Part shown: in pieces, positions 1 through 35,306 of the stretch | How the letters are laid out: the number at the start of each line of letters is the position of its first letter | Position numbering within the stretch: position 1 is the first letter of the stretch | Assembly (NCBI GenBank): GCA_964495025.1 | Contig: CAZBUF010000557.1 | Coordinates: 1-35,306 of the forward strand | Length of the DNA: 35,306 bases | Direction: 5' to 3' | DNA from: an uncultured Bacteroidales bacterium | GTDB taxonomy: Bacteria; Bacteroidota; Bacteroidia; Bacteroidales; UBA10428 | Made by a program: the position numbers and the translations under genes | Notes under the pieces: generated by a model | Database searches by the model: none | What the model saw: the letters and a program-made list of their open reading frames with translations, nothing else | Told to the model about the DNA's origin: nothing

Positions 1-1700
1 GCATTATCAATGTAAAGTTCATTTCCTACCGGGTTTGGATGTATATTAAACTTATCATATGCTGATTCCTGAATACCTGTAGGTATTATTATAACCAGAT
101 CATCTGAAATACCTGAGCCGTCATTTGCAGTTGCAGTAACAGTGATGGTTCCTTCTCCGATAACTGTGAGTATCCCGTCAATGACAACAGCAATAAGCGG
201 ATTGTCTGTATCCCATGTTACACTTTTATCCGTTGCATTTGCAGGCTCAACCTCAACGGTTATCGGTACTGTACTGCCATTCAAAACAGGGCCGGGGTGG
301 ATTATTGTTATACTGGTAACCAGTATAGCCGCAGACTGAACGGTTATTGCCTTTTCCCCGTATGCTCCGGCACCATCATTAGCTGTGGCCCTTACTGTGA
401 CTGTTCCTGCGGATATCCCGGTTAAAACACCGGCAGGGCTTATGTAAGCTTCTCCTGTGCCGTTAGTGACCGACCATCCGACATCGGGACGTGCACCTGT
501 TGGCGTAACAGTGGCTTCCATTTGCAGGCTGCCGTCCACTGTAACTATATCCAAAGCATCCTTACCTGCAACATCTATTGATGTAACAAGTGTCTGGGTT
601 CCTTTAAGGAAGATCTCGTCAATAAGAAACGCTGCTGATTGTCCGGGATTCATAATCATAATGTCCAGGGCACTTCCTGTGCCTGAAATTGGTGCTGTTA
701 CTACTGTCCATGATGTATCATTGTCAGGATATCCTGTGCCCGTGATCTCCGTCCAGCCACTTCCGTCAATATCTACCATAAGATCAAGGGTCAAATCAGT
801 AGCGGTACTGTTTACCCAGGCTGCGTCGAACTGCAGTGCAAGGTTGCTGAATCCTTCGATATTTATATCATACAATGAAAGATAATAATTACTTGTTCCC
901 TTTGGCCCGATACTAAATGCAGGTCCGCTGGATGATCCGGCAATAGTGTCACTGGGCAGGTCGTTAGTGTGATCAGCATCCCAGTTCCAGCCATTAACAA
1001 GGGCAAGTGCAACTCCTCCTCCCGGCGTGAACTTATTGGATGCCCAGTATCCCCATCCTTTTGCCGGGCCGTTGGCCCAGTCGCCAATCCATCTGAAGGT
1101 ACCGCAGGGCTCATATAATATATTCACTTCAGTTCCTGAAGTTACAGGGTCGCCTGCATATAACATTATATCGTCAAGATAGTAGGTATCTGCAAGCGTG
1201 TCACCCAGAGCAATTCCCACATCATATGAATTAAACCTGTTGGTCGGGTATTTCCCCAGATCAACAGTAAATTCAACCCATGTATTTTCCTCACCACCAC
1301 TAACTGACCAGGCAGTGGCAGTATTCTGAAATTCGTTGGTAAACATCTGCTGTTCCCACCTGATATCATTATCTATTCTCGCACAAAATGATACTGCTTT
1401 TGGAGAATAAACTTTCATTGATAATACCGGGTGCGAGGTAAAATTAAATTCCGGAGCAATGTCAAAGTGCATGAAGAACCAGTCGGTAGTGGTCTCTCCT
1501 TTATCAACCTGCAACACCTTATCAGAAGTGTTTATGCCGGTTTTGGAAGGATTGTCCACGATGTAAGCAGTGTCCATGCCCCCTTTGTTAAATGTGGTCG
1601 TTGTGGCACCTGACTCAAAATCTGCCACTATCCTGTCCTGCCCGAATAAGGCAAATACGGTTGCTGATAATAGCAACAAAGTAAGTACATTTCTTTTCAT
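1..1700 (-). CDS. Secreted cell-surface protein, 3' partial (C-terminus beyond the left edge). N-terminal signal peptide, uncharacterised putative glycan-binding region, two Big_2-like Ig repeats, and the start of a T9SS C-terminal sorting domain.
   Basis: Absent from the ORF track because there is no stop in the window. I translated the minus strand by hand from the ATG at 1700-1698 to position 1: 566 codons, no stop. It begins MKRNVLTLLLLSATVFALFGQD (signal peptide). Big_2-like repeats include VTPTGARPDVGWSVTNGTGEAYISPAGVLTGISAGTVTVRATANDG and VEPANATDKSVTWDTDNPLIAVVIDGILTVIGEGTITVTATANDG. It ends ...FNIHPNPVGNELYIDNA, typical of the start of a Por/T9SS CTD. The short plus-strand ORFs at 142-339 and 457-885 are shadows of this frame. 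Confidence 0.8.
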   Translation of the reverse strand, partial: MKRNVLTLLLLSATVFALFGQDRIVADFESGATTTTFNKGGMDTAYIVDNPSKTGINTSDKVLQVDKGETTTDWFFMHFDIAPEFNFTSHPVLSMKVYSPKAVSFCARIDNDIRWEQQMFTNEFQNTATAWSVSGGEENTWVEFTVDLGKYPTNRFNSYDVGIALGDTLADTYYLDDIMLYAGDPVTSGTEVNILYEPCGTFRWIGDWANGPAKGWGYWASNKFTPGGGVALALVNGWNWDADHTNDLPSDTIAGSSSGPAFSIGPKGTSNYYLSLYDINIEGFSNLALQFDAAWVNSTATDLTLDLMVDIDGSGWTEITGTGYPDNDTSWTVVTAPISGTGSALDIMIMNPGQSAAFLIDEIFLKGTQTLVTSIDVAGKDALDIVTVDGSLQMEATVTPTGARPDVGWSVTNGTGEAYISPAGVLTGISAGTVTVRATANDGAGAYGEKAITVQSAAILVTSITIIHPGPVLNGSTVPITVEVEPANATDKSVTWDTDNPLIAVVIDGILTVIGEGTITVTATANDGSGISDDLVIIIPTGIQESAYDKFNIHPNPVGNELYIDN

Positions 1701-1828
1701 AATTGTGAGTTTTAAGTTAGACATAGTATTAATAAATTAGATATTAGCTGTTTTAATATTTACTCTTAAAATATTATAACACAGATTTTTAAAGAACTTC
1801 TTGTTAATTTATAATCCCTGATGTAAGC

Positions 1829-3076
1829 TTATTTGGTTTTAATAATCCTAATATTATCAAGAGCCATATTAAGTATTGTAATAGGCAGCCCCCCGGCTTC
1901 GGGACTTTGGTTTTTAAAGTTCATGTTAAATATATTTCCCTTTAATTCGCCATATGTTAAAGGTTTGACAACCCCGGCGCCGTCTACACTGAATTCACTG
2001 AACGGGATAACAAATGTGAGCCACCCGGGGGTAGTAAAATTGATCCTGTCGTCAGGTGTTCCCCATGGCTGCCAGAAGTACCTGTATTTCCAGTCGGACA
2101 CTCCTATTTCATAAAAGCCTGAATTCCAGACTTGCTGGACATAGGCTTCGAATCTCAGCTCAATACTGCTAATGGGTGTGTTGTCAGGATAATCGGGCCA
2201 GTTAAGATATGTACCATCCGTTTCCAGGGCTGTGGGCAATAACCAGTAAGTACCCGTATTAATGCCGATAACAAAGGTATACATGTAATTTCCCCTGCAC
2301 GGTAAAATAAAGGGGTTATTGGTGTTATCACCGAATTTTGCACCGTCAGGGTTAGCCTGTACCGCCGGGTCCTCAAAATCTATCAACATTCCCGTTGTAT
2401 CGTTGAACTTCGTTCTTCCTGACAGAGCTGCAGCCCCGGCTTTGGAAATAACATTTATATCTCCCGCTTCAGTAACTCCCTCAGGAACGGCCACCCTGCA
2501 CCATGTTCCGTTACGCGCCGTTTCAATATAGGTAGTGGGTATTTTCCCCGGGAAATATACTGTGTCAATAAAATAGAAATACTTGCCTTTCAGGGTTATA
2601 GTGTCTCCGGCATTGGCAAACTCGTTGCTGATCGACTGAAAAACAGGAGGTGGCGTATAGATACTAAAATCATAGGAATCTTCACCATACAAAGTAATAA
2701 CTTCAATGGTGTTATTCACAAGTGAATCAGGATGTGTTGCACCTGTAGGGGTTTCGTCGGGCACCATAATAACAATATTATTATCGGTAACCAGTGCAGG
2801 TTTGAAATATGCATCGTAACCGTTGAAATACACTTTATTTAAAGTGCTGAAATTTCTGCCCTGGATAACAAGCCATGAGCCAAGGATTGAATAGGAGAGA
2901 GACACATCGGCCTGTTCAGGAGCTATTGGCCTGACGTTAGTTATTTCAGGCGGCCCGGGTTCATCCTCATCACAGGATACAGGAAGCATTAAAACCGCTG
3001 CTATCATGAATAACATGATGACATAAATGCTTCTGTTCGGCTGATATTTTTGTTTCATGATTATTTGGTGTTTCAT
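1829..3076 (-). CDS. IPT/TIG-domain surface lipoprotein, likely a SusE/F-position surface glycan-binding protein of the PUL.
   Basis: Lipoprotein signal (MLFMIAAVLMLPVSCDEDE). Two IPT/TIG-like repeats: PEITNVRPIAP...LVIQGRNFSTLNKVYFNGYDAYF...VIMVPDE and PPPVFQSISNEFANAGDTITLKGKYFYFIDTVYFPG...VAVPEGVTEAGDINV. It lies immediately downstream of susD. The true start may be the internal Met at MKQKYQ (about 3055). Confidence 0.75.
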   Translation of the reverse strand: MKHQIIMKQKYQPNRSIYVIMLFMIAAVLMLPVSCDEDEPGPPEITNVRPIAPEQADVSLSYSILGSWLVIQGRNFSTLNKVYFNGYDAYFKPALVTDNNIVIMVPDETPTGATHPDSLVNNTIEVITLYGEDSYDFSIYTPPPVFQSISNEFANAGDTITLKGKYFYFIDTVYFPGKIPTTYIETARNGTWCRVAVPEGVTEAGDINVISKAGAAALSGRTKFNDTTGMLIDFEDPAVQANPDGAKFGDNTNNPFILPCRGNYMYTFVIGINTGTYWLLPTALETDGTYLNWPDYPDNTPISSIELRFEAYVQQVWNSGFYEIGVSDWKYRYFWQPWGTPDDRINFTTPGWLTFVIPFSEFSVDGAGVVKPLTYGELKGNIFNMNFKNQSPEAGGLPITILNMALDNIRIIKTK

Positions 3077-3128
3077 AATATTTTAGTTTTAGCTTTTTTA
3101 TGATGTTTTTATTCTTATCCTCATGCTT

Positions 3129-4793
3129 CTATTCACCCAGCAAACTGAAATCAAAAGGTTCCGGGTCTTTCTTCAGGTTAGGTGCCTGAACAACTTCGCT
3201 TTCAGGCAAAGGGAACCAGATATTTTCATCTGTTACCGTAAAGAACCTTGGTGTTCCGGTACCTTCACCGGAAGTATCAGATGGCTGTAAATCCCATATT
3301 CTGTTGTTGCTAGCATCATGTCCATGGGGGAGGATGTAGTACGCTCCTTTATCCTGGGCCGTTAATGTATCTTTAGCAGCTTCGGGCTCAAAGAAATACC
3401 ACCTCATAAATTCAAGCCACAGATTGCCCTCCATAGCAAATTCGATACGTTTTTCCATAAAGATTTTCCAGAATGTCAGGTTATCTTCACCTGCAAGTCC
3501 TGCCCGCGAGCGCACCCTGTTAAAATAATCAAGGGCCGCAGGATCTGTTGTCTGGTCATTATTTCCCATTATAGCTTCGGCATATATCAGGTACATTTCG
3601 GCCAGGCGAAGCATATATGTATTGTTCGAGGTTTTCATTATTTCAGGTGTTCCTTCACTGTCAGGATTATCCTCAGGTGTGCCGACGATATATTTCTTAA
3701 CATTGGCTATTGTTGTATCATCATAGAAGTATCCGCCATCAGCCTTGTTAAGTTCATCGTAGTGATCACCGGGAAACATAAAAGTTGCTTTACGGCGTAT
3801 TGAATCTACAGGGTTATTCACATAATACTGAAGCAGATTATATGAAGCACCATGTCCGATTCCCCAGCCATCGCCTGTACCGGTGATATCGGGATCTCTT
3901 GCATAAAATGCCTGGAAGTCGTTTGACACTCCATAGATATCAGGAACTACAAGCCACTGCAAGGCAAAAAGGCTTTCTTCATTGTTGTCATTCCATGTTG
4001 TAAATAAGTCGGGGTAATTTGGCACAAGACTATAAGGACTGTTTTCACATACATCACCGGCATAAAATACGGCACTGTCAAGGTCAGCCTGGTTGCGTGT
4101 GCCGTCAGTGCTGTTCAGTCCGGAGCGGAAGAGATATGCTTTGGCAAGCATTCCTTTTGCCGCCCAGTTGCTTACCCTGCCTTCATAAGCCGGATTGTCG
4201 GGCAGATTTTTCGCGGCATAGGTGAAATCCCTGATAATAAATTCCCAGAGGCTCTCTTTTGTGGCTCTTGCAATAGTGGTATCCGTCATCTGGGCTATAA
4301 CATCATATATGATAGGCACTTCTCCCCAGTTTACGGTCAGCCACATATATGACACTCCCCTCATAAAATGGCACTCGGCCATTGCAACTTTTATAACTTC
4401 GTCCGACACTTCCTCGGAATCAATGCTTTTAAGTTTCGACATAATAATGTTACTGTGTCCTATAACGCTATAAAGAGACCTCCATGCGTTAAGCAACTCA
4501 AACCTGGTTTCCTGCACGGCAAACCAGTAAAAAATGTACCTGTCGTTCGTGATCATGTTACCTGCCCTCACGTCACCTATTGTAGGCAGAACGTTGTGGT
4601 TAAATCTGTGCCATACAACATGATATAATGCAGCAGTACTCATTTCCACTTCAGCGTTAGTCTGGAAATATGTATCATATGTTAGCCGGTCTTCAGGAGG
4701 CCTGTCAAGAAAGTCTTTGGAACATTCTGCTACCAGAAAAAGGACAGGAATAAGAATTATCGGTATGTATATTTTTGCTTTCATGATTTTCAT
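3129..4793 (-). CDS. susD: SusD/RagB-family nutrient-binding outer-membrane lipoprotein.
   Basis: Lipobox (LFLVAECSKDFLDRPPEDRL). SusD-typical TPR-like helices (AECHFMRGVSYMWL, AKGMLAKAYLF, LRLAEMYLIYAEA). It starts 12 nt downstream of the susC stop. Confidence 0.9.
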   Translation of the reverse strand: MKIMKAKIYIPIILIPVLFLVAECSKDFLDRPPEDRLTYDTYFQTNAEVEMSTAALYHVVWHRFNHNVLPTIGDVRAGNMITNDRYIFYWFAVQETRFELLNAWRSLYSVIGHSNIIMSKLKSIDSEEVSDEVIKVAMAECHFMRGVSYMWLTVNWGEVPIIYDVIAQMTDTTIARATKESLWEFIIRDFTYAAKNLPDNPAYEGRVSNWAAKGMLAKAYLFRSGLNSTDGTRNQADLDSAVFYAGDVCENSPYSLVPNYPDLFTTWNDNNEESLFALQWLVVPDIYGVSNDFQAFYARDPDITGTGDGWGIGHGASYNLLQYYVNNPVDSIRRKATFMFPGDHYDELNKADGGYFYDDTTIANVKKYIVGTPEDNPDSEGTPEIMKTSNNTYMLRLAEMYLIYAEAIMGNNDQTTDPAALDYFNRVRSRAGLAGEDNLTFWKIFMEKRIEFAMEGNLWLEFMRWYFFEPEAAKDTLTAQDKGAYYILPHGHDASNNRIWDLQPSDTSGEGTGTPRFFTVTDENIWFPLPESEVVQAPNLKKDPEPFDFSLLGE

Positions 4794-4804
4794 TTTTGTA
4801 TTGT

Positions 4805-7800
4805 TTAAAAATCAACAATAAGGTTAAAGGTGTATGATCTCGTTGACGGGTAGCGGTTGTTATCATAACCGGGTATTGTTCCCTGTCTTTCATCTTCTCC
4901 GTCTGCATCCAGCATAAACATTCCTACTTCAGGATCGTACCCTTTGTACCTGGTAAATGTGTAAAGATTCTGTATGCCTGCTGATAACCTCAGATTCTTT
5001 ACAGGCAACTTTGACATAAGTTTATTGGGAATGGAATACGAGAGTTGTATATTTTTTATGCGCAGGTATGAACCATCTTCAATCCACATATCTGAAGATC
5101 TGTAGTTGGCATTAGGATCATGGCCGGCGTGGATCCTGGGTACATCAGTGCCGGGATTTTCCACATAGGGCGCACCGTTTTCATCATATAAAACCCTTGC
5201 ATAATTTTTGACAGAAGACAGATATCCCCATCCGTACCCGGGGCCGCCGCCAAAAACCTTTCCATTCTTATAACGCCCCCAGTTAAACAGATCATTGCCG
5301 TACACGCAATTTATGGCAATGTAAAGTTCCAGGTTCTTATAGCGGAAAGTATTGTTAAGTCCGAAAATGAACTTTGGCCAGGGATTACCAAAAAATCCAC
5401 GGTCGTCAGCATCAAGAAGAGTATCACCATTAAGATTTTTAAATCTTATATCTCCCGGCCATGAACCTACATCCTCGTCAATTATTTCATTGGCGTTTTG
5501 CCAGGGGTGGGCTAATATATCAAGTGTGTCAGTGAATAAGCCATCCCACGAATAAACGTAATATTGCCACAGGGGCTCACCAACAACGGAGCGTGCTACC
5601 AGTCCGATGTCTCCGCGTGTTCTGTCAACATAATTCGTCTCCCCGTAAAGCTTTGTAAGCTTATTCCTGTCGATTGAAACTGTTATCCCTGTTTTCCAGA
5701 AGAATGGCCTTTCCATATTTACAGTGTTCAGAGTAAATCCGATCCCCCGGTTTTCCATGGCACCTACGTTCATCCATGGGGGTTTAATGGATGCCGAGAA
5801 ATCCTCTACGCTGGTAGATAAATAATAGGGATATGAAACCTGCATCATAAGGTTATCCGTATTTTTCAGGTATGCATCAACTATGAACTCTACGCGGTTT
5901 CCAAACATATTGATATCTAATCCCAGGTTTGTAGTATGTGTTTCCTCCCACTGAAAATCAGGATTCGACAGATTATATGTCAGGAATCCCGTACCCCATA
6001 TTGTAGGATATGAGCTTAACGTGGAATAATAGGTGGGCCCGCCGCTGTTCTGGTTGCCGGTAATACCATACTCGAACCTGAGTTTGAAATTATCGATCCA
6101 TGTAAGGTTTTCCATGAAAGATTCTTCTGAAATTTTCCATGCCACGGATGCTGCCGGGAAATAACCCCACCTGTTGTTTTCCCCGAAATTTGGCGAACCA
6201 TCGGCTCTGAATGTAGCCTGGAGAATGTATCTGTCATTGTACATATAGTTCAGGCGGCCGAAGTACGATTCCATAGCCCAGCTGCCTTTTCCGCTATTTG
6301 CTGCAGAAGTTGTGGCATCACCGGCACTAAGTTCCCTTATGGTATTTGAAAGAAAGCCCTGCCTTGAGCCGTCAACGTTTTCCCATTTGCTTTCCTGGGC
6401 CTCGTGACTTACCATTGCTTTTATATCGTGTTTGCCAAGTTTGGTACCATACTCCAGTAATGCCAGAAAATTCCATCCTGTATTGTTATTTGTTTTTCTT
6501 TCCGACATGTTTGTCTCTTTAACAAACCCGTCGAACCGGTAAGAAGGATCATATTTGTAGCGGTTGGTAAATTCAAAGTTTCCATTCAGTGCGGTGCGGA
6601 ACTTTAATCCTTTTAAAGGAGTAATATCCGCATATAAGCCCCCCATGCTGAATATCTTTCTCTCTGTGTCATCTGTTATTTTAGCAAGTGCCACCGGGTT
6701 AGTGTTCATGTATTGTGTTTCATGGGGTCCTCCCCATGAGCCGTCGGGGTTTTGAACAACTACATCGGGTGCCTGCTGAAGCGCAAGGTTCAGTATATCA
6801 TTTTCTGAAATTGTCCTTTTCTGCTTTGTCTGGCTCAGCATGATATTTGAGCCTATCTTAAGCCAGTCGCGTGTCTGATTATCGATATTAAGACGTATTG
6901 AATAACGGTCGAAGCCTGATTCTATGATTACACCATCCTGTTTGAAATATTCGCCTGAAAGGTAGAAGTTAGTTTTTTCATTGCCACCATTAACAGAAAG
7001 CTGGTGTTTAAAAAGGGGAGCCCTGTTAAACAGTTCACCCTGCCAGTTTGTACCTTCGCCAAGCACCGAAGGGTCCTGAAATTCGGGTATCTCGCCCAGT
7101 GCACCGGTAATGCTGTTATAGGTGTTTACATATTCGGCATATTCGCGCAGGTTCAAAACAGGTATAAAATCAGGTTCATCCTGGATGGCATAAGTACCAT
7201 TATAACTTATCTTCGTTTCACCTGACTTACCTCTCTTTGTTGTGATCACAATTACACCATTTCCTGCCCGTGAACCGTATATAGCTGTAGCTGTCGGCCC
7301 CTGCAGAATCTGCATCGACTCAATATCATTAGGATTGATACTTGAGAGCGTATTGGTTGCCCTGCCTGTTTTGCCCATAATCTGTACACCATCAACAACA
7401 TACATGGGCTCTGTGGATCCTGATATGGAATTTATTCCACGGATGTTTACGGAAATTCCTCCTCCCGGTTCACCGCTGTTCTGCGTAACATAAACCCCTG
7501 CAGCCCTTCCCTGAAGTACCTGTTCAACTGTTGTTGCACGGGAGTTCATGATTTCTTCAGAACTTACCGATACCTGGGCGCTACTGAGATCACTGCGCTT
7601 CATTGAACCGTATCCTATCACAACAACTTCGTCAAGCCTCGTTATGTCTTCTTTTAGTGATATATCAAGCTGTGTTTTACTGCCAACTTCAATTTCCTGC
7701 GTAATATGACCTATAAAGGAGATGACAAGGATATCTTCCGGATTTACAGCTATTGAAAAATTACCGGCGATGTCTGTTACCGTCCCGGTAGTGGTACCTT

Positions 7801-8020
7801 TAATAATGATATTAGCTCCGGGTACAGGTTCGCCGTTTTCGGCAGATATGATCCTTCCGCTTAATAAGTGACCGGAGGGTTGTACTGCCTGAGCATATGA
7901 ACATAAGAGGTTCAGCGAAAATGCAGCAAACATAATTGCGGTGAATTTAAGAATGCTGAATACTGATCTGAGAACATGGTGGTTTAAAGACCAGACAGTT
8001 TTTTTATGCTTTTTTCTCAT
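4805..8020 (-). CDS. susC: SusC/RagA-family TonB-dependent outer-membrane transporter.
   Basis: 1071 aa. N-terminal carboxypeptidase-regulatory-like domain (GRIISAENGEPVPGANIIIKGTTTGTVTDIAGNFSI). TonB box/plug (LDEVVVIGYGSMKRSDLS, QGRAAGV, IRGINSI, PMYVVDG). C-terminal barrel ends in F (YTFNLIVDF). Confidence 0.95.
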   Translation of the reverse strand: MRKKHKKTVWSLNHHVLRSVFSILKFTAIMFAAFSLNLLCSYAQAVQPSGHLLSGRIISAENGEPVPGANIIIKGTTTGTVTDIAGNFSIAVNPEDILVISFIGHITQEIEVGSKTQLDISLKEDITRLDEVVVIGYGSMKRSDLSSAQVSVSSEEIMNSRATTVEQVLQGRAAGVYVTQNSGEPGGGISVNIRGINSISGSTEPMYVVDGVQIMGKTGRATNTLSSINPNDIESMQILQGPTATAIYGSRAGNGVIVITTKRGKSGETKISYNGTYAIQDEPDFIPVLNLREYAEYVNTYNSITGALGEIPEFQDPSVLGEGTNWQGELFNRAPLFKHQLSVNGGNEKTNFYLSGEYFKQDGVIIESGFDRYSIRLNIDNQTRDWLKIGSNIMLSQTKQKRTISENDILNLALQQAPDVVVQNPDGSWGGPHETQYMNTNPVALAKITDDTERKIFSMGGLYADITPLKGLKFRTALNGNFEFTNRYKYDPSYRFDGFVKETNMSERKTNNNTGWNFLALLEYGTKLGKHDIKAMVSHEAQESKWENVDGSRQGFLSNTIRELSAGDATTSAANSGKGSWAMESYFGRLNYMYNDRYILQATFRADGSPNFGENNRWGYFPAASVAWKISEESFMENLTWIDNFKLRFEYGITGNQNSGGPTYYSTLSSYPTIWGTGFLTYNLSNPDFQWEETHTTNLGLDINMFGNRVEFIVDAYLKNTDNLMMQVSYPYYLSTSVEDFSASIKPPWMNVGAMENRGIGFTLNTVNMERPFFWKTGITVSIDRNKLTKLYGETNYVDRTRGDIGLVARSVVGEPLWQYYVYSWDGLFTDTLDILAHPWQNANEIIDEDVGSWPGDIRFKNLNGDTLLDADDRGFFGNPWPKFIFGLNNTFRYKNLELYIAINCVYGNDLFNWGRYKNGKVFGGGPGYGWGYLSSVKNYARVLYDENGAPYVENPGTDVPRIHAGHDPNANYRSSDMWIEDGSYLRIKNIQLSYSIPNKLMSKLPVKNLRLSAGIQNLYTFTRYKGYDPEVGMFMLDADGEDERQGTIPGYDNNRYPSTRSYTFNLIVDF

Positions 8021-8064
8021 GATATTATTAGGTATTTGGTTTTAATGTTTTCTTAAAATCATAT

Positions 8065-8085
8065 TACCTGCATATCAGGCAGGTA
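8065..8085 (-). terminator. Weak hairpin directly after the GH31 stop and upstream of susC.
   Basis: TACCTGC-atatcag-GCAGGTA (7-bp stem). It abuts the GH31 stop at 8088. On the minus strand it is followed by ATATGATTTTAAG. Confidence 0.3.
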
Positions 8086-8087
8086 TG

Positions 8088-10916
8088 TTAATCTGACATT
8101 TTTATTTTAATAGATTGCTCTTCTCCGTTGTAATAGGCCATTTGAGCATATGAAGCATTCATGTTCCAGCCTGTGTGTTTATCCTTACTGACCAGTACAA
8201 TACGAATTGTTCTTTCCTCTGCCATTCCGGGGAATGATCCCTTTCTTTTTCCAATGTTCACAGTACAGGTTTTATCATTATATGAGAAGGGAATAATTGA
8301 ATATTTTCCTTTCTCGTAGTTATAGTTTATATTTTCATCTTCATAAAGTTCAAAGTACCCGTCTTTTCCTTCATATATATATAAGGTCAAAGGATTTGCA
8401 GGTTTTTCATCGGTATATTGAATCTCGGGCCCAAATGGAATAATAGCACCTTCCCTTGCAAATACCGGTATCCTTTCCAGGGGAGCCTCTGCATTGATTT
8501 TCTGTCCGCCCTCATAGTATTTTCCGGAGTACAGGTTATACCACCCTGATGATGAGGGCAGATATACATTCCTGTTTTTAGCATTATATTTATATACAGG
8601 ACATATAAGCAAGGCGGGCCCGAACATGTATTGATCGCCGATATTACAGACAACAGTGTCATCAGCGAAATCCATTACCAGGGCACGCATTATTGTATAA
8701 TCATTAAAATAAGTTTTACCGGCAAGGGAGTATATGTAAGGCATAAGTCGGTACCTTAATTTATCATAATATACCATTGATCTGTACTCAACAGAATTTT
8801 CAGGTGCAACATTAAATATTTCCCTGTATGGAAGCTGACCATGTATTCTGAACAGGGGACAGAAAGCACCGAACTGAAACCAGCGAGTCATCAGCTCCCT
8901 CCATTCTTTAAGATCATCACCTGTTGCCTGTTCATACCGCTTTTCAACTGAAAATCCTCCGATATCAGTGGTCCAGTAAGGTATACCTGATAGTGAAAAG
9001 TTTAATCCTGCGGAAATCTGATCTTCAAGATCACTCCATCTTGATGCAACATCACCGCTCCAGGTGGCGGCGGCATAACGCTGCTGGCCTGCAAAGGCCG
9101 ATCTTGTAAGTATGAATATCCTCTTATCCGGATCAGCTTCTTTCAGTCCCTCATATACCCCTTTGGTATTCATTAATGAATAAGCATTAAAATATTGAGC
9201 ACCTGGTCCCAGTGCTGTTGGAGTCATTAATTTTTTTCTTTCTTCAATAGAGTTATTACCTTCCAAATCAGGCTCCGTTGCATCAAGCCACCATGCGTCA
9301 ATTCCTATACTGTTAAGCCCGGAATTTATTTGTTCCCAGAATAATTTTCTGGCATCGCTATTAAAAGCATCGTAGAAAGTTGATACATAGCCAATCCAGT
9401 CTTTGCAGTTTTTTTCCAGGTTTCTTTGATAGAGATATCCGTTATTCTGCATCTCTTCAAAGTTCCTGATGCCCCTGTAAAATTTTGGCCATACCGATAC
9501 CATTATCCTGGTATGAAGATCCCTGTGTAACTCTTCTACCATTCCACCTGGATCCGGAAACCTTGCTGAGTCGAATTCATGTGAGCCCCATTTATCTTCT
9601 TCCCAGTATTGCCAATCCAGAACAATATTATCCAGAGGAATTTTTCTTGTCCTGTATTCTTTCACAACATCCAGTAATTCCTGCTGTGTTTTATATCTTT
9701 CCCTGCTTTGCCAGAGTCCCATGGCCCATTTTGGCATCACCGGCGTTTTGCCTGTTATCAGGCGGTAACCTCTCACCACTTCATCGGCATCAGAGCCGTA
9801 TATGAAATAGTAATCGATCCGGGATCCGACTTCAGAAGACAGGGTGAGCCTGTTTTGTTCCTCGTCACTTAACGGATCAAGGTGTTTTAAGGCGATATAC
9901 CCTTCATTGTTAATCCATTCCAGTTTTATTGAGTGTTTTTCACCTTTGTTAATATTTATTATATACTTGTTATACCACGGATTCCATCCCTGTCTCCACT
10001 CATCACAGATCAGTTCACCATCAATCCATAATTTATAATACTCGGAAGCATACAGGAGAAGTTTATGCCGGCCTTCAATATCCGAAGTAAATGAGCCTTC
10101 CCATATTACTTTTGAGCTGAGTACCGGAATACCCTCAGGCCAGTTCACCCTCGACTGCAAATATTCATAGTCTATGGTATTTTCCAGGCGGCTTGTTTTA
10201 AACTCGTCATTTGAGTAATATTCAGCTGTCAGTCCCCCCGGTTCACCGGTTTTTGAGAAAAGTTCAAGGGAGGATAACGGCTGATATTCGCGGGGATCAC
10301 CAAAACGGGTTATTGAATAGTTGTCCCATAAAATCCCGTAATTTTTGCTCGAATACAGAAATGGTACAACAGCTACAATATTATGCTGTATCAGTTCAAC
10401 ATCCCGGCCTTTATAATTCATCTGCCCGTTCTGATGCTGTCCCAGGCCATAAAAAGCCTCATCTTCAGGAGATTCGAATACCTGTTGTATATTATAAAAT
10501 TTTTTACCGTCAATTGTAACAGGTACGAATTTCTTGCCTCCTCCCTGCTGTTCACTGAGTATAACACTGCCTGTACTGTCACTGAATATTATTTCACCTG
10601 TTAATAACGATATATTGGCGCTGATGGATGATGTTTTTAAGACTAATTCATTTTTATTTTGTTCCAGGTTCCATTTAACGGGATGATTTCTTCTGTTTGC
10701 AGTTATAAGACTTTTAAAAGCGGGAAACGAATCTGACGGAACAGCTGTTACATGTATTATATTGTCGGCAATAACATGGAGTTTTAATTGTTTTGTATCT
10801 TGTTTTCCTTTTCTTTTTAATTGTATTACAACATTATCATCGTACTTTTTATAATTATGTACATGACAAGAAGCCAGAAGCAGTAGAATAACAACATACA
10901 GAATATTACTTTTCAT
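8088..10916 (-). CDS. Glycoside hydrolase family 31 (alpha-xylosidase/alpha-glucosidase type) with an inserted PA14 domain; lipoprotein.
   Basis: Lipobox LLLASC. PA14-like insert (GGLTAEYYSNDEFKTSRLENTIDYEY...VIWEGSFTSDIEGRHKLLLYASEYYKLWIDGELICDEW). GH31 nucleophile-region motif IDAWWLDATEPD. Also the WSGDV and TTDIGGF motifs. Confidence 0.9.
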   Translation of the reverse strand: MKSNILYVVILLLLASCHVHNYKKYDDNVVIQLKRKGKQDTKQLKLHVIADNIIHVTAVPSDSFPAFKSLITANRRNHPVKWNLEQNKNELVLKTSSISANISLLTGEIIFSDSTGSVILSEQQGGGKKFVPVTIDGKKFYNIQQVFESPEDEAFYGLGQHQNGQMNYKGRDVELIQHNIVAVVPFLYSSKNYGILWDNYSITRFGDPREYQPLSSLELFSKTGEPGGLTAEYYSNDEFKTSRLENTIDYEYLQSRVNWPEGIPVLSSKVIWEGSFTSDIEGRHKLLLYASEYYKLWIDGELICDEWRQGWNPWYNKYIININKGEKHSIKLEWINNEGYIALKHLDPLSDEEQNRLTLSSEVGSRIDYYFIYGSDADEVVRGYRLITGKTPVMPKWAMGLWQSRERYKTQQELLDVVKEYRTRKIPLDNIVLDWQYWEEDKWGSHEFDSARFPDPGGMVEELHRDLHTRIMVSVWPKFYRGIRNFEEMQNNGYLYQRNLEKNCKDWIGYVSTFYDAFNSDARKLFWEQINSGLNSIGIDAWWLDATEPDLEGNNSIEERKKLMTPTALGPGAQYFNAYSLMNTKGVYEGLKEADPDKRIFILTRSAFAGQQRYAAATWSGDVASRWSDLEDQISAGLNFSLSGIPYWTTDIGGFSVEKRYEQATGDDLKEWRELMTRWFQFGAFCPLFRIHGQLPYREIFNVAPENSVEYRSMVYYDKLRYRLMPYIYSLAGKTYFNDYTIMRALVMDFADDTVVCNIGDQYMFGPALLICPVYKYNAKNRNVYLPSSSGWYNLYSGKYYEGGQKINAEAPLERIPVFAREGAIIPFGPEIQYTDEKPANPLTLYIYEGKDGYFELYEDENINYNYEKGKYSIIPFSYNDKTCTVNIGKRKGSFPGMAEERTIRIVLVSKDKHTGWNMNASYAQMAYYNGEEQSIKIKMSD

Positions 10917-10932
10917 TGGTAAATGATTTTAA

Positions 10933-10965
10933 AGAAGATAATATGCTGCCCGGGTATTATCTTCT
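10933..10965 (-). promoter_or_regulatory. Strong hairpin between the HTCS stop and the GH31 start; terminator or translational/attenuation element.
   Basis: AGAAGATAATA (10933-10943), an 11-nt GC-rich loop, then TATTATCTTCT (10955-10965): a perfect 11-bp stem. Its base is 17 nt upstream of the GH31 ATG (10916). On the minus strand it is followed by TTAAAATCATTT. Confidence 0.4.
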
Positions 10966-11084
10966 AAATTTAATTTGTGTCAGCAGGTGTATTCCAGGTT
11001 CTAAAAGTAGGGGATGTGAAAGAATTTAAGAGGACTGAATGTTTTCAACTAGGGGTTCAAATGTTAACAGAAAAATAAATTCTG

Positions 11085-14000
11085 CTAATTGCTTTTATTC
11101 TCAGAATATAATGAAGGCAGTGTTTTATACTCAGCTTTAAAGTGTTTTGCGAAGTATTTAGGGTTATTAAAACCGACAGTGTAGGCAATTTCCGAAACAG
11201 ATAACTGGCTTTTCTTAAGCAGCTGAGCAGCTCTTTTCAAACGTATTAATCGTATAAACTCAATGGGGGTTTTTCCTGTGAGGTAAGATAATTTTTTATA
11301 TAAATGGACACGGCTCATTGCCATCTCGCGGCTAAACTGTCTTACGGAGAAATCGGGCTCAGAAATATTCTTTTCAACAACATCAAGAGCTTTTCGTATT
11401 AACTTTTCATCTAATGATGTAATGCTGATATCCCCCGGCTGGATTTTTATTTGTTTGAGGTAATCTTCCCTAAGAGCTTTTCTGAGAGAAATAAGGTTGC
11501 TTATCCTCGATTGCAGTATTTCAAATGAGAACGGTTTTGTAATATAATCATCAGCTCCTGATTCAAAGCCCTCTATCTTTTGTTTTTCTGTTGCCCTTGC
11601 AGTAAGGAGGATAACAGGAATATGAGATGTTTTCTGATGACTTTTAACTTTGCGGCATAATTCTATGCCATCTCCTTCTGACATTATGATATCGCTGACA
11701 ATAAGATCAGGGACAGAGTGAACAGCTTTTTTCCAGCCTTCTTTTCCATTGGCCGCTTCAATAATATTATAATGCTGTAAAAGATTGTCTTTAAGGTAAA
11801 AACGGAAATCCTCATTGTCTTCAACAAGCAGTATCAAAGGCTTCTTATGATCTATCCTGTTTCTTTTAAGGCGGCTTGTTATATTATGTTGTTCTGAACC
11901 GGCATGCGACTTAGCTGACATATCAACAGATGTTTGCTCTGCAATATATTCATCAGCACTTCTCACAGGCAGCAATACAGCAAAACTGCTGCCTTTGTCA
12001 GGCTGGCTGTTTATAGAAATCTCACCCCCGTGAAGTTTTACAAATTCTTTGGTTAATGCAAGTCCTACGCCACTACCTCTGTTGATAACGGAACCCGGAA
12101 CAATATCCTGAAAGAAACGTTCGAATATTTTCTCATGCTTATCGGAAGGTATCCCTATACCTGTGTCGGTTACAGTTATTTCGAACCATCCGGGCCTGCT
12201 AGTCGTATTTTTCTTTTCATCGGCAGGATTTGCACTTATGGTTATGCTACCGTGCTCGTGAGTGAATTTAAAGGCATTTGAAAGAAGGTTATATAAGATC
12301 TTTTCGAGCTTATCCTGATCAAATATCATATTTAAATTATCAATGCCTGCCTGTATTTTAAAATCGATCTTTTTCTTATCTGCAAGATCTGAAAATGATT
12401 CGGACACTTCCTTTATAATACTTATAATATCACCTTCAGTGGGATTATACCTGAACTCTTCCACTTCCATTTTTCTGAAATCAAGCAACTGGTTGGCAAG
12501 GTTTAGTAATCTTTTTGCATTCCTGGAGATCATTAAAAACTGATGTTTCTGATCAGGGTCCCTGGTGTTACCTAATACTTTATTAACAGGATCAATAATA
12601 AGTGACAGGGGTGTTCTGAATTCATGGCTGATATTTGTAAAGAACTTGATTTTCATCATGTCCATATCATGCATATGTTTGGCTTCCTGCCTTTCCTGCT
12701 TTATCCTGTTGTTCATTCTTTCCCTTCTTACGATTAACATCCGGGAAAACAATAGTATGCTTATAATAAGAATAATATATATTAAAAATGCAATCCGGGT
12801 TTTCCAGAAAGGGGGCAGAATTGTAATACTAAGACTTATACCATCTTCATTCCATATACCGTCATTATTACTTGCCTTAACTTTAAAGATATATTCTCCG
12901 GGATCCATGTTCGTGAATGTTGCTTTTCTCTGTGTGCCATCTGTTGTCAGCCAGTCAGTGTTAAAACCCTCAAGTATATATGCGTACTTATTTTTTACGG
13001 GATGAAAGTAACTTAATGCGGCAAATTCAATAGAGAATACATTTTCACTGTATTTTAAGATAATCTTCTTTGTGCGTGTTATTGATTGTTTAAGAATTAC
13101 CCTGGCATTTAGCTTTTCACCGGCATTAATACTTTTATTGAAAATTTGAAAATCGGTAAAAGCAAGTTCAGGTATAACAAGATTCTCCTTTATTTCACCG
13201 GGCTGAAAAATGTTAAATCCGTTCGGGCCCCCGAATATTAATTCTCCCCGGCTTGTCTTGCAGGCTGCGTTCTCATTGAACTCTTTTCCCTGGAGTCCGT
13301 CTGATTCATCATAGTTCTTAAAACTGAATATGTACGATCCGTCTTGCCGGTCTTTTCTTATCAATAAATTAGAAAGGCCGTTAGGTGTGCTGATCCACAG
13401 ATTGCCATTACTGTCCTCCAGAATTGTATTAATCGTGTTATCAGGCAACCCGTCCTGCATCATAAAAACCTTAAAGGTTTTATCGGCTTTATTAAATAAA
13501 TTCAATCCTTCACGTGTGCCTACCCATATAAGGCCGCGGCTATCCTCAATAATAGTAATAGTATTATTATTACTTAAGCTTAAAGGATTAGTTATATCAT
13601 TGTTATAATGAATAAAACTGTTGAGCTGCCTGTCATAGAAATCTATTCCGTGTGCATGCCCAATCCACAGATTACTGTTATTATCCTCAATAATTGAAGT
13701 AATGTAATCAGAATGAACAGAATTGGCATCCCCGGCCCTGAAATGATGAAATTTATTTGTCTTACGGTTCATTAGATCCAGTCCCTTGCCTAATGTGCCT
13801 ATCCAGAGATTCTCTTCCGAGTCCTCAAATATTTCCCAAACACGATCATCTGAAAGGCTTCCGGGATCAGAAGGATCATTGCGGTAATGAATAAATTTTT
13901 TACCGTCAAAACAATTCAAGCCACCGTAGTAAGTTCCAATCCATAATTTTTGTGTACGGTCAATAAATAAACTGACAATTATATCATTACTAAGACTGTT

Positions 14001-15278
14001 AGGATCATCCGGATTATGTGTATATTTTCCTAACCTGTTCTTACTTCGGTCATAGAACATTAATCCTCCTCCGTTTGTGCCGATCCAAAGATTACCGTTA
14101 ATATCCTCAGCAAAACAGTTAACATCATCATAAAACAAATTATCAGGATCAATTACCTGATTCCTGAACAGGTTGAATTTAATCATATCTTCATGGTAGT
14201 AATTGACGCCTTTTTTGAAAGTACCAATCCAGATAATACCGGCGTTATCCTTATATAATGAACATATACTGTTCTGACTCAGACTTTTATCGTACTCTTT
14301 GTCGTTTGAAAGATATTTGATTGTGAAAGTGCCTTTATCCAGTACGTTGATACCTCCGTGATCAGTACCTATCCATATTAATCCGTTAATATCCTGCACA
14401 ACACCTTTCACAACATCAGTATTTAACTTAATACCCGATGATTTTGTATTTATATGCTTAAAAGACCGGCGTGACGCATCAAAATAAAATATACCCCGGG
14501 CATAGTTGGATACGTAAATCCAGATATCTCCTTCTGAATCAACATAAATACCGTATTCAAGGTACTCACCATCATAGTTTTTGTATAAGTAATTATTTCT
14601 GTAAATAATTTTGCTACTTCTGTGATCCATCTTTTCAAGTATACCATTATGATGTATAATCCAGAGATCATTATCAGGATCCTCGTAAATATCTGATATG
14701 AAATTTGTGAAAACAGAAGCACTGTCATCAGGGTTATGATTGAAATTGAAAGTAGCATTGTCTTTCCTGCTGTATTTGTGAAGGCCGGACACCGAGCCTA
14801 TATACCAGTAGTTGCCGGGATTGTCTTTGTATATCTTATTTATCGACTCATCATTTATATTTAATGCGTTAAGAAAGGATGATGTGTCATGATGAAAAGT
14901 TTCGTCAAGGGGATCATAAATGTTCAATCCGTTGTTAGTGTTAACCCATAACCTTCCGCGATGATCCTCGAAAACGCTGGTGATGAAATTGTCACTTATT
15001 GATGTTGAATCAGGAAGATCATGTCTGAATATTTTAAAATTGTACCCGTCAAACCTGTTAAGCCCTGACTTTGTTCCAAACCACATGAAGCCAATACTGT
15101 CTTTCAGAATACAATTTACCTGGTTATTTGATAGTCCGTCGTTAATATTCAGGTGAGAAAATTTGAAATGATCCGGCTGGGATATGAGCATAAATCCTGA
15201 AACTGCCCATAAGAGAATTATAAGAAAACTCTTTTGATTAGCCATGATAATCTTACTTAGTATGTATCTGACAGTCAT
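11085..15278 (-). CDS. Hybrid two-component system sensor kinase/response regulator (HTCS): periplasmic beta-propeller repeats + Y_Y_Y, TM, HisKA, HATPase, REC, AraC HTH.
   Basis: Many Reg_prop-like repeats (LWIGT, IWIGT, LWVGT). TM segment (IAFLIYIILIISILLF). H-box FTNISHEFRTPLSLI. ATPase G-boxes (VTDTGIGIP, GSGVGLAL). Receiver domain (ILLVEDNEDF...DLIVSDIIM...LLTA). AraC HTH (VSEIAYTVGFNNPKYFAKHFK). The start could instead be Met12 (MANQKSF, about 15245). Confidence 0.95.
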   Translation of the reverse strand: MTVRYILSKIIMANQKSFLIILLWAVSGFMLISQPDHFKFSHLNINDGLSNNQVNCILKDSIGFMWFGTKSGLNRFDGYNFKIFRHDLPDSTSISDNFITSVFEDHRGRLWVNTNNGLNIYDPLDETFHHDTSSFLNALNINDESINKIYKDNPGNYWYIGSVSGLHKYSRKDNATFNFNHNPDDSASVFTNFISDIYEDPDNDLWIIHHNGILEKMDHRSSKIIYRNNYLYKNYDGEYLEYGIYVDSEGDIWIYVSNYARGIFYFDASRRSFKHINTKSSGIKLNTDVVKGVVQDINGLIWIGTDHGGINVLDKGTFTIKYLSNDKEYDKSLSQNSICSLYKDNAGIIWIGTFKKGVNYYHEDMIKFNLFRNQVIDPDNLFYDDVNCFAEDINGNLWIGTNGGGLMFYDRSKNRLGKYTHNPDDPNSLSNDIIVSLFIDRTQKLWIGTYYGGLNCFDGKKFIHYRNDPSDPGSLSDDRVWEIFEDSEENLWIGTLGKGLDLMNRKTNKFHHFRAGDANSVHSDYITSIIEDNNSNLWIGHAHGIDFYDRQLNSFIHYNNDITNPLSLSNNNTITIIEDSRGLIWVGTREGLNLFNKADKTFKVFMMQDGLPDNTINTILEDSNGNLWISTPNGLSNLLIRKDRQDGSYIFSFKNYDESDGLQGKEFNENAACKTSRGELIFGGPNGFNIFQPGEIKENLVIPELAFTDFQIFNKSINAGEKLNARVILKQSITRTKKIILKYSENVFSIEFAALSYFHPVKNKYAYILEGFNTDWLTTDGTQRKATFTNMDPGEYIFKVKASNNDGIWNEDGISLSITILPPFWKTRIAFLIYIILIISILLFSRMLIVRRERMNNRIKQERQEAKHMHDMDMMKIKFFTNISHEFRTPLSLIIDPVNKVLGNTRDPDQKHQFLMISRNAKRLLNLANQLLDFRKMEVEEFRYNPTEGDIISIIKEVSESFSDLADKKKIDFKIQAGIDNLNMIFDQDKLEKILYNLLSNAFKFTHEHGSITISANPADEKKNTTSRPGWFEITVTDTGIGIPSDKHEKIFERFFQDIVPGSVINRGSGVGLALTKEFVKLHGGEISINSQPDKGSSFAVLLPVRSADEYIAEQTSVDMSAKSHAGSEQHNITSRLKRNRIDHKKPLILLVEDNEDFRFYLKDNLLQHYNIIEAANGKEGWKKAVHSVPDLIVSDIIMSEGDGIELCRKVKSHQKTSHIPVILLTARATEKQKIEGFESGADDYITKPFSFEILQSRISNLISLRKALREDYLKQIKIQPGDISITSLDEKLIRKALDVVEKNISEPDFSVRQFSREMAMSRVHLYKKLSYLTGKTPIEFIRLIRLKRAAQLLKKSQLSVSEIAYTVGFNNPKYFAKHFKAEYKTLPSLYSENKSN

Positions 15279-15367
15279 AAATATACATTAATGCTACCTG
15301 ATAAAATACTTTTACCGCTTTGTAATATGATTGAATAATTGACGAAGTTATGAAAAATATATGAATA

Positions 15368-15404
15368 AGAGGGACAGCTCCCTTTCACGGGGAGTTATCC
15401 CTCT
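15368..15404 (-). terminator. Probable intrinsic terminator of the nickel operon; GC-rich hairpin and member of the GGGACAG/CTGTCCC motif family.
   Basis: AGAGGGA-cag-CTCCC-tttcacg-GGGAG-tta-TCCCTCT: 12 bp of stem with a 3x3 internal loop. It starts 6 nt after the stop at 15410. On the minus strand it is followed by TATTCATATATTTTTC. Confidence 0.5.
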
Positions 15405-15409
15405 CCATG

Positions 15410-16522
15410 TTAAAGGTAAACATTGATCCCACTTCCGTCAAGGAGGTTATAAGGAGCATCAAGGCAGGACAGGCACAAATCATTATTGTTTATTTTCTTT
15501 ATCCGTGATTTCATAACACTTTCTTTGCAGGAGCTGCATATAACACTATCATGTATTGGTGCATAATCGGGGATTTTAACCATGGTTTCTGTTATGGTAA
15601 AAAGCTTGTTGAAAGGGATATTCAATGTGTCGAAGGCACAGCTTAATGCTGCTTTTTTATAAAGTGATTTAAGATTTTTATCATGGTTTTGTTTCACGAC
15701 AACTTTACTGTAATATTTATCGAAATCAGGATTTATTTTCAGGATAGTATCCCTTGACTGCGGTAATGAACAAATTCTGATTCCTTTGCCATGCCTGCTG
15801 GCAAGGGTAAATGCCGTTTTGCCCAGATCCTTGAATATTAATGCGTTATTACCAAATGTGCATCCGGTGACATACTGAACGCCATCTGAAAAACAGTTGT
15901 TGGTTTCAGTTATTGCCACAATATCCTCCATCCCGTCTGAGAATGTTTTCATTTCTTTTACGGCTCCTGAAGCGGCAATAACACCCATAGCGAGTCCCGG
16001 GCATATATGCCTGTGTATCTGGCCGGCATTAATAAGTAATTGTTCAAGGTTGCCTGATAATACATATTTTATAATATCACATCCGGGATCTGCTTTAAGC
16101 CTCCCCTTATTAATTTCACTGTTTATTTCATTATCACTGAATATCGAGTTATCACAGGGCTTAATGTCAATGACAGGTGTATTGTTAATTGCATCCAGTC
16201 CTTCGACAATAAGTTTATTCCTTATACATTTTATCAGTTTTACAGTTGTTATTCCTATTGAGTTCGGCCTGTCAGGACTGCGTGAGGCAAAGACGCCCCG
16301 TTCGGCACCCGTATGTATTTTAAGTGTCATTCTGTAATTCTGCGATTTATGAAAATAGAAGACGACATCAAGGTATTCACAATCACCGATATTTAAGAGT
16401 GCTTCCGTGTATTTATCGTCGATAATTATTGTACTCTGATTTTTCTTTATTTCCCGGTGATCAGCAGGCTCATTAAATTTATTCTCAACAATACCTACAG
16501 GTTTCAATTGATAATTCTCCAT
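15410..16522 (-). CDS. Fusion protein: N-terminal TrmO/TsaA (YaeB, UPF0066) SAM-binding beta-barrel domain, FmdE-family domain (PF02663 type), and C-terminal zinc ribbon. No signal peptide.
   Basis: TsaA motifs: LKPVGIVEN, RGVFASRSPDRPNSIGITTVKLI, EGLDAINNTPVIDIKP. FmdE motifs: HRHICPGLAMGVIAASGA, VAITETNNCFSDGVQYVTGCTFGNNALIFKDLGKTAFTL. Terminal CSSCKES...N11...CLSC. It is the last gene of the nikR-led operon, 33 nt after the ATPase. Confidence 0.85.
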   Translation of the reverse strand: MENYQLKPVGIVENKFNEPADHREIKKNQSTIIIDDKYTEALLNIGDCEYLDVVFYFHKSQNYRMTLKIHTGAERGVFASRSPDRPNSIGITTVKLIKCIRNKLIVEGLDAINNTPVIDIKPCDNSIFSDNEINSEINKGRLKADPGCDIIKYVLSGNLEQLLINAGQIHRHICPGLAMGVIAASGAVKEMKTFSDGMEDIVAITETNNCFSDGVQYVTGCTFGNNALIFKDLGKTAFTLASRHGKGIRICSLPQSRDTILKINPDFDKYYSKVVVKQNHDKNLKSLYKKAALSCAFDTLNIPFNKLFTITETMVKIPDYAPIHDSVICSSCKESVMKSRIKKINNNDLCLSCLDAPYNLLDGSGINVYL

Positions 16523-16555
16523 GCTCAGAACTTGTTATTATTATAAATTGTTGTT

Positions 16556-17314
16556 TTACAAACCTTCAGGAACGATATAAAGACCTTCATTTTCACTTAT
16601 AATACGGACCCTGATATCGTAAAGCTTTTCAATATTTTCCGGTGTTATGGTTTCCCTGCCTCCGCAGGCAAATATTCTTCCTTCCTTAAGCATTATAATA
16701 TTGCCGGCATAGCGTATGGCCATGTTAATATCATGCAGGGCAATAACGACTGTTATTCCCTTGGCAGATAATGTTTTCAGCAGTTCCATAACTTCGATCT
16801 GGTGTTTTATATCGAGGTTGGCAGTGGGTTCGTCAAGAAATAAAATATCGGGTTCCTGGGCCAGGGCTCTTGCTATAAGGACAGCTTGCTGTTGTCCGCC
16901 GCTGAGCTTGTTCATCTCCCTCATTGCAATATCCTGCAAATGCAGGGCGCTGAGAATGTCGGCAGTGACATCAAGATCATGCACCGAAGGCTTCCAGTTT
17001 ATATAGGGCTTACGTCCCAGAAGCACAACGTCGAACACACGAAGTGATGATTTTCTGCCTTCGTTCTGCGGCACATAGGCTATTTCTTTTGCGAGCTCAC
17101 CCGGCGCGAATGAGTGAATGATCCTTTCATCGATCAGCACCGTGCCTTTACGCACTTTGAGTATTCCATTCATGCATTTTATAAGGGTACTCTTTCCTGA
17201 ACCGTTAGGTCCGACAAGAGCAACAAAGTCCCCTTTGGCAATCCGGCTGTTTATATTCTGTAAAGCCGGTGTGCCGTTGTAGCTGAAGACAATATCATGA
17301 ATGGTTATTTTCAT
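16556..17314 (-). CDS. ABC transporter ATP-binding protein, FecE/FepC/BtuD (NiuE-like) class.
   Basis: Walker A GPNGSGKST, signature LSGGQQQ, Walker B ILFLDEPTANLD, H-loop ALHD. Confidence 0.95.
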   Translation of the reverse strand: MKITIHDIVFSYNGTPALQNINSRIAKGDFVALVGPNGSGKSTLIKCMNGILKVRKGTVLIDERIIHSFAPGELAKEIAYVPQNEGRKSSLRVFDVVLLGRKPYINWKPSVHDLDVTADILSALHLQDIAMREMNKLSGGQQQAVLIARALAQEPDILFLDEPTANLDIKHQIEVMELLKTLSAKGITVVIALHDINMAIRYAGNIIMLKEGRIFACGGRETITPENIEKLYDIRVRIISENEGLYIVPEGL

Positions 17315-17367
17315 GCTTTTATTATTATAAGCTCCTTTTTCATTTAAAGATACTGTAATTTATATTA

Positions 17368-18435
17368 CTACCAGTAACCTTTACCCATCCCTTTTATAAG
17401 CAGAAATAAAAATAAGGGGGCACCTATAAACGATGTAACGATACCTACCGGCAGGATAACCGGAGATATAACAGTTCTGGCCAGTGTGTCGGACAGAAGC
17501 AAAAACATTCCCCCGAAAATAGCTGATGCAGGAATCAGGAATTGTTCGTCACCCCCGATAATACGGCGTACGATATGAGGAACAACCAGTCCGACAAATG
17601 CGATAATACCAAAAAAGGCCACTACAACCGCAGTTGCCAGTGCCGCAACAATCATACCTGACAAACGTACGGCTGTTATATTCACTCCCAGGCTTTTTGC
17701 ATGCTCGTCGCCTGATTGTAAAGACTTGTAGTTCCAGCTTTGCCGGATAAAAAACAATATAACCGGAATCAGAGTAATTGCCAGTATAAGCGAATTCTTC
17801 CATGTTGCCCTTCCCAAATCACCGAAGGTCCAGAATACAATTGAAGCAAGCTGGACACTGTCAGCAAAATACTGCATGGCTGAAATTCCTGCGCCAAACA
17901 GGGAAGAAATGATGATACCGGAAAGAATTATTATCTCGGGAGTCGCCCCCCTGTATTTTGACAATAGCAGGATAACGGCCACACTGGCCAGGCTCCATAT
18001 AAATGCTGAAGTTGTAACAAGGTACGGATTATTTACTGCTGCGACATCATTTGACCCGCTGTAGCTGCTTCCCGCCCCAAGCACGACGATGGCAAATGCC
18101 GCACCAAAAGCCGATGACCCTGATATGCCAAGAGTGAAGGGTGAAGCCAGGGGGTTCCTCAATATACTCTGAATGACAGCCCCTGACATAGACAACGCTA
18201 TTCCACCCAGGCAGGCGCCGATAATGCGGGGCATCCTTATACTTAATACAACCCGGGATGTAAATTCAGTACCTTTGCCGAGCAGAAGGCTGTAAAGATC
18301 CTTAAGGCCTATACCGGCGGAGCCTGAAATAAGAGCAGCCTGTATCACTATTAAAAGAATAACCGAAACAGAAATGATAAAAAATATCCTTCTTTTTACA
18401 TACTTCCTGTATTGTGCGACAATCTTATCCGGCAT
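17368..18435 (-). CDS. FecCD/BtuC-family ABC permease (type II importer).
   Basis: 355 aa and polytopic. FecCD-typical segments: RMPRIIGACLGGIALSMSGAVIQSILRNPLASPFTLGISGSSAFG, GGDEQFLIPASAIFGG, PVGIVTSFIGAPLFLFLL. Its start overlaps the binding-protein stop (TGATG), suggesting translational coupling. Confidence 0.92.
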   Translation of the reverse strand: MPDKIVAQYRKYVKRRIFFIISVSVILLIVIQAALISGSAGIGLKDLYSLLLGKGTEFTSRVVLSIRMPRIIGACLGGIALSMSGAVIQSILRNPLASPFTLGISGSSAFGAAFAIVVLGAGSSYSGSNDVAAVNNPYLVTTSAFIWSLASVAVILLLSKYRGATPEIIILSGIIISSLFGAGISAMQYFADSVQLASIVFWTFGDLGRATWKNSLILAITLIPVILFFIRQSWNYKSLQSGDEHAKSLGVNITAVRLSGMIVAALATAVVVAFFGIIAFVGLVVPHIVRRIIGGDEQFLIPASAIFGGMFLLLSDTLARTVISPVILPVGIVTSFIGAPLFLFLLIKGMGKGYW

Positions 18436-19535
18436 CAGAAATCGTTTTTACTCATTGTCCTGAAAATATATGAATCAGCTGTCATCTCACCGTATAGCTC
18501 TTTACCAAGAAACATTTCTGATATCTCATTGGTCTTTTGCTCAACGTCAACATCGGCAAAGCTTCCGGGGTACAACATTTTGCCTGCATACCAGGCATTG
18601 GCCAGAACCAGCTCATAGTTCACAGCATAGTTGTTGTAGGGCATAAGAACATAAATCTTATCATTCATGACAGCATCCAGTGCATTATATAATACTGTGT
18701 TTTTTGCAAGGTCTTCTTTTACAAGGCTTAAACCCGATTGATCAATGAACAGAACATCGGGATTCCATTTCATTAACTGTTCCTTGTCAATATAAGTACC
18801 CTTTACATGCGATACTAACCTTTTGTCAATATCTGAAGCCACATTCACAGCATTTATAAATATAAAAGGGGGATAATACGGCTGTGTTGAAATTATACCA
18901 TATGTTCCGCTGTAAGGAACACCTCCTATATAGACTGATGGCTTGTCTTTCTTCGCAATGGCTGCGGTCCGCCTGTTCAGGTCGTCAACAGAACTTCTGA
19001 TATATGTGATAAGCGAATCCGCCCTGCCTTCCTTATGAAGTATTTTACCTATAAGCTGAAGAGAGGCGAAAAGGATATCCCTGTGAGTGCCGAATTCGGG
19101 ACATTCGAGTGCCACCACGGGAATACCTGTTTTTTTCTGAAGATCATCGGCATCACCGGTAGTGGTGTAGGTAATAAATATAACATCCGGTTGCGATTTT
19201 AAGATCAATTCGGCATCTCCGCCCATTATTGGTCCTAATGACGGCAAATCATACAATTCAGGATGTGCCGTAAGATAAGGCCTGCTACCTCTCCTTTCGG
19301 CTTCTTCAATGCCGGCAACCATATCCGAAGCATCCATATATATCAGTAAACGCAAAGCCCCTGCCCGCAATCCTGCGATCTTTTTTACCGCTGAAGGAAC
19401 ATACACCTCTCTGCCAAGCATATCTTTTACAGCGGCCATCCCCGCCTGATCCGAGGGGGCCCGGCCGGTGCAGCCTGTTATGAATATAACCGGCATGAAC
19501 AATATAAGTGTCCTTATTTTATATATCTGCAGCAT
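18435..19535 (-). CDS. Periplasmic substrate-binding lipoprotein of the Fe-siderophore/cobalamin/heme (cluster A, Peripla_BP_2; CeuE/NiuB-like) class.
   Basis: I place the start at Met34 of the listed ORF (MLQIYKIRTLILFMPVIFITGCTG, a lipobox). Its ATG at 19535-19533 lies 1 nt after the receptor stop (19537). The longer 19634 start would overlap the receptor gene. Peripla_BP_2-like features: KKIAGLRAGALRLL, PDVIFITY, WNPDVLFID. Confidence 0.85.
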   Translation of the reverse strand: MLQIYKIRTLILFMPVIFITGCTGRAPSDQAGMAAVKDMLGREVYVPSAVKKIAGLRAGALRLLIYMDASDMVAGIEEAERRGSRPYLTAHPELYDLPSLGPIMGGDAELILKSQPDVIFITYTTTGDADDLQKKTGIPVVALECPEFGTHRDILFASLQLIGKILHKEGRADSLITYIRSSVDDLNRRTAAIAKKDKPSVYIGGVPYSGTYGIISTQPYYPPFIFINAVNVASDIDKRLVSHVKGTYIDKEQLMKWNPDVLFIDQSGLSLVKEDLAKNTVLYNALDAVMNDKIYVLMPYNNYAVNYELVLANAWYAGKMLYPGSFADVDVEQKTNEISEMFLGKELYGEMTADSYIFRTMSKNDF

Positions 19536-19536
19536 A

Positions 19537-21570
19537 TTAAAGTTTGATGGCCACCCTGCCTGTGATAACCCTGCCCGGAGAAATATAATCTGTTGTTTCC
19601 ATATGTTCGTTGTCAAAGATGTCCTGGACGTCAAGTGAGATTATAAATTTGTCCGCTATTTGCTTTGACAGGCGTAAATCAAATGTAAAATAAGAATCCA
19701 GCTTTTGCGTATTCGCATCATCGCCATATTGTTCTCCTTTATATAATCCCCTGATACTGGCATTAACAATTTTATTTTTTAAGAATACCGAAGCGGAAGC
19801 AGTGTGTTTAGGTACATATTTCAGATATTTCTTTTCCAGGTCCGGCCTTTCTGTAAAAGCATCGATCTTTGAGTCGCAGTAAGCATAATTGGCCATAATA
19901 TCCAGGACATCGGACAGCTCATACGAAACTTCGAATTCTGCTCCCATGATATTTACGCCGGTAACGTTTTCCCTGATATAGATGGCCCGCCCGAAAATAC
20001 TGTCACCTGTTGAAACATAGTACAGGAAGTCTTTGCCGGTGGAGTAATAGGCTGAAGTCGATATCTTCAGTCTGCTGACAGGAAAAATATCAAATCCTGC
20101 CTCAAAATTATTCATTGTTTCGGGGCCCAGCTCAGGATTGGCATATTTTGGGCCTACCCACATCCAGCCTGTACGTGTAAGGTCATCAAGAATGGATGCC
20201 CTGAAACCATGTGAGTACGACAGGTAGGCGCTTAGTTCCTTAATGAAGTTAAACCTCATGCCCAGCCTTGGAGACAGTTCGGTCCATGTATGATCCCTGA
20301 GCTCAGGTGTGGTGTTCCACGGATCTGTGGTGTAGTAATCTCCTCCGGTGAATTTTACCTGGTCGAGACGCAGGCCGGCAATAATCCTTATCCTGTTGTC
20401 AAGCAAAACATGCTCATCCTGGATAAAGCCTGCTATGGTTTGAATTTTACCCTCGTTATATACCGTATCATATGGTGCCGTCTGGTAATAATCACCACCT
20501 TCAATGCTGCCCTGTTTGAATTCGAAACCACCGGTTACCGTATTATTTTCTGTCAGCTCACCGTTTATGCTGAACAGTGTTCCCAAATCCTCTCTTAACG
20601 AGTTCACATCATAACGCGAGTAATTTCCGCCCCTCATATTTTCATTTATATCATAATAATGCTCGAGCTGGTAATAGGTATTGAGTTCGTAATGCAGATT
20701 TTCGTTGCCGCCATTCAGGTTCCCTCGAATAAGGTCGGTGTTAAAATTTCTGTAGCAGCCTTCAGGGGCATAAATCCGGTAACCCTCGCCTCTTTTATCT
20801 CTGAAAGCATCATATTGCAGCTCCCACTTAAACCATCCCGACTCGTCATACCCTGCCCTGGCGGATATGCCGATCTCTTCCAGCGAGCGTGAAATATCAT
20901 AAGGAGTGCGGTTTTCCTTCAGTACATTGTTGTATCCGTCGCTTTTCAGATAATACTGTGAAACGGAACCGTAGTAGCCTTTATCAGTGAGTATCCTCAC
21001 ATTCAAATCCTGCCTTATTGTACTGAATGTGCCGAAACTTACGGCACCAAAAATTTCCTGTGGCTTCACCGGCTTCCTGGTAATAATATTTATAACCCCT
21101 CCCATGGCATTATTCCCGTATAATGAGGAGCCGGGGCCCTTGAAGATTTCGATCTGCTTTACATCATACTGGTTTATTCGGTTCCAGTTTACACCGCCCT
21201 CATCGGAAGTATTTATGGGAACGCCGTTTAATAATACAAGGGTCCTGGATTGTTCATCACCTGATAATCCTCGCAGGGTGATCATCGGACGCTGACTGTA
21301 TATCCCTGTTGTCCGGTTTACATTTATTCCGGGAGTATATCTCAGTATGTCATCAACCTGCTGGGCAGGTGTCGATTCAATCGCATCCATCCTGATAAGC
21401 GAAATTCTGCCCGGCACTTCCCTTATATTACGAAAGGTTTTTGTTGCTGTTACTACCACTTCTTCAAGCTCAATAGTGTCATTCAGAGTTTCCTGCGTGT
21501 AAACCCTTGAAAATGATAAAATTACTATTGATGCCAGTAGGGTAGTTTTCATTCTGAATAATGTTCTCAT
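19537..21570 (-). CDS. TonB-dependent outer-membrane receptor (plug + 22-strand barrel class); putative nickel-chelate receptor by context.
   Basis: Signal peptide, then TonB box (ELEEVVVTATK). Plug motifs: RISLIRMDAIESTPAQQVDDILRYTPGINV, ITLRGLSG, LLNGVPIN, IEIFKGPGSSLYGNNAMGGVINIIT. It sits between nikR and the ABC importer genes. Confidence 0.9.
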   Translation of the reverse strand: MRTLFRMKTTLLASIVILSFSRVYTQETLNDTIELEEVVVTATKTFRNIREVPGRISLIRMDAIESTPAQQVDDILRYTPGINVNRTTGIYSQRPMITLRGLSGDEQSRTLVLLNGVPINTSDEGGVNWNRINQYDVKQIEIFKGPGSSLYGNNAMGGVINIITRKPVKPQEIFGAVSFGTFSTIRQDLNVRILTDKGYYGSVSQYYLKSDGYNNVLKENRTPYDISRSLEEIGISARAGYDESGWFKWELQYDAFRDKRGEGYRIYAPEGCYRNFNTDLIRGNLNGGNENLHYELNTYYQLEHYYDINENMRGGNYSRYDVNSLREDLGTLFSINGELTENNTVTGGFEFKQGSIEGGDYYQTAPYDTVYNEGKIQTIAGFIQDEHVLLDNRIRIIAGLRLDQVKFTGGDYYTTDPWNTTPELRDHTWTELSPRLGMRFNFIKELSAYLSYSHGFRASILDDLTRTGWMWVGPKYANPELGPETMNNFEAGFDIFPVSRLKISTSAYYSTGKDFLYYVSTGDSIFGRAIYIRENVTGVNIMGAEFEVSYELSDVLDIMANYAYCDSKIDAFTERPDLEKKYLKYVPKHTASASVFLKNKIVNASIRGLYKGEQYGDDANTQKLDSYFTFDLRLSKQIADKFIISLDVQDIFDNEHMETTDYISPGRVITGRVAIKL

Positions 21571-21600
21571 TTAATGGAATTCTATTTAGGTTTTTACTTA

Positions 21601-21627
21601 GTAATACTATATAATATTTCGTGTTAC
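21601..21627. promoter_or_regulatory. Candidate NikR operator between nikR and the TonB-dependent receptor gene.
   Basis: GTAATAC-N13-GTGTTAC. The half-sites are a 6/7 inverted repeat and the spacer is AT-only apart from one C. The site lies 31-57 nt upstream of the receptor ATG (21570). Its architecture matches the second box at 22048-22074. Confidence 0.4.
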
Positions 21628-21644
21628 CATATAAATAAAAAAAA

Positions 21645-22046
21645 TCAGTTTGCCCTGCTCATTGTCAGTTTTCCGTGCCGTATACCTTTTACAGCAATAA
21701 GCTTGTCTGACAGCCCTGTTAAAACCGAAGCTTTCCCTTTAACCGCAATTATCTCCATGCAATTATCATGGTCGAGATGGAAATGCTGTGATGAAAGTAT
21801 CACCTCGTGATAATCATGCTGTATATCAGTGAGCTGATTCAGAATATCGCGTTTATGATGATCATAGACCAGTGTAACCGAACCTGCAACGATATTGTTG
21901 CACAGCCATTTTTTTTCGACAATGTTCTTGTTTATTAAATACCTTATAGCCTGTGATCTGTTTGAGAGATGATTTTCATTAATATAATCATCCAATGCAT
22001 CCATTAGTTCTTTTTCAAGCGAAACGCCAAATCTGATAACTGACAT
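21645..22046 (-). CDS. nikR: Nickel-responsive transcriptional regulator NikR (ribbon-helix-helix + ACT-like Ni-binding domain).
   Basis: N-terminal RHH (IRFGVSLEKELMDALDDYINENHLSNRSQAIRYLI). C-terminal high-affinity Ni site pattern HFHLDHDNC (H-x-H-x5-C) with an upstream His cluster (VYDHH, HDYHE). 133 aa is the typical NikR length. Confidence 0.92.
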   Translation of the reverse strand: MSVIRFGVSLEKELMDALDDYINENHLSNRSQAIRYLINKNIVEKKWLCNNIVAGSVTLVYDHHKRDILNQLTDIQHDYHEVILSSQHFHLDHDNCMEIIAVKGKASVLTGLSDKLIAVKGIRHGKLTMSRAN

Positions 22047-22047
22047 A

Positions 22048-22074
22048 GTGTTACCTTTTAAAAATAAGTGATAC
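22048..22074. promoter_or_regulatory. Candidate NikR operator (autoregulation) directly upstream of the nikR start codon.
   Basis: GTGTTAC-N13-GTGATAC (5/7 inverted repeat). It begins 2 nt upstream of the nikR ATG (22046) and ends 7 nt downstream of the minus-strand -7 box. It could also serve the divergent 22265 gene. Confidence 0.4.
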
Positions 22075-22080
22075 TATTTG

Positions 22081-22088
22081 CAAATATA
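22081..22088 (-). promoter_or_regulatory. Bacteroidota-type -7 promoter element (TAnnTTTG) for nikR.
   Basis: The minus strand reads TATATTTG, about 35-42 nt upstream of the nikR ATG. It is embedded in a perfect 12-bp palindrome TATTTGCAAATA (22075-22086). Confidence 0.45.
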
Positions 22089-22153
22089 ATTAAATAATCG
22101 GGATACTGATATAAATTTATATAAATTCCGTATTTTTATTGTGATAGACTGAT

Positions 22154-22222
22154 ACAGCCGGTAAGGAAGGGGGCTGTCCCCTCCCTTGAGACAGCCTGTC
22201 AGTAAGGAGGCTGTCCCCTCTC
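22154..22222. repeat. Two tandem about 37-nt units, each forming an ACAGCC/GGCTGT hairpin with a GTAAGGA-containing 12-nt loop followed by CCCCTC.
   Basis: Unit 1: ACAGCC (22154-22159) ggtaaggaaggg GGCTGT (22172-22177) CCCCTCCC. Unit 2: GACAGCC (22190-22196) tgtcagtaagga GGCTGTC (22209-22215) CCCTCTC. It lies in the nikR/22265 divergent intergenic region. Confidence 0.8.
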
Positions 22223-22264
22223 TGAGTAAGGGAGCAACCGCGCCTCAAAACAAAAAAAGTAAAA

Positions 22265-23722
22265 ATGAGAAAAGTTCTTTTCCTGATAGCTTTTGTTTTT
22301 CTTTTCTTATATAGTGTTGTGTATGCTCATTCGGGGAAACCCGACTACAGGGTTATTATCGATACTGATTGTGCTTTTGACGATTTCAGGGCTATAACAA
22401 TGCTTCTGGCATCATCAAAGGTTGAGGTGCTGGGCATAACCACCTCTGACGGCACACTTGATCCTGTTGAGGGACAGCAACGGATCAGATCCCTGCTGAA
22501 ATGTTTTCATCACGAAGGTATACACGTGGCCGGAGGGGAAGTAGTGATAAAAACACCTCCCGCATGGAGGGGACTGAATAAATGCATACCATGGACGGGA
22601 GAGGAGGCACAGGGTACAAATATAAATAATGATTTATCAGCCAGGGATTTTATAATCAAGACGATAAGTAATGAGGTGAAACCCGTGACCGTAATTTGTC
22701 TGGGCAGCCTCACTAATATAGCAACTGCAATTCAGAAGGAAGACAGCATCATAAGAAATATTGAAAGAATAATATGGTATAACAGGGGTAATGATATTGA
22801 AAACGGCACAAATTACGGGTTTGACATATCTTCAGCCGACTTCATAATCAGATCGGGCATAAGGATTGATATGGTTTCAAATCCGCAACACGAAGGATTA
22901 AAATATGACAGTGCTTTATCAGATAGTATCGCAGGCATAAACTCAGTTTATGCAAGACAAATTTCATATGTTCATAATAGTGATGAGCTTAAAAATATAT
23001 CTCATAAAGGCTATCTGAATATTTGGGATGATCTTCTGCCGGTATATTTATTGTCGCCCGGAGCATTTACCGCTGACAGTTCCGTCAAATTTCCCGGCCT
23101 CAGATTAGTGAAGCCCGCTGATGAGATTAAGATAAAAGAACAGATAATTGATATTCTTGATATTGACAGATATAGTGAGAGTAAGGTATTTGAAAGGTTC
23201 CCTGCTGATAGTTCATTGTACAGGAATGATGTTGCAGCGGTGATGAATGAAATAATTGATAAACACGGACTGCAGGAGTGGAGACTTGGAGTATTGACAA
23301 ACGAGATACACGGACATCTTGGAATTTATGCAACTGTTGGTGTTAAAATGGGGCTCAGGGCAAGGGAGTATTTCAATATAGGCCTGGACGATATCAGGAT
23401 CATAAGCTATGCGGGAAGGCAACCACCGGTAAGTTGCATGAATGACGGATTGCAGGTAGCTACCGGCGGTACGCTGGGGCACGGACTGATATTCCTGGCT
23501 GACGAAACTAAAGGCAAGCCAAAGGCTTATTTTTCATATAAAGACAAAACAGTAATAATAAGACTTAAGGATGAATATGTGAATATCATTAAAAATGATA
23601 TTAAGCAATGTATTTCTGAGCATGGTAATTTAACCAATGAATACTGGGAATGTGTGAGAAAACTGGCAATTGAATACTGGCTGGCATGGGACAGAAATAT
23701 TATGTTTGATTTGGAGTATTGA
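22265..23722 (+). CDS. Secreted/periplasmic fusion protein: inosine-uridine nucleoside hydrolase (IUNH)-like N-domain plus a divergent FmdE-like C-domain.
   Basis: Signal peptide MRKVLFLIAFVFLFLYSVVYA. IUNH Ca-binding fingerprint VIIDTDCAFDDFRAI (DxDxxxDD) and ICLGSLTNIA. The C-terminal region aligns by eye with the FmdE pattern of the 15410-16522 protein: HGHLGIYATVGVKMGLRA versus HRHICPGLAMGVIAASGA, and SCMNDGLQVATGGTLGHG versus NCFSDGVQYVTGCTFGNN. The CPG cysteine is lost. Transcribed divergently from nikR. Confidence 0.7.
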   Translation: MRKVLFLIAFVFLFLYSVVYAHSGKPDYRVIIDTDCAFDDFRAITMLLASSKVEVLGITTSDGTLDPVEGQQRIRSLLKCFHHEGIHVAGGEVVIKTPPAWRGLNKCIPWTGEEAQGTNINNDLSARDFIIKTISNEVKPVTVICLGSLTNIATAIQKEDSIIRNIERIIWYNRGNDIENGTNYGFDISSADFIIRSGIRIDMVSNPQHEGLKYDSALSDSIAGINSVYARQISYVHNSDELKNISHKGYLNIWDDLLPVYLLSPGAFTADSSVKFPGLRLVKPADEIKIKEQIIDILDIDRYSESKVFERFPADSSLYRNDVAAVMNEIIDKHGLQEWRLGVLTNEIHGHLGIYATVGVKMGLRAREYFNIGLDDIRIISYAGRQPPVSCMNDGLQVATGGTLGHGLIFLADETKGKPKAYFSYKDKTVIIRLKDEYVNIIKNDIKQCISEHGNLTNEYWECVRKLAIEYWLAWDRNIMFDLEY

Positions 23723-23737
23723 CATAGGGAGGGGACA

Positions 23738-23759
23738 GGGGGGACAGCCCCCCCTTTTT
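23738..23759 (+). terminator. Intrinsic-terminator-like hairpin after the IUNH/FmdE-like gene.
   Basis: GGGGGG-ACAG-CCCCCC(C) followed by TTTTT. It begins 16 nt after the stop (23722) and ends 13 nt before the next ATG (23773). Read on the minus strand, 23727-23754 is GGGGGGGCTGTCCCCCCTGTCCCCTCCC, an inverted copy of the repeat family. Confidence 0.6.
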
Positions 23760-23772
23760 AACAAAGTATATT

Positions 23773-24483
23773 ATGAGTGAACAAATTTGGGTACTTTCAG
23801 TAACGGCGGCATCTGTAGGTTTTATACATACCGTTCTCGGGCCGGATCATTATCTTCCGTTCATAGTTATGTCTAAAGCAAGAAAATGGTCAATATTCAA
23901 AACGGGTTTTATTACTGTATTGTGCGGAATAGGCCATGTAGGGAGTTCGATACTCATTGGCGCGCTGGGCATTGCATTTGGCATAGGATTATCACGCGTA
24001 AAAGGATTAGAGGGCATGCGCGGTGAGATAGCCGCATGGGCTTTTATTGTCTTCGGGTTCATATATATGCTTTGGGGCATATACAGGGCAGTAAAAAATA
24101 AGCCTCATAAACACCGGCATATTCATAATGGAGTGGCACATGAGCATGAGCATGTACATGCAAATGATCATGATCACACACACAAGAGTGAGAAAGCCAT
24201 AAATTTAACACCCTGGGTGCTCTTTCTTATTTTTGTACTGGGGCCGTGTGAGCCCCTGATTCCCATATTAATGTACCCTGCTGCCAGGCATAATACACTG
24301 GGGATAATTACAGTATCCCTGATATTTGCTGTTACAACCATATTAACTATGCTCATCCTGGTTCTGCTTGTCTCTTTCGGATTAAAATCCTTGCCCTTCG
24401 GAAAGCTGGAGAGATATACCCATGCCATAGCCGGCGCCACAATATTGTTAAGCGGTTGTGCAATCGTGTTCCTTGGATTGTAA
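23773..24483 (+). CDS. Six-TM membrane protein with a central His-rich loop; putative Ni/Co transporter of the NicO/RcnA- or HupE/UreJ/UreH-like type. Transport direction unknown.
   Basis: TM1 motif GFIHTVLGPDHYLPF, which I compare (from memory) with G-F-x-H-x3-G-x-D-H of HupE/UreJ and GFxHAxxPGHGK of RcnA. Central loop HKHRHIHNGVAHEHEHVHANDHDHTH. Second-half motif LGPCEPLIPIL, which I recall as RcnA-like G-x-x-P-C. Family assignment is by motif only. Confidence 0.6.
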   Translation: MSEQIWVLSVTAASVGFIHTVLGPDHYLPFIVMSKARKWSIFKTGFITVLCGIGHVGSSILIGALGIAFGIGLSRVKGLEGMRGEIAAWAFIVFGFIYMLWGIYRAVKNKPHKHRHIHNGVAHEHEHVHANDHDHTHKSEKAINLTPWVLFLIFVLGPCEPLIPILMYPAARHNTLGIITVSLIFAVTTILTMLILVLLVSFGLKSLPFGKLERYTHAIAGATILLSGCAIVFLGL

Positions 24484-24497
24484 AACCGGATGGGAGA

Positions 24498-24577
24498 CAA
24501 GGGGGGGCAGCTCCCTAAAGGAGGCTGTCCCCCTCCGAAGGAGGCTGTCCCCTCTGTAAGGAGGCTGTCCCCTCTAT
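24498..24577. repeat. Tandem array of 20-bp units AAGGAGGCTGTCCCC(C)TC-NN: three near-perfect copies plus one degenerate copy.
   Basis: U1 24518-24537 aaggaggctgtccccctccg. U2 24538-24557 aaggaggctgtcccctctgt. U3 24558-24577 aaggaggctgtcccctctat. Degenerate U0 24498-24517 caagggggggcagctcccta. The 20-mer GTAAGGAGGCTGTCCCCTCT at 24556-24575 is identical to 22202-22221. The array lies between convergent genes, and U3 overlaps the stop of the 24574-26688 CDS. Confidence 0.85.
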
Positions 24578-26688
24578 ATTTTTATGCCTACCAGCGTAAT
24601 ATCGTCAAGCTGTTCATATTTTCCTATCCACACAACAATATGGTTATAAAAGATCTCCTTCTGCCGTTCCATCGCAAGTTTATGATTTGACAACAGCATA
24701 TTCTGGAAATTCTTAAATCTTAACGGCCTGTATTGTTCACCCCCGAACTGGTCATAATAACCGTCAGTGAACAAATATATATAATCACCTTTTTTAAGAT
24801 CTATCTGCTCACTTTCAAACTCACATTTTTTGTTAAGGATATTGCCGCCGATAGAAAACCTCGTTCCTTTAATGACATTAAGATTCCCGTCAGATATATG
24901 GCATATCGGCATTTGTGAGCCTGAAAATATAAGCCTGTTATCCTTAATAATACATAATGCTATATCCATGCCATCCATAACGAGTCCTTTGTCCGTTTGT
25001 TTTATCAGTGCGCCTGTGATATATAAATTTAGTTTGAACAGTATTTCAGAAGTCTTCCGGATACCTTCCTCAAGTATTATTTTATTTAAAATCGTATTGC
25101 CGATTACTGACATAAATGCTGCTGATACCCCATGTCCCGTACAATCAACCATAGCAACGATTTTCATATCATCAATGCTTCTATACCACAAAAAATCTCC
25201 ACCTACTATGTCCTTTGGCATTGATAACACAAATGAATCAGGGAAAAGGCTTTTAAAATCTTTATGAGACGGTAATAGTGACGTCTGAATGATCCTGGCA
25301 TAATTAATATTTTCGTTGATTATATCACTCTTTTGTGTAATAATTACGTTTTGATCAACGAGCAATTTGGTTGTTTTTCTTGAACTTTTTAAAGATTTAA
25401 TAACGAAATAGAGCAGGATTGTGATTGCAATAATTATTGCCACCGCCATAAATAAAAAGGATGTTGTTATTCTGAGTTTACTTAGCTTGCTATTCGTATC
25501 CTGTTTCAATGCCAGGTTTTCCTTTTTCTGTGTTTCATAATCATTTTTTATTTTCTCAAACTGCCTGATTTTTTCAGTTGTGAAAATGCTGTCATATATC
25601 GCATTATATTTTGTGCTGTATTCATATGCCCTGGCATAGTCTTTTTTCAGTGCATATAACTCCGACAAGGAATTATAATTTTCTTTTATCAGGTCAATGT
25701 TATTTATTTTTTTTGCTAAAGCCAGGCTTTCATTATAGTTTTTAATTGCCTGGCCGGGCTTATTATCCTTATAGTACAGATAAGCAATATTATATAAAAG
25801 TGTTGCAAGCCCGGCAGAATTTTCAAGCTCACTGAAAACCTTTTCCGCCAGTTTATAATAAGTAAGTGCCTTATCAGTATTATCAGTCTCTGAGAAAGTA
25901 TTTCCGATATTTATATATGATTCGGCCATACCTTCTTTAAATTTTATTTCTTTTCTGTATTTCAAGGCTTTATTATGATACATCAACGAACTGTCAAAAT
26001 AAGCACTGCTTTCATTAATGCCTTTTTCAAAATAAATCAGGCCGATATTACTAAGTGTGGCAGAAATATCCCGTTTGTCTCCTATGTGCTCTTTTAGTTC
26101 CAATGCCCGGGAATAGTAATTCAGGGCGTCATCAAACCTGCCCATATAATGATATGTTGTCCCGATATTATTAAGTGATTTGGATATCCCCAGGGTATCT
26201 TTCTGTTTTTCTCTAATTTCAAGAGCAAGGTAGCCGTATTCAATAGCTTTTTTATATTCGCACAATATATTACATGTCAGGGAAATGTTGCTGTAAGCTG
26301 ATGCCAGTATCCTGTTATTTTTCAGTTTTATAACTTTGTCAATTGCTTTATTGTGAAAATATAACGCCGAGTCATACTGGTTTTTAATATAATAAAGGGA
26401 ACCCATTGAATTAAAGCAATCTCCAACACCCTTATCATAGTCAATTTTAAATGATATTGATAAAGCCTTTCTGCAAAAATATATTGCCGAGTCAACATCA
26501 GTATAAGCAAACTCCCATGCCAGATCTTTATATGATTTGACAATATTACTGTCTTCTTTTGAGGTGCTGATAATTTGGTATAAACTGTCAGCTGTATTAT
26601 TTCCTGACGCGTTTAAATCAGGAACGGCGATGCAATTTACTATCAAAAATAAATAATAAAAAAACCTGCAAGTTAGGACTCTTGTCAT
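24574..26688 (-). CDS. TPR-repeat sensor, single TM, PP2C-type (SpoIIE/RsbU-like) serine phosphatase.
   Basis: About 9 TPR units (ALYFHNKAI, ALNYYSRALELKE, ALTYYKLAEKVF...). TM (TTSFLFMAVAIIIAITILLYFVI). SpoIIE motifs: GGDFLWY, VDCTGHGVSAAFMS, DGMDIALC, LFTDGYYDQFG, DDITLVGIKI. Confidence 0.85.
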   Translation of the reverse strand: MTRVLTCRFFYYLFLIVNCIAVPDLNASGNNTADSLYQIISTSKEDSNIVKSYKDLAWEFAYTDVDSAIYFCRKALSISFKIDYDKGVGDCFNSMGSLYYIKNQYDSALYFHNKAIDKVIKLKNNRILASAYSNISLTCNILCEYKKAIEYGYLALEIREKQKDTLGISKSLNNIGTTYHYMGRFDDALNYYSRALELKEHIGDKRDISATLSNIGLIYFEKGINESSAYFDSSLMYHNKALKYRKEIKFKEGMAESYINIGNTFSETDNTDKALTYYKLAEKVFSELENSAGLATLLYNIAYLYYKDNKPGQAIKNYNESLALAKKINNIDLIKENYNSLSELYALKKDYARAYEYSTKYNAIYDSIFTTEKIRQFEKIKNDYETQKKENLALKQDTNSKLSKLRITTSFLFMAVAIIIAITILLYFVIKSLKSSRKTTKLLVDQNVIITQKSDIINENINYARIIQTSLLPSHKDFKSLFPDSFVLSMPKDIVGGDFLWYRSIDDMKIVAMVDCTGHGVSAAFMSVIGNTILNKIILEEGIRKTSEILFKLNLYITGALIKQTDKGLVMDGMDIALCIIKDNRLIFSGSQMPICHISDGNLNVIKGTRFSIGGNILNKKCEFESEQIDLKKGDYIYLFTDGYYDQFGGEQYRPLRFKNFQNMLLSNHKLAMERQKEIFYNHIVVWIGKYEQLDDITLVGIKI

Positions 26689-26713
26689 TAGTTAATTAGA
26701 ATTAGGTATATTA

Positions 26714-28582
26714 TTATCTTAAAACCGATATTTTTAAAACTTCTGACCTGCTCCCGGTGGTCAACCTTATAAAATAGAACCCGTCAGCCAGGTCATCACA
26801 GCTCACTTTAATGATGTTCCTGCCGTAGTGGTTAGAATTTAAAGGTATATGTTTTATTGTTCTGCCTGTAAGTTCAACGATCTTAATATCTGCTTTCTCA
26901 TCATTCTCAAGCCAATATTCAATGCTAATATAATCATTTGCCGGATTCGGAAAAATTCTGAATATGTTATTTTTATCAAAAGGAGCATCACTGTCACCGG
27001 AAATCCCGCTGAATATGTCCGTGCATATTGTGCAGCTTGTGTTGTACGGATTAAACAGCTCAAGGCATAATACGCTGTAATACTGATTGATATTCAGGGT
27101 CACCGGACTGAGAGAAGTATTATTGATTAACGTATTATTAAGCTTCCATGCAAATTTTGAAACATCGCCTGATATTATGCCTTTTGGCTTTAATTTTTTT
27201 GCTCCGGCTGTTTTTAATTCCTCATCCTCCTCAATTAATCCTATTCCCCCGATCAATGATTTTTGTTCTGAATTAAAGTTCAGGATCCTGAATTTATGAA
27301 AATTTTTATACTCACCGGCAGCTGTCAGATGAATGACATATATTCCTGTATCCTCATATGAGTGTACAGGATTTATCTCATCCAGATAAGTACTGTCTCC
27401 AAAATCCCATGTATATTCAAGATCATCCCCCCGGGATACATTTTTGAATATAATGTTGCCTGATGAATCGGAATAGAAATAAAAATCAGCGTAAGTATCA
27501 GTACTGTCAATAAGATATACCTGCCTGCAGAATGTATTAAAATCTGATTCATCCTCACCCCATGTTGAAAGACATACGTCATAAATGCCATTTTCAGCAT
27601 ATTGATGAACAGGATTCTGCTCAACCGCAGTATCACCATCACCGAAATCCCAGAAGTGGTTTTCAATATTATTTCCCAGGGAAAGATCCTGGAAATAAAC
27701 TGTCGTATTCTCAATATCTGAATAGCAATTGAAATTTGATTTTGTTTCTAATTGGCTGATATTAACTTCTGTCTGTTTAATGTAATTATCCATATTGCCT
27801 GATATTGAATCGTAAACAGTAAGACTAACATCGTATATTCCCGGGGTTTGATAATAATGAACGGGATTTTCCTTAACTGATACCGCGCCGTCGCCAAAAT
27901 CCCATACGTACATCATGGAATGCGGAGACAGGTTTATGAAATATATACGGTTTTTATCAAAGGAATTTAGTGAATCAGTGAAGTATGCATCAACAATTAT
28001 ATCTTCCGGGGCTATTAAAATACTTTTTGTTTTATGGCATTGGATATTCAGGTCATCATCCAGAATTGCCAGCTCAACATCGTAATATCCCGGCGCCTCA
28101 TAGGTATGGATCACATTGTTTTTAATATTTGAGTATTTCCCGTCACCAAATTCCCATAATACCTTTTTATAATCTCCCGTAGAATTATCTGTCAGCCTTA
28201 TTTTATAATCATTGATTAAGGTGTACGAAAAATCTGCATAACAATCCTTGTTTACATCAAAAATTTCTACAAGCTGGCAGGTAGTATCAACAAATGGTAT
28301 TGGCTCAGAGGAATCTGCAACAATAAGGCATACGGAATACAGTCCGGGTGATCCGTACTTATGGTCGGGTGATATCCCCAATGTATCATGAATAATCATG
28401 CCGTCACCAAAATTCCATACATAATCCGTTATATTTGCAGGCGCCGTATTTACAAAGTGGCAGGATGTGTCAGCATGATCCGGTTCGGGAATAAAATACG
28501 GATTACCGTGGATAATTATGCAATTGGACAGAATAATTACTACAGTGTACAATGCTCTGATTATAAATGATTTCGATGACAT
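26714..28582 (-). CDS. Secreted protein with five PKD domains and a T9SS C-terminal sorting domain.
   Basis: Five W-x-F-G-D-G/S PKD cores: WNFGDG, WEFGDG, WDFGDG (twice), WDFGDS. Each is followed by H-x-Y-x-x-x-G-x-Y. CTD: FRIFPNPANDYISIEY...GFYFIRLTTGSRSEVLKISVLR. Confidence 0.85.
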   Translation of the reverse strand: MSSKSFIIRALYTVVIILSNCIIIHGNPYFIPEPDHADTSCHFVNTAPANITDYVWNFGDGMIIHDTLGISPDHKYGSPGLYSVCLIVADSSEPIPFVDTTCQLVEIFDVNKDCYADFSYTLINDYKIRLTDNSTGDYKKVLWEFGDGKYSNIKNNVIHTYEAPGYYDVELAILDDDLNIQCHKTKSILIAPEDIIVDAYFTDSLNSFDKNRIYFINLSPHSMMYVWDFGDGAVSVKENPVHYYQTPGIYDVSLTVYDSISGNMDNYIKQTEVNISQLETKSNFNCYSDIENTTVYFQDLSLGNNIENHFWDFGDGDTAVEQNPVHQYAENGIYDVCLSTWGEDESDFNTFCRQVYLIDSTDTYADFYFYSDSSGNIIFKNVSRGDDLEYTWDFGDSTYLDEINPVHSYEDTGIYVIHLTAAGEYKNFHKFRILNFNSEQKSLIGGIGLIEEDEELKTAGAKKLKPKGIISGDVSKFAWKLNNTLINNTSLSPVTLNINQYYSVLCLELFNPYNTSCTICTDIFSGISGDSDAPFDKNNIFRIFPNPANDYISIEYWLENDEKADIKIVELTGRTIKHIPLNSNHYGRNIIKVSCDDLADGFYFIRLTTGSRSEVLKISVLR

Positions 28583-28717
28583 AATTATATTAATTAATCA
28601 CATTTTGTAATTATAACATCAATATACAATAATATTCTTTTACTGCTTTATATTGATAAGGATATAATCAGGTGATATTCATCACCTAAAACCGGTGATT
28701 TATATCATCATTTTTTA

Positions 28718-28760
28718 GGGATAGTATCCCGGGGGTTCCGGAGTTCCGGGATACTATCCC
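28718..28760. repeat. Perfect 15-bp inverted repeat with nested palindromic arms, downstream of hypB.
   Basis: GGGATAGTATCCCGG (28718-28732), 13 nt, then CCGGGATACTATCCC (28746-28760). Each arm contains its own palindrome, GGGATA-n-TATCCC. It lies 10 nt beyond the hypB stop. On the minus strand it is followed by an A-run rather than a U-run, so it is not a canonical terminator for hypB. Confidence 0.7.
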
Positions 28761-28769
28761 GTGGTATTT

Positions 28770-29636
28770 TCAGAGGTTGCTATTCAGCCACTTATACCAT
28801 TCATCCATGCCCTGTCCTGTTTTTGCCGACAGTTCAATGAACTGCAGTTCAGGATTGACCTTTAATGCATATTCTTTTGCTTTTTCCAGGCTAAAATCAA
28901 CGTAGGGGAGAAGGTCAGTTTTATTAATTATACAAAGCGCGGAACTTCGGAACATATAGGGGTATTTTACGGGTTTGTCCTCACCTTCGGTAACACTCAT
29001 GATCAATACCCTGTGACTCTCACCGAGATCAAATAATGCCGGGCAAACAAGATTACCCACGTTCTCGATCATAAGGATCGAATTATCGGGGATATTTAAT
29101 TTCTTTACTGCGGTACTTACCATTTCAGCATCAAGATGGCACCCGCTTCCTGTATTGATCTGAATGACCGGTGCTCCTGTTGATCTGATCCGGTTTGCAT
29201 CGTTCAATGTTTGCTGATCCCCTTCAATAACTGAAAAATTAATTTTCCCCGGCATCTCCTTTATTGTTTTTTCCAGGATACTTGTCTTGCCTGAGCCGGG
29301 AGAACTGACAAGGTTAATAGCTTTAATATTTTTCCCTTCGAAAAATCCACGGTTTCTTTCAGCCAGGAGGTTGTTCTTATATAAAACATCCTGTTCGACC
29401 TCAATCTTTCTGTCGTGGGTATGGGGGTGAGTATGATCGTGGCTATGCACATGCCCGTTGCTACTATGTTCATGATCATGGTTGTGAGTATGCCCGTCGA
29501 TTTCATGCTCATGATCATGACTATGTCCATGTTCATTGCTTTCATGTTCGTGAGAATGTTTCCCTTTGCCAGTATCTCCGGGTTTTAAAACCGTATATTT
29601 CGTATCAGGGTTGCCGCAGCCGCAAGTGTCACACAT
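28770..29636 (-). CDS. hypB: Hydrogenase/urease nickel-incorporation GTPase HypB (G3E family) with a His-rich N-terminal stretch.
   Basis: N-terminal high-affinity site MCDTCGCG. His-rich tract (HSHEHESNEHGHSHDHEHEIDGHTHNHDHEHSSNGHVHSHDHTHPHTH). P-loop SSPGSGKTS. CH motif (GSGCHLDA), ENVGNLVCP, INKTDL. Confidence 0.95.
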   Translation of the reverse strand: MCDTCGCGNPDTKYTVLKPGDTGKGKHSHEHESNEHGHSHDHEHEIDGHTHNHDHEHSSNGHVHSHDHTHPHTHDRKIEVEQDVLYKNNLLAERNRGFFEGKNIKAINLVSSPGSGKTSILEKTIKEMPGKINFSVIEGDQQTLNDANRIRSTGAPVIQINTGSGCHLDAEMVSTAVKKLNIPDNSILMIENVGNLVCPALFDLGESHRVLIMSVTEGEDKPVKYPYMFRSSALCIINKTDLLPYVDFSLEKAKEYALKVNPELQFIELSAKTGQGMDEWYKWLNSNL

Positions 29637-29763
29637 CTTTTAAATTTTACCGGTTGATTATATTCTTCTGACTATAACCGACTGCCGTATGTCAGTCAGT
29701 ACAGATTTTTTCAAGGCACAAAAATACTAAAAAGTAAGATAGCAAACAAAGATACCTGCCACG

Positions 29764-30105
29764 TTAATCGACGTTTATTGATTTTACCCTCAGTTCTTTT
29801 CCACGTATAATGTCAAAACCAAACGAACCGCATTGCGGGCATTGTTCAATATGGCTTTCCGGAGAGAACTCAGTGCCGCATTCGTTGCACCTTGCCTTTG
29901 ACTTTATTTCATTTATTGTAATTTTCGCATTTTCAAGCAGCGTATCAATGACCGCTGATTCCAGTGCAAATTCAAGGGCTTCCACTATCACTCCGGATAG
30001 AACGCCAACGTCGATCTCAACCTCATTTATTCTTTCAGCGCCGGCATCTTTTGCTGTTCCGGAAGCGATATCAACAATATTCAGTGCAACTGAGAATTCG
30101 TGCAT
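29764..30105 (-). CDS. hypA: Nickel insertion metallochaperone HypA.
   Basis: 113 aa. N-terminal MHEFS (Ni-binding MHE motif). Zn site CNECG...CPQCGS. Confidence 0.9.
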   Translation of the reverse strand: MHEFSVALNIVDIASGTAKDAGAERINEVEIDVGVLSGVIVEALEFALESAVIDTLLENAKITINEIKSKARCNECGTEFSPESHIEQCPQCGSFGFDIIRGKELRVKSINVD

Positions 30106-30159
30106 TTTTTAATATTTAGCTGCCAGGTACCATGTTTTACAAAAATACAATCTGACAAA

Positions 30160-32145
30160 TCAATAACTCAAACATCGGGTCCAGAAGTAGGTGAATGAAT
30201 TTTGTTCCGCACCTTCATAACCTTTCCATATATTAAAGAAAATGAACCATGATGTATTTTCCAGTTTAATTTCCTTCCTATCTGTTGTTCCCGTGAGCCT
30301 TATTGATTTTTTGCAGTCGGTTTCAATACAAAAGGGCATAGTAAATCCATCCTCCACTTCTGTCCACTTATATGAAAGGAACATATCAGAGCTATCTTTC
30401 CTGAACGAATATTCAAGCACAGGCAGGCGGGTATCATAAAGATATTTGTTAAAGAAGGCACTATAGTTGCCCTTTGTATTAAGATTAACAAATTCGATAA
30501 AATCATCAGTACTCACGATCCTGTATCTGTTACTGACACAGAAATCCTTAATAACCCTGAAGAACAGGGAATCATTATTTAATGTACATCTGAAGCAATG
30601 CAGCATCATAGCGCCTTTATTATATATGTCGCTGCCGGCAAAACTGTCTTCATTCACATTCCTGTTTTGAACCATTGGCCATACATTATAGATATTACCG
30701 GCTTTATTGTTTATCTCATAAAGATATTCTTCATTACCGAAAACATTTTCAATAAACAACATTTCCGCATAGGTCGCAAATCCTTCATGGATCCAGGCAT
30801 CAGCCATGTCTCCTGCTGTTACGGAATTTCCCCACCATTCATGTGCTGACTCATGGACAATAATATAATCATATTGCCTGTTTCTGTATGGGAATTCTTT
30901 TTCATTGGAATATTCATTGCCGTATGCTATGGCAGTTTGATGCTCCATTCCTGAATACGGCGATTCTACCAGTCCATACCCGTCCCGTGCAAAAGGATAT
31001 TTCCCGAACACATTAGTATAGAATTTCAGCACTCCGGAAGTTTGAGTGAAATGTTTTTTCGCTTTTTCAAGGTTATACGGCATAACATAATACTTTAAAA
31101 GCAAAGTATCATTTGCCATGATTAGAGTATCATAGAACCGGGTATACCTGCCCATATAGAAAGTAACGTTATAATTATTTATCGGATAGCTGACAAACCA
31201 TTCATATCGTTTATATGATTTATCAACTTTCTCTGTATTTCGCAGGGTTCCGTTGGATATGGCATCATATCGTCCCGGAACTTCTATATTGATCTTCATT
31301 GAATCAGGTTTATCGCTCAGGTGGTCTTTAGTTGGCCACCACGAACTTGCCCCGTAATGCTCACAAGCTACACCGGCCCACCTGTTAAATTTTTTATCTC
31401 TCTTCCATACAAAACCGCCTTTCCAGGGAGGATCTTGCGCTTTTGCGGGTTTACCGTAATAAGTAATCCTGATTACATGCTTTTCACCAGGGTTTATCAT
31501 CACCGGGAATTTTATAAAAACAGCGTTGTATTCACGAACAAAATCCAGCTTCCGGTCCTGCCACATGATCTCATTTATCGTATAGTTATCAAACAGATCG
31601 ATCTGAATTGTCCGGCTTGGTTCCATAACTGTTAAATAAATATCATTTGTGCCGCGTATTTTTTTCCCCTGAGGGATTATTCTCACCGTTAGTTCGTAAT
31701 AATAAACGTCAAAGCAGGTTCTCTCAGGCCTTAGTGCCCCTCTTAAAGTATCGGCCCTGGTGTATCGGGGCCTGTTATTGTTTTCCGGCAAAAGGGTTTC
31801 TTTCTTATAATAATATTTTTTCAGGAAGTTTAATTTATATGAAGGATCACAGTAATACCGGGCAAGCAGTTTGTTCTTTTCAAAACCAAGAATAGCTGCA
31901 TCATGAAAATCATTGCAGGCATCATCGATATCACCAAGATTGATCTTTGCCAGCCCCCTGTTATAATATGCAGCTGCATGGGCGGGCTCGACTTCAATCA
32001 GCCGGTTCATATTTTTTATAACCCCATGATAGTTCTGAATTGCAAAATCATAAACTCCTTCCTGCCATATGGTATCGGTATTCTGTGCAAAAATAAAACT
32101 CACAAATACGGAGAGGATATTAACCAATAATATTTTTCGTATCAT
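30160..32145 (-). CDS. M1-family zinc metallopeptidase (aminopeptidase N-like) with signal peptide and an N-terminal TPR-like segment.
   Basis: Gluzincin motif HESAHEWWGN, with the downstream Glu in WIHEGFATYAE. GxMEN-like SGMEHQ. N-terminal AAAYYNRGLAKINLGDIDDACNDFHDAAILG. Confidence 0.9.
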   Translation of the reverse strand: MIRKILLVNILSVFVSFIFAQNTDTIWQEGVYDFAIQNYHGVIKNMNRLIEVEPAHAAAYYNRGLAKINLGDIDDACNDFHDAAILGFEKNKLLARYYCDPSYKLNFLKKYYYKKETLLPENNNRPRYTRADTLRGALRPERTCFDVYYYELTVRIIPQGKKIRGTNDIYLTVMEPSRTIQIDLFDNYTINEIMWQDRKLDFVREYNAVFIKFPVMINPGEKHVIRITYYGKPAKAQDPPWKGGFVWKRDKKFNRWAGVACEHYGASSWWPTKDHLSDKPDSMKINIEVPGRYDAISNGTLRNTEKVDKSYKRYEWFVSYPINNYNVTFYMGRYTRFYDTLIMANDTLLLKYYVMPYNLEKAKKHFTQTSGVLKFYTNVFGKYPFARDGYGLVESPYSGMEHQTAIAYGNEYSNEKEFPYRNRQYDYIIVHESAHEWWGNSVTAGDMADAWIHEGFATYAEMLFIENVFGNEEYLYEINNKAGNIYNVWPMVQNRNVNEDSFAGSDIYNKGAMMLHCFRCTLNNDSLFFRVIKDFCVSNRYRIVSTDDFIEFVNLNTKGNYSAFFNKYLYDTRLPVLEYSFRKDSSDMFLSYKWTEVEDGFTMPFCIETDCKKSIRLTGTTDRKEIKLENTSWFIFFNIWKGYEGAEQNSFTYFWTRCLSY

Positions 32146-32178
32146 ATTGTCTTTGTGTTTACAGTTTCTCAGGCAGGC

Positions 32179-33267
32179 TTAGTCTTTAAGATATTCATTC
32201 AGCAACGATTTGGCTGCGGTAAATGCGCTTATATTGTCCTTTGCAACCTCATCTTCATATTTTTTCAGAAGTTTCTGAATATCTCCGGAGTGGTAAAAAT
32301 TATCTTTAAGATCCTGGTTAATTGTTTCATAGAACCAATATTTCGACTGGTCTCTCCTGTGCCTGTCAAAGAAGTTATTTTTTGTTGTAAGCTTTCTGTA
32401 TTCCAGTATTGTATCCCATATCTCATCTATACCTTCATTTTTCCTTGATGAACATAACAATACTTTTGGTGTCCAGCCTGATTCCATAGGGGGATAGAGA
32501 TGTAAAGCATTTTCATAGTCTCTTTTTGCTACTTCGGCATTCCTGATATTACTACCATCAGCTTTTGTTATTACTATTGTGTGAGCCATTTCCATAATTC
32601 CCCTTTTTATGCCTTGCAATTCGTTACCTGCTCCTGCAAGCATAAGCAGCAGGAAAAAATCTACCATAGAATGCACTGCCGTTTCTGACTGGCCCACGCC
32701 CACGGTCTCGATAAATAATACATTATATCCTGCAGCTTCACAGAGAATTATTGTCTCCCTTGTTTTTCGTGCAACTCCGCCAAGGGTGCCTGCTGATGGT
32801 GACGGGCGGATGAAAGCGTCCGGCTCGTTTGAAAGTGCCCCCATAAGGGTTTTATCACCAAGGATACTGCCTTTGGAGCGCTCACTGCTTGGATCTATTG
32901 CCAGTATTGCAAGTTTATTGCCTTTACCGGTGAGTTTTAAACCAAGAGTTTCAATGAATGTACTCTTGCCGGCGCCCGGAACGCCGGTAATACCTACTCT
33001 CATTGCATGCCCTGATTGCGGTATGCACTTTTCTATAATATCCTGCGCAATTTTATTATGTTCCGGAAGTGTACTTTCAATAAGAGTGATGGCCTGGCTT
33101 AATATTATGCGGTCTCCTTCTAATATGCCATTAACGTATTCATTAACTGATAACAGTTTTTTCTTTCTCTGTTTGAGTTTCTTTACCGAGTCTTTGCTTA
33201 CAGAGGGAGGGGGGAGCATCCCATCACTCACTGACAGAGTACTTTTAAGCCTTTCCTTTTTATTCAT
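32179..33267 (-). CDS. meaB: MeaB/ArgK-type G3E GTPase (methylmalonyl-CoA mutase-associated metallochaperone family).
   Basis: P-loop GITGVPGAGKSTFIE. Also AILAIDPSS, GGSILGDK, IETVGVGQSE and ITKADG. Confidence 0.9.
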   Translation of the reverse strand: MNKKERLKSTLSVSDGMLPPPSVSKDSVKKLKQRKKKLLSVNEYVNGILEGDRIILSQAITLIESTLPEHNKIAQDIIEKCIPQSGHAMRVGITGVPGAGKSTFIETLGLKLTGKGNKLAILAIDPSSERSKGSILGDKTLMGALSNEPDAFIRPSPSAGTLGGVARKTRETIILCEAAGYNVLFIETVGVGQSETAVHSMVDFFLLLMLAGAGNELQGIKRGIMEMAHTIVITKADGSNIRNAEVAKRDYENALHLYPPMESGWTPKVLLCSSRKNEGIDEIWDTILEYRKLTTKNNFFDRHRRDQSKYWFYETINQDLKDNFYHSGDIQKLLKKYEDEVAKDNISAFTAAKSLLNEYLKD

Positions 33268-33334
33268 CCTGTTGAAATTTTCGGCTAATTTAAAATGAAA
33301 TATTCATAAATCAGAGAACATACGCAACCGCCTG

Positions 33335-34453
33335 TCAGGGTTCAATACTACCTTCAATCCATAATACTGTTTTTGGATTTTTCGGATCGTTCGTGATAAC
33401 TGTTATCATCTTCTTCTGGTCGCCGACTCTGCCGGATGAGTTAAAAATTGTTTTTATCTGGGTGGAACGGCCGGGCGGAATGATTTGCTTTTTCGGTGTT
33501 ACAGCCGTGCAGCCGCAGGTCGCCCATACTCTTCTTATTATAAGGTCACTCTCCCCGGTATTCTTAATGACAAAATCGTATTCTATTTTTTTACCCTGCT
33601 TGATGTTCCCGAAGTTAAATGTTTTTGATTCAATATATGATTCAGGGGCTTTTGCCAGTTCTTCAGGTGTAAGTTTGGAAAAATCTTCCCTGATAATAGC
33701 TGTAACTGTAATTATATTATTAGCCGGATTTTCGTCATTAACAAGGACGTGTAACCTGTGTATTATTCTGTCCCATTCATTAATGCTGGCCGAGTTAAAT
33801 GTGATTTCAACAGTTCCTTCCTCTGCCGGCTTCAAAATCTCAGGCTTAACATTTATTTCCAGAAAGTCCGGAATACTTGTAAAACCAATTTTAATAGGCT
33901 GCTCCTTTGATCCGTTCGCAATATCTATTACCTGTTTTTTAGTCTCACCTTTTATTACATCATTAAATCCCACGTGTGGGTTTTGAAGTCTCATATCCCC
34001 TATTTTAGCCCTGTATTTGGTGTTGATATGGCTCATTTTTGAGTCAATTAACTCACCCGTTCTTCCCGTATTGACCGTTCCCTTTATTCTCAAAACAACC
34101 GTACTTTGTTCCGCATTACTTTTTATGGTAATTGACTTGTCAAAAGGCCCCGGCCTTGATCTTGGATTGTAGAGTACTGCGATTGTTCCCATCAGGCCCG
34201 GCATGACCGGTTCTTTTGTCCATTCAGGAGTAGTGCAGCCACATGATGTCTTAACATTATTTATGATAAGAGGCACATACCCGGAATTCACATAATTAAA
34301 ATTATGATTAACGGGGCCGCCACTTTCTTCAATCTCCCCAAAATCATACATGTCTTCCTCAAATTCAATAATTGGCTTGTCAAATTGTGCCGATGCAGGT
34401 GATGCAAGAATAAAGGCAACGATTAGGTATGCTATTGGTATTAAGTTTTTCAT
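33335..34453 (-). CDS. DUF1573-family secreted protein with two terminal DUF1573 Ig-like modules.
   Basis: Signal peptide (AYLIVAFILASPASAQ). Two modules, each with FDFGEI/FNFGNI...N-x-G...L-x-I...CGCT (SCGCTTPEW and TCGCTAVTP). Confidence 0.75.
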   Translation of the reverse strand: MKNLIPIAYLIVAFILASPASAQFDKPIIEFEEDMYDFGEIEESGGPVNHNFNYVNSGYVPLIINNVKTSCGCTTPEWTKEPVMPGLMGTIAVLYNPRSRPGPFDKSITIKSNAEQSTVVLRIKGTVNTGRTGELIDSKMSHINTKYRAKIGDMRLQNPHVGFNDVIKGETKKQVIDIANGSKEQPIKIGFTSIPDFLEINVKPEILKPAEEGTVEITFNSASINEWDRIIHRLHVLVNDENPANNIITVTAIIREDFSKLTPEELAKAPESYIESKTFNFGNIKQGKKIEYDFVIKNTGESDLIIRRVWATCGCTAVTPKKQIIPPGRSTQIKTIFNSSGRVGDQKKMITVITNDPKNPKTVLWIEGSIEP

Positions 34454-34738
34454 CCGCTTGAAATTTTAATTAAAAATAGTTTATTTAAAAATTTGATAAT
34501 CCCGGTTAATATCGTGACAACCATTCGCTACGCCAGTTCTCACATGAATTTATTTTAATCATGATTGTTTTTGTATTTATATTAAAAAAATTCATGCTCG
34601 TTTCATTTAATATATTTATACGATTTTAACAAAAATATTCTTTTTATAGTTTTAATCAAAGACAACAAAATTAGAAAAAAATAAAAGAATAAGTTAATTT
34701 TATATTGTCTTTAACAGATTATATCTAGCTGAATACAG

Positions 34739-35306
34739 ATGATGATTAAACTGTTCAGGTTTTTATTTATTTCCGCAGTAATATTTTTTAATGTTCATAC
34801 CTATGGCCAGTTTTATAACGGGCATAAGATGAACTTTGGCAAGAACCGTGTGCAATACAACGATTTTTACTGGGAATTTTACCGCTATAAGAAGTTTGAT
34901 GCCTATTTTAATCAGCATGGCAGAGAGCTTGCACAGTATACAGCTGACTTTGCAATTAAAGAGATCGCCAGGATTGAGACCACATTCGACTATAATTTAG
35001 ATAAACGCATAATATTTATCATCTTCAACAAATTGTCGGATTTCCGGCAGAGTAATATCGGACTGGTAACCGGGACGGACGAGTACAATATCGGAGGTGT
35101 GACGACAGTAAGCAAGAATAAAGTGTTTTTATACGTTGAAGGAGACCTTGCCGATTTTGAGAAACAAATCACCGCTGCCATTACCAGGGTATTGATCAAT
35201 GAGATGTTGTACGGATTTGACCTGAAAGATAACGTGGCTAATTCAACATTGATTAATTTGCCCGAGTGGTATTTTGAAGGTTTGATTTCCTATATTTCCA
35301 ATGACT
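34739..35306 (+). CDS. Hypothetical secreted protein, 3' partial (continues beyond the right edge).
   Basis: Absent from the ORF track because there is no stop in the window. Hand translation from the ATG at 34739 gives 189 codons with no stop. It begins MMIKLFRFLFISAVIFFNVHTYGQ (signal peptide) and continues FYNGHKMNFGKNRVQYNDFYWEFYRY...NLPEWYFEGLISYISND. I do not recognise the family. The antisense ORF at 34990-35199 is a shadow. Confidence 0.6.
   Translation, partial: MMIKLFRFLFISAVIFFNVHTYGQFYNGHKMNFGKNRVQYNDFYWEFYRYKKFDAYFNQHGRELAQYTADFAIKEIARIETTFDYNLDKRIIFIIFNKLSDFRQSNIGLVTGTDEYNIGGVTTVSKNKVFLYVEGDLADFEKQITAAITRVLINEMLYGFDLKDNVANSTLINLPEWYFEGLISYISND

Follow-up and report, generated by a model that had tools for sequence, protein, structure and literature searches.

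The 35,306-nucleotide stretch of DNA from an uncultured Bacteroidales bacterium analysed here (the window) carries a six-gene operon which, judging from profile matches, candidate operators and gene context, probably encodes a nickel-repressed, envelope-spanning nickel acquisition system with a TrmO_N–FmdE fusion protein as accessory. The operon is real and widely conserved. Most likely, this anaerobic Bacteroidales bacterium scavenges nickel through it when the metal is scarce. Such a function would tie FmdE and the archaeal-type TrmO/YaeB, two poorly understood domains, to nickel handling.

Proteins were assigned to families by Pfam and NCBIfam profile searches, which bore out the six co-directional genes of the initial annotation with their families, all on the minus strand and in the order given there. 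These are nikR (22046..21645, 133 aa), encoding a ribbon-helix-helix nickel-responsive regulator (NikR_C 1.3e-32; NF003381 152 bits, cut-off 105); a TonB-dependent receptor (21570..19537, 677 aa; Plug 3e-26, TonB_dep_Rec_b-barrel 4.9e-50); a Peripla_BP_2 binding lipoprotein (19535..18435, 366 aa; Peripla_BP_2 2.1e-22, lipobox ITGC); a FecCD/BtuC-type permease (18435..17368, 355 aa; FecCD 4.1e-84); an ABC ATPase (17314..16556, 252 aa; ABC_tran 7.6e-32); and a cytoplasmic TrmO_N(UPF0066)–FmdE–zinc-finger fusion (16522..15410, 370 aa; TrmO_N 7.8e-25, FmdE 2.5e-30). The tight junctions described earlier are read from the sequence between the receptor stop and the binding-protein ATG (1 nt) and between the binding protein and the permease (TGATG overlap); the spacing of 33–53 nt given for the remaining junctions applies to permease–ATPase (53 nt) and ATPase–fusion (33 nt), but the nikR–receptor spacer is 74 nt long. 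The binding-protein start at ATG 19535 agrees with the recorded gene call; an alternative longer ORF with a TTG start, running into the receptor gene, also appears in the ORF listing. A GC hairpin about 25 nt past the fusion stop (15370..15383, minus strand; AGGGAGCTGTCCCT then CTTATTCATA) is a possible operon terminator, a tentative call because the T-run is weak.

The arrangement recurs among the best 80 related genome loci. The exact six-gene order is found in 19 of these 80; with extra-gene loci included, nikR–receptor–binding protein–permease–ATPase–fusion is found in 24, and another 15 keep this order but have no nikR next to it. The six-gene arrangement is not due to chance.

The naming of the regulator as NikR stands: the architecture is present, the closest PDB structure is P. 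horikoshii NikR (2bj1, E=7e-34), and all four high-affinity Ni-site residues (IQH…HFH…C) align with that protein, conserved residues from which a response to nickel would be expected. Operator candidate 1 (22048..22074, minus strand; GTATCAC-N13-GTAACAC) stops 1 nt short of the nikR ATG and lies directly 3' of a Bacteroidetes-type -7 box (TATATTTG). It is the sole match to its pattern in the window (0.09 expected), and both motif and position are repeated 5' of nikR in related loci. Candidate 2 (21601..21627, minus strand; GTAACAC-N13-GTATTAC) is located inside the nikR–receptor spacer; its pattern gives three matches in the window against 0.25 expected, candidate 2 itself having 0 mismatches. 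Both dyads fit the published delta-proteobacterial NikR signal, GTGTTAC-[N13/14]-GTAACAC with its reversed and degenerate variants (PMC545781). Across the 80 related loci (1.149 Mb), 57 NikR-type dyads with at most one mismatch were found, 48 of them inside 18.1 kb of predefined regulatory zones; of 25 nikR–receptor spacers, 21 contain a candidate-2-type dyad, and a dyad also precedes the receptor in 12 of the 15 upstream regions without nikR. The conserved dyads sit just 3' of a -7-like box (TAnnTTTG/TACTTTTA). Two traits count against this reading. Many receptor-proximal sites are direct repeats (GTAACAC-N13-GTAACAC), whereas NikR is described as binding inverted ones. The spacer in the window also has no clear -7 box, and receptor transcription may therefore rely on read-through from the nikR promoter. 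With enough cytoplasmic nickel, Ni-NikR would occupy both dyads (GTAACAC/GTrTTAC half-sites, 13 nt spacing), one overlapping the start region of the nikR promoter and the second preceding the receptor gene, and would turn the operon off; at low nickel the operon would be expressed. Searched with Rfam, neither the window nor 6 loci without nikR gave a riboswitch, and no Fe-, B12- or heme-type regulatory signal was found.

Half-sites and spacing are shared with the delta-proteobacterial NikR regulons (Rodionov et al. 2004), including GTGccAC-N13-GTAACAC and the reversed orientation, and in these nikR also adjoins its target transporter. However, the targets there are NikMNQO/NikKMLQO (ECF-type) instead of a receptor with a FecCD-type importer, and many Bacteroidales sites are direct GTAACAC repeats, in contrast to GTGTTAC-[N13/14]-GTAACAC. 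E. coli likewise has the gene for a Ni-dependent ribbon-helix-helix repressor beside an ABC nickel importer (NikR–NikABCDE), but that importer is of type I, from the peptide/opine family (SBP_bac_5), its operator is GTATGA-N16-TCATAC, and the system is not known to have a dedicated outer-membrane receptor. The ligand of NikABCDE is probably a complex of the Ni-(L-His)2 type.

Concerning the transport route, profile searches agree with the initial annotation on a receptor and a type II (Peripla_BP_2/FecCD) importer. The receptor has a signal peptide, and its stretch IELEEVVVTA resembles a TonB box. It falls under the cut-off of every substrate-specific NCBIfam model, and its PDB matches (Cir, CntO, FoxA, FhuA, ShuA, BtuB) are non-specific, covering mostly the plug domain. 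CntO of P. aeruginosa, among the top matches by its plug domain only, is the TonB-dependent receptor for a metal–metallophore in the staphylopine/pseudopaline systems, the biosynthesis genes of which (CntL/CntM) are absent from the Bacteroidales locus. Those systems are under the control of Zur, not NikR.

The top PDB match of the binding protein is 2etv (TM0189; E=8.8e-85), and no CeuE/NiuB structure was matched at E<=0.1; the protein belongs to the TM0189/2ETV subfamily and is not the NiuB/CeuE relative that had been supposed. This uncharacterised subfamily occurs in Thermococcales, Methanococcales, Archaeoglobales, Thermotogae and Firmicutes, and the archaeal and Thermotogae orthologues share 42–45% identity with the binding protein over the full length. 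Orthologue comparison gave no invariant His/Cys cluster or site in the family; the conserved pocket residues are Arg/Tyr/Glu/Trp. The missing cluster fits the complexed ligand proposed earlier but does not identify it, and a chelate is what we infer. The permease is under the cut-off of all substrate-specific NCBIfam models.

By sequence, the nearest characterised relative of the binding protein is not NiuB but the molybdate/tungstate protein MolA (3psa/3psh; third-best PDB match, E=3e-15), which counts against a nickel cargo. It is conceivable, though unlikely, that the importer moves molybdate/tungstate, iron, a ferric chelate, cobalt or a corrinoid instead and that NikR cross-regulates it for a switch to nickel-independent metabolism at low nickel. 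Importer orthologues are found in heavy W/Mo users, e.g. Thermococcales and methanogens, orthologous binding proteins are named 'iron ABC transporter' in databases, and there is a precedent for predicted NikR control outside nickel metabolism: Rodionov et al. made a similar prediction for the Fe-only hydrogenase hydAB of D. desulfuricans (PMC545781). Against such a cargo, the window contains no fmd, mod or mo-pterin genes, a cobalamin riboswitch was not found by Rfam, and the NCBIfam models specific for B12, heme and siderophore components are all far under their cut-offs. MolBC-A (HI1470-72) and BtuB–BtuFCD are also type II importers with a Peripla_BP_2 protein, and the latter shares the receptor-plus-importer logic; the Bacteroidales operon differs from them in its NikR regulation, the absent B12 riboswitch and molybdate/B12-specific models under cut-off. 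Small oxyanions are also carried by type II importers.

The AF2 model of the fusion matches only 2nv4 (AF0241-SAM) and the FmdE structures 2gvi/3d00/2glz. With the latter (PF02663) it shares an alpha+beta core, the metal site FHGHxC…C and a treble-clef zinc finger at the C terminus. H170, H172, C174 and C210 are the equivalents of His15/His17/Cys19/Cys55 of 2GLZ, a site that held mixed Zn/Ni (PMC2954224), and all four are invariant across the fusion family; such His2Cys2 ligands fit Ni/Zn/Co cations rather than oxyanions. The Ni in 2GLZ may stem from Ni-affinity purification. The JCSG authors already noted that FmdE genes mostly neighbour metal-transporter genes, as well as the UPF0066–FmdE architecture (PMC2954224), but drew no link to nickel or NikR; the Bacteroidales locus is without any formylmethanofuran dehydrogenase context.

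The N-terminal domain of the fusion has the beta-barrel SAM-binding fold of TrmO/YaeB (class VIII SAM methyltransferase) and archaeal AF0241 (2NV4). Three of the four AF0241 SAM-contact residues are kept (R81, D110 and K121), and the Gln which contacts the SAM amino group is lost. The fusion passes the TrmO equivalog model TIGR00104 (105.7; cut-off 93.25) and is named 'TrmO' or 'SAM-dependent methyltransferase' at the source; together with the 'iron ABC transporter' names, this could point to a plain tRNA m6t6A methyltransferase, present in the operon by accident, and an ordinary ferric-siderophore system beside an unrelated nikR. This is highly improbable. TrmO requires for its activity a C-terminal tRNA-binding domain (DPRxxY) that the fusion does not have, m6t6A was not found for the archaeal-type TrmO which it resembles (PMC4132733), and its context is nickel transport, not translation. 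Because the genomic context is conserved (dozens of species keep the gene order with nikR and the importer, the NikR dyads are conserved, and the fusion stays with nikR where the transporter changes), we regard this explanation as effectively refuted.

The fusion tracks nickel, not one transporter. In other Bacteroidales loci it is found beside nikR with NikMNQO-type genes (L063: nikR-[box]-fusion…CbiM-PDGLE-CbiQ-ATPase), next to HupE/UreJ (L068), after hypF-D-E-A-B-nikR (L034) and in the order nikR-fusion-NH-FmdE-His-rich permease (L038); a His-rich permease is beside or near it in 11 loci. This ties its role to nickel itself, and we propose that the protein serves as an accessory for handling nickel in the cytoplasm. 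If the importer served Mo/W, Fe or corrinoids, these nikR-led NikMNQO-type, HupE/UreJ, His-rich Ni/Co-type permease and hypFDEAB settings would not be expected.

A divergent pair on the plus strand, which the initial annotation did not include, encodes a secreted nucleoside-hydrolase-like–FmdE core fusion (22265..23722, 485 aa, signal peptide; IU_nuc_hydro 2.5e-24, FmdE 1.9e-14) and a His-rich DsbD_2-type membrane protein, a putative Ni/Co permease (23773..24483, six-TM-type, His-rich loop HKHRHIHNGVAHEHEHVHANDHDHTH; DsbD_2 9.6e-09). In the former, DTDCAFDD fits the motif DxDxxxDD; its FmdE part retains both His and the second Cys, but neither the first Cys nor the zinc finger. The NH–FmdE gene is found within the nikR-led clusters of L011 and L038. 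Full-length co-occurrence of the permease gene with the fusion is seen in 11 loci, and in several of them, L041, L043, L056 and L073 among these, the permease gene follows the fusion directly. In other genomes both proteins belong to the same nickel module, and they probably form a second route. Homologues of the permease are often labelled exporters ('nickel/cobalt exporter/NicO/RcnA' at JGI, 'sulfite exporter TauE/SafE' at NCBI); an exporter co-expressed with an importer would be odd, which counts against this reading.

In other phyla, orthologous importers with separate FmdE and/or TrmO_N genes occur in P. abyssi, an Archaeoglobales MAG, Thermovorax, a Thermotoga-like metagenome contig and Desulfofundulus. 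The extra enzyme-like gene of the initial annotation is not peculiar to this operon: TrmO_N and FmdE are recurrent partners of the importer in archaea and bacteria, and the fusion also occurs with other nickel permeases and hyp genes. NikR-like dyads lie immediately 5' of the first gene in the P. abyssi, Archaeoglobales MAG and Thermovorax loci; the search gave none in the Thermotoga, Desulfofundulus or Methanococcales loci. The M. jannaschii operon has a different methyltransferase in place of FmdE/TrmO_N, and its importer follows mcrBGA and an adjacent nikR, one weak hint of a Ni-tetrapyrrole ligand.

Orthologues of the importer occur with three non-homologous methyltransferase types: TrmO_N, Methyltransf_2 (Methanococcales) and a class I methyltransferase (Desulfofundulus). 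Along with the M. jannaschii setting, they would suit a system which salvages a preformed nickel cofactor or a nucleoside-/amino-acid-containing nickelophore (F430 from methanogens, nickel-pincer nucleotide, an opine/nicotianamine-type complex), the partner domains of FmdE (SAM-binding TrmO_N in the cytoplasm, nucleoside hydrolase in the periplasm) dismantling or modifying the ligand and freeing the metal. Both FmdE fusions of the window do carry a nucleoside-recognising partner domain, the family-wide pocket residues of the binding protein are not His/Cys, and the JCSG authors described a C-shaped groove at the FmdE metal site with room for a fairly large ligand. We nevertheless consider salvage quite unlikely: F430 use is not known in Thermococcales or Bacteroidales, the SAM-contacting Gln is lost, methyltransferase similarities to BchU/CpaM are far under cut-off, the window has no metallophore biosynthetic genes, and NikMNQO-type and HupE/UreJ permeases are found with the fusion as well. 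These permeases transport the Ni2+ ion, not organic complexes.

For nickel acquisition, the reading we prefer, the receptor would bring nickel over the outer membrane, most likely in a complex of low molecular weight that is presumably also the substrate of the importer. The TM0189-subfamily lipoprotein would bind this nickel species in the periplasm, and the FecCD permease and ABC ATPase would carry it into the cytoplasm. There the fusion, in the biochemical role we infer for it, would receive or process nickel at the His-His-Cys-Cys site of FmdE and hand it on, e.g. to HypA/HypB.

The analogy drawn earlier with Helicobacter, which has NikR-repressed FrpB4 and the nickel type II importer NiuBDE (CeuE/FecDE), is correct (PMC5140060). 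H. pylori NikR–FrpB4/FecA3–NiuBDE and H. mustelae NikH with CeuE/FecDE share with the Bacteroidales system, as we read it, a NikR-repressed TonB-dependent receptor for nickel and a Peripla_BP_2/FecCD type II nickel importer, together with a secondary permease working in parallel, NixA in Helicobacter and putatively the His-rich permease in the Bacteroidales locus (PMC5140060). The Helicobacter genes are scattered, whereas the Bacteroidales locus has one nikR-led operon, a TM0189/2ETV-type binding protein, a GTAACAC-type operator, additional TrmO_N–FmdE and secreted NH–FmdE genes, and a Bacteroidota background.

Also absent from the initial annotation are hypB (28770..29636, minus strand; TIGR00073 283 bits, cut-off 121) and hypA (29764..30105, minus strand; TIGR00100 103 bits, cut-off 88). 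They encode nickel-insertion chaperones for [NiFe]-hydrogenase on the same contig, about 7 kb from the operon, and show nickel use nearby.

The six genes of the operon are all located on the minus strand and, as proposed in the initial annotation, belong to the expected families according to the ORF listing and profile searches: nikR (22046..21645), a TonB-dependent receptor (21570..19537), a Peripla_BP_2 lipoprotein (BP, 19535..18435), a FecCD permease (18435..17368), an ABC ATPase (17314..16556) and a TrmO_N–FmdE fusion protein (16522..15410). The tight junctions described there were also found (1 nt, a TGATG overlap, 53 nt and 33 nt), except that the nikR–receptor spacer is 74 nt and not within the 33-53 nt reported. 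Two genes which were absent from that list diverge from nikR on the plus strand: NH-FmdE (22265..23722), a secreted nucleoside hydrolase–FmdE protein whose DxDxxxDD motif is intact and which has a signal peptide, and a His-rich DsbD_2-type membrane protein (23773..24483), referred to here as the His-rich permease. At ~7 kb from the operon, hypB (28770-29636, minus strand), which has a long His-rich N-terminal stretch, and hypA (29764-30105, minus strand) are both above their equivalog cut-offs, so the host organism uses nickel. There are no hydrogenase structural genes among the annotated ORFs of the window. All conclusions on the nickel operon are based on comparative genomics, and they indicate that it is probably a Ni-responsive nickel acquisition system.

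In total, 530 species-representative genomes encode relatives of the fusion. The closest ones are found in MAGs of Bacteroidales, Marinilabiliales and Cytophagales, and in isolates such as Natronoflexus, Alkalitalea and Paludibacter. Gene order was counted in the best 80 loci among these relatives: nikR–receptor–BP–permease–ATPase–fusion is present in 24 of the 80 (19 in the exact order and five with an additional gene), which makes the co-occurrence of nikR, receptor, Peripla_BP_2 and FmdE, for which a neighbourhood survey had been suggested, a recurrent one. The order receptor–BP–permease–ATPase–fusion without an adjacent nikR is seen in 15 of the best 80 loci, and nikR–BP–permease–ATPase–fusion without the receptor in eight; the rest are mostly interrupted by contig ends.

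Both the N-terminal ribbon-helix-helix and the C-terminal NikR_C (ACT-like) tetramerisation domain are present in the NikR of the window (profile search: RHH_1 and NikR_C, 1.3e-32), which scores 152 bits against the NF003381 equivalog (cut-off 105) and can be aligned over its entire length with P. horikoshii NikR 2bj1 (E=7e-34). The high-affinity Ni site of NikR is square-planar and consists of a His from the neighbouring subunit, a His-x-His and a Cys. The assignment as NikR holds at this site: His…His-x-His…Cys is retained on alignment (IQH…QHFH…HDNC in the window vs LQH…LHVH…HNC in 2bj1), and we take these residues to be the Ni ligands, as in established NikR structures.

Two candidate NikR operators, each a dyad of two 7-nt half-sites, are found on the minus strand; they agree with the NikR operator type, in which the two half-sites are about two helical turns apart and close to the target promoter. 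The first, GTATCAC-N13-GTAACAC (22048-22074), stops 1 nt short of the nikR ATG and closely follows a TATATTTG box consistent with the Bacteroidetes -7 element; the second, GTAACAC-N13-GTATTAC (21601-21627), is inside the nikR–receptor spacer. A sigma-70 promoter scan of the window was not above background, which is expected for Bacteroidota. No dyad was seen ahead of hypB/hypA in the window. The δ-proteobacterial NikR signal is GTGTTAC-[N13/14]-GTAACAC, with GTGccAC-N13-GTAACAC and the reversed GTAACAC-N13-GTGTTAC as variants on record (Rodionov et al., PMC545781), and both candidate dyads of the window are of this type. Their conservation is a stronger argument for putative NikR operators than the match of the window sites to the signal. 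The best 80 related loci (1.149 Mb) contain 57 dyads with at most one mismatch, 48 of which are inside regulatory zones (18.1 kb) fixed before counting, an enrichment of ~170-fold. Dyads are present in 21 of the 25 nikR>receptor spacers and in 12 of the 15 receptor upstream regions without an adjacent nikR in these 80 loci; in nikR-less loci the dyad is found right after a TACTTTTA-type -7 box.

There is also a difference in the arrangement of the boxes in the related loci: nikR-proximal boxes are inverted (GTrnCAC-N13/14-GTAACAC), as expected for a symmetric tetramer, whereas many of the sites close to the receptor repeat GTAACAC directly, with a period of 20 bp (GTAACAC-N13-(G/A/T)TAACAC in L015, L022, L024, L025, L040, L043, L052, L056 and others). 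That both arrangements occur with a single regulator suggests that its RHH domains are flexibly positioned or that the binding modes differ. Control of the operon by a riboswitch, B12 or other, was ruled out by an Rfam gathering search, which gave only one tRNA and one sRNA in the window and six nikR-less loci.

Concerning the envelope components, the receptor contains Plug (3e-26) and barrel (4.9e-50) domains in profile searches, and its translation has an N-terminal signal peptide and a TonB-box-like IELEEVVVTA. Of the known nickel receptors FrpB4, FecA3, NikH and CntO, only CntO is in the PDB; the match of the window receptor with it is restricted to the plug and is not better than those with Cir, FhuA and ShuA. 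The BP, FecCD permease and ABC ATPase are encoded together, with their order kept in most related loci, and the transporter of the window is classed by its domains as a type II ABC importer (BtuCD/FecCD class). NCBIfam substrate equivalogs for the receptor, BP, permease and ATPase were all far below cut-off and therefore uninformative on substrate. The best PDB match of the BP is T. maritima TM0189 (2ETV, E=8.8e-85), an uncharacterised structural-genomics target, followed by 4hn9 and then H. influenzae MolA (molybdate/tungstate). Orthology with NiuB/CeuE, which binds the Ni-His complex, was ruled out for the BP, since no CeuE/NiuB chain is among its PDB matches at E<=0.1 and 2etv/TM0189 is the best. 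Literature searches on the PDB codes 2ETV and 9HRJ returned methods papers only. A TM0189 sequence search showed that conservation is tight within this family, which is found in Thermococcales, Methanococcales, Archaeoglobales, Thermotogae, Chloroflexi and Firmicutes, whose members are all named ‘iron ABC transporter’ in databases and to which the window BP is 42-45% identical over its full length. An invariant His/Cys cluster is absent from the family and the invariant polar residues are Arg, Tyr, Glu, Ser/Thr, Trp and Asn, so a complexed or anionic ligand would be more in keeping with the BP than a bare cation.

Public records name the fusion family ‘TrmO’, ‘SAM-dependent methyltransferase’ or ‘formylmethanofuran dehydrogenase subunit E’, which looks like a systematic misannotation. 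The FmdE domain is found by profile search (2.5e-30), and an AlphaFold model of the fusion (pLDDT 78) was compared with solved structures by Foldseek: residues ~1-130 match only AF0241–SAM (2nv4, TM 0.78) and the remainder matches only the FmdE structures 2gvi, 3d00 and 2glz. The model confirms both folds and gives nothing on how the domains cooperate. The TrmO_N domain keeps Arg81, Asp110 and Lys121, whose AF0241 counterparts hold the amino-acid end of SAM (PMC4132733), and has lost the Gln motif, which is retained in stand-alone TrmO_N partners. A function as TrmO (tRNA m6t6A37 methyltransferase) would agree with the score against the TrmO equivalog TIGR00104, which is above the trusted cut-off; this match is misleading, as the C-terminal half of the fusion is FmdE plus a zinc finger. 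The DPRxxY tRNA-binding C-terminal domain, required for tRNA methylation by TrmO (PMC4132733), is absent, and the TrmO function was ruled out on this basis.

In the FmdE part, His170, His172, Cys174 and Cys210 are the counterparts of His15, His17, Cys19 and Cys55 of 2GLZ, and these four residues, together with a CxxC…CxxC treble-clef finger, are invariant in 22 homologues. The metal site of 2GLZ has mixed Zn/Ni occupancy and is located at the bottom of a groove which, according to its JCSG authors, could hold a fairly large ligand; they also reported that most FmdE genes neighbour metal-transporter genes, with only 13 of 208 family members in fmd operons (PMC2954224). No fmd/fwd (formylmethanofuran dehydrogenase) genes were found in the window or the surveyed loci.

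The context of the fusion across Bacteroidales loci is the most informative result for the mechanism. The operon in locus L063 is headed by nikR, has a dyad separating nikR from the fusion, and also contains CbiM–PDGLE–CbiQ–ATPase, a NikMNQO-type ECF transporter; in L068 the fusion is immediately upstream of a HupE/UreJ permease. It is next to or near the His-rich DsbD_2 permease in 11 loci, with the permease directly downstream in several, and L038 has the order nikR–fusion–NH-FmdE–His-rich permease. In L034 the fusion closes the series hypF–hypD–hypE–hypA–hypB–nikR, and likewise, by similarity, in L035. The fusion accompanies nikR, the nickel-insertion genes of hydrogenase and four unrelated nickel-permease types, for which the simplest explanation is a nickel-handling protein. 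These varied contexts argue against a role specific to a chelator carried by the FecCD system, as they do against Mo/W, Fe or corrinoid cargo. The L063 operon also contains (L063:9656-14115) a 297-aa protein without family and a Phenol_MetA_deg-type outer-membrane channel, which together could form an alternative outer-membrane nickel route replacing the TonB-dependent receptor.

Orthologous importer loci are also found in other phyla: FmdE–BP–FecCD–ATPase in P. abyssi (L083), FmdE–BP–x–CMD–TrmO_N–FecCD–ATPase in an Archaeoglobales MAG (L086), TrmO_N–BP–FecCD–ATPase–FmdE in Thermovorax (L087) and TrmO_N–BP–FecCD–ATPase in a Thermotoga-like metagenome contig (L085; BP 96% identical to TM0189). 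Desulfofundulus (L084) has TrmO_N…MinD-like ATPase–BP–FecCD–ATPase–class I methyltransferase–NikA-type SBP_bac_5 transporter, M. jannaschii (L081) nikR <-> mcrBGA–MinD-like ATPase–BP–Methyltransf_2–FecCD–x–ATPase, and M. aeolicus (L088) BP–Methyltransf_2…FecCD. TrmO_N and FmdE are thus separate importer partners elsewhere, which makes the Bacteroidales protein a Rosetta-stone fusion. NikR-like dyads directly precede the first gene in Thermovorax (TTGTTAC-N14-GTAACAC, immediately following a TTGATT/TGATAAAAT promoter), the Archaeoglobales MAG (GTAATAC-N14-GTGTTAA) and P. abyssi (GTAACAC-N14-GTGTGAA). The chance rate of two-mismatch dyads is ~1 per 17 kb, based on two spurious matches in the 35-kb window, so three dyads each within ~100 nt upstream are unlikely to be an accident. 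Barring one weak match, no dyads are present upstream of the Thermotoga, Desulfofundulus and Methanococcales operons, even at three mismatches.

In the M. jannaschii locus (L77117.1, 73630-86751), nikR is divergent to mcrBGA, and the next genes after mcrBGA encode a MinD/ParA-type ATPase and the TM0189-type transporter, which places these importer genes beside those of the F430 enzyme (mcr). The transporter genes are interrupted by a Methyltransf_2 gene and a 180-aa, MJ0088-like protein with no family match, and the locus contains no GTAACAC-type NikR dyad. The MinD/ParA-type ATPases beside the archaeal and Desulfofundulus transporters may be CooC-like nickel chaperones, but they match no specific model for this. 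In Desulfofundulus (L084, 9966-13122), the TM0189-type transporter with its methyltransferase is immediately followed by an SBP_bac_5/BPD_transp_1 transporter (NikABCDE/Opp family), so this locus may contain two different candidate nickel ABC systems next to each other. The ABC transporter induced in the Ni-limitation proteome of M. marburgensis (MTBMA_c10820-40, PMC12350162) was rejected as a counterpart, as from its annotation and subunit sizes it is apparently not of the FecCD type.

What is observed is a conserved gene set, an operator motif and the residue features of NikR and FmdE, and a mechanism can be proposed for them. Binding of Ni-NikR to the two dyads would repress the operon; when Ni is low, a nickel species would enter the cell by way of the receptor, the lipoprotein and the type II importer, and there the fusion would bind the incoming nickel at its His2Cys2 site and hand it on, for example to HypA/HypB. 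We propose the role of nickel acceptor or chaperone for the fusion tentatively, at a little below even chances. A cytosolic chaperone that works on a type II nickel importer has a precedent: the metallochaperone controlling uptake by NixA/NiuBDE is reportedly SlyD, acting on NiuD. A multifunctional metallochaperone that controls nickel uptake (NixA, NiuBDE) is described in PMC7840056. The SAM-type domain may have a catalytic or a regulatory role, or may serve only as a scaffold for dimerisation; a catalytic, ligand-modifying role is kept in view by three non-homologous methyltransferase types that recur beside orthologous importers.

A broader reading, which we consider unlikely as a whole, joins these elements: TrmO_N (archaeal-type YaeB/UPF0066) and FmdE would be an ancient, so far unrecognised nickel-trafficking module of anaerobic Archaea and Bacteria within the NikR regulon, with the His2Cys2 site of FmdE taking nickel at the cytoplasmic face of the importers and the SAM-binding domain (other methyltransferases in Methanococcales) modifying the imported nickel ligand and freeing the metal. 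In that case the TM0189-type importers, at present annotated throughout as ‘iron ABC transporter’, would represent a new and widespread ABC family for nickel or a nickel complex, and the ligand-modifying step would be the nickel counterpart of siderophore-release enzymes.

Of the divergent pair, NH-FmdE is assigned by sequence to the inosine-uridine nucleoside hydrolases (IU_nuc_hydro, 2.5e-24), with the NH fold and the DxDxxxDD Ca-binding/catalytic motif; its DTDCAFDD aligns with DTDPGIDD of 4kpo. This periplasmic protein keeps the His-x-His and the second Cys of the FmdE site, while the first Cys and the zinc finger are missing. The sole profile match of the His-rich permease is to DsbD_2 (9.6e-09), the names in the sources conflict, and neither NicO nor HupE_UreJ profiles match. 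HTVLGPDH in TM1 and a His-rich loop are suggestive of a nickel permease of the UreH, HupE-UreJ or NicO-RcnA kind. Its direction is ambiguous, and the sole reason for favouring an importer is its co-transcription with uptake genes in several genomes. Around the two genes, a short GC-rich hairpin-forming repeat, GGCTGTCCCCTC (…AAGGAGGCTGTCCCCTC…), is present at 22172-22220, 23729-23749 and 24523-24574, with a weaker copy at 15370-15383; the window contains seven copies vs 1.3 expected. All are intergenic and bracket the NH-FmdE and His-rich permease genes, and three of the copies, each of 20 nt, are in tandem after the permease. Possible explanations are REP-like elements, terminators or marks of an inserted cassette.

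The likeness to Helicobacter noted in the initial annotation is one of logic: a NikR-repressed receptor, a type II nickel importer and a parallel permease, as in H. pylori (FrpB4/FecA3, NiuBDE and NixA) and H. mustelae (NikH and CeuE/FecDE). The window importer would work like NiuBDE but is not a member of that family, its BP being of the TM0189/2etv type. The combination of NikR, receptor and type II importer is therefore already known from Helicobacter; what is new is the single nikR-led operon in Bacteroidota, the probable status of the TM0189-type importer as a NikR target across Archaea and Bacteria, and the putative assignment of FmdE and of C-domain-less TrmO/YaeB proteins to the nickel regulon. 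Our literature search found no paper linking these elements, although Rodionov et al. 2006 may contain an earlier mention. In a comparative survey of 2009, the 30 Bacteroidota genomes contained almost no known nickel transporters, with only one UreH assigned as Ni-specific (PMC2667541); the operon is a candidate nickel route for this phylum, in at least several dozen of the surveyed species. Context also points two orphan domains to nickel and gives them a testable function: FmdE, ‘implicated in methanogenesis’ yet mostly outside fmd operons, and TrmO_N/YaeB, for whose C-domain-less proteins Kimura et al. explicitly offered no explanation. The TM0189/MJ0085-type ‘iron ABC transporter’ of Thermococcales, methanogens and Thermotogae may likewise be a NikR-controlled nickel system.

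Concerning the flanking regions, a complete polysaccharide-utilisation locus (1829-15278, minus strand) is found directly downstream of the nickel operon, to which it is unrelated; it contains a hybrid two-component sensor (1397 aa), a GH31 enzyme, SusC-like and SusD-like proteins, and an SGBP-B-like protein with a xyloglucan-binding domain. A TPR–SpoIIE phosphatase (24574-26688, minus strand) and a MeaB-type G3E GTPase of the B12-mutase chaperone family (32179-33267, minus strand) are also present, probably with no tie to the nickel genes.

Follow-up and report, generated by a model that had tools for sequence, protein, structure and literature searches.

A TsaA-like/FmdE fusion protein as a candidate nickel-handling accessory of a predicted NikR regulon in Bacteroidales

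Introduction

Why would a protein that carries the database label of a tRNA methyltransferase be encoded at the end of what looks like a nickel import operon? The question is raised by a gene of an uncultured Bacteroidales bacterium, found within a 35,306-nucleotide stretch of DNA that was analysed as a whole (hereafter, the window), whose product joins a TsaA/YaeB-type barrel to an FmdE module and a zinc ribbon. To our knowledge, FmdE has been without an assigned function since the 1990s, and the same holds for short YaeB-like barrels; a conserved operon under predicted NikR control that joins both families to a nickel importer makes this functional gap testable.

The domain architecture (PF02663 with PF01980, listed without a structure) and the usual adjacency of FmdE genes to metal-ion transporter genes have been known since 2010, from a paper which also records that FmdE owes its discovery to the operons of a Mo/W enzyme and that only 13 of 208 FmdE family members have a formylmethanofuran dehydrogenase co-transcription context (Axelrod et al.; PMC2954224). 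In a 2009 survey, known nickel transporters were nearly absent from Bacteroidota (PMC2667541). The papers that could be searched describe neither the NikR-regulon link nor the PRQ deletion reported below, and none of them ties FmdE or TrmO to NikR, an earlier mention being possible.

Domain architecture of the fusion protein

The gene (15410..16522, minus strand) is an ATG-to-stop open reading frame with exactly these limits and encodes 370 aa; as the product has no signal peptide, it is presumably cytoplasmic. Pfam recovers TrmO_N at aa 19-122 (PF01980, E 7.8e-25) and FmdE at aa 169-309 (PF02663, E 2.5e-30, full profile 1-133), both domains are present in 120 of the 120 best homologues, and the protein scores 105.7 bits against TIGR00104 (TsaA/TrmO; cutoff 93.25). 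With an AlphaFold2 model (mean pLDDT 83, pTM 0.60) as query, Foldseek matches the N domain to SAM-bound AF0241 (2nv4; target TM 0.83, 34% identity) and also to 7btu, and the C part to Ta1109, an FmdE plus zinc-finger protein (2gvi; target TM 0.62), and also to 2glz and 3d00. The fusion that a first-pass annotation had read from the sequence is thus borne out by the reading frame, Pfam, TIGR00104, AlphaFold2 and Foldseek, and the HMM and structure-prediction check that it had suggested recovers both folds, TrmO_N (Pfam, 2nv4) and FmdE (Pfam, 2gvi). The motifs that it had named are present as RSPDRPNSIG (for RSPxRPNxIG) and, for the FmdE module and ribbon, as HICPG, TGCT and CSSC...CLSC; DxxxGTPVxDIKP is found as DAINNTPVIDIKP, with N in place of the G.

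The protein begins with a short TsaA/YaeB-type beta-barrel (aa 1-133; 16124..16522, minus strand, as for the segments that follow), which keeps R81, D110 and K121 and is missing the PRQ loop. A helical linker and the N-terminal helices of the FmdE module come next (aa 134-168; 16019..16123; model helices 136-144, 148-156 and 159-170), in which the window protein reads DPGCDI and the family consensus DPRIEI. The FmdE alpha+beta core (aa 169-309; 15596..16018) carries the invariant residues H170, H172, C174 and C210, plus C221, and is followed by a Cys4 zinc ribbon (aa 326-355; 15458..15547) in which C329, C332, C350 and C353 are all invariant; the ribbon gives a weak zf-dskA_traR match, and the 2gvi match covers the zinc finger of that protein.

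A barrel that departs from canonical TrmO

TrmO/TsaA (E. coli YaeB, the class VIII SAM-dependent tRNA m6t6A37 methyltransferase) has the same barrel fold as the fusion and shares the motifs RSPxRPN and LDxxxxTPxxDIK. Contacts to SAM are made by Arg92, Asp125 and Lys136 in E. coli TrmO and by Arg82, Asp111 and Lys122 in AF0241, joined by a PRQ-loop glutamine (Gln25 and Gln22, respectively) that reaches the alpha-amino group of SAM; AF0241 and RPA0152 were both crystallised with endogenous SAM, and the TrmO_C domain with its DPRxxY motif is essential for m6t6A formation in E. coli (PMC4132733). Three of these four characterised contacts are kept in the fusion: R81, D110 and K121, which correspond to the SAM carboxylate/amino contacts, are invariant among 26 family members, which indicates that the barrel pocket is under selection; an alignment of 10 sequences (A2) has D110 and K121 invariant and His in place of R81 in one sequence.

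The PRQ loop, by contrast, is removed by a deletion of 4-5 residues in all six of the aligned FmdE-fused barrels, whichever the domain order, whereas it is kept in AF0241, in Methanobacterium homologues and in one canonical TrmO. TrmO_C (PF18389) is likewise missing, with no match in the fusion even at E<=5; a control canonical TrmO does match it. Because TrmO_C is absent and the PRQ loop deleted, the doubt voiced in the first-pass annotation about a tRNA methyltransferase role was justified: joined to FmdE and encoded in a predicted NikR-regulated nickel uptake operon, the fusion is not a canonical TrmO, despite its label. Reading the DPRIEI motif of the family as a relic of the DPRxxY of TrmO_C was ruled out, given that TrmO_C is not detected and that stand-alone FmdE paralogues, like a PadR-FmdE fusion, carry the DPR motif as well.

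The closest solved structure belongs to AF_0241 (2NV4, SAM-bound), which, with other short archaeal YaeB-like proteins, is a single-domain barrel without TrmO_C; unlike the fusion, these proteins keep the PRQ loop and stand alone. An AF0241-based search for short archaeal TsaA proteins led to three gene contexts that were inspected and held no metal genes, so that the nickel link appears specific to the PRQ-less, FmdE-partnered branch, and the idea of a general tie of short TsaA proteins to metals was dropped.

The metal site of the FmdE module

Proteins of the FmdE family (PF02663; 2GLZ, 2GVI, 3D00) share a His2Cys2 site made up of the FHGHxC motif and a second Cys. The motif reads IHRHIC in the window protein and HGHFC in the consensus; H170, H172, C174 and C210 are invariant among 26 family members and align to His15, His17, Cys19 and Cys55 of 2GLZ, the ligands described for that structure (PMC2954224). 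In 2GLZ, Zn outweighed Ni at this site (2.6:1) although the protein had passed over a Ni column, and 2GVI and 3D00, too, carry a C-terminal zinc finger (PMC2954224). Compared with other FmdE proteins, the fusion differs in that its context is specifically one of NikR and nickel, in that its module is joined to a PRQ-less barrel, and in the absence of formylmethanofuran dehydrogenase genes nearby (neither the window nor the related loci contain fmd/fwd genes).

A probable nickel import operon under predicted NikR control

On the minus strand, the gene order is nikR (21645..22046; ribbon-helix-helix plus NikR_C, NikR_C E 1.3e-32, NF003381 152 bits), a TonB-dependent outer-membrane receptor (19537..21570; Plug plus TonB_dep_Rec), a class III substrate-binding protein (18435..19634; PF01497), a FecCD/BtuC-type (type II) ABC permease (17368..18435; PF01032, E 4e-84), an ABC transporter ATPase (16556..17314; PF00005) and, last, the fusion. 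Only 33 nt separate the ATPase stop from the fusion start, and a terminator-like hairpin (15370-15383; GC-rich inverted repeat at 15368..15404, minus strand) lies just past the fusion stop; together with nikR upstream, these features agree with the earlier placement of the gene at the end of a nickel importer operon. Elsewhere in the window are a His-rich membrane protein (DsbD_2/UreH-like; 23773..24483, plus strand), a putative nickel permease, and, 6 kb away, hypB and hypA (28770..30105, minus strand), which encode nickel metallochaperones for [NiFe]-hydrogenase.

The NikR operator consensus, GTGTTAC-N13/14-GTAACAC (PMC545781), was scanned for in its everted form as well. An everted site with one mismatch, GTAATAC-N13-GTGTTAC, lies between nikR and the receptor gene (21601..21627) and is the only match of its form in the 35 kb window (chance expectation 0.03). 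A second site with two mismatches, GTGTTAC-N13-GTGATAC, lies immediately against the start of nikR, on the side of the divergent operon (22048..22074), again as the only match of its form in the window (chance expectation 0.05) and at a position whose counterpart is kept at related loci. In 1.15 Mb of sequence from such loci, the stretches upstream of nikR, receptor and binding-protein genes are enriched 69-fold in these sites (p ~1e-33), which occur even where nikR is not adjacent; at <=2 mismatches, a box is present at only 21 of 61 loci. With nikR adjacent and operator-like sites at its promoter regions, the fusion operon is a predicted NikR regulon, to which a secreted nucleoside-hydrolase-like plus FmdE fusion (22265..23722, plus strand; IU_nuc_hydro plus FmdE, with an N-terminal signal sequence) probably also belongs.

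Conservation of the nickel context

Relatives of the fusion occur in 329 GTDB species, and 80 of their loci were examined in detail; cultured carriers are Natronoflexus pectinivorans DSM 24179, Alkalitalea saponilacus DSM 24412 and Paludibacter jiangxiensis. An ABC ATPase gene lies directly upstream at 61 of 74 loci (median gap 32 nt), and the full binding-protein/permease/ATPase set does so at 54 of the 64 with enough upstream DNA; where at least 6 kb of upstream sequence was present, ABC genes or nikR were found at 51 of 53 loci, and nikR itself at 34 of 53. In a distant GC-rich lineage, a fusion of 42% identity stands in the order binding protein-FecCD-ATPase-fusion-nikR (locus L086), and at about 10 of the 80 loci a UreH-like permease gene follows immediately downstream. 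The association with FecCD-type transporters and nikR, for which co-occurrence statistics had been proposed, is thus non-random and conserved in the 80 loci examined, and it holds in the distant GC-rich lineage too.

Most loci that have no ABC set adjoin nikR, hypA/hypB, [NiFe]-hydrogenase genes or secondary nickel permeases. Examples are hypF..hypA-hypB-nikR-fusion beside [NiFe]-hydrogenase genes (L034), nikR-fusion-IUNH_FmdE-permease (L038) and a fusion gene followed by HupE_UreJ_2 (L068), all three without ABC genes. As the fusion also occurs without an ABC importer, its role looks like general cytoplasmic nickel handling and not like service to one ABC-imported chelate.

Proposed role and alternative explanations

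The explanation that we favour, with moderate confidence, is that the fusion handles nickel in the cytoplasm, as an accessory protein (an acceptor or chaperone) encoded in the NikR regulon, and is not a tRNA m6t6A methyltransferase; what we infer within it is that nickel is bound and passed on, that the protein dimerises and that SAM may play a part. Under nickel limitation, the lifting of NikR repression would allow the fusion to be made together with the TonB-dependent receptor and the type II ABC nickel importer. The FmdE module would then take Ni(II), from the importer or from a nickel species that the importer delivers, at the solvent-exposed His2Cys2 site (H170, H172, C174, C210), the Cys4 ribbon being presumably structural and supporting dimerisation by domain swapping of the kind seen in known FmdE structures, and the metal might be handed to HypA/HypB-type chaperones or client enzymes. 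The barrel, minus its PRQ loop and with an Arg/Asp/Lys triad for the amino-acid end of SAM, would provide a second pocket that holds SAM or an amino-acid-type nickel ligand and works with the metal site. Such a protein would be a new component of nickel supply in anaerobic Bacteroidota; the need for a SAM-type barrel is a point that the nickel-handling model does not explain. The model builds on the domain identities, the invariant ligands, the conserved operon and NikR-box setting, the missing TrmO hallmarks and the joining of the two modules in either order, and nickel binding has indirect support in the His2Cys2 ligands and the partial nickel occupancy of 2GLZ. Against it count the excess of Zn over Ni in 2GLZ, the finding of a box at only 21 of 61 loci, the uninformative surroundings of the reverse-order fusions, the Mo/W history of FmdE and the distant likeness of the binding protein to MolA.

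A bolder version, to be taken as tentative and with rather low expectations, is that the PRQ-less barrel and the His2Cys2 site of FmdE constitute a hitherto unrecognised two-pocket nickel machine, whose barrel would hold SAM or a nickel ligand of amino-acid or nucleoside type and would chemically make or break a nickel chelate at the FmdE site. If true, it would supply a first biochemical function for the FmdE family (metal capture and insertion), account for the presence of FmdE in fmd operons, in fusions with PadR and among secreted proteins, and give a function to the whole YaeB-like branch now annotated as tRNA methyltransferase.

A modest chance is given to the protein being an enzyme outright, whose barrel would employ SAM in the synthesis or breakdown of a nickel chelator, for instance by methylation or by aminocarboxypropyl transfer to an amino-acid-type nickelophore, with the FmdE site holding the nickel-bound substrate or product. 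Analogues would be the Cnt (staphylopine/pseudopaline) operons and the siderophore-processing enzymes encoded beside type II importers. The usual cargo of TonB receptors with FecCD importers is a chelate and not a free ion, which is consistent with such an enzyme, as are the retained Arg/Asp/Lys contacts and the endogenous SAM in the AF0241 and RPA0152 crystals; the neighbouring fusion of FmdE to a nucleoside-hydrolase-like domain further suggests that nucleoside-binding partners recur. However, every FmdE-fused barrel examined lacks the PRQ loop and with it one SAM contact, the fusion is also found beside hyp genes and beside permeases of the HupE/UreJ and UreH-like types, settings in which a chelate would not be expected, and neither an exporter nor another biosynthetic gene is conserved in the operon across related loci.

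We regard it as unlikely that the protein is a cytoplasmic nickel sensor which gates the importer post-translationally (trans-inhibition) and does not carry nickel. The tight coupling to the ATPase gene accords with this idea, the PadR-FmdE fusion indicates that FmdE can serve as a sensor-type module, and dimers are expected both of the fusion, on the pattern of TrmO and FmdE, and of the ABC ATPase pair; a precedent is the reported control of NiuD by SlyD (PMC7840056). Yet the protein is kept at nikR/hyp loci without adjacent ABC genes, and a fusion to an ABC subunit is absent among the 150 best representatives.

A cargo other than nickel (Fe-siderophore, heme, corrinoid or molybdate/tungstate), with the fusion serving it, seems very improbable. 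The ABC parts find their best NCBIfam matches among heme/Fe/B12-type families, the ATPase among heme, Fe-dicitrate and corrinoid-type ATPases, the binding protein bears a distant resemblance to MolA, which binds molybdate/tungstate (HI_1472; E 4e-15), and FmdE has its historical tie to a Mo/W enzyme. These NCBIfam matches all fall far below the family cutoffs, however, conservation extends to nikR and to the NikR boxes, hypA/hypB and hydrogenase genes lie nearby, and the window contains no match to a cobalamin or other riboswitch (B12, NiCo; Rfam). That the protein is a genuine TrmO methylating t6A37 in tRNA, with a metal-binding add-on, is scarcely tenable: the TIGR00104 equivalog cutoff is passed and NCBI and JGI name relatives TrmO/TsaA, but the TrmO_C domain and DPRxxY that are essential in E. 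coli are absent, the DPR motif of the family is part of the FmdE module, no PRQ loop is left and the gene context is one of nickel. We regard the label as an annotation error: the protein passes that cutoff, and public records name relatives TrmO or formylmethanofuran dehydrogenase subunit E.

Relation to known nickel and metal uptake systems

PhuS/ShuS (heme) and Fes and ViuB (siderophores) are cytoplasmic acceptors or processors encoded with type II importers. By analogy, the fusion may follow the same operon logic, that of a soluble cytoplasmic protein ending a TonB-receptor/ABC operon, although the folds are unrelated and the cargo is another. In H. pylori, FrpB4 is the TonB-dependent receptor of nickel uptake. 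NiuBDE is reported to be a FecCD-type nickel importer (PMC5140060), and the chaperone SlyD to act on NiuD (PMC7840056). The shared logic would be that of FecCD-type nickel import combined with a TonB receptor and a cytoplasmic metallochaperone partner; SlyD has no sequence relation to the fusion, however, and the transporters are compared here by type. The nickel metallochaperones HypA, HypB, UreE, CooT and SlyD resemble the fusion in having a Cys/His metal site, and its gene is co-localised with those of hypA/hypB, but there is no homology and the nickel site of the fusion is a predicted one.

Other FmdE fusions and features of the locus

Both domain orders exist, TsaA-FmdE and FmdE-Zn-TsaA; the reverse-order fusions of other lineages lie on short contigs or in uninformative gene contexts. 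A sigma-70 promoter scan, with a model ill-suited to Bacteroidota, did not rise above shuffled background. The best solved relative of the binding protein is TM0189 (2etv; E 1e-84), and a literature search on TM0189/2ETV- and 9HRJ-type binding proteins returned nothing informative. Translation of the binding protein probably begins at M34 (about 19535) and would then yield a predicted lipoprotein signal (...FITGC). The second FmdE fusion (22265..23722) lies just across nikR from the TsaA-FmdE gene.

The fusion protein and its FmdE module

The fusion gene (15410-16522, minus strand) encodes a 370-aa protein in which Pfam recognizes a TrmO_N domain (aa 19-122, E 7.8e-25) and an FmdE domain (aa 169-309, E 2.5e-30), the latter followed by a Cys4 ribbon (C329/C332/C350/C353) with a weak zf-dskA_traR match. 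In Foldseek searches with an AlphaFold2 model (mean pLDDT 83, pTM 0.60), the N part resembled the AF0241-SAM structure (2nv4, target TM 0.83) as well as TrmO (7btu), and the C part the FmdE proteins 2gvi, 2glz, and 3d00; sequence searches of the PDB were in agreement. Both folds proposed in the first-pass annotation are confirmed, and every motif it quoted was found, the sole small deviation lying in DAINNTPVIDIKP (N in place of G).

The FmdE structure 2GLZ contains a solvent-exposed, mixed Zn/Ni site (His15/His17/Cys19/Cys55) on the floor of a wide groove, and FmdE proteins form domain-swapped dimers held by a zinc finger; metal-ion transporter genes adjoin most PF02663 genes, and the PF01980 fusion has been listed as an unsolved architecture (Axelrod et al., PMC2954224). 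The counterparts of the four ligands in the fusion, H170, H172, C174, and C210, are all invariant. Among 1.84 billion representative proteins, 4704 relatives were found (87 at E<=1e-30), with architectures comprising TsaA-FmdE with or without the ribbon, reverse FmdE-Zn-TsaA, and PadR-FmdE-Zn. Finding the TsaA and FmdE modules fused in either order is a classic indication that they work together. The reverse-order and PadR fusions (P0299, P0318, and P0293, at loci L085, L088, and L087) belong to other lineages, and the PadR-FmdE-Zn gene is followed by methyltransferase and MatE exporter genes.

A NikR-associated importer operon

On the same strand, 5' of the fusion gene, lie nikR (21645-22046, minus strand) and genes for a TonB-dependent receptor, a Peripla_BP_2 binding protein, a FecCD permease, and an ABC ATPase, whose stop is 33 nt from the fusion start. 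A GC-rich terminator-like hairpin lies 3' of the fusion gene, and the first gene downstream, encoding a hybrid two-component regulator, is part of an unrelated polysaccharide-utilisation locus (1829-15278, minus strand) with GH31, SusC/SusD, and a xyloglucan-type surface glycan-binding protein. A short GC-rich inverted repeat (GGGAGCTGTCCC...) recurs at the ends of nickel genes (15368-15404, 23738-23752, and 24501-24534), and the divergent operon carries a related core, GCTGTCCCC, in its leader (about 22160-22240); these elements (5 matches versus 0.39 expected) could represent either terminator hairpins or an element of the REP type. The mechanical ORF of the binding protein (18435-19634, minus strand) has a TTG start and overlaps the receptor gene; M34, near 19535, is suggested as the true start by a lipobox (FITGC) and by alignment with homologues, in which case the product is probably a lipoprotein whose gene begins right behind the receptor stop.

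The delta-proteobacterial NikR operator reads GTGTTAC-N13/14-GTAACAC and also occurs in an everted form (PMC545781). When both forms of this consensus were sought in the window, each matched exactly once: at 22048-22074, abutting the nikR start (2 mismatches, 0.05 matches expected by chance per window), and at 21601-21627, between nikR and the receptor gene (1 mismatch, 0.03 expected). Across 1.15 Mb of related loci, 27 of the 45 such sites fall within the 2.1% of sequence made up by the 250-nt regions preceding nikR, receptor, and binding-protein genes, a 69-fold enrichment (p about 1e-33); the sites are present also at loci without an adjacent nikR, and only 21 of 61 loci have boxes at <=2 mismatches. 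No riboswitch was found in the window.

Conservation of the context

Relatives were sought in one genome per GTDB species and were found in 329 species, chiefly Bacteroidales, Marinilabiliales, and Cytophagales with some Balneolales; 80 loci were retrieved, and counterparts of the window genes were identified by tblastn. The ATPase gene lies directly upstream in 61 of the 74 loci with at least 0.9 kb of upstream sequence (median gap 32 nt), and binding protein, permease, and ATPase genes accompany the fusion in 54 of the 64 with at least 3.3 kb. Where at least 6 kb was available (n=53), ABC genes were present in 46, the receptor in 35, nikR in 34, and ABC genes or nikR in 51. Placement is clearly non-random with respect to metal transport genes, the opposite of the random placement that the first-pass annotation had named as refuting its idea. 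Even in a GC-rich organism (L086), a 42%-identical fusion sits within binding protein-FecCD-ATPase-fusion-nikR.

Most loci departing from this pattern are informative: L034 reads hypF..hypA-hypB-nikR-fusion beside [NiFe]-hydrogenase genes, L038 nikR-fusion-(IUNH-FmdE)-His-rich permease, and L044 and L079 fusion-permease; L068 has a HupE_UreJ_2 gene after the fusion. In L075 (4627-6615), from a MAG labelled Thermoplasmatota, the fusion is preceded by a stand-alone 141-aa FmdE of the HGHLG type and a different, ZnuBC-like ABC pair, with nikR upstream on the opposite strand; the bin assignment may be wrong, as the protein is 46% identical to Bacteroidota ones. In L011 (11352-12146) and L052 (about 11462-12190), a stand-alone FmdE and zinc-ribbon paralogue directly downstream of the fusion has an N-terminal hydrophobic signal-like segment and keeps all Cys ligands despite apparent export.

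Proposed role and alternatives

Taken together, sequence, predicted structure, and gene context give about an even chance that the fusion is a cytoplasmic Ni acceptor or chaperone, and it is here regarded as a putative Ni-uptake accessory or chaperone. NikR generally keeps uptake genes repressed in Ni-sufficient cells, so expression of the fusion along with the importer would be expected under Ni limitation. Acting probably as a dimer, it would capture Ni(II) at the predicted His2Cys2 site and hand it towards HypA/HypB-type chaperones or client enzymes. That the fusion is retained at loci with secondary Ni permeases, or with nikR/hyp genes alone, points to a general part in Ni handling and speaks against the processing of a single imported chelate. 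PhuS, Fes, and ViuB accompany type II importers in a similar operon logic. In kind, the window transporter is like FrpB4/NiuBDE of H. pylori, where Ni import is of the FecCD type and SlyD acts on NiuD (PMC5140060, PMC7840056).

TrmO is a barrel with SAM contacts Gln25, Arg92, Asp125, and Lys136 and an essential C-terminal domain bearing DPRxxY, which archaeal short forms lack, m6t6A being unknown in archaea (Kimura et al., PMC4132733). R81, D110, and K121 of the fusion are invariant in the family alignment, and this Arg/Asp/Lys triad shows selection on a pocket that accommodates an alpha-amino-acid group; its occupant could be SAM or, alternatively, a Ni-binding molecule, for example histidine or a compound of the opine type. 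A SAM-dependent enzyme making or breaking a chelate is rated as unlikely. Its fusion to PadR suggests that FmdE serves to sense a ligand or metal; a Ni sensor gating the importer is rated slightly lower still. Non-nickel cargo is improbable for a nikR-containing operon.

A true TrmO is the least credible reading, as TrmO_C is undetectable in the fusion even at E<=5 and the loop bearing the Gln contact is deleted. Aligned against AF0241-type and canonical TrmO, six FmdE-fused barrels from several lineages and in both domain orders share a 4-5 residue deletion that removes this (A/S)P(R/H)QG loop. The family motif DPRIEI (aa 145-150; the window protein reads DPGCDI) is, judged by sequence, part of the FmdE module and is shared with secreted FmdE paralogues that stand alone and with a PadR-FmdE protein. 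TrmO names in public records arise because the fusion still exceeds the TIGR00104 equivalog cutoff, and are regarded as over-annotation.

Earlier work had recorded the domain architecture and had noted FmdE genes adjacent to metal transporters, and a 2024 survey interpreted archaeal FmdE-tRNA-methyltransferase fusions in a methanogenesis frame (PMC11237513). NikR-regulon membership, breadth across Bacteroidota, and the PRQ-loop deletion marking FmdE-partnered barrels were not found described in the searchable literature, one key older paper lying outside that search. A testable function is thereby offered for two families of unknown function.

Other nickel-related genes

Divergent from nikR, a second FmdE fusion (22265-23722, plus strand) combines a signal peptide, an inosine-uridine nucleoside-hydrolase-like domain retaining the Ca-site motif DTDCAFDD, and an FmdE core with HGHLG (Gly for the third ligand Cys) and SC..DG; it resembles a periplasmic version of FmdE and has weak homologues (35-38% identity) in L011 and L038. 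It is followed by a gene for a His-rich UreH-like membrane protein (23773-24483, plus strand), whose DsbD_2 match we take to be a UreH-like domain. With an HTVLGPDH motif in its first TM segment and the loop HKHRHIHNGVAHEHEHVHANDHDHTH, this protein is probably a secondary Ni transporter, for import or export, and in about 10 of the 80 related loci the gene directly after the fusion encodes a homologue. The window also contains hypB (with a His-rich N-terminus) and hypA at 28770-30105 (minus strand), the only hyp genes in a stretch that lacks hydrogenase genes, and, close to them, meaB (32179-33267).

Follow-up and report, generated by a model that had tools for sequence, protein, structure and literature searches.

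The window, as the whole 35,306-nucleotide stretch of DNA analysed here is called, carries on its forward strand (22265..23722) a gene for a 485-residue protein that joins a nucleoside-hydrolase-like (IUNH) domain to an FmdE-like domain behind a predicted Sec signal peptide. Its open reading frame, the Pfam matches to PF01156 and PF02663 and its homologues confirm it as a real gene. As an earlier note made from the sequence alone had pointed out, it diverges from nikR (21645..22046, reverse strand), whose 133-residue product matches NikR_C and RHH_1 in Pfam and NF003381 in NCBIfam (152 bits; cut-off 105). Downstream of the fusion gene and on the same strand, 23773..24483 encodes a His-rich, six-helix-type membrane protein of 236 residues (Pfam PF13386, DsbD_2) with the N-terminal motif HTVLGPDH and the central loop HKHRHIHNGVAHEHEHVHANDHDHTH. 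The remaining features are all on the reverse strand: a 677-residue TonB-dependent receptor recognised by domain profiles (19537..21570), a BtuFCD/Fec-type ABC importer assigned from Pfam and NCBIfam (16556..19634), and a second, cytoplasmic FmdE protein fused to a TrmO_N domain (15410..16522; 370 residues). The importer consists of a Peripla_BP_2 protein of uncertain start codon (18435-19634), a FecCD permease (17368-18435) and an ATPase (16556-17314). Further along (28770..30105) are hypB (28770-29636) and hypA (29764-30105), which encode the nickel metallochaperones of [NiFe]-hydrogenase and whose presence indicates that the organism uses nickel.

The two domains of the fusion are assigned by profile and by structure. 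PF01156 (IU_nuc_hydro) matches residues 30-269 (22352..23071) at 86.9 bits against a cut-off of 34.2, and PF02663 (FmdE) matches residues 348-481 (23306..23707) at 54.3 bits against 22.9, over positions 1-132 of the 133 in the profile. An AF2 model of the full-length protein (pLDDT 85.9, pTM 0.86) is placed by Foldseek with RihA/YbeK and with plant and protozoan nucleoside hydrolases (E ~1e-13, TM on target ~0.73). A domain-only model of residues 318-485 (pLDDT 80) gives three significant Foldseek matches in the PDB, every one an FmdE chain: 2GVI with E 5e-6 and a TM of 0.69 on the query, then two 2GLZ chains with E 5e-5. Searched against the PDB at the sequence level with phmmer or a profile, the C-terminal domain matched 2GVI no more than marginally (E 0.01). 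Matches to PCNA in that sequence search were set aside as spurious, the fold search with the domain model having decided for FmdE, and the C-terminal FmdE domain for which the earlier note had recommended HHpred or Foldseek is there by profile and by structure. No solute-binding-protein fold (SBP_bac_5 or Peripla_BP_2) is found in the fusion by Pfam, and the fold search returned nucleoside hydrolase and FmdE structures only. The protein is also below the NCBIfam equivalog cut-offs of RihA, RihB, RihC and UriH, the best scores being 51 and 49.5 bits where 433 and 382 are needed.

The predicted signal peptide, read from the sequence, comprises residues 1-21 (22265..22327) with cleavage after VYA. 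The N-terminus, MRKVLFLIAFVFLFLYSVVYA followed by HSGK, has the charged, hydrophobic and A-x-A-like parts of a Sec signal in the usual layout. A hydrophobic leader and then a conserved (H)SGK have their equivalent in all 34 aligned homologues, and in the AF2 model a solitary helix at the N-terminus (residues 2-18) precedes a low-confidence linker. The earlier note had described the Sec signal as clear, and we infer from the sequence that the protein is exported to the periplasm.

Conservation was scored over 77 aligned relatives, down to ~40% identity with the window protein. The IUNH DxDxxxDD fingerprint noticed earlier, here D33-T-D35-C-A-F-D39-D40, is invariant in 76 of them, the 77th having a gap there. 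D33, D35, D39 and D40 are, together with W110, N183, W254 and D255, identical in all or nearly all. The predicted Ca2+ and catalytic residues are D33, D35, D39, D40, T150, N183 and D255, and the Ca2+ ligand positions Asp10, Asp15, Thr126 carbonyl and Asp242 (C. fasciculata numbering) are all occupied by aligned fusion residues. Whether the catalytic residues are conserved, a question the earlier note had left for checking, has a divided answer: the Ca2+/Asp site is whole, but the Glu166 position is a glycine (G181; Gly in 71 of the 77), the loop bearing Asn160 is deleted, and His241 is replaced by tryptophan. Of the other residues that bind ribose, Asn160, Glu166 and Asn168, only Asn168 retains an equivalent (N183). 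Asn160 and Glu166 of nucleoside hydrolases are what we take to be the 5′-OH subsite for the ribose, and with the counterparts of both missing, hydrolysis of ordinary nucleosides by the fusion is doubtful. The pair W254-D255 aligns with the His-Asp pair of the Leishmania IUNH 5TSQ (equivalent to His241-Asp242), and the residue just before the last Ca-binding Asp is Trp in 75 of the 77 relatives. The leaving-group residue at that place is His in group I nucleoside hydrolases, Trp in group II and Cys in group III (PMC8910321). The module, with what looks to be a Trp-type leaving-group pocket, may be described as group II-like.

The C-terminal domain departs from the known FmdE proteins at its putative metal site, the codons of which are at 23309-23311 (H349), 23315-23317 (H351), 23435-23437 (C391) and 23480-23482 (H406). 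In a profile alignment with 2GVI, H349, H351, G353 and C391 fall on His16, His18, Cys20 and Cys61, so that the canonical His-x-His-x-Cys...Cys site becomes H349-x-H351-x-G353...C391. The complete ligand set of 2GLZ (His15, His17, Cys19 and Cys55) is not present in the fusion, the position of Cys19 being G353 in 77 of 77 relatives. H349, H351, G353, C391, N393, D394 and Q397 vary in none or almost none of the 77, and a newly arisen histidine in the TGxTxGxG loop, H406, is found in 72. As predicted from the alignment, the site is a three-ligand variant plus the extra H406. The loss of the CPG cysteine, which had been noticed by comparing the two FmdE proteins of the window, is plain from HGHLGIY...VSCMNDGLQVATGGT in the fusion against HRHICPG...NNCFSDGVQYVTGCT in its cytoplasmic counterpart. 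The canonical site in crystals of 2GLZ binds Zn and Ni (PMC2954224).

The cytoplasmic TrmO_N-FmdE protein keeps the HxHxCPG...C site in its canonical form and carries a CxxC...CxxC finger at the C-terminus. It is at the equivalent operon position in three other loci (L090-L092), and is the last gene of NikR-boxed TonB-dependent receptor/Peripla_BP_2/FecCD/ATPase operons in other Bacteroidota, once beside hypDEAB. The pairing of an exported with a cytoplasmic FmdE module, as pictured earlier, therefore extends beyond the window. A TrmO_N-FmdE fusion is already known from Methanosarcinales and Archaeoglobales (PMC11237513).

Relatives of the exported fusion number at least 1,655, in 533 GTDB species genomes, and the 120 best of these homologues all have both domains. 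Its FmdE variant is almost always joined to the nucleosidase module: there are 263 clusters at 50% identity, nearly all of 450-520 residues with the FmdE variant at the C-terminus. A rare standalone form of the variant, also exported, has a His-rich HEDHRDH tail. The literature search revealed no publication pairing FmdE with a nucleoside hydrolase, and co-mentions of FmdE with NikR or with nickel were incidental. The surmise that an exported IUNH-FmdE protein had not been described is in line with this, yet the architecture is common in databases. Its many entries there go only by the name ‘nucleoside hydrolase’, which makes it an undescribed architecture but not a rare one.

Gene neighbourhoods were surveyed at 84 non-redundant loci. 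Directly upstream of the fusion gene, and co-directional with it, is a TonB-dependent receptor of ~633 residues in at least 38 of the 84 (41 with three antisense ORF calls included); these receptors form a coherent family, mutually 43-80% identical. The window copy does not have this receptor upstream. Its own 677-residue receptor was considered as an orthologue and rejected, the identity being 24-25%. nikR is present in 11 of the 84 loci, spread over four separate clades, and the PF13386 permease in 13: in 10 of these it follows the fusion gene directly, and in the other 3 it precedes the receptor by a few kb. One locus (L074) has the order hypD-hypE-hypA-hypB-permease-Rex-like-93aa-receptor-fusion. 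Another (L060) has a urea transporter, NikM (CbiM+PDGLE) and an ABC ATPase ~2-8 kb upstream of the fusion, and three more (L055, L057, L063) have ATPase, NikM-like and MFS clusters in common, outside the Pfam annotation. Nickel-type contexts occur in nearly every major clade. No metal genes were found within 10 kb at many Aminicenantes-type loci and at some from Bacteroidota (the Rikenellaceae group L079-L081, and L089). The earlier proposal to look for the same domain pair near nikR or hyp genes elsewhere is borne out in many lineages, with nikR, hypDEAB, nikMNQO/urea transporter genes or the PF13386 permease as neighbours. Source annotations call the PF13386 neighbours ‘nickel/cobalt exporter’, ‘NicO family’, ‘TauE/SafE’ or ‘RcnA’; the one in the window (23773..24483) is likely the module's inner-membrane nickel permease, presumably working inwards.

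A NikR-box pattern, GTRNYAC-N13/14-RTRWYAC, was scanned over 1.42 Mb of related loci. The sites agree with the consensus GTGTTAC-N13/14-GTAACAC that has been published for delta-proteobacterial NikR (PMC545781). There are 24 unique NikR-box-like sites where 4.5 are expected (the maximum in 30 shuffles was 11), and 21 of the 24 closely precede nikR, the receptor or the fusion gene, including nine loci without an adjacent nikR. At one locus (L048) the site precedes the fusion gene itself by 4 nt. In the window, GTGTTAC-N13-GTGATAC (22048..22074) lies upstream of both genes, separated by 2 nt from the nikR ATG and by 191 nt from the fusion ATG, and a second site, GTAACAC-N13-GTATTAC (21601..21627, reverse strand), is 31 nt upstream of the gene for the 677-residue receptor. 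NikR control of the window copy of the fusion is likely to judge by the first site, but the 191 nt to the ATG, which contain GC-rich hairpin repeats, leave it uncertain. These repeats were considered as a riboswitch and rejected: Rfam matches no known RNA between nikR and the fusion gene even at E<=1, and the hairpins fold no better than shuffles (z = −1.8) and are a local repeat. The supposition that the gene is linked to nickel or NikR gains from the operator-like palindromes that precede its operons, those without an adjacent nikR among them, and the family turns out, as far as such sites and neighbourhoods can tell, to be a widespread member of the NikR regulon in Bacteroidales. None of the observations that the earlier note had named as speaking against its reading (an unrelated C-terminal fold, no co-localisation with metal genes, no response to Ni or NikR) has come to light.

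A different context is seen in three Alistipes loci, which form one subclade nested within the Alistipes clade and where the fusion is in operons of the cobalamin-riboswitch/BtuH/BtuB type. In L087 a cobalamin riboswitch (RF00174, 97 bits) heads DUF4465-297aa-BtuB-like receptor-fusion; L083 is similar, with DUF5074 and an aminotransferase, and L086 has riboswitch-DUF4465-fusion. DUF4465 is a B12-binding domain (PMC13398666). No cobalamin riboswitch is matched by Rfam in the window or at L023, L051, L058 and L060, and a residue signature separating the Ni-type from the B12-type loci was sought in the alignment of 77 relatives and not found, the key residues being identical. In the literature searched, nucleoside hydrolases and cobalamin riboswitches never occur together. 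Duality between Ni and Co is familiar from NiCoT, HupE/UreJ and CbiM/NikM, and the subclade suggests recruitment of the periplasmic device for cobalt or corrinoid traffic.

We propose, with a little more confidence than doubt, that the fusion is the soluble periplasmic part of a NikR-repressed, TonB-dependent system for nickel acquisition in Bacteroidota and some Aminicenantes/Acidobacteriota. In the usual system the ~633-residue outer-membrane receptor would bring nickel, probably complexed, into the periplasm, and the fusion would take the metal at its FmdE-like site (His349, His351 and Cys391, with His406 probably standing for the lost cysteine). The His-rich PF13386 permease, or NikMNQO in some Alistipes, would move Ni2+ across the inner membrane, to supply HypA/HypB or urease maturation in the cytoplasm. 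The nucleosidase-like module, its Ca2+/ribose-diol site being intact, would most likely recognise, and possibly hydrolyse, a ribosyl-containing metal carrier. In the window the usual receptor is replaced by an inverted nikR and a second NikR-boxed system consisting of the 677-residue receptor, the ABC importer and TrmO_N-FmdE.

The fusion could instead be a non-catalytic periplasmic shuttle or buffer for nickel, with Ni2+ bound at the FmdE-like site and perhaps by the Asp cluster as well, and with the nucleoside hydrolase fold as a scaffold or docking surface for receptor or permease and no ribosyl ligand at all. The neighbourhoods and NikR boxes fit this equally well, and the missing Glu166 and Asn160 equivalents and the replaced catalytic His241 speak for it; catalytically inactive proteins of this fold that keep a Ca2+ site exist, XopQ for example, and a Ni2+ complex 3.8 Å from the Ca2+ has been seen in an IAG-NH (PMC8910321). 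However, a mere scaffold would hardly be expected to keep D35, D39, D40, T150, N183, D255 and both tryptophans invariant or nearly so down to ~40% identity, and we regard the shuttle as possible but rather unlikely. An ordinary periplasmic nucleoside-salvage hydrolase, linked to nickel genes by accident, is what the automated annotation ‘pyrimidine-specific ribonucleoside hydrolase’ would imply, and the fold and the Ca2+ site are indeed those of such an enzyme. That is very improbable: the RihA/RihC scores of ~50 bits against cut-offs of 380-430, the almost constant fusion to a metal-binding domain, the pairing of the gene with a TonB-dependent receptor and NikR boxes, and the want of Glu166 and Asn160 counterparts all argue against it.

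The operons of L083, L086 and L087 could be taken to reveal the primary role, that of an accessory to corrinoid or cobalt uptake that binds or remodels cobamides after BtuB transport, with the nucleotide loop or adenosyl group of a cobamide in the nucleosidase pocket, Co on the His/Cys of FmdE, and the nickel contexts secondary. The B12 binding of the neighbouring DUF4465 and the sameness of the key residues in both contexts would suit this. Yet the riboswitch loci are a single nested subclade, other Alistipes have the gene near nikMNQO/urea-transporter genes, Ni-type contexts are in nearly all major clades, no riboswitch was matched in the window or the four loci named above, and a recent review of cobamide import in Bacteroides mentions no such protein; the chance of this being the primary role is slim. 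Also to be considered is detoxification of nickel or cobalt, with metal export by the PF13386 neighbour, which some pipelines do call ‘nickel/cobalt exporter’ or ‘RcnA’, and sequestration in the periplasm by the fusion. This is scarcely credible with operons that are led by nikR and an importer-type TonB-dependent receptor, that are beside hyp maturation genes, and whose NikR boxes cover the promoter/5′ region in the layout of nickel-repressed uptake.

If nickel acquisition is the role, this is apparently the main TonB-dependent nickel route of gut and sediment Bacteroidales (Alistipes, Odoribacter, Parabacteroides, Tannerella), and the nickel supply to hydrogenases and ureases bears on gut H2 and urea turnover. 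A comparative-genomic survey of 2009 could assign a nickel/cobalt transporter in only 2 of 30 Bacteroidetes genomes (PMC2667541). Should the nucleosidase module be catalytic, that would hint at metal carriers of a new class.

No function, to our knowledge, has been assigned to FmdE from the sequencing of the fmd operons onwards, and the solved formylmethanofuran dehydrogenase complex lacks it. With the fusion apparently in the NikR regulon, usually behind a TonB-dependent receptor, FmdE gains a candidate role in nickel acquisition, and two FmdE architectures within NikR regulons, one for each side of the membrane, would provide a concrete hypothesis for it. Tentatively, and in our estimation quite improbably, FmdE could be a nickel release or capture module that is paired with a nucleoside-recognising domain on either side of the inner membrane: in the periplasm the group II-like nucleosidase, upstream of a secondary permease, and in the cytoplasm the SAM-binding TrmO_N, downstream of a BtuCD-type importer. 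If that were so, Bacteroidota would import nickel through TonB-dependent receptors with a ribosyl- or adenosyl-containing nickelophore, processing of whose N-glycosidic bond or 5′-substituent would free the Ni2+, and the orphan FmdE subunit of methanogens would be explained as a metal-delivery factor.

The proposed system can be compared with several that are known. The exported fusion and TrmO_N-FmdE both combine FmdE with a domain of nucleoside- or SAM-binding type in NikR-boxed receptor/importer operons. The latter differs in its cytoplasmic location, in combining the canonical HxHxCPG...C site with a zinc finger, and in its partner, an ABC importer instead of a secondary permease. With the group II IAG-NH of Trypanosoma vivax and T. 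brucei the nucleosidase module has in common the fold, DxDxxxDD, the Asp/Asp/Thr-carbonyl/Asp ligands and the Asn168 equivalent, as well as the Trp before the last Ca2+ Asp and conserved Trp residues in the β3-α3 loop region (PMC8910321). It differs from nucleoside N-ribohydrolases in its probable export, its fusion to FmdE, the Gly at the Glu166 position and the lack of the Asn160 loop, and it scores far lower than the cut-offs of every characterised Rih/IUNH subfamily. With FmdE/FwdE (PF02663; 2GLZ, 2GVI, 3D00) the C-terminal domain shares the alpha+beta core (Foldseek E 5e-6 to 5e-5), the motif order H-x-H ... C-x-N/D-D-G-x-Q ... T-G-x-T and three of the four metal ligands. It is set apart by the invariant Gly for the third-ligand Cys, the new H406, the lack of a C-terminal zinc finger, a predicted periplasmic location and no tie to formylmethanofuran dehydrogenase or methanogenesis, fmd/fwd genes being found neither in the window nor among the annotated neighbours of related loci.

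In Helicobacter pylori, TonB-dependent nickel uptake under NikR involves the receptors FrpB4/FecA3, CeuE/NiuB with FecDE/NiuDE, and the permease NixA. The logic of a NikR-controlled receptor, a periplasmic nickel handler, an inner-membrane transporter and delivery to hydrogenase or urease maturation would be common to both. However, the periplasmic component here would be the nucleoside hydrolase-FmdE fusion rather than a class III substrate-binding protein, its partner in the inner membrane would be the His-rich PF13386 permease, and the receptor family is specific to Bacteroidota.

The open reading frame at 22265-23722 (+) encodes a 485-residue protein in which residues 30-269 match IU_nuc_hydro (PF01156; 86.9 bits against a Pfam cut-off of 34.2) and residues 348-481 match FmdE (PF02663; 54.3 bits against 22.9, with positions 1-132 of the 133 in the profile covered). 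An AlphaFold2 model built with 34 homologues is confident (pLDDT 85.9, pTM 0.86), and in the PDB it is matched best by RihA/YbeK and by nucleoside hydrolases of plants and protozoa (E about 1e-13, TM on target about 0.73). When residues 318-485 were modelled separately (pLDDT 80), there were just three significant hits in the PDB, every one an FmdE chain: 2GVI (E 5e-6, TM on query 0.69) and, at E 5e-5, two from 2GLZ. As sequence profile and structure search agree, the earlier note was correct in assigning the C-terminal half to FmdE. The Sec signal that it proposed also fits the N-terminal layout, MRKVLFLIAFVFLFLYSVVYA followed by HSGK, and an equivalent hydrophobic leader and then a conserved (H)SGK are present in all 34 aligned homologues. 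Neither a lipobox nor a T9SS tail is evident by eye, so the simplest inference is that the protein is soluble in the periplasm. The predicted mature N-terminus, H-S-G-K (residues 22-25; 22328-22339), has its His in 61 and its Ser in 68 of 77 relatives; this His could be an additional metal ligand.

Crystallised FmdE proteins hold a solvent-exposed metal on His15, His17, Cys19 and Cys55, with mixed Zn/Ni occupancy in 2GLZ (PMC2954224). Profile alignment to 2GVI places H349, H351, G353 and C391 of the fusion protein at these positions. While the cytoplasmic paralogue, a TrmO_N-FmdE protein (15410-16522), retains HRHICPG...C...TGCT, the fusion protein reads HGHLGIY...SCMNDGLQVATGGTLGHG, and the CPG cysteine has indeed been lost from the exported module, as had been noticed. 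H349, H351, G353, C391, N393, D394 and Q397 are invariant among the 77 relatives, down to about 40% identity with the window protein, and H406, where canonical FmdE has Lys or Asn, is present in 72 of them. Judging by this conservation, the canonical His2Cys2 site has become His2Cys, with Gly for Cys19 and probably a third His added. A His2Cys(His) make-up would be sensible in an oxidising compartment and suited to Ni(II) or Co(II).

The nucleosidase module was compared by profile alignment with Leishmania IUNH (5TSQ) and RihA. The DxDxxxDD calcium fingerprint recognised earlier (D33, D35, D39 and D40) is kept and essentially invariant, as are T150 (the threonine of LTN), N183 (equivalent to Asn168) and D255, the last Asp to bind Ca2+. 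Conservation of the catalytic His/Asp residues is partial: the Asp residues of the Ca2+ site stand, but Trp254 is found where His precedes the last of them. Trp here and at two conserved positions in the beta3-alpha3 loop region (W101 and W110) marks structural group II, the purine-specific IAG-NH enzymes (PMC8910321). The fusion protein shares this signature but has no equivalents of Glu166, which aligns with an almost invariant Gly (G181), or of Asn160, whose loop is deleted. The two residues presumably contact the ribose 5'-OH, and if so their loss would fit a C5'-substituted substrate or a non-catalytic binding role. XopQ has the NH fold and keeps the Ca2+ site, yet is inactive on nucleosides and binds ADP-ribose, and in an IAG-NH the distance between a Ni2+ complex and the Ca2+ can be 3.8 A (PMC8910321).

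The fusion is widespread: at least 1,655 proteins match it at E<=1e-3 (the best 120 all with both Pfam domains). Relatives are encoded in 533 of 185,579 GTDB species genomes, mostly of Bacteroidales (Alistipes, Odoribacter laneus, Parabacteroides, Tannerella, Rikenellaceae) and also of Aminicenantes and Acidobacteriota. A profile of the FmdE variant only, run against 1.84 billion cluster representatives at E<=1e-30, found 263 clusters, and since almost all are of 450-520 aa with the domain C-terminal, the variant is essentially always fused. Most short matches lack a recognisable leader and could be fragments. One short protein, P0376 (233 aa), carries the FmdE variant on its own; it has a signal peptide, and a stretch rich in His and Asp (HEDHRDH) takes the place of the nucleosidase module. 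The database name of the fusion proteins is just 'nucleoside hydrolase', and a literature search for the nucleosidase and FmdE combination found no paper mentioning it.

In 84 non-redundant loci, open reading frames were called and clustered by all-against-all BLAST, and neighbours were scored. The dominant neighbour, a TonB-dependent receptor about 633 aa long, is encoded directly upstream and co-directionally, often overlapping the start codon. This partner receptor, present in at least 38 of the 84 loci (41 counting three antisense ORF calls), forms one orthologous group of 43-80% mutual identity. The nickel neighbourhood that drew attention to the window extends to other genomes: nikR is first in the operon at 11 loci, which belong to four distinct clades of the family tree (that of the window; L030; L082 with L084; and the Aminicenantes-type L006), and hyp genes are found at L074, ordered hypD-hypE-hypA-hypB-permease-Rex-like-93aa-receptor-fusion, an order shared, by cluster assignment, by L053. 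The permease, a His-rich PF13386 membrane protein, is present in 13 loci, either after the fusion gene or a few kb upstream of the receptor. [In L074 the Rex-like regulator (Put_DNA-bind_N + CoA_binding) and the 93-aa ORF, at 6789-7723 between permease and receptor, hint at redox input into nickel/hydrogenase genes.] Alistipes L060 encodes NikM (CbiM+PDGLE), an ABC ATPase and a urea transporter at about 2-8 kb before the receptor-fusion pair; L055, L057 and L063 have matching ATPase, NikM-like and MFS clusters, assigned by BLAST clustering.

A NikR signal, GTGTTAC-N13/14-GTAACAC, has been derived for delta-proteobacteria (PMC545781). The conserved site before nikR, GT(A/G)NCAC-N13-GTAACAC, which ends 2 nt ahead of the ATG, matches that delta-proteobacterial consensus, including its reversed half-site arrangement. 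Scanning 1.42 Mb of loci for GTRNYAC-N13/14-RTRWYAC gave 24 unique sites, against a mean of 4.5 and a maximum of 11 in 30 block-shuffled controls, and 21 of the 24 stand immediately before nikR, the fusion gene or the gene for the partner receptor. The 21 include sites at nine loci without an adjacent nikR (L023, L033, L034, L035, L037, L038, L043, L054 and L069), one in L048 that ends 4 nt ahead of a stand-alone fusion gene, and one in L006. Given this placement of the boxes, the predicted NikR regulon of these bacteria has the receptor-fusion(-permease) unit among its core members. [The perfect GTGTTAC-N13-GTAACAC of L006 precedes the gene, between nikR and the fusion gene, for a 230-aa protein with little beyond a TonB-receptor plug domain (9270-10004, and the same in L007; Aminicenantes-type contig); a barrel-less plug is unusual.]

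The right flank of the window (permease, TPR-SpoIIE gene, PKD gene) is syntenic with locus L010, whose fusion protein is 71% identical and whose order is the usual (nikR)-receptor-fusion-permease. In the window, however, the usual receptor is absent and nikR is in opposite orientation, at the head of another operon with a NikR box, which encodes a 677-aa receptor (with just 24-25% identity to the partner receptor family), Peripla_BP_2, FecCD, ATPase and TrmO_N-FmdE. [The Peripla_BP_2 ORF, with a TTG start at 19634, shares 98 nt (19537-19634) with the end of the receptor gene, and its true start is probably further downstream.] One NikR-box-like site (22048-22074) lies 2 nt from the ATG of nikR and 191 nt from that of the fusion gene, and another (21601-21627) is 31 nt before the 677-aa receptor gene; with the boxes at nikR and this receptor, NikR control of the fusion gene via the shared divergent region is plausible, but less secure than in relatives. 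Genes for the nickel chaperones HypB and HypA (28770-30105, 5-6 kb downstream of the fusion gene) imply that the organism uses nickel, and together with one for a MeaB-type GTPase (32179-33267), partner of B12-dependent methylmalonyl-CoA mutase, that both Ni and B12 are in use. A GC-rich repeat, GGAGGCTGTCCCC(TC), is present in six copies (0.02 expected), always in the three intergenic spaces around the fusion and permease genes (22172-22220, 23738-23749 and 24523-24574), with three copies about 20 nt apart downstream of the permease. It was not found in any of the 92 related loci, L010 included, nothing in Rfam matches it, and its folding is no better than that of shuffled sequences; a REP/MITE-like element tied to local rearrangement is one possibility. 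An unrelated polysaccharide-utilisation locus (SGBP-B-like, SusD, SusC-like receptor, GH31 glycosidase, hybrid two-component regulator) occupies 1829-15278 and bears out that the DNA comes from a member of the Bacteroidota.

TrmO_N-FmdE relatives number at least 1,234 at E<=1e-10 (the best 120 all with both domains). The protein ends similar operons in three distant Bacteroidota: nikR-PBP-FecCD-ATPase-...-TrmO/FmdE in L090 (Natronoflexus), receptor-PBP-FecCD-ATPase-TrmO/FmdE in L091 and hypDEAB...nikR-receptor-PBP-FecCD-ATPase-TrmO/FmdE in L092. The idea that the membrane has an FmdE module on both of its sides thus describes a recurring design and not a peculiarity of this contig. NikR boxes precede the receptor in L091 and nikR in L092; the only one in L090 precedes a second, divergent receptor gene adjoining TrmO/FmdE. 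Natronoflexus, Marinilabiliaceae and another Bacteroidota contig share the window operon (15410-21627), in one case next to hypDEAB, and it appears to be a further conserved uptake system, predicted to be NikR-controlled, with a terminal cytoplasmic FmdE fusion. Where an ABC importer moves the nickel complex inward FmdE would be cytoplasmic, and with a secondary ion permease it would be periplasmic, in each case placed where the metal must leave its carrier.

The main observation that the nickel model leaves without an account, mechanism included, is a set of cobalamin loci. In L087 (Alistipes muris; 4687-11449) a cobalamin riboswitch (RF00174, 97 bits) heads DUF4465-297aa-BtuB-like receptor-fusion, with 25 nt between the last two genes; L083 (4595-13252) is similar, plus DUF5074 and an aminotransferase, and in L086 (357-3124) the fusion gene directly follows riboswitch and DUF4465 with no receptor in between. 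DUF4465 is a B12-binding domain of Bacteroides BtuH-type proteins (PMC13398666). Corrinoid or cobalt handling as the primary role, to which these operons point, is nevertheless improbable: in a neighbour-joining tree the three are one subclade nested in the Alistipes clade, whose remaining members are near nikMNQO and urea-transporter genes, and Ni-type contexts occur in nearly every major clade. The receptor of the riboswitch loci is of another family (about 27% identity over about 300 residues), and the key residues of the fusion protein are identical there and elsewhere. Other transporter families likewise show a Ni/Co duality (PMC2667541), and in keeping with this we interpret the subclade as having been recruited secondarily to the traffic of cobalt or corrinoids.

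It is with moderate confidence that the fusion protein is taken to handle nickel as a periplasmic partner and to engage a ribosyl ligand in its nucleosidase pocket. Nickel would be bound in the periplasm at H349/H351/C391(/H406) and handed over to the PF13386 permease, and the pocket may have its role at the ribosyl ligand. A pure shuttle with a non-catalytic NH scaffold, which the missing Glu166 and Asn160 equivalents would also fit, is doubtful given the intact Ca2+ site. Plain nucleoside salvage is very hard to credit, since RihA/RihC NCBIfam scores of about 50 bits, against cut-offs near 400, put the protein outside every characterised Rih subfamily. The direction of transport by the permease is one that we infer, and some pipelines name it an exporter; detoxification, which that name would suit, is as remote a prospect as salvage.

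A NikR-controlled receptor, periplasmic protein and permease make up a known kind of system, for which Helicobacter is the model. The nickel-handling role favoured here would tie the orphan FmdE domain to nickel within that same plan, but the periplasmic component, a fusion that is undescribed, is of no known nickel-binding class.
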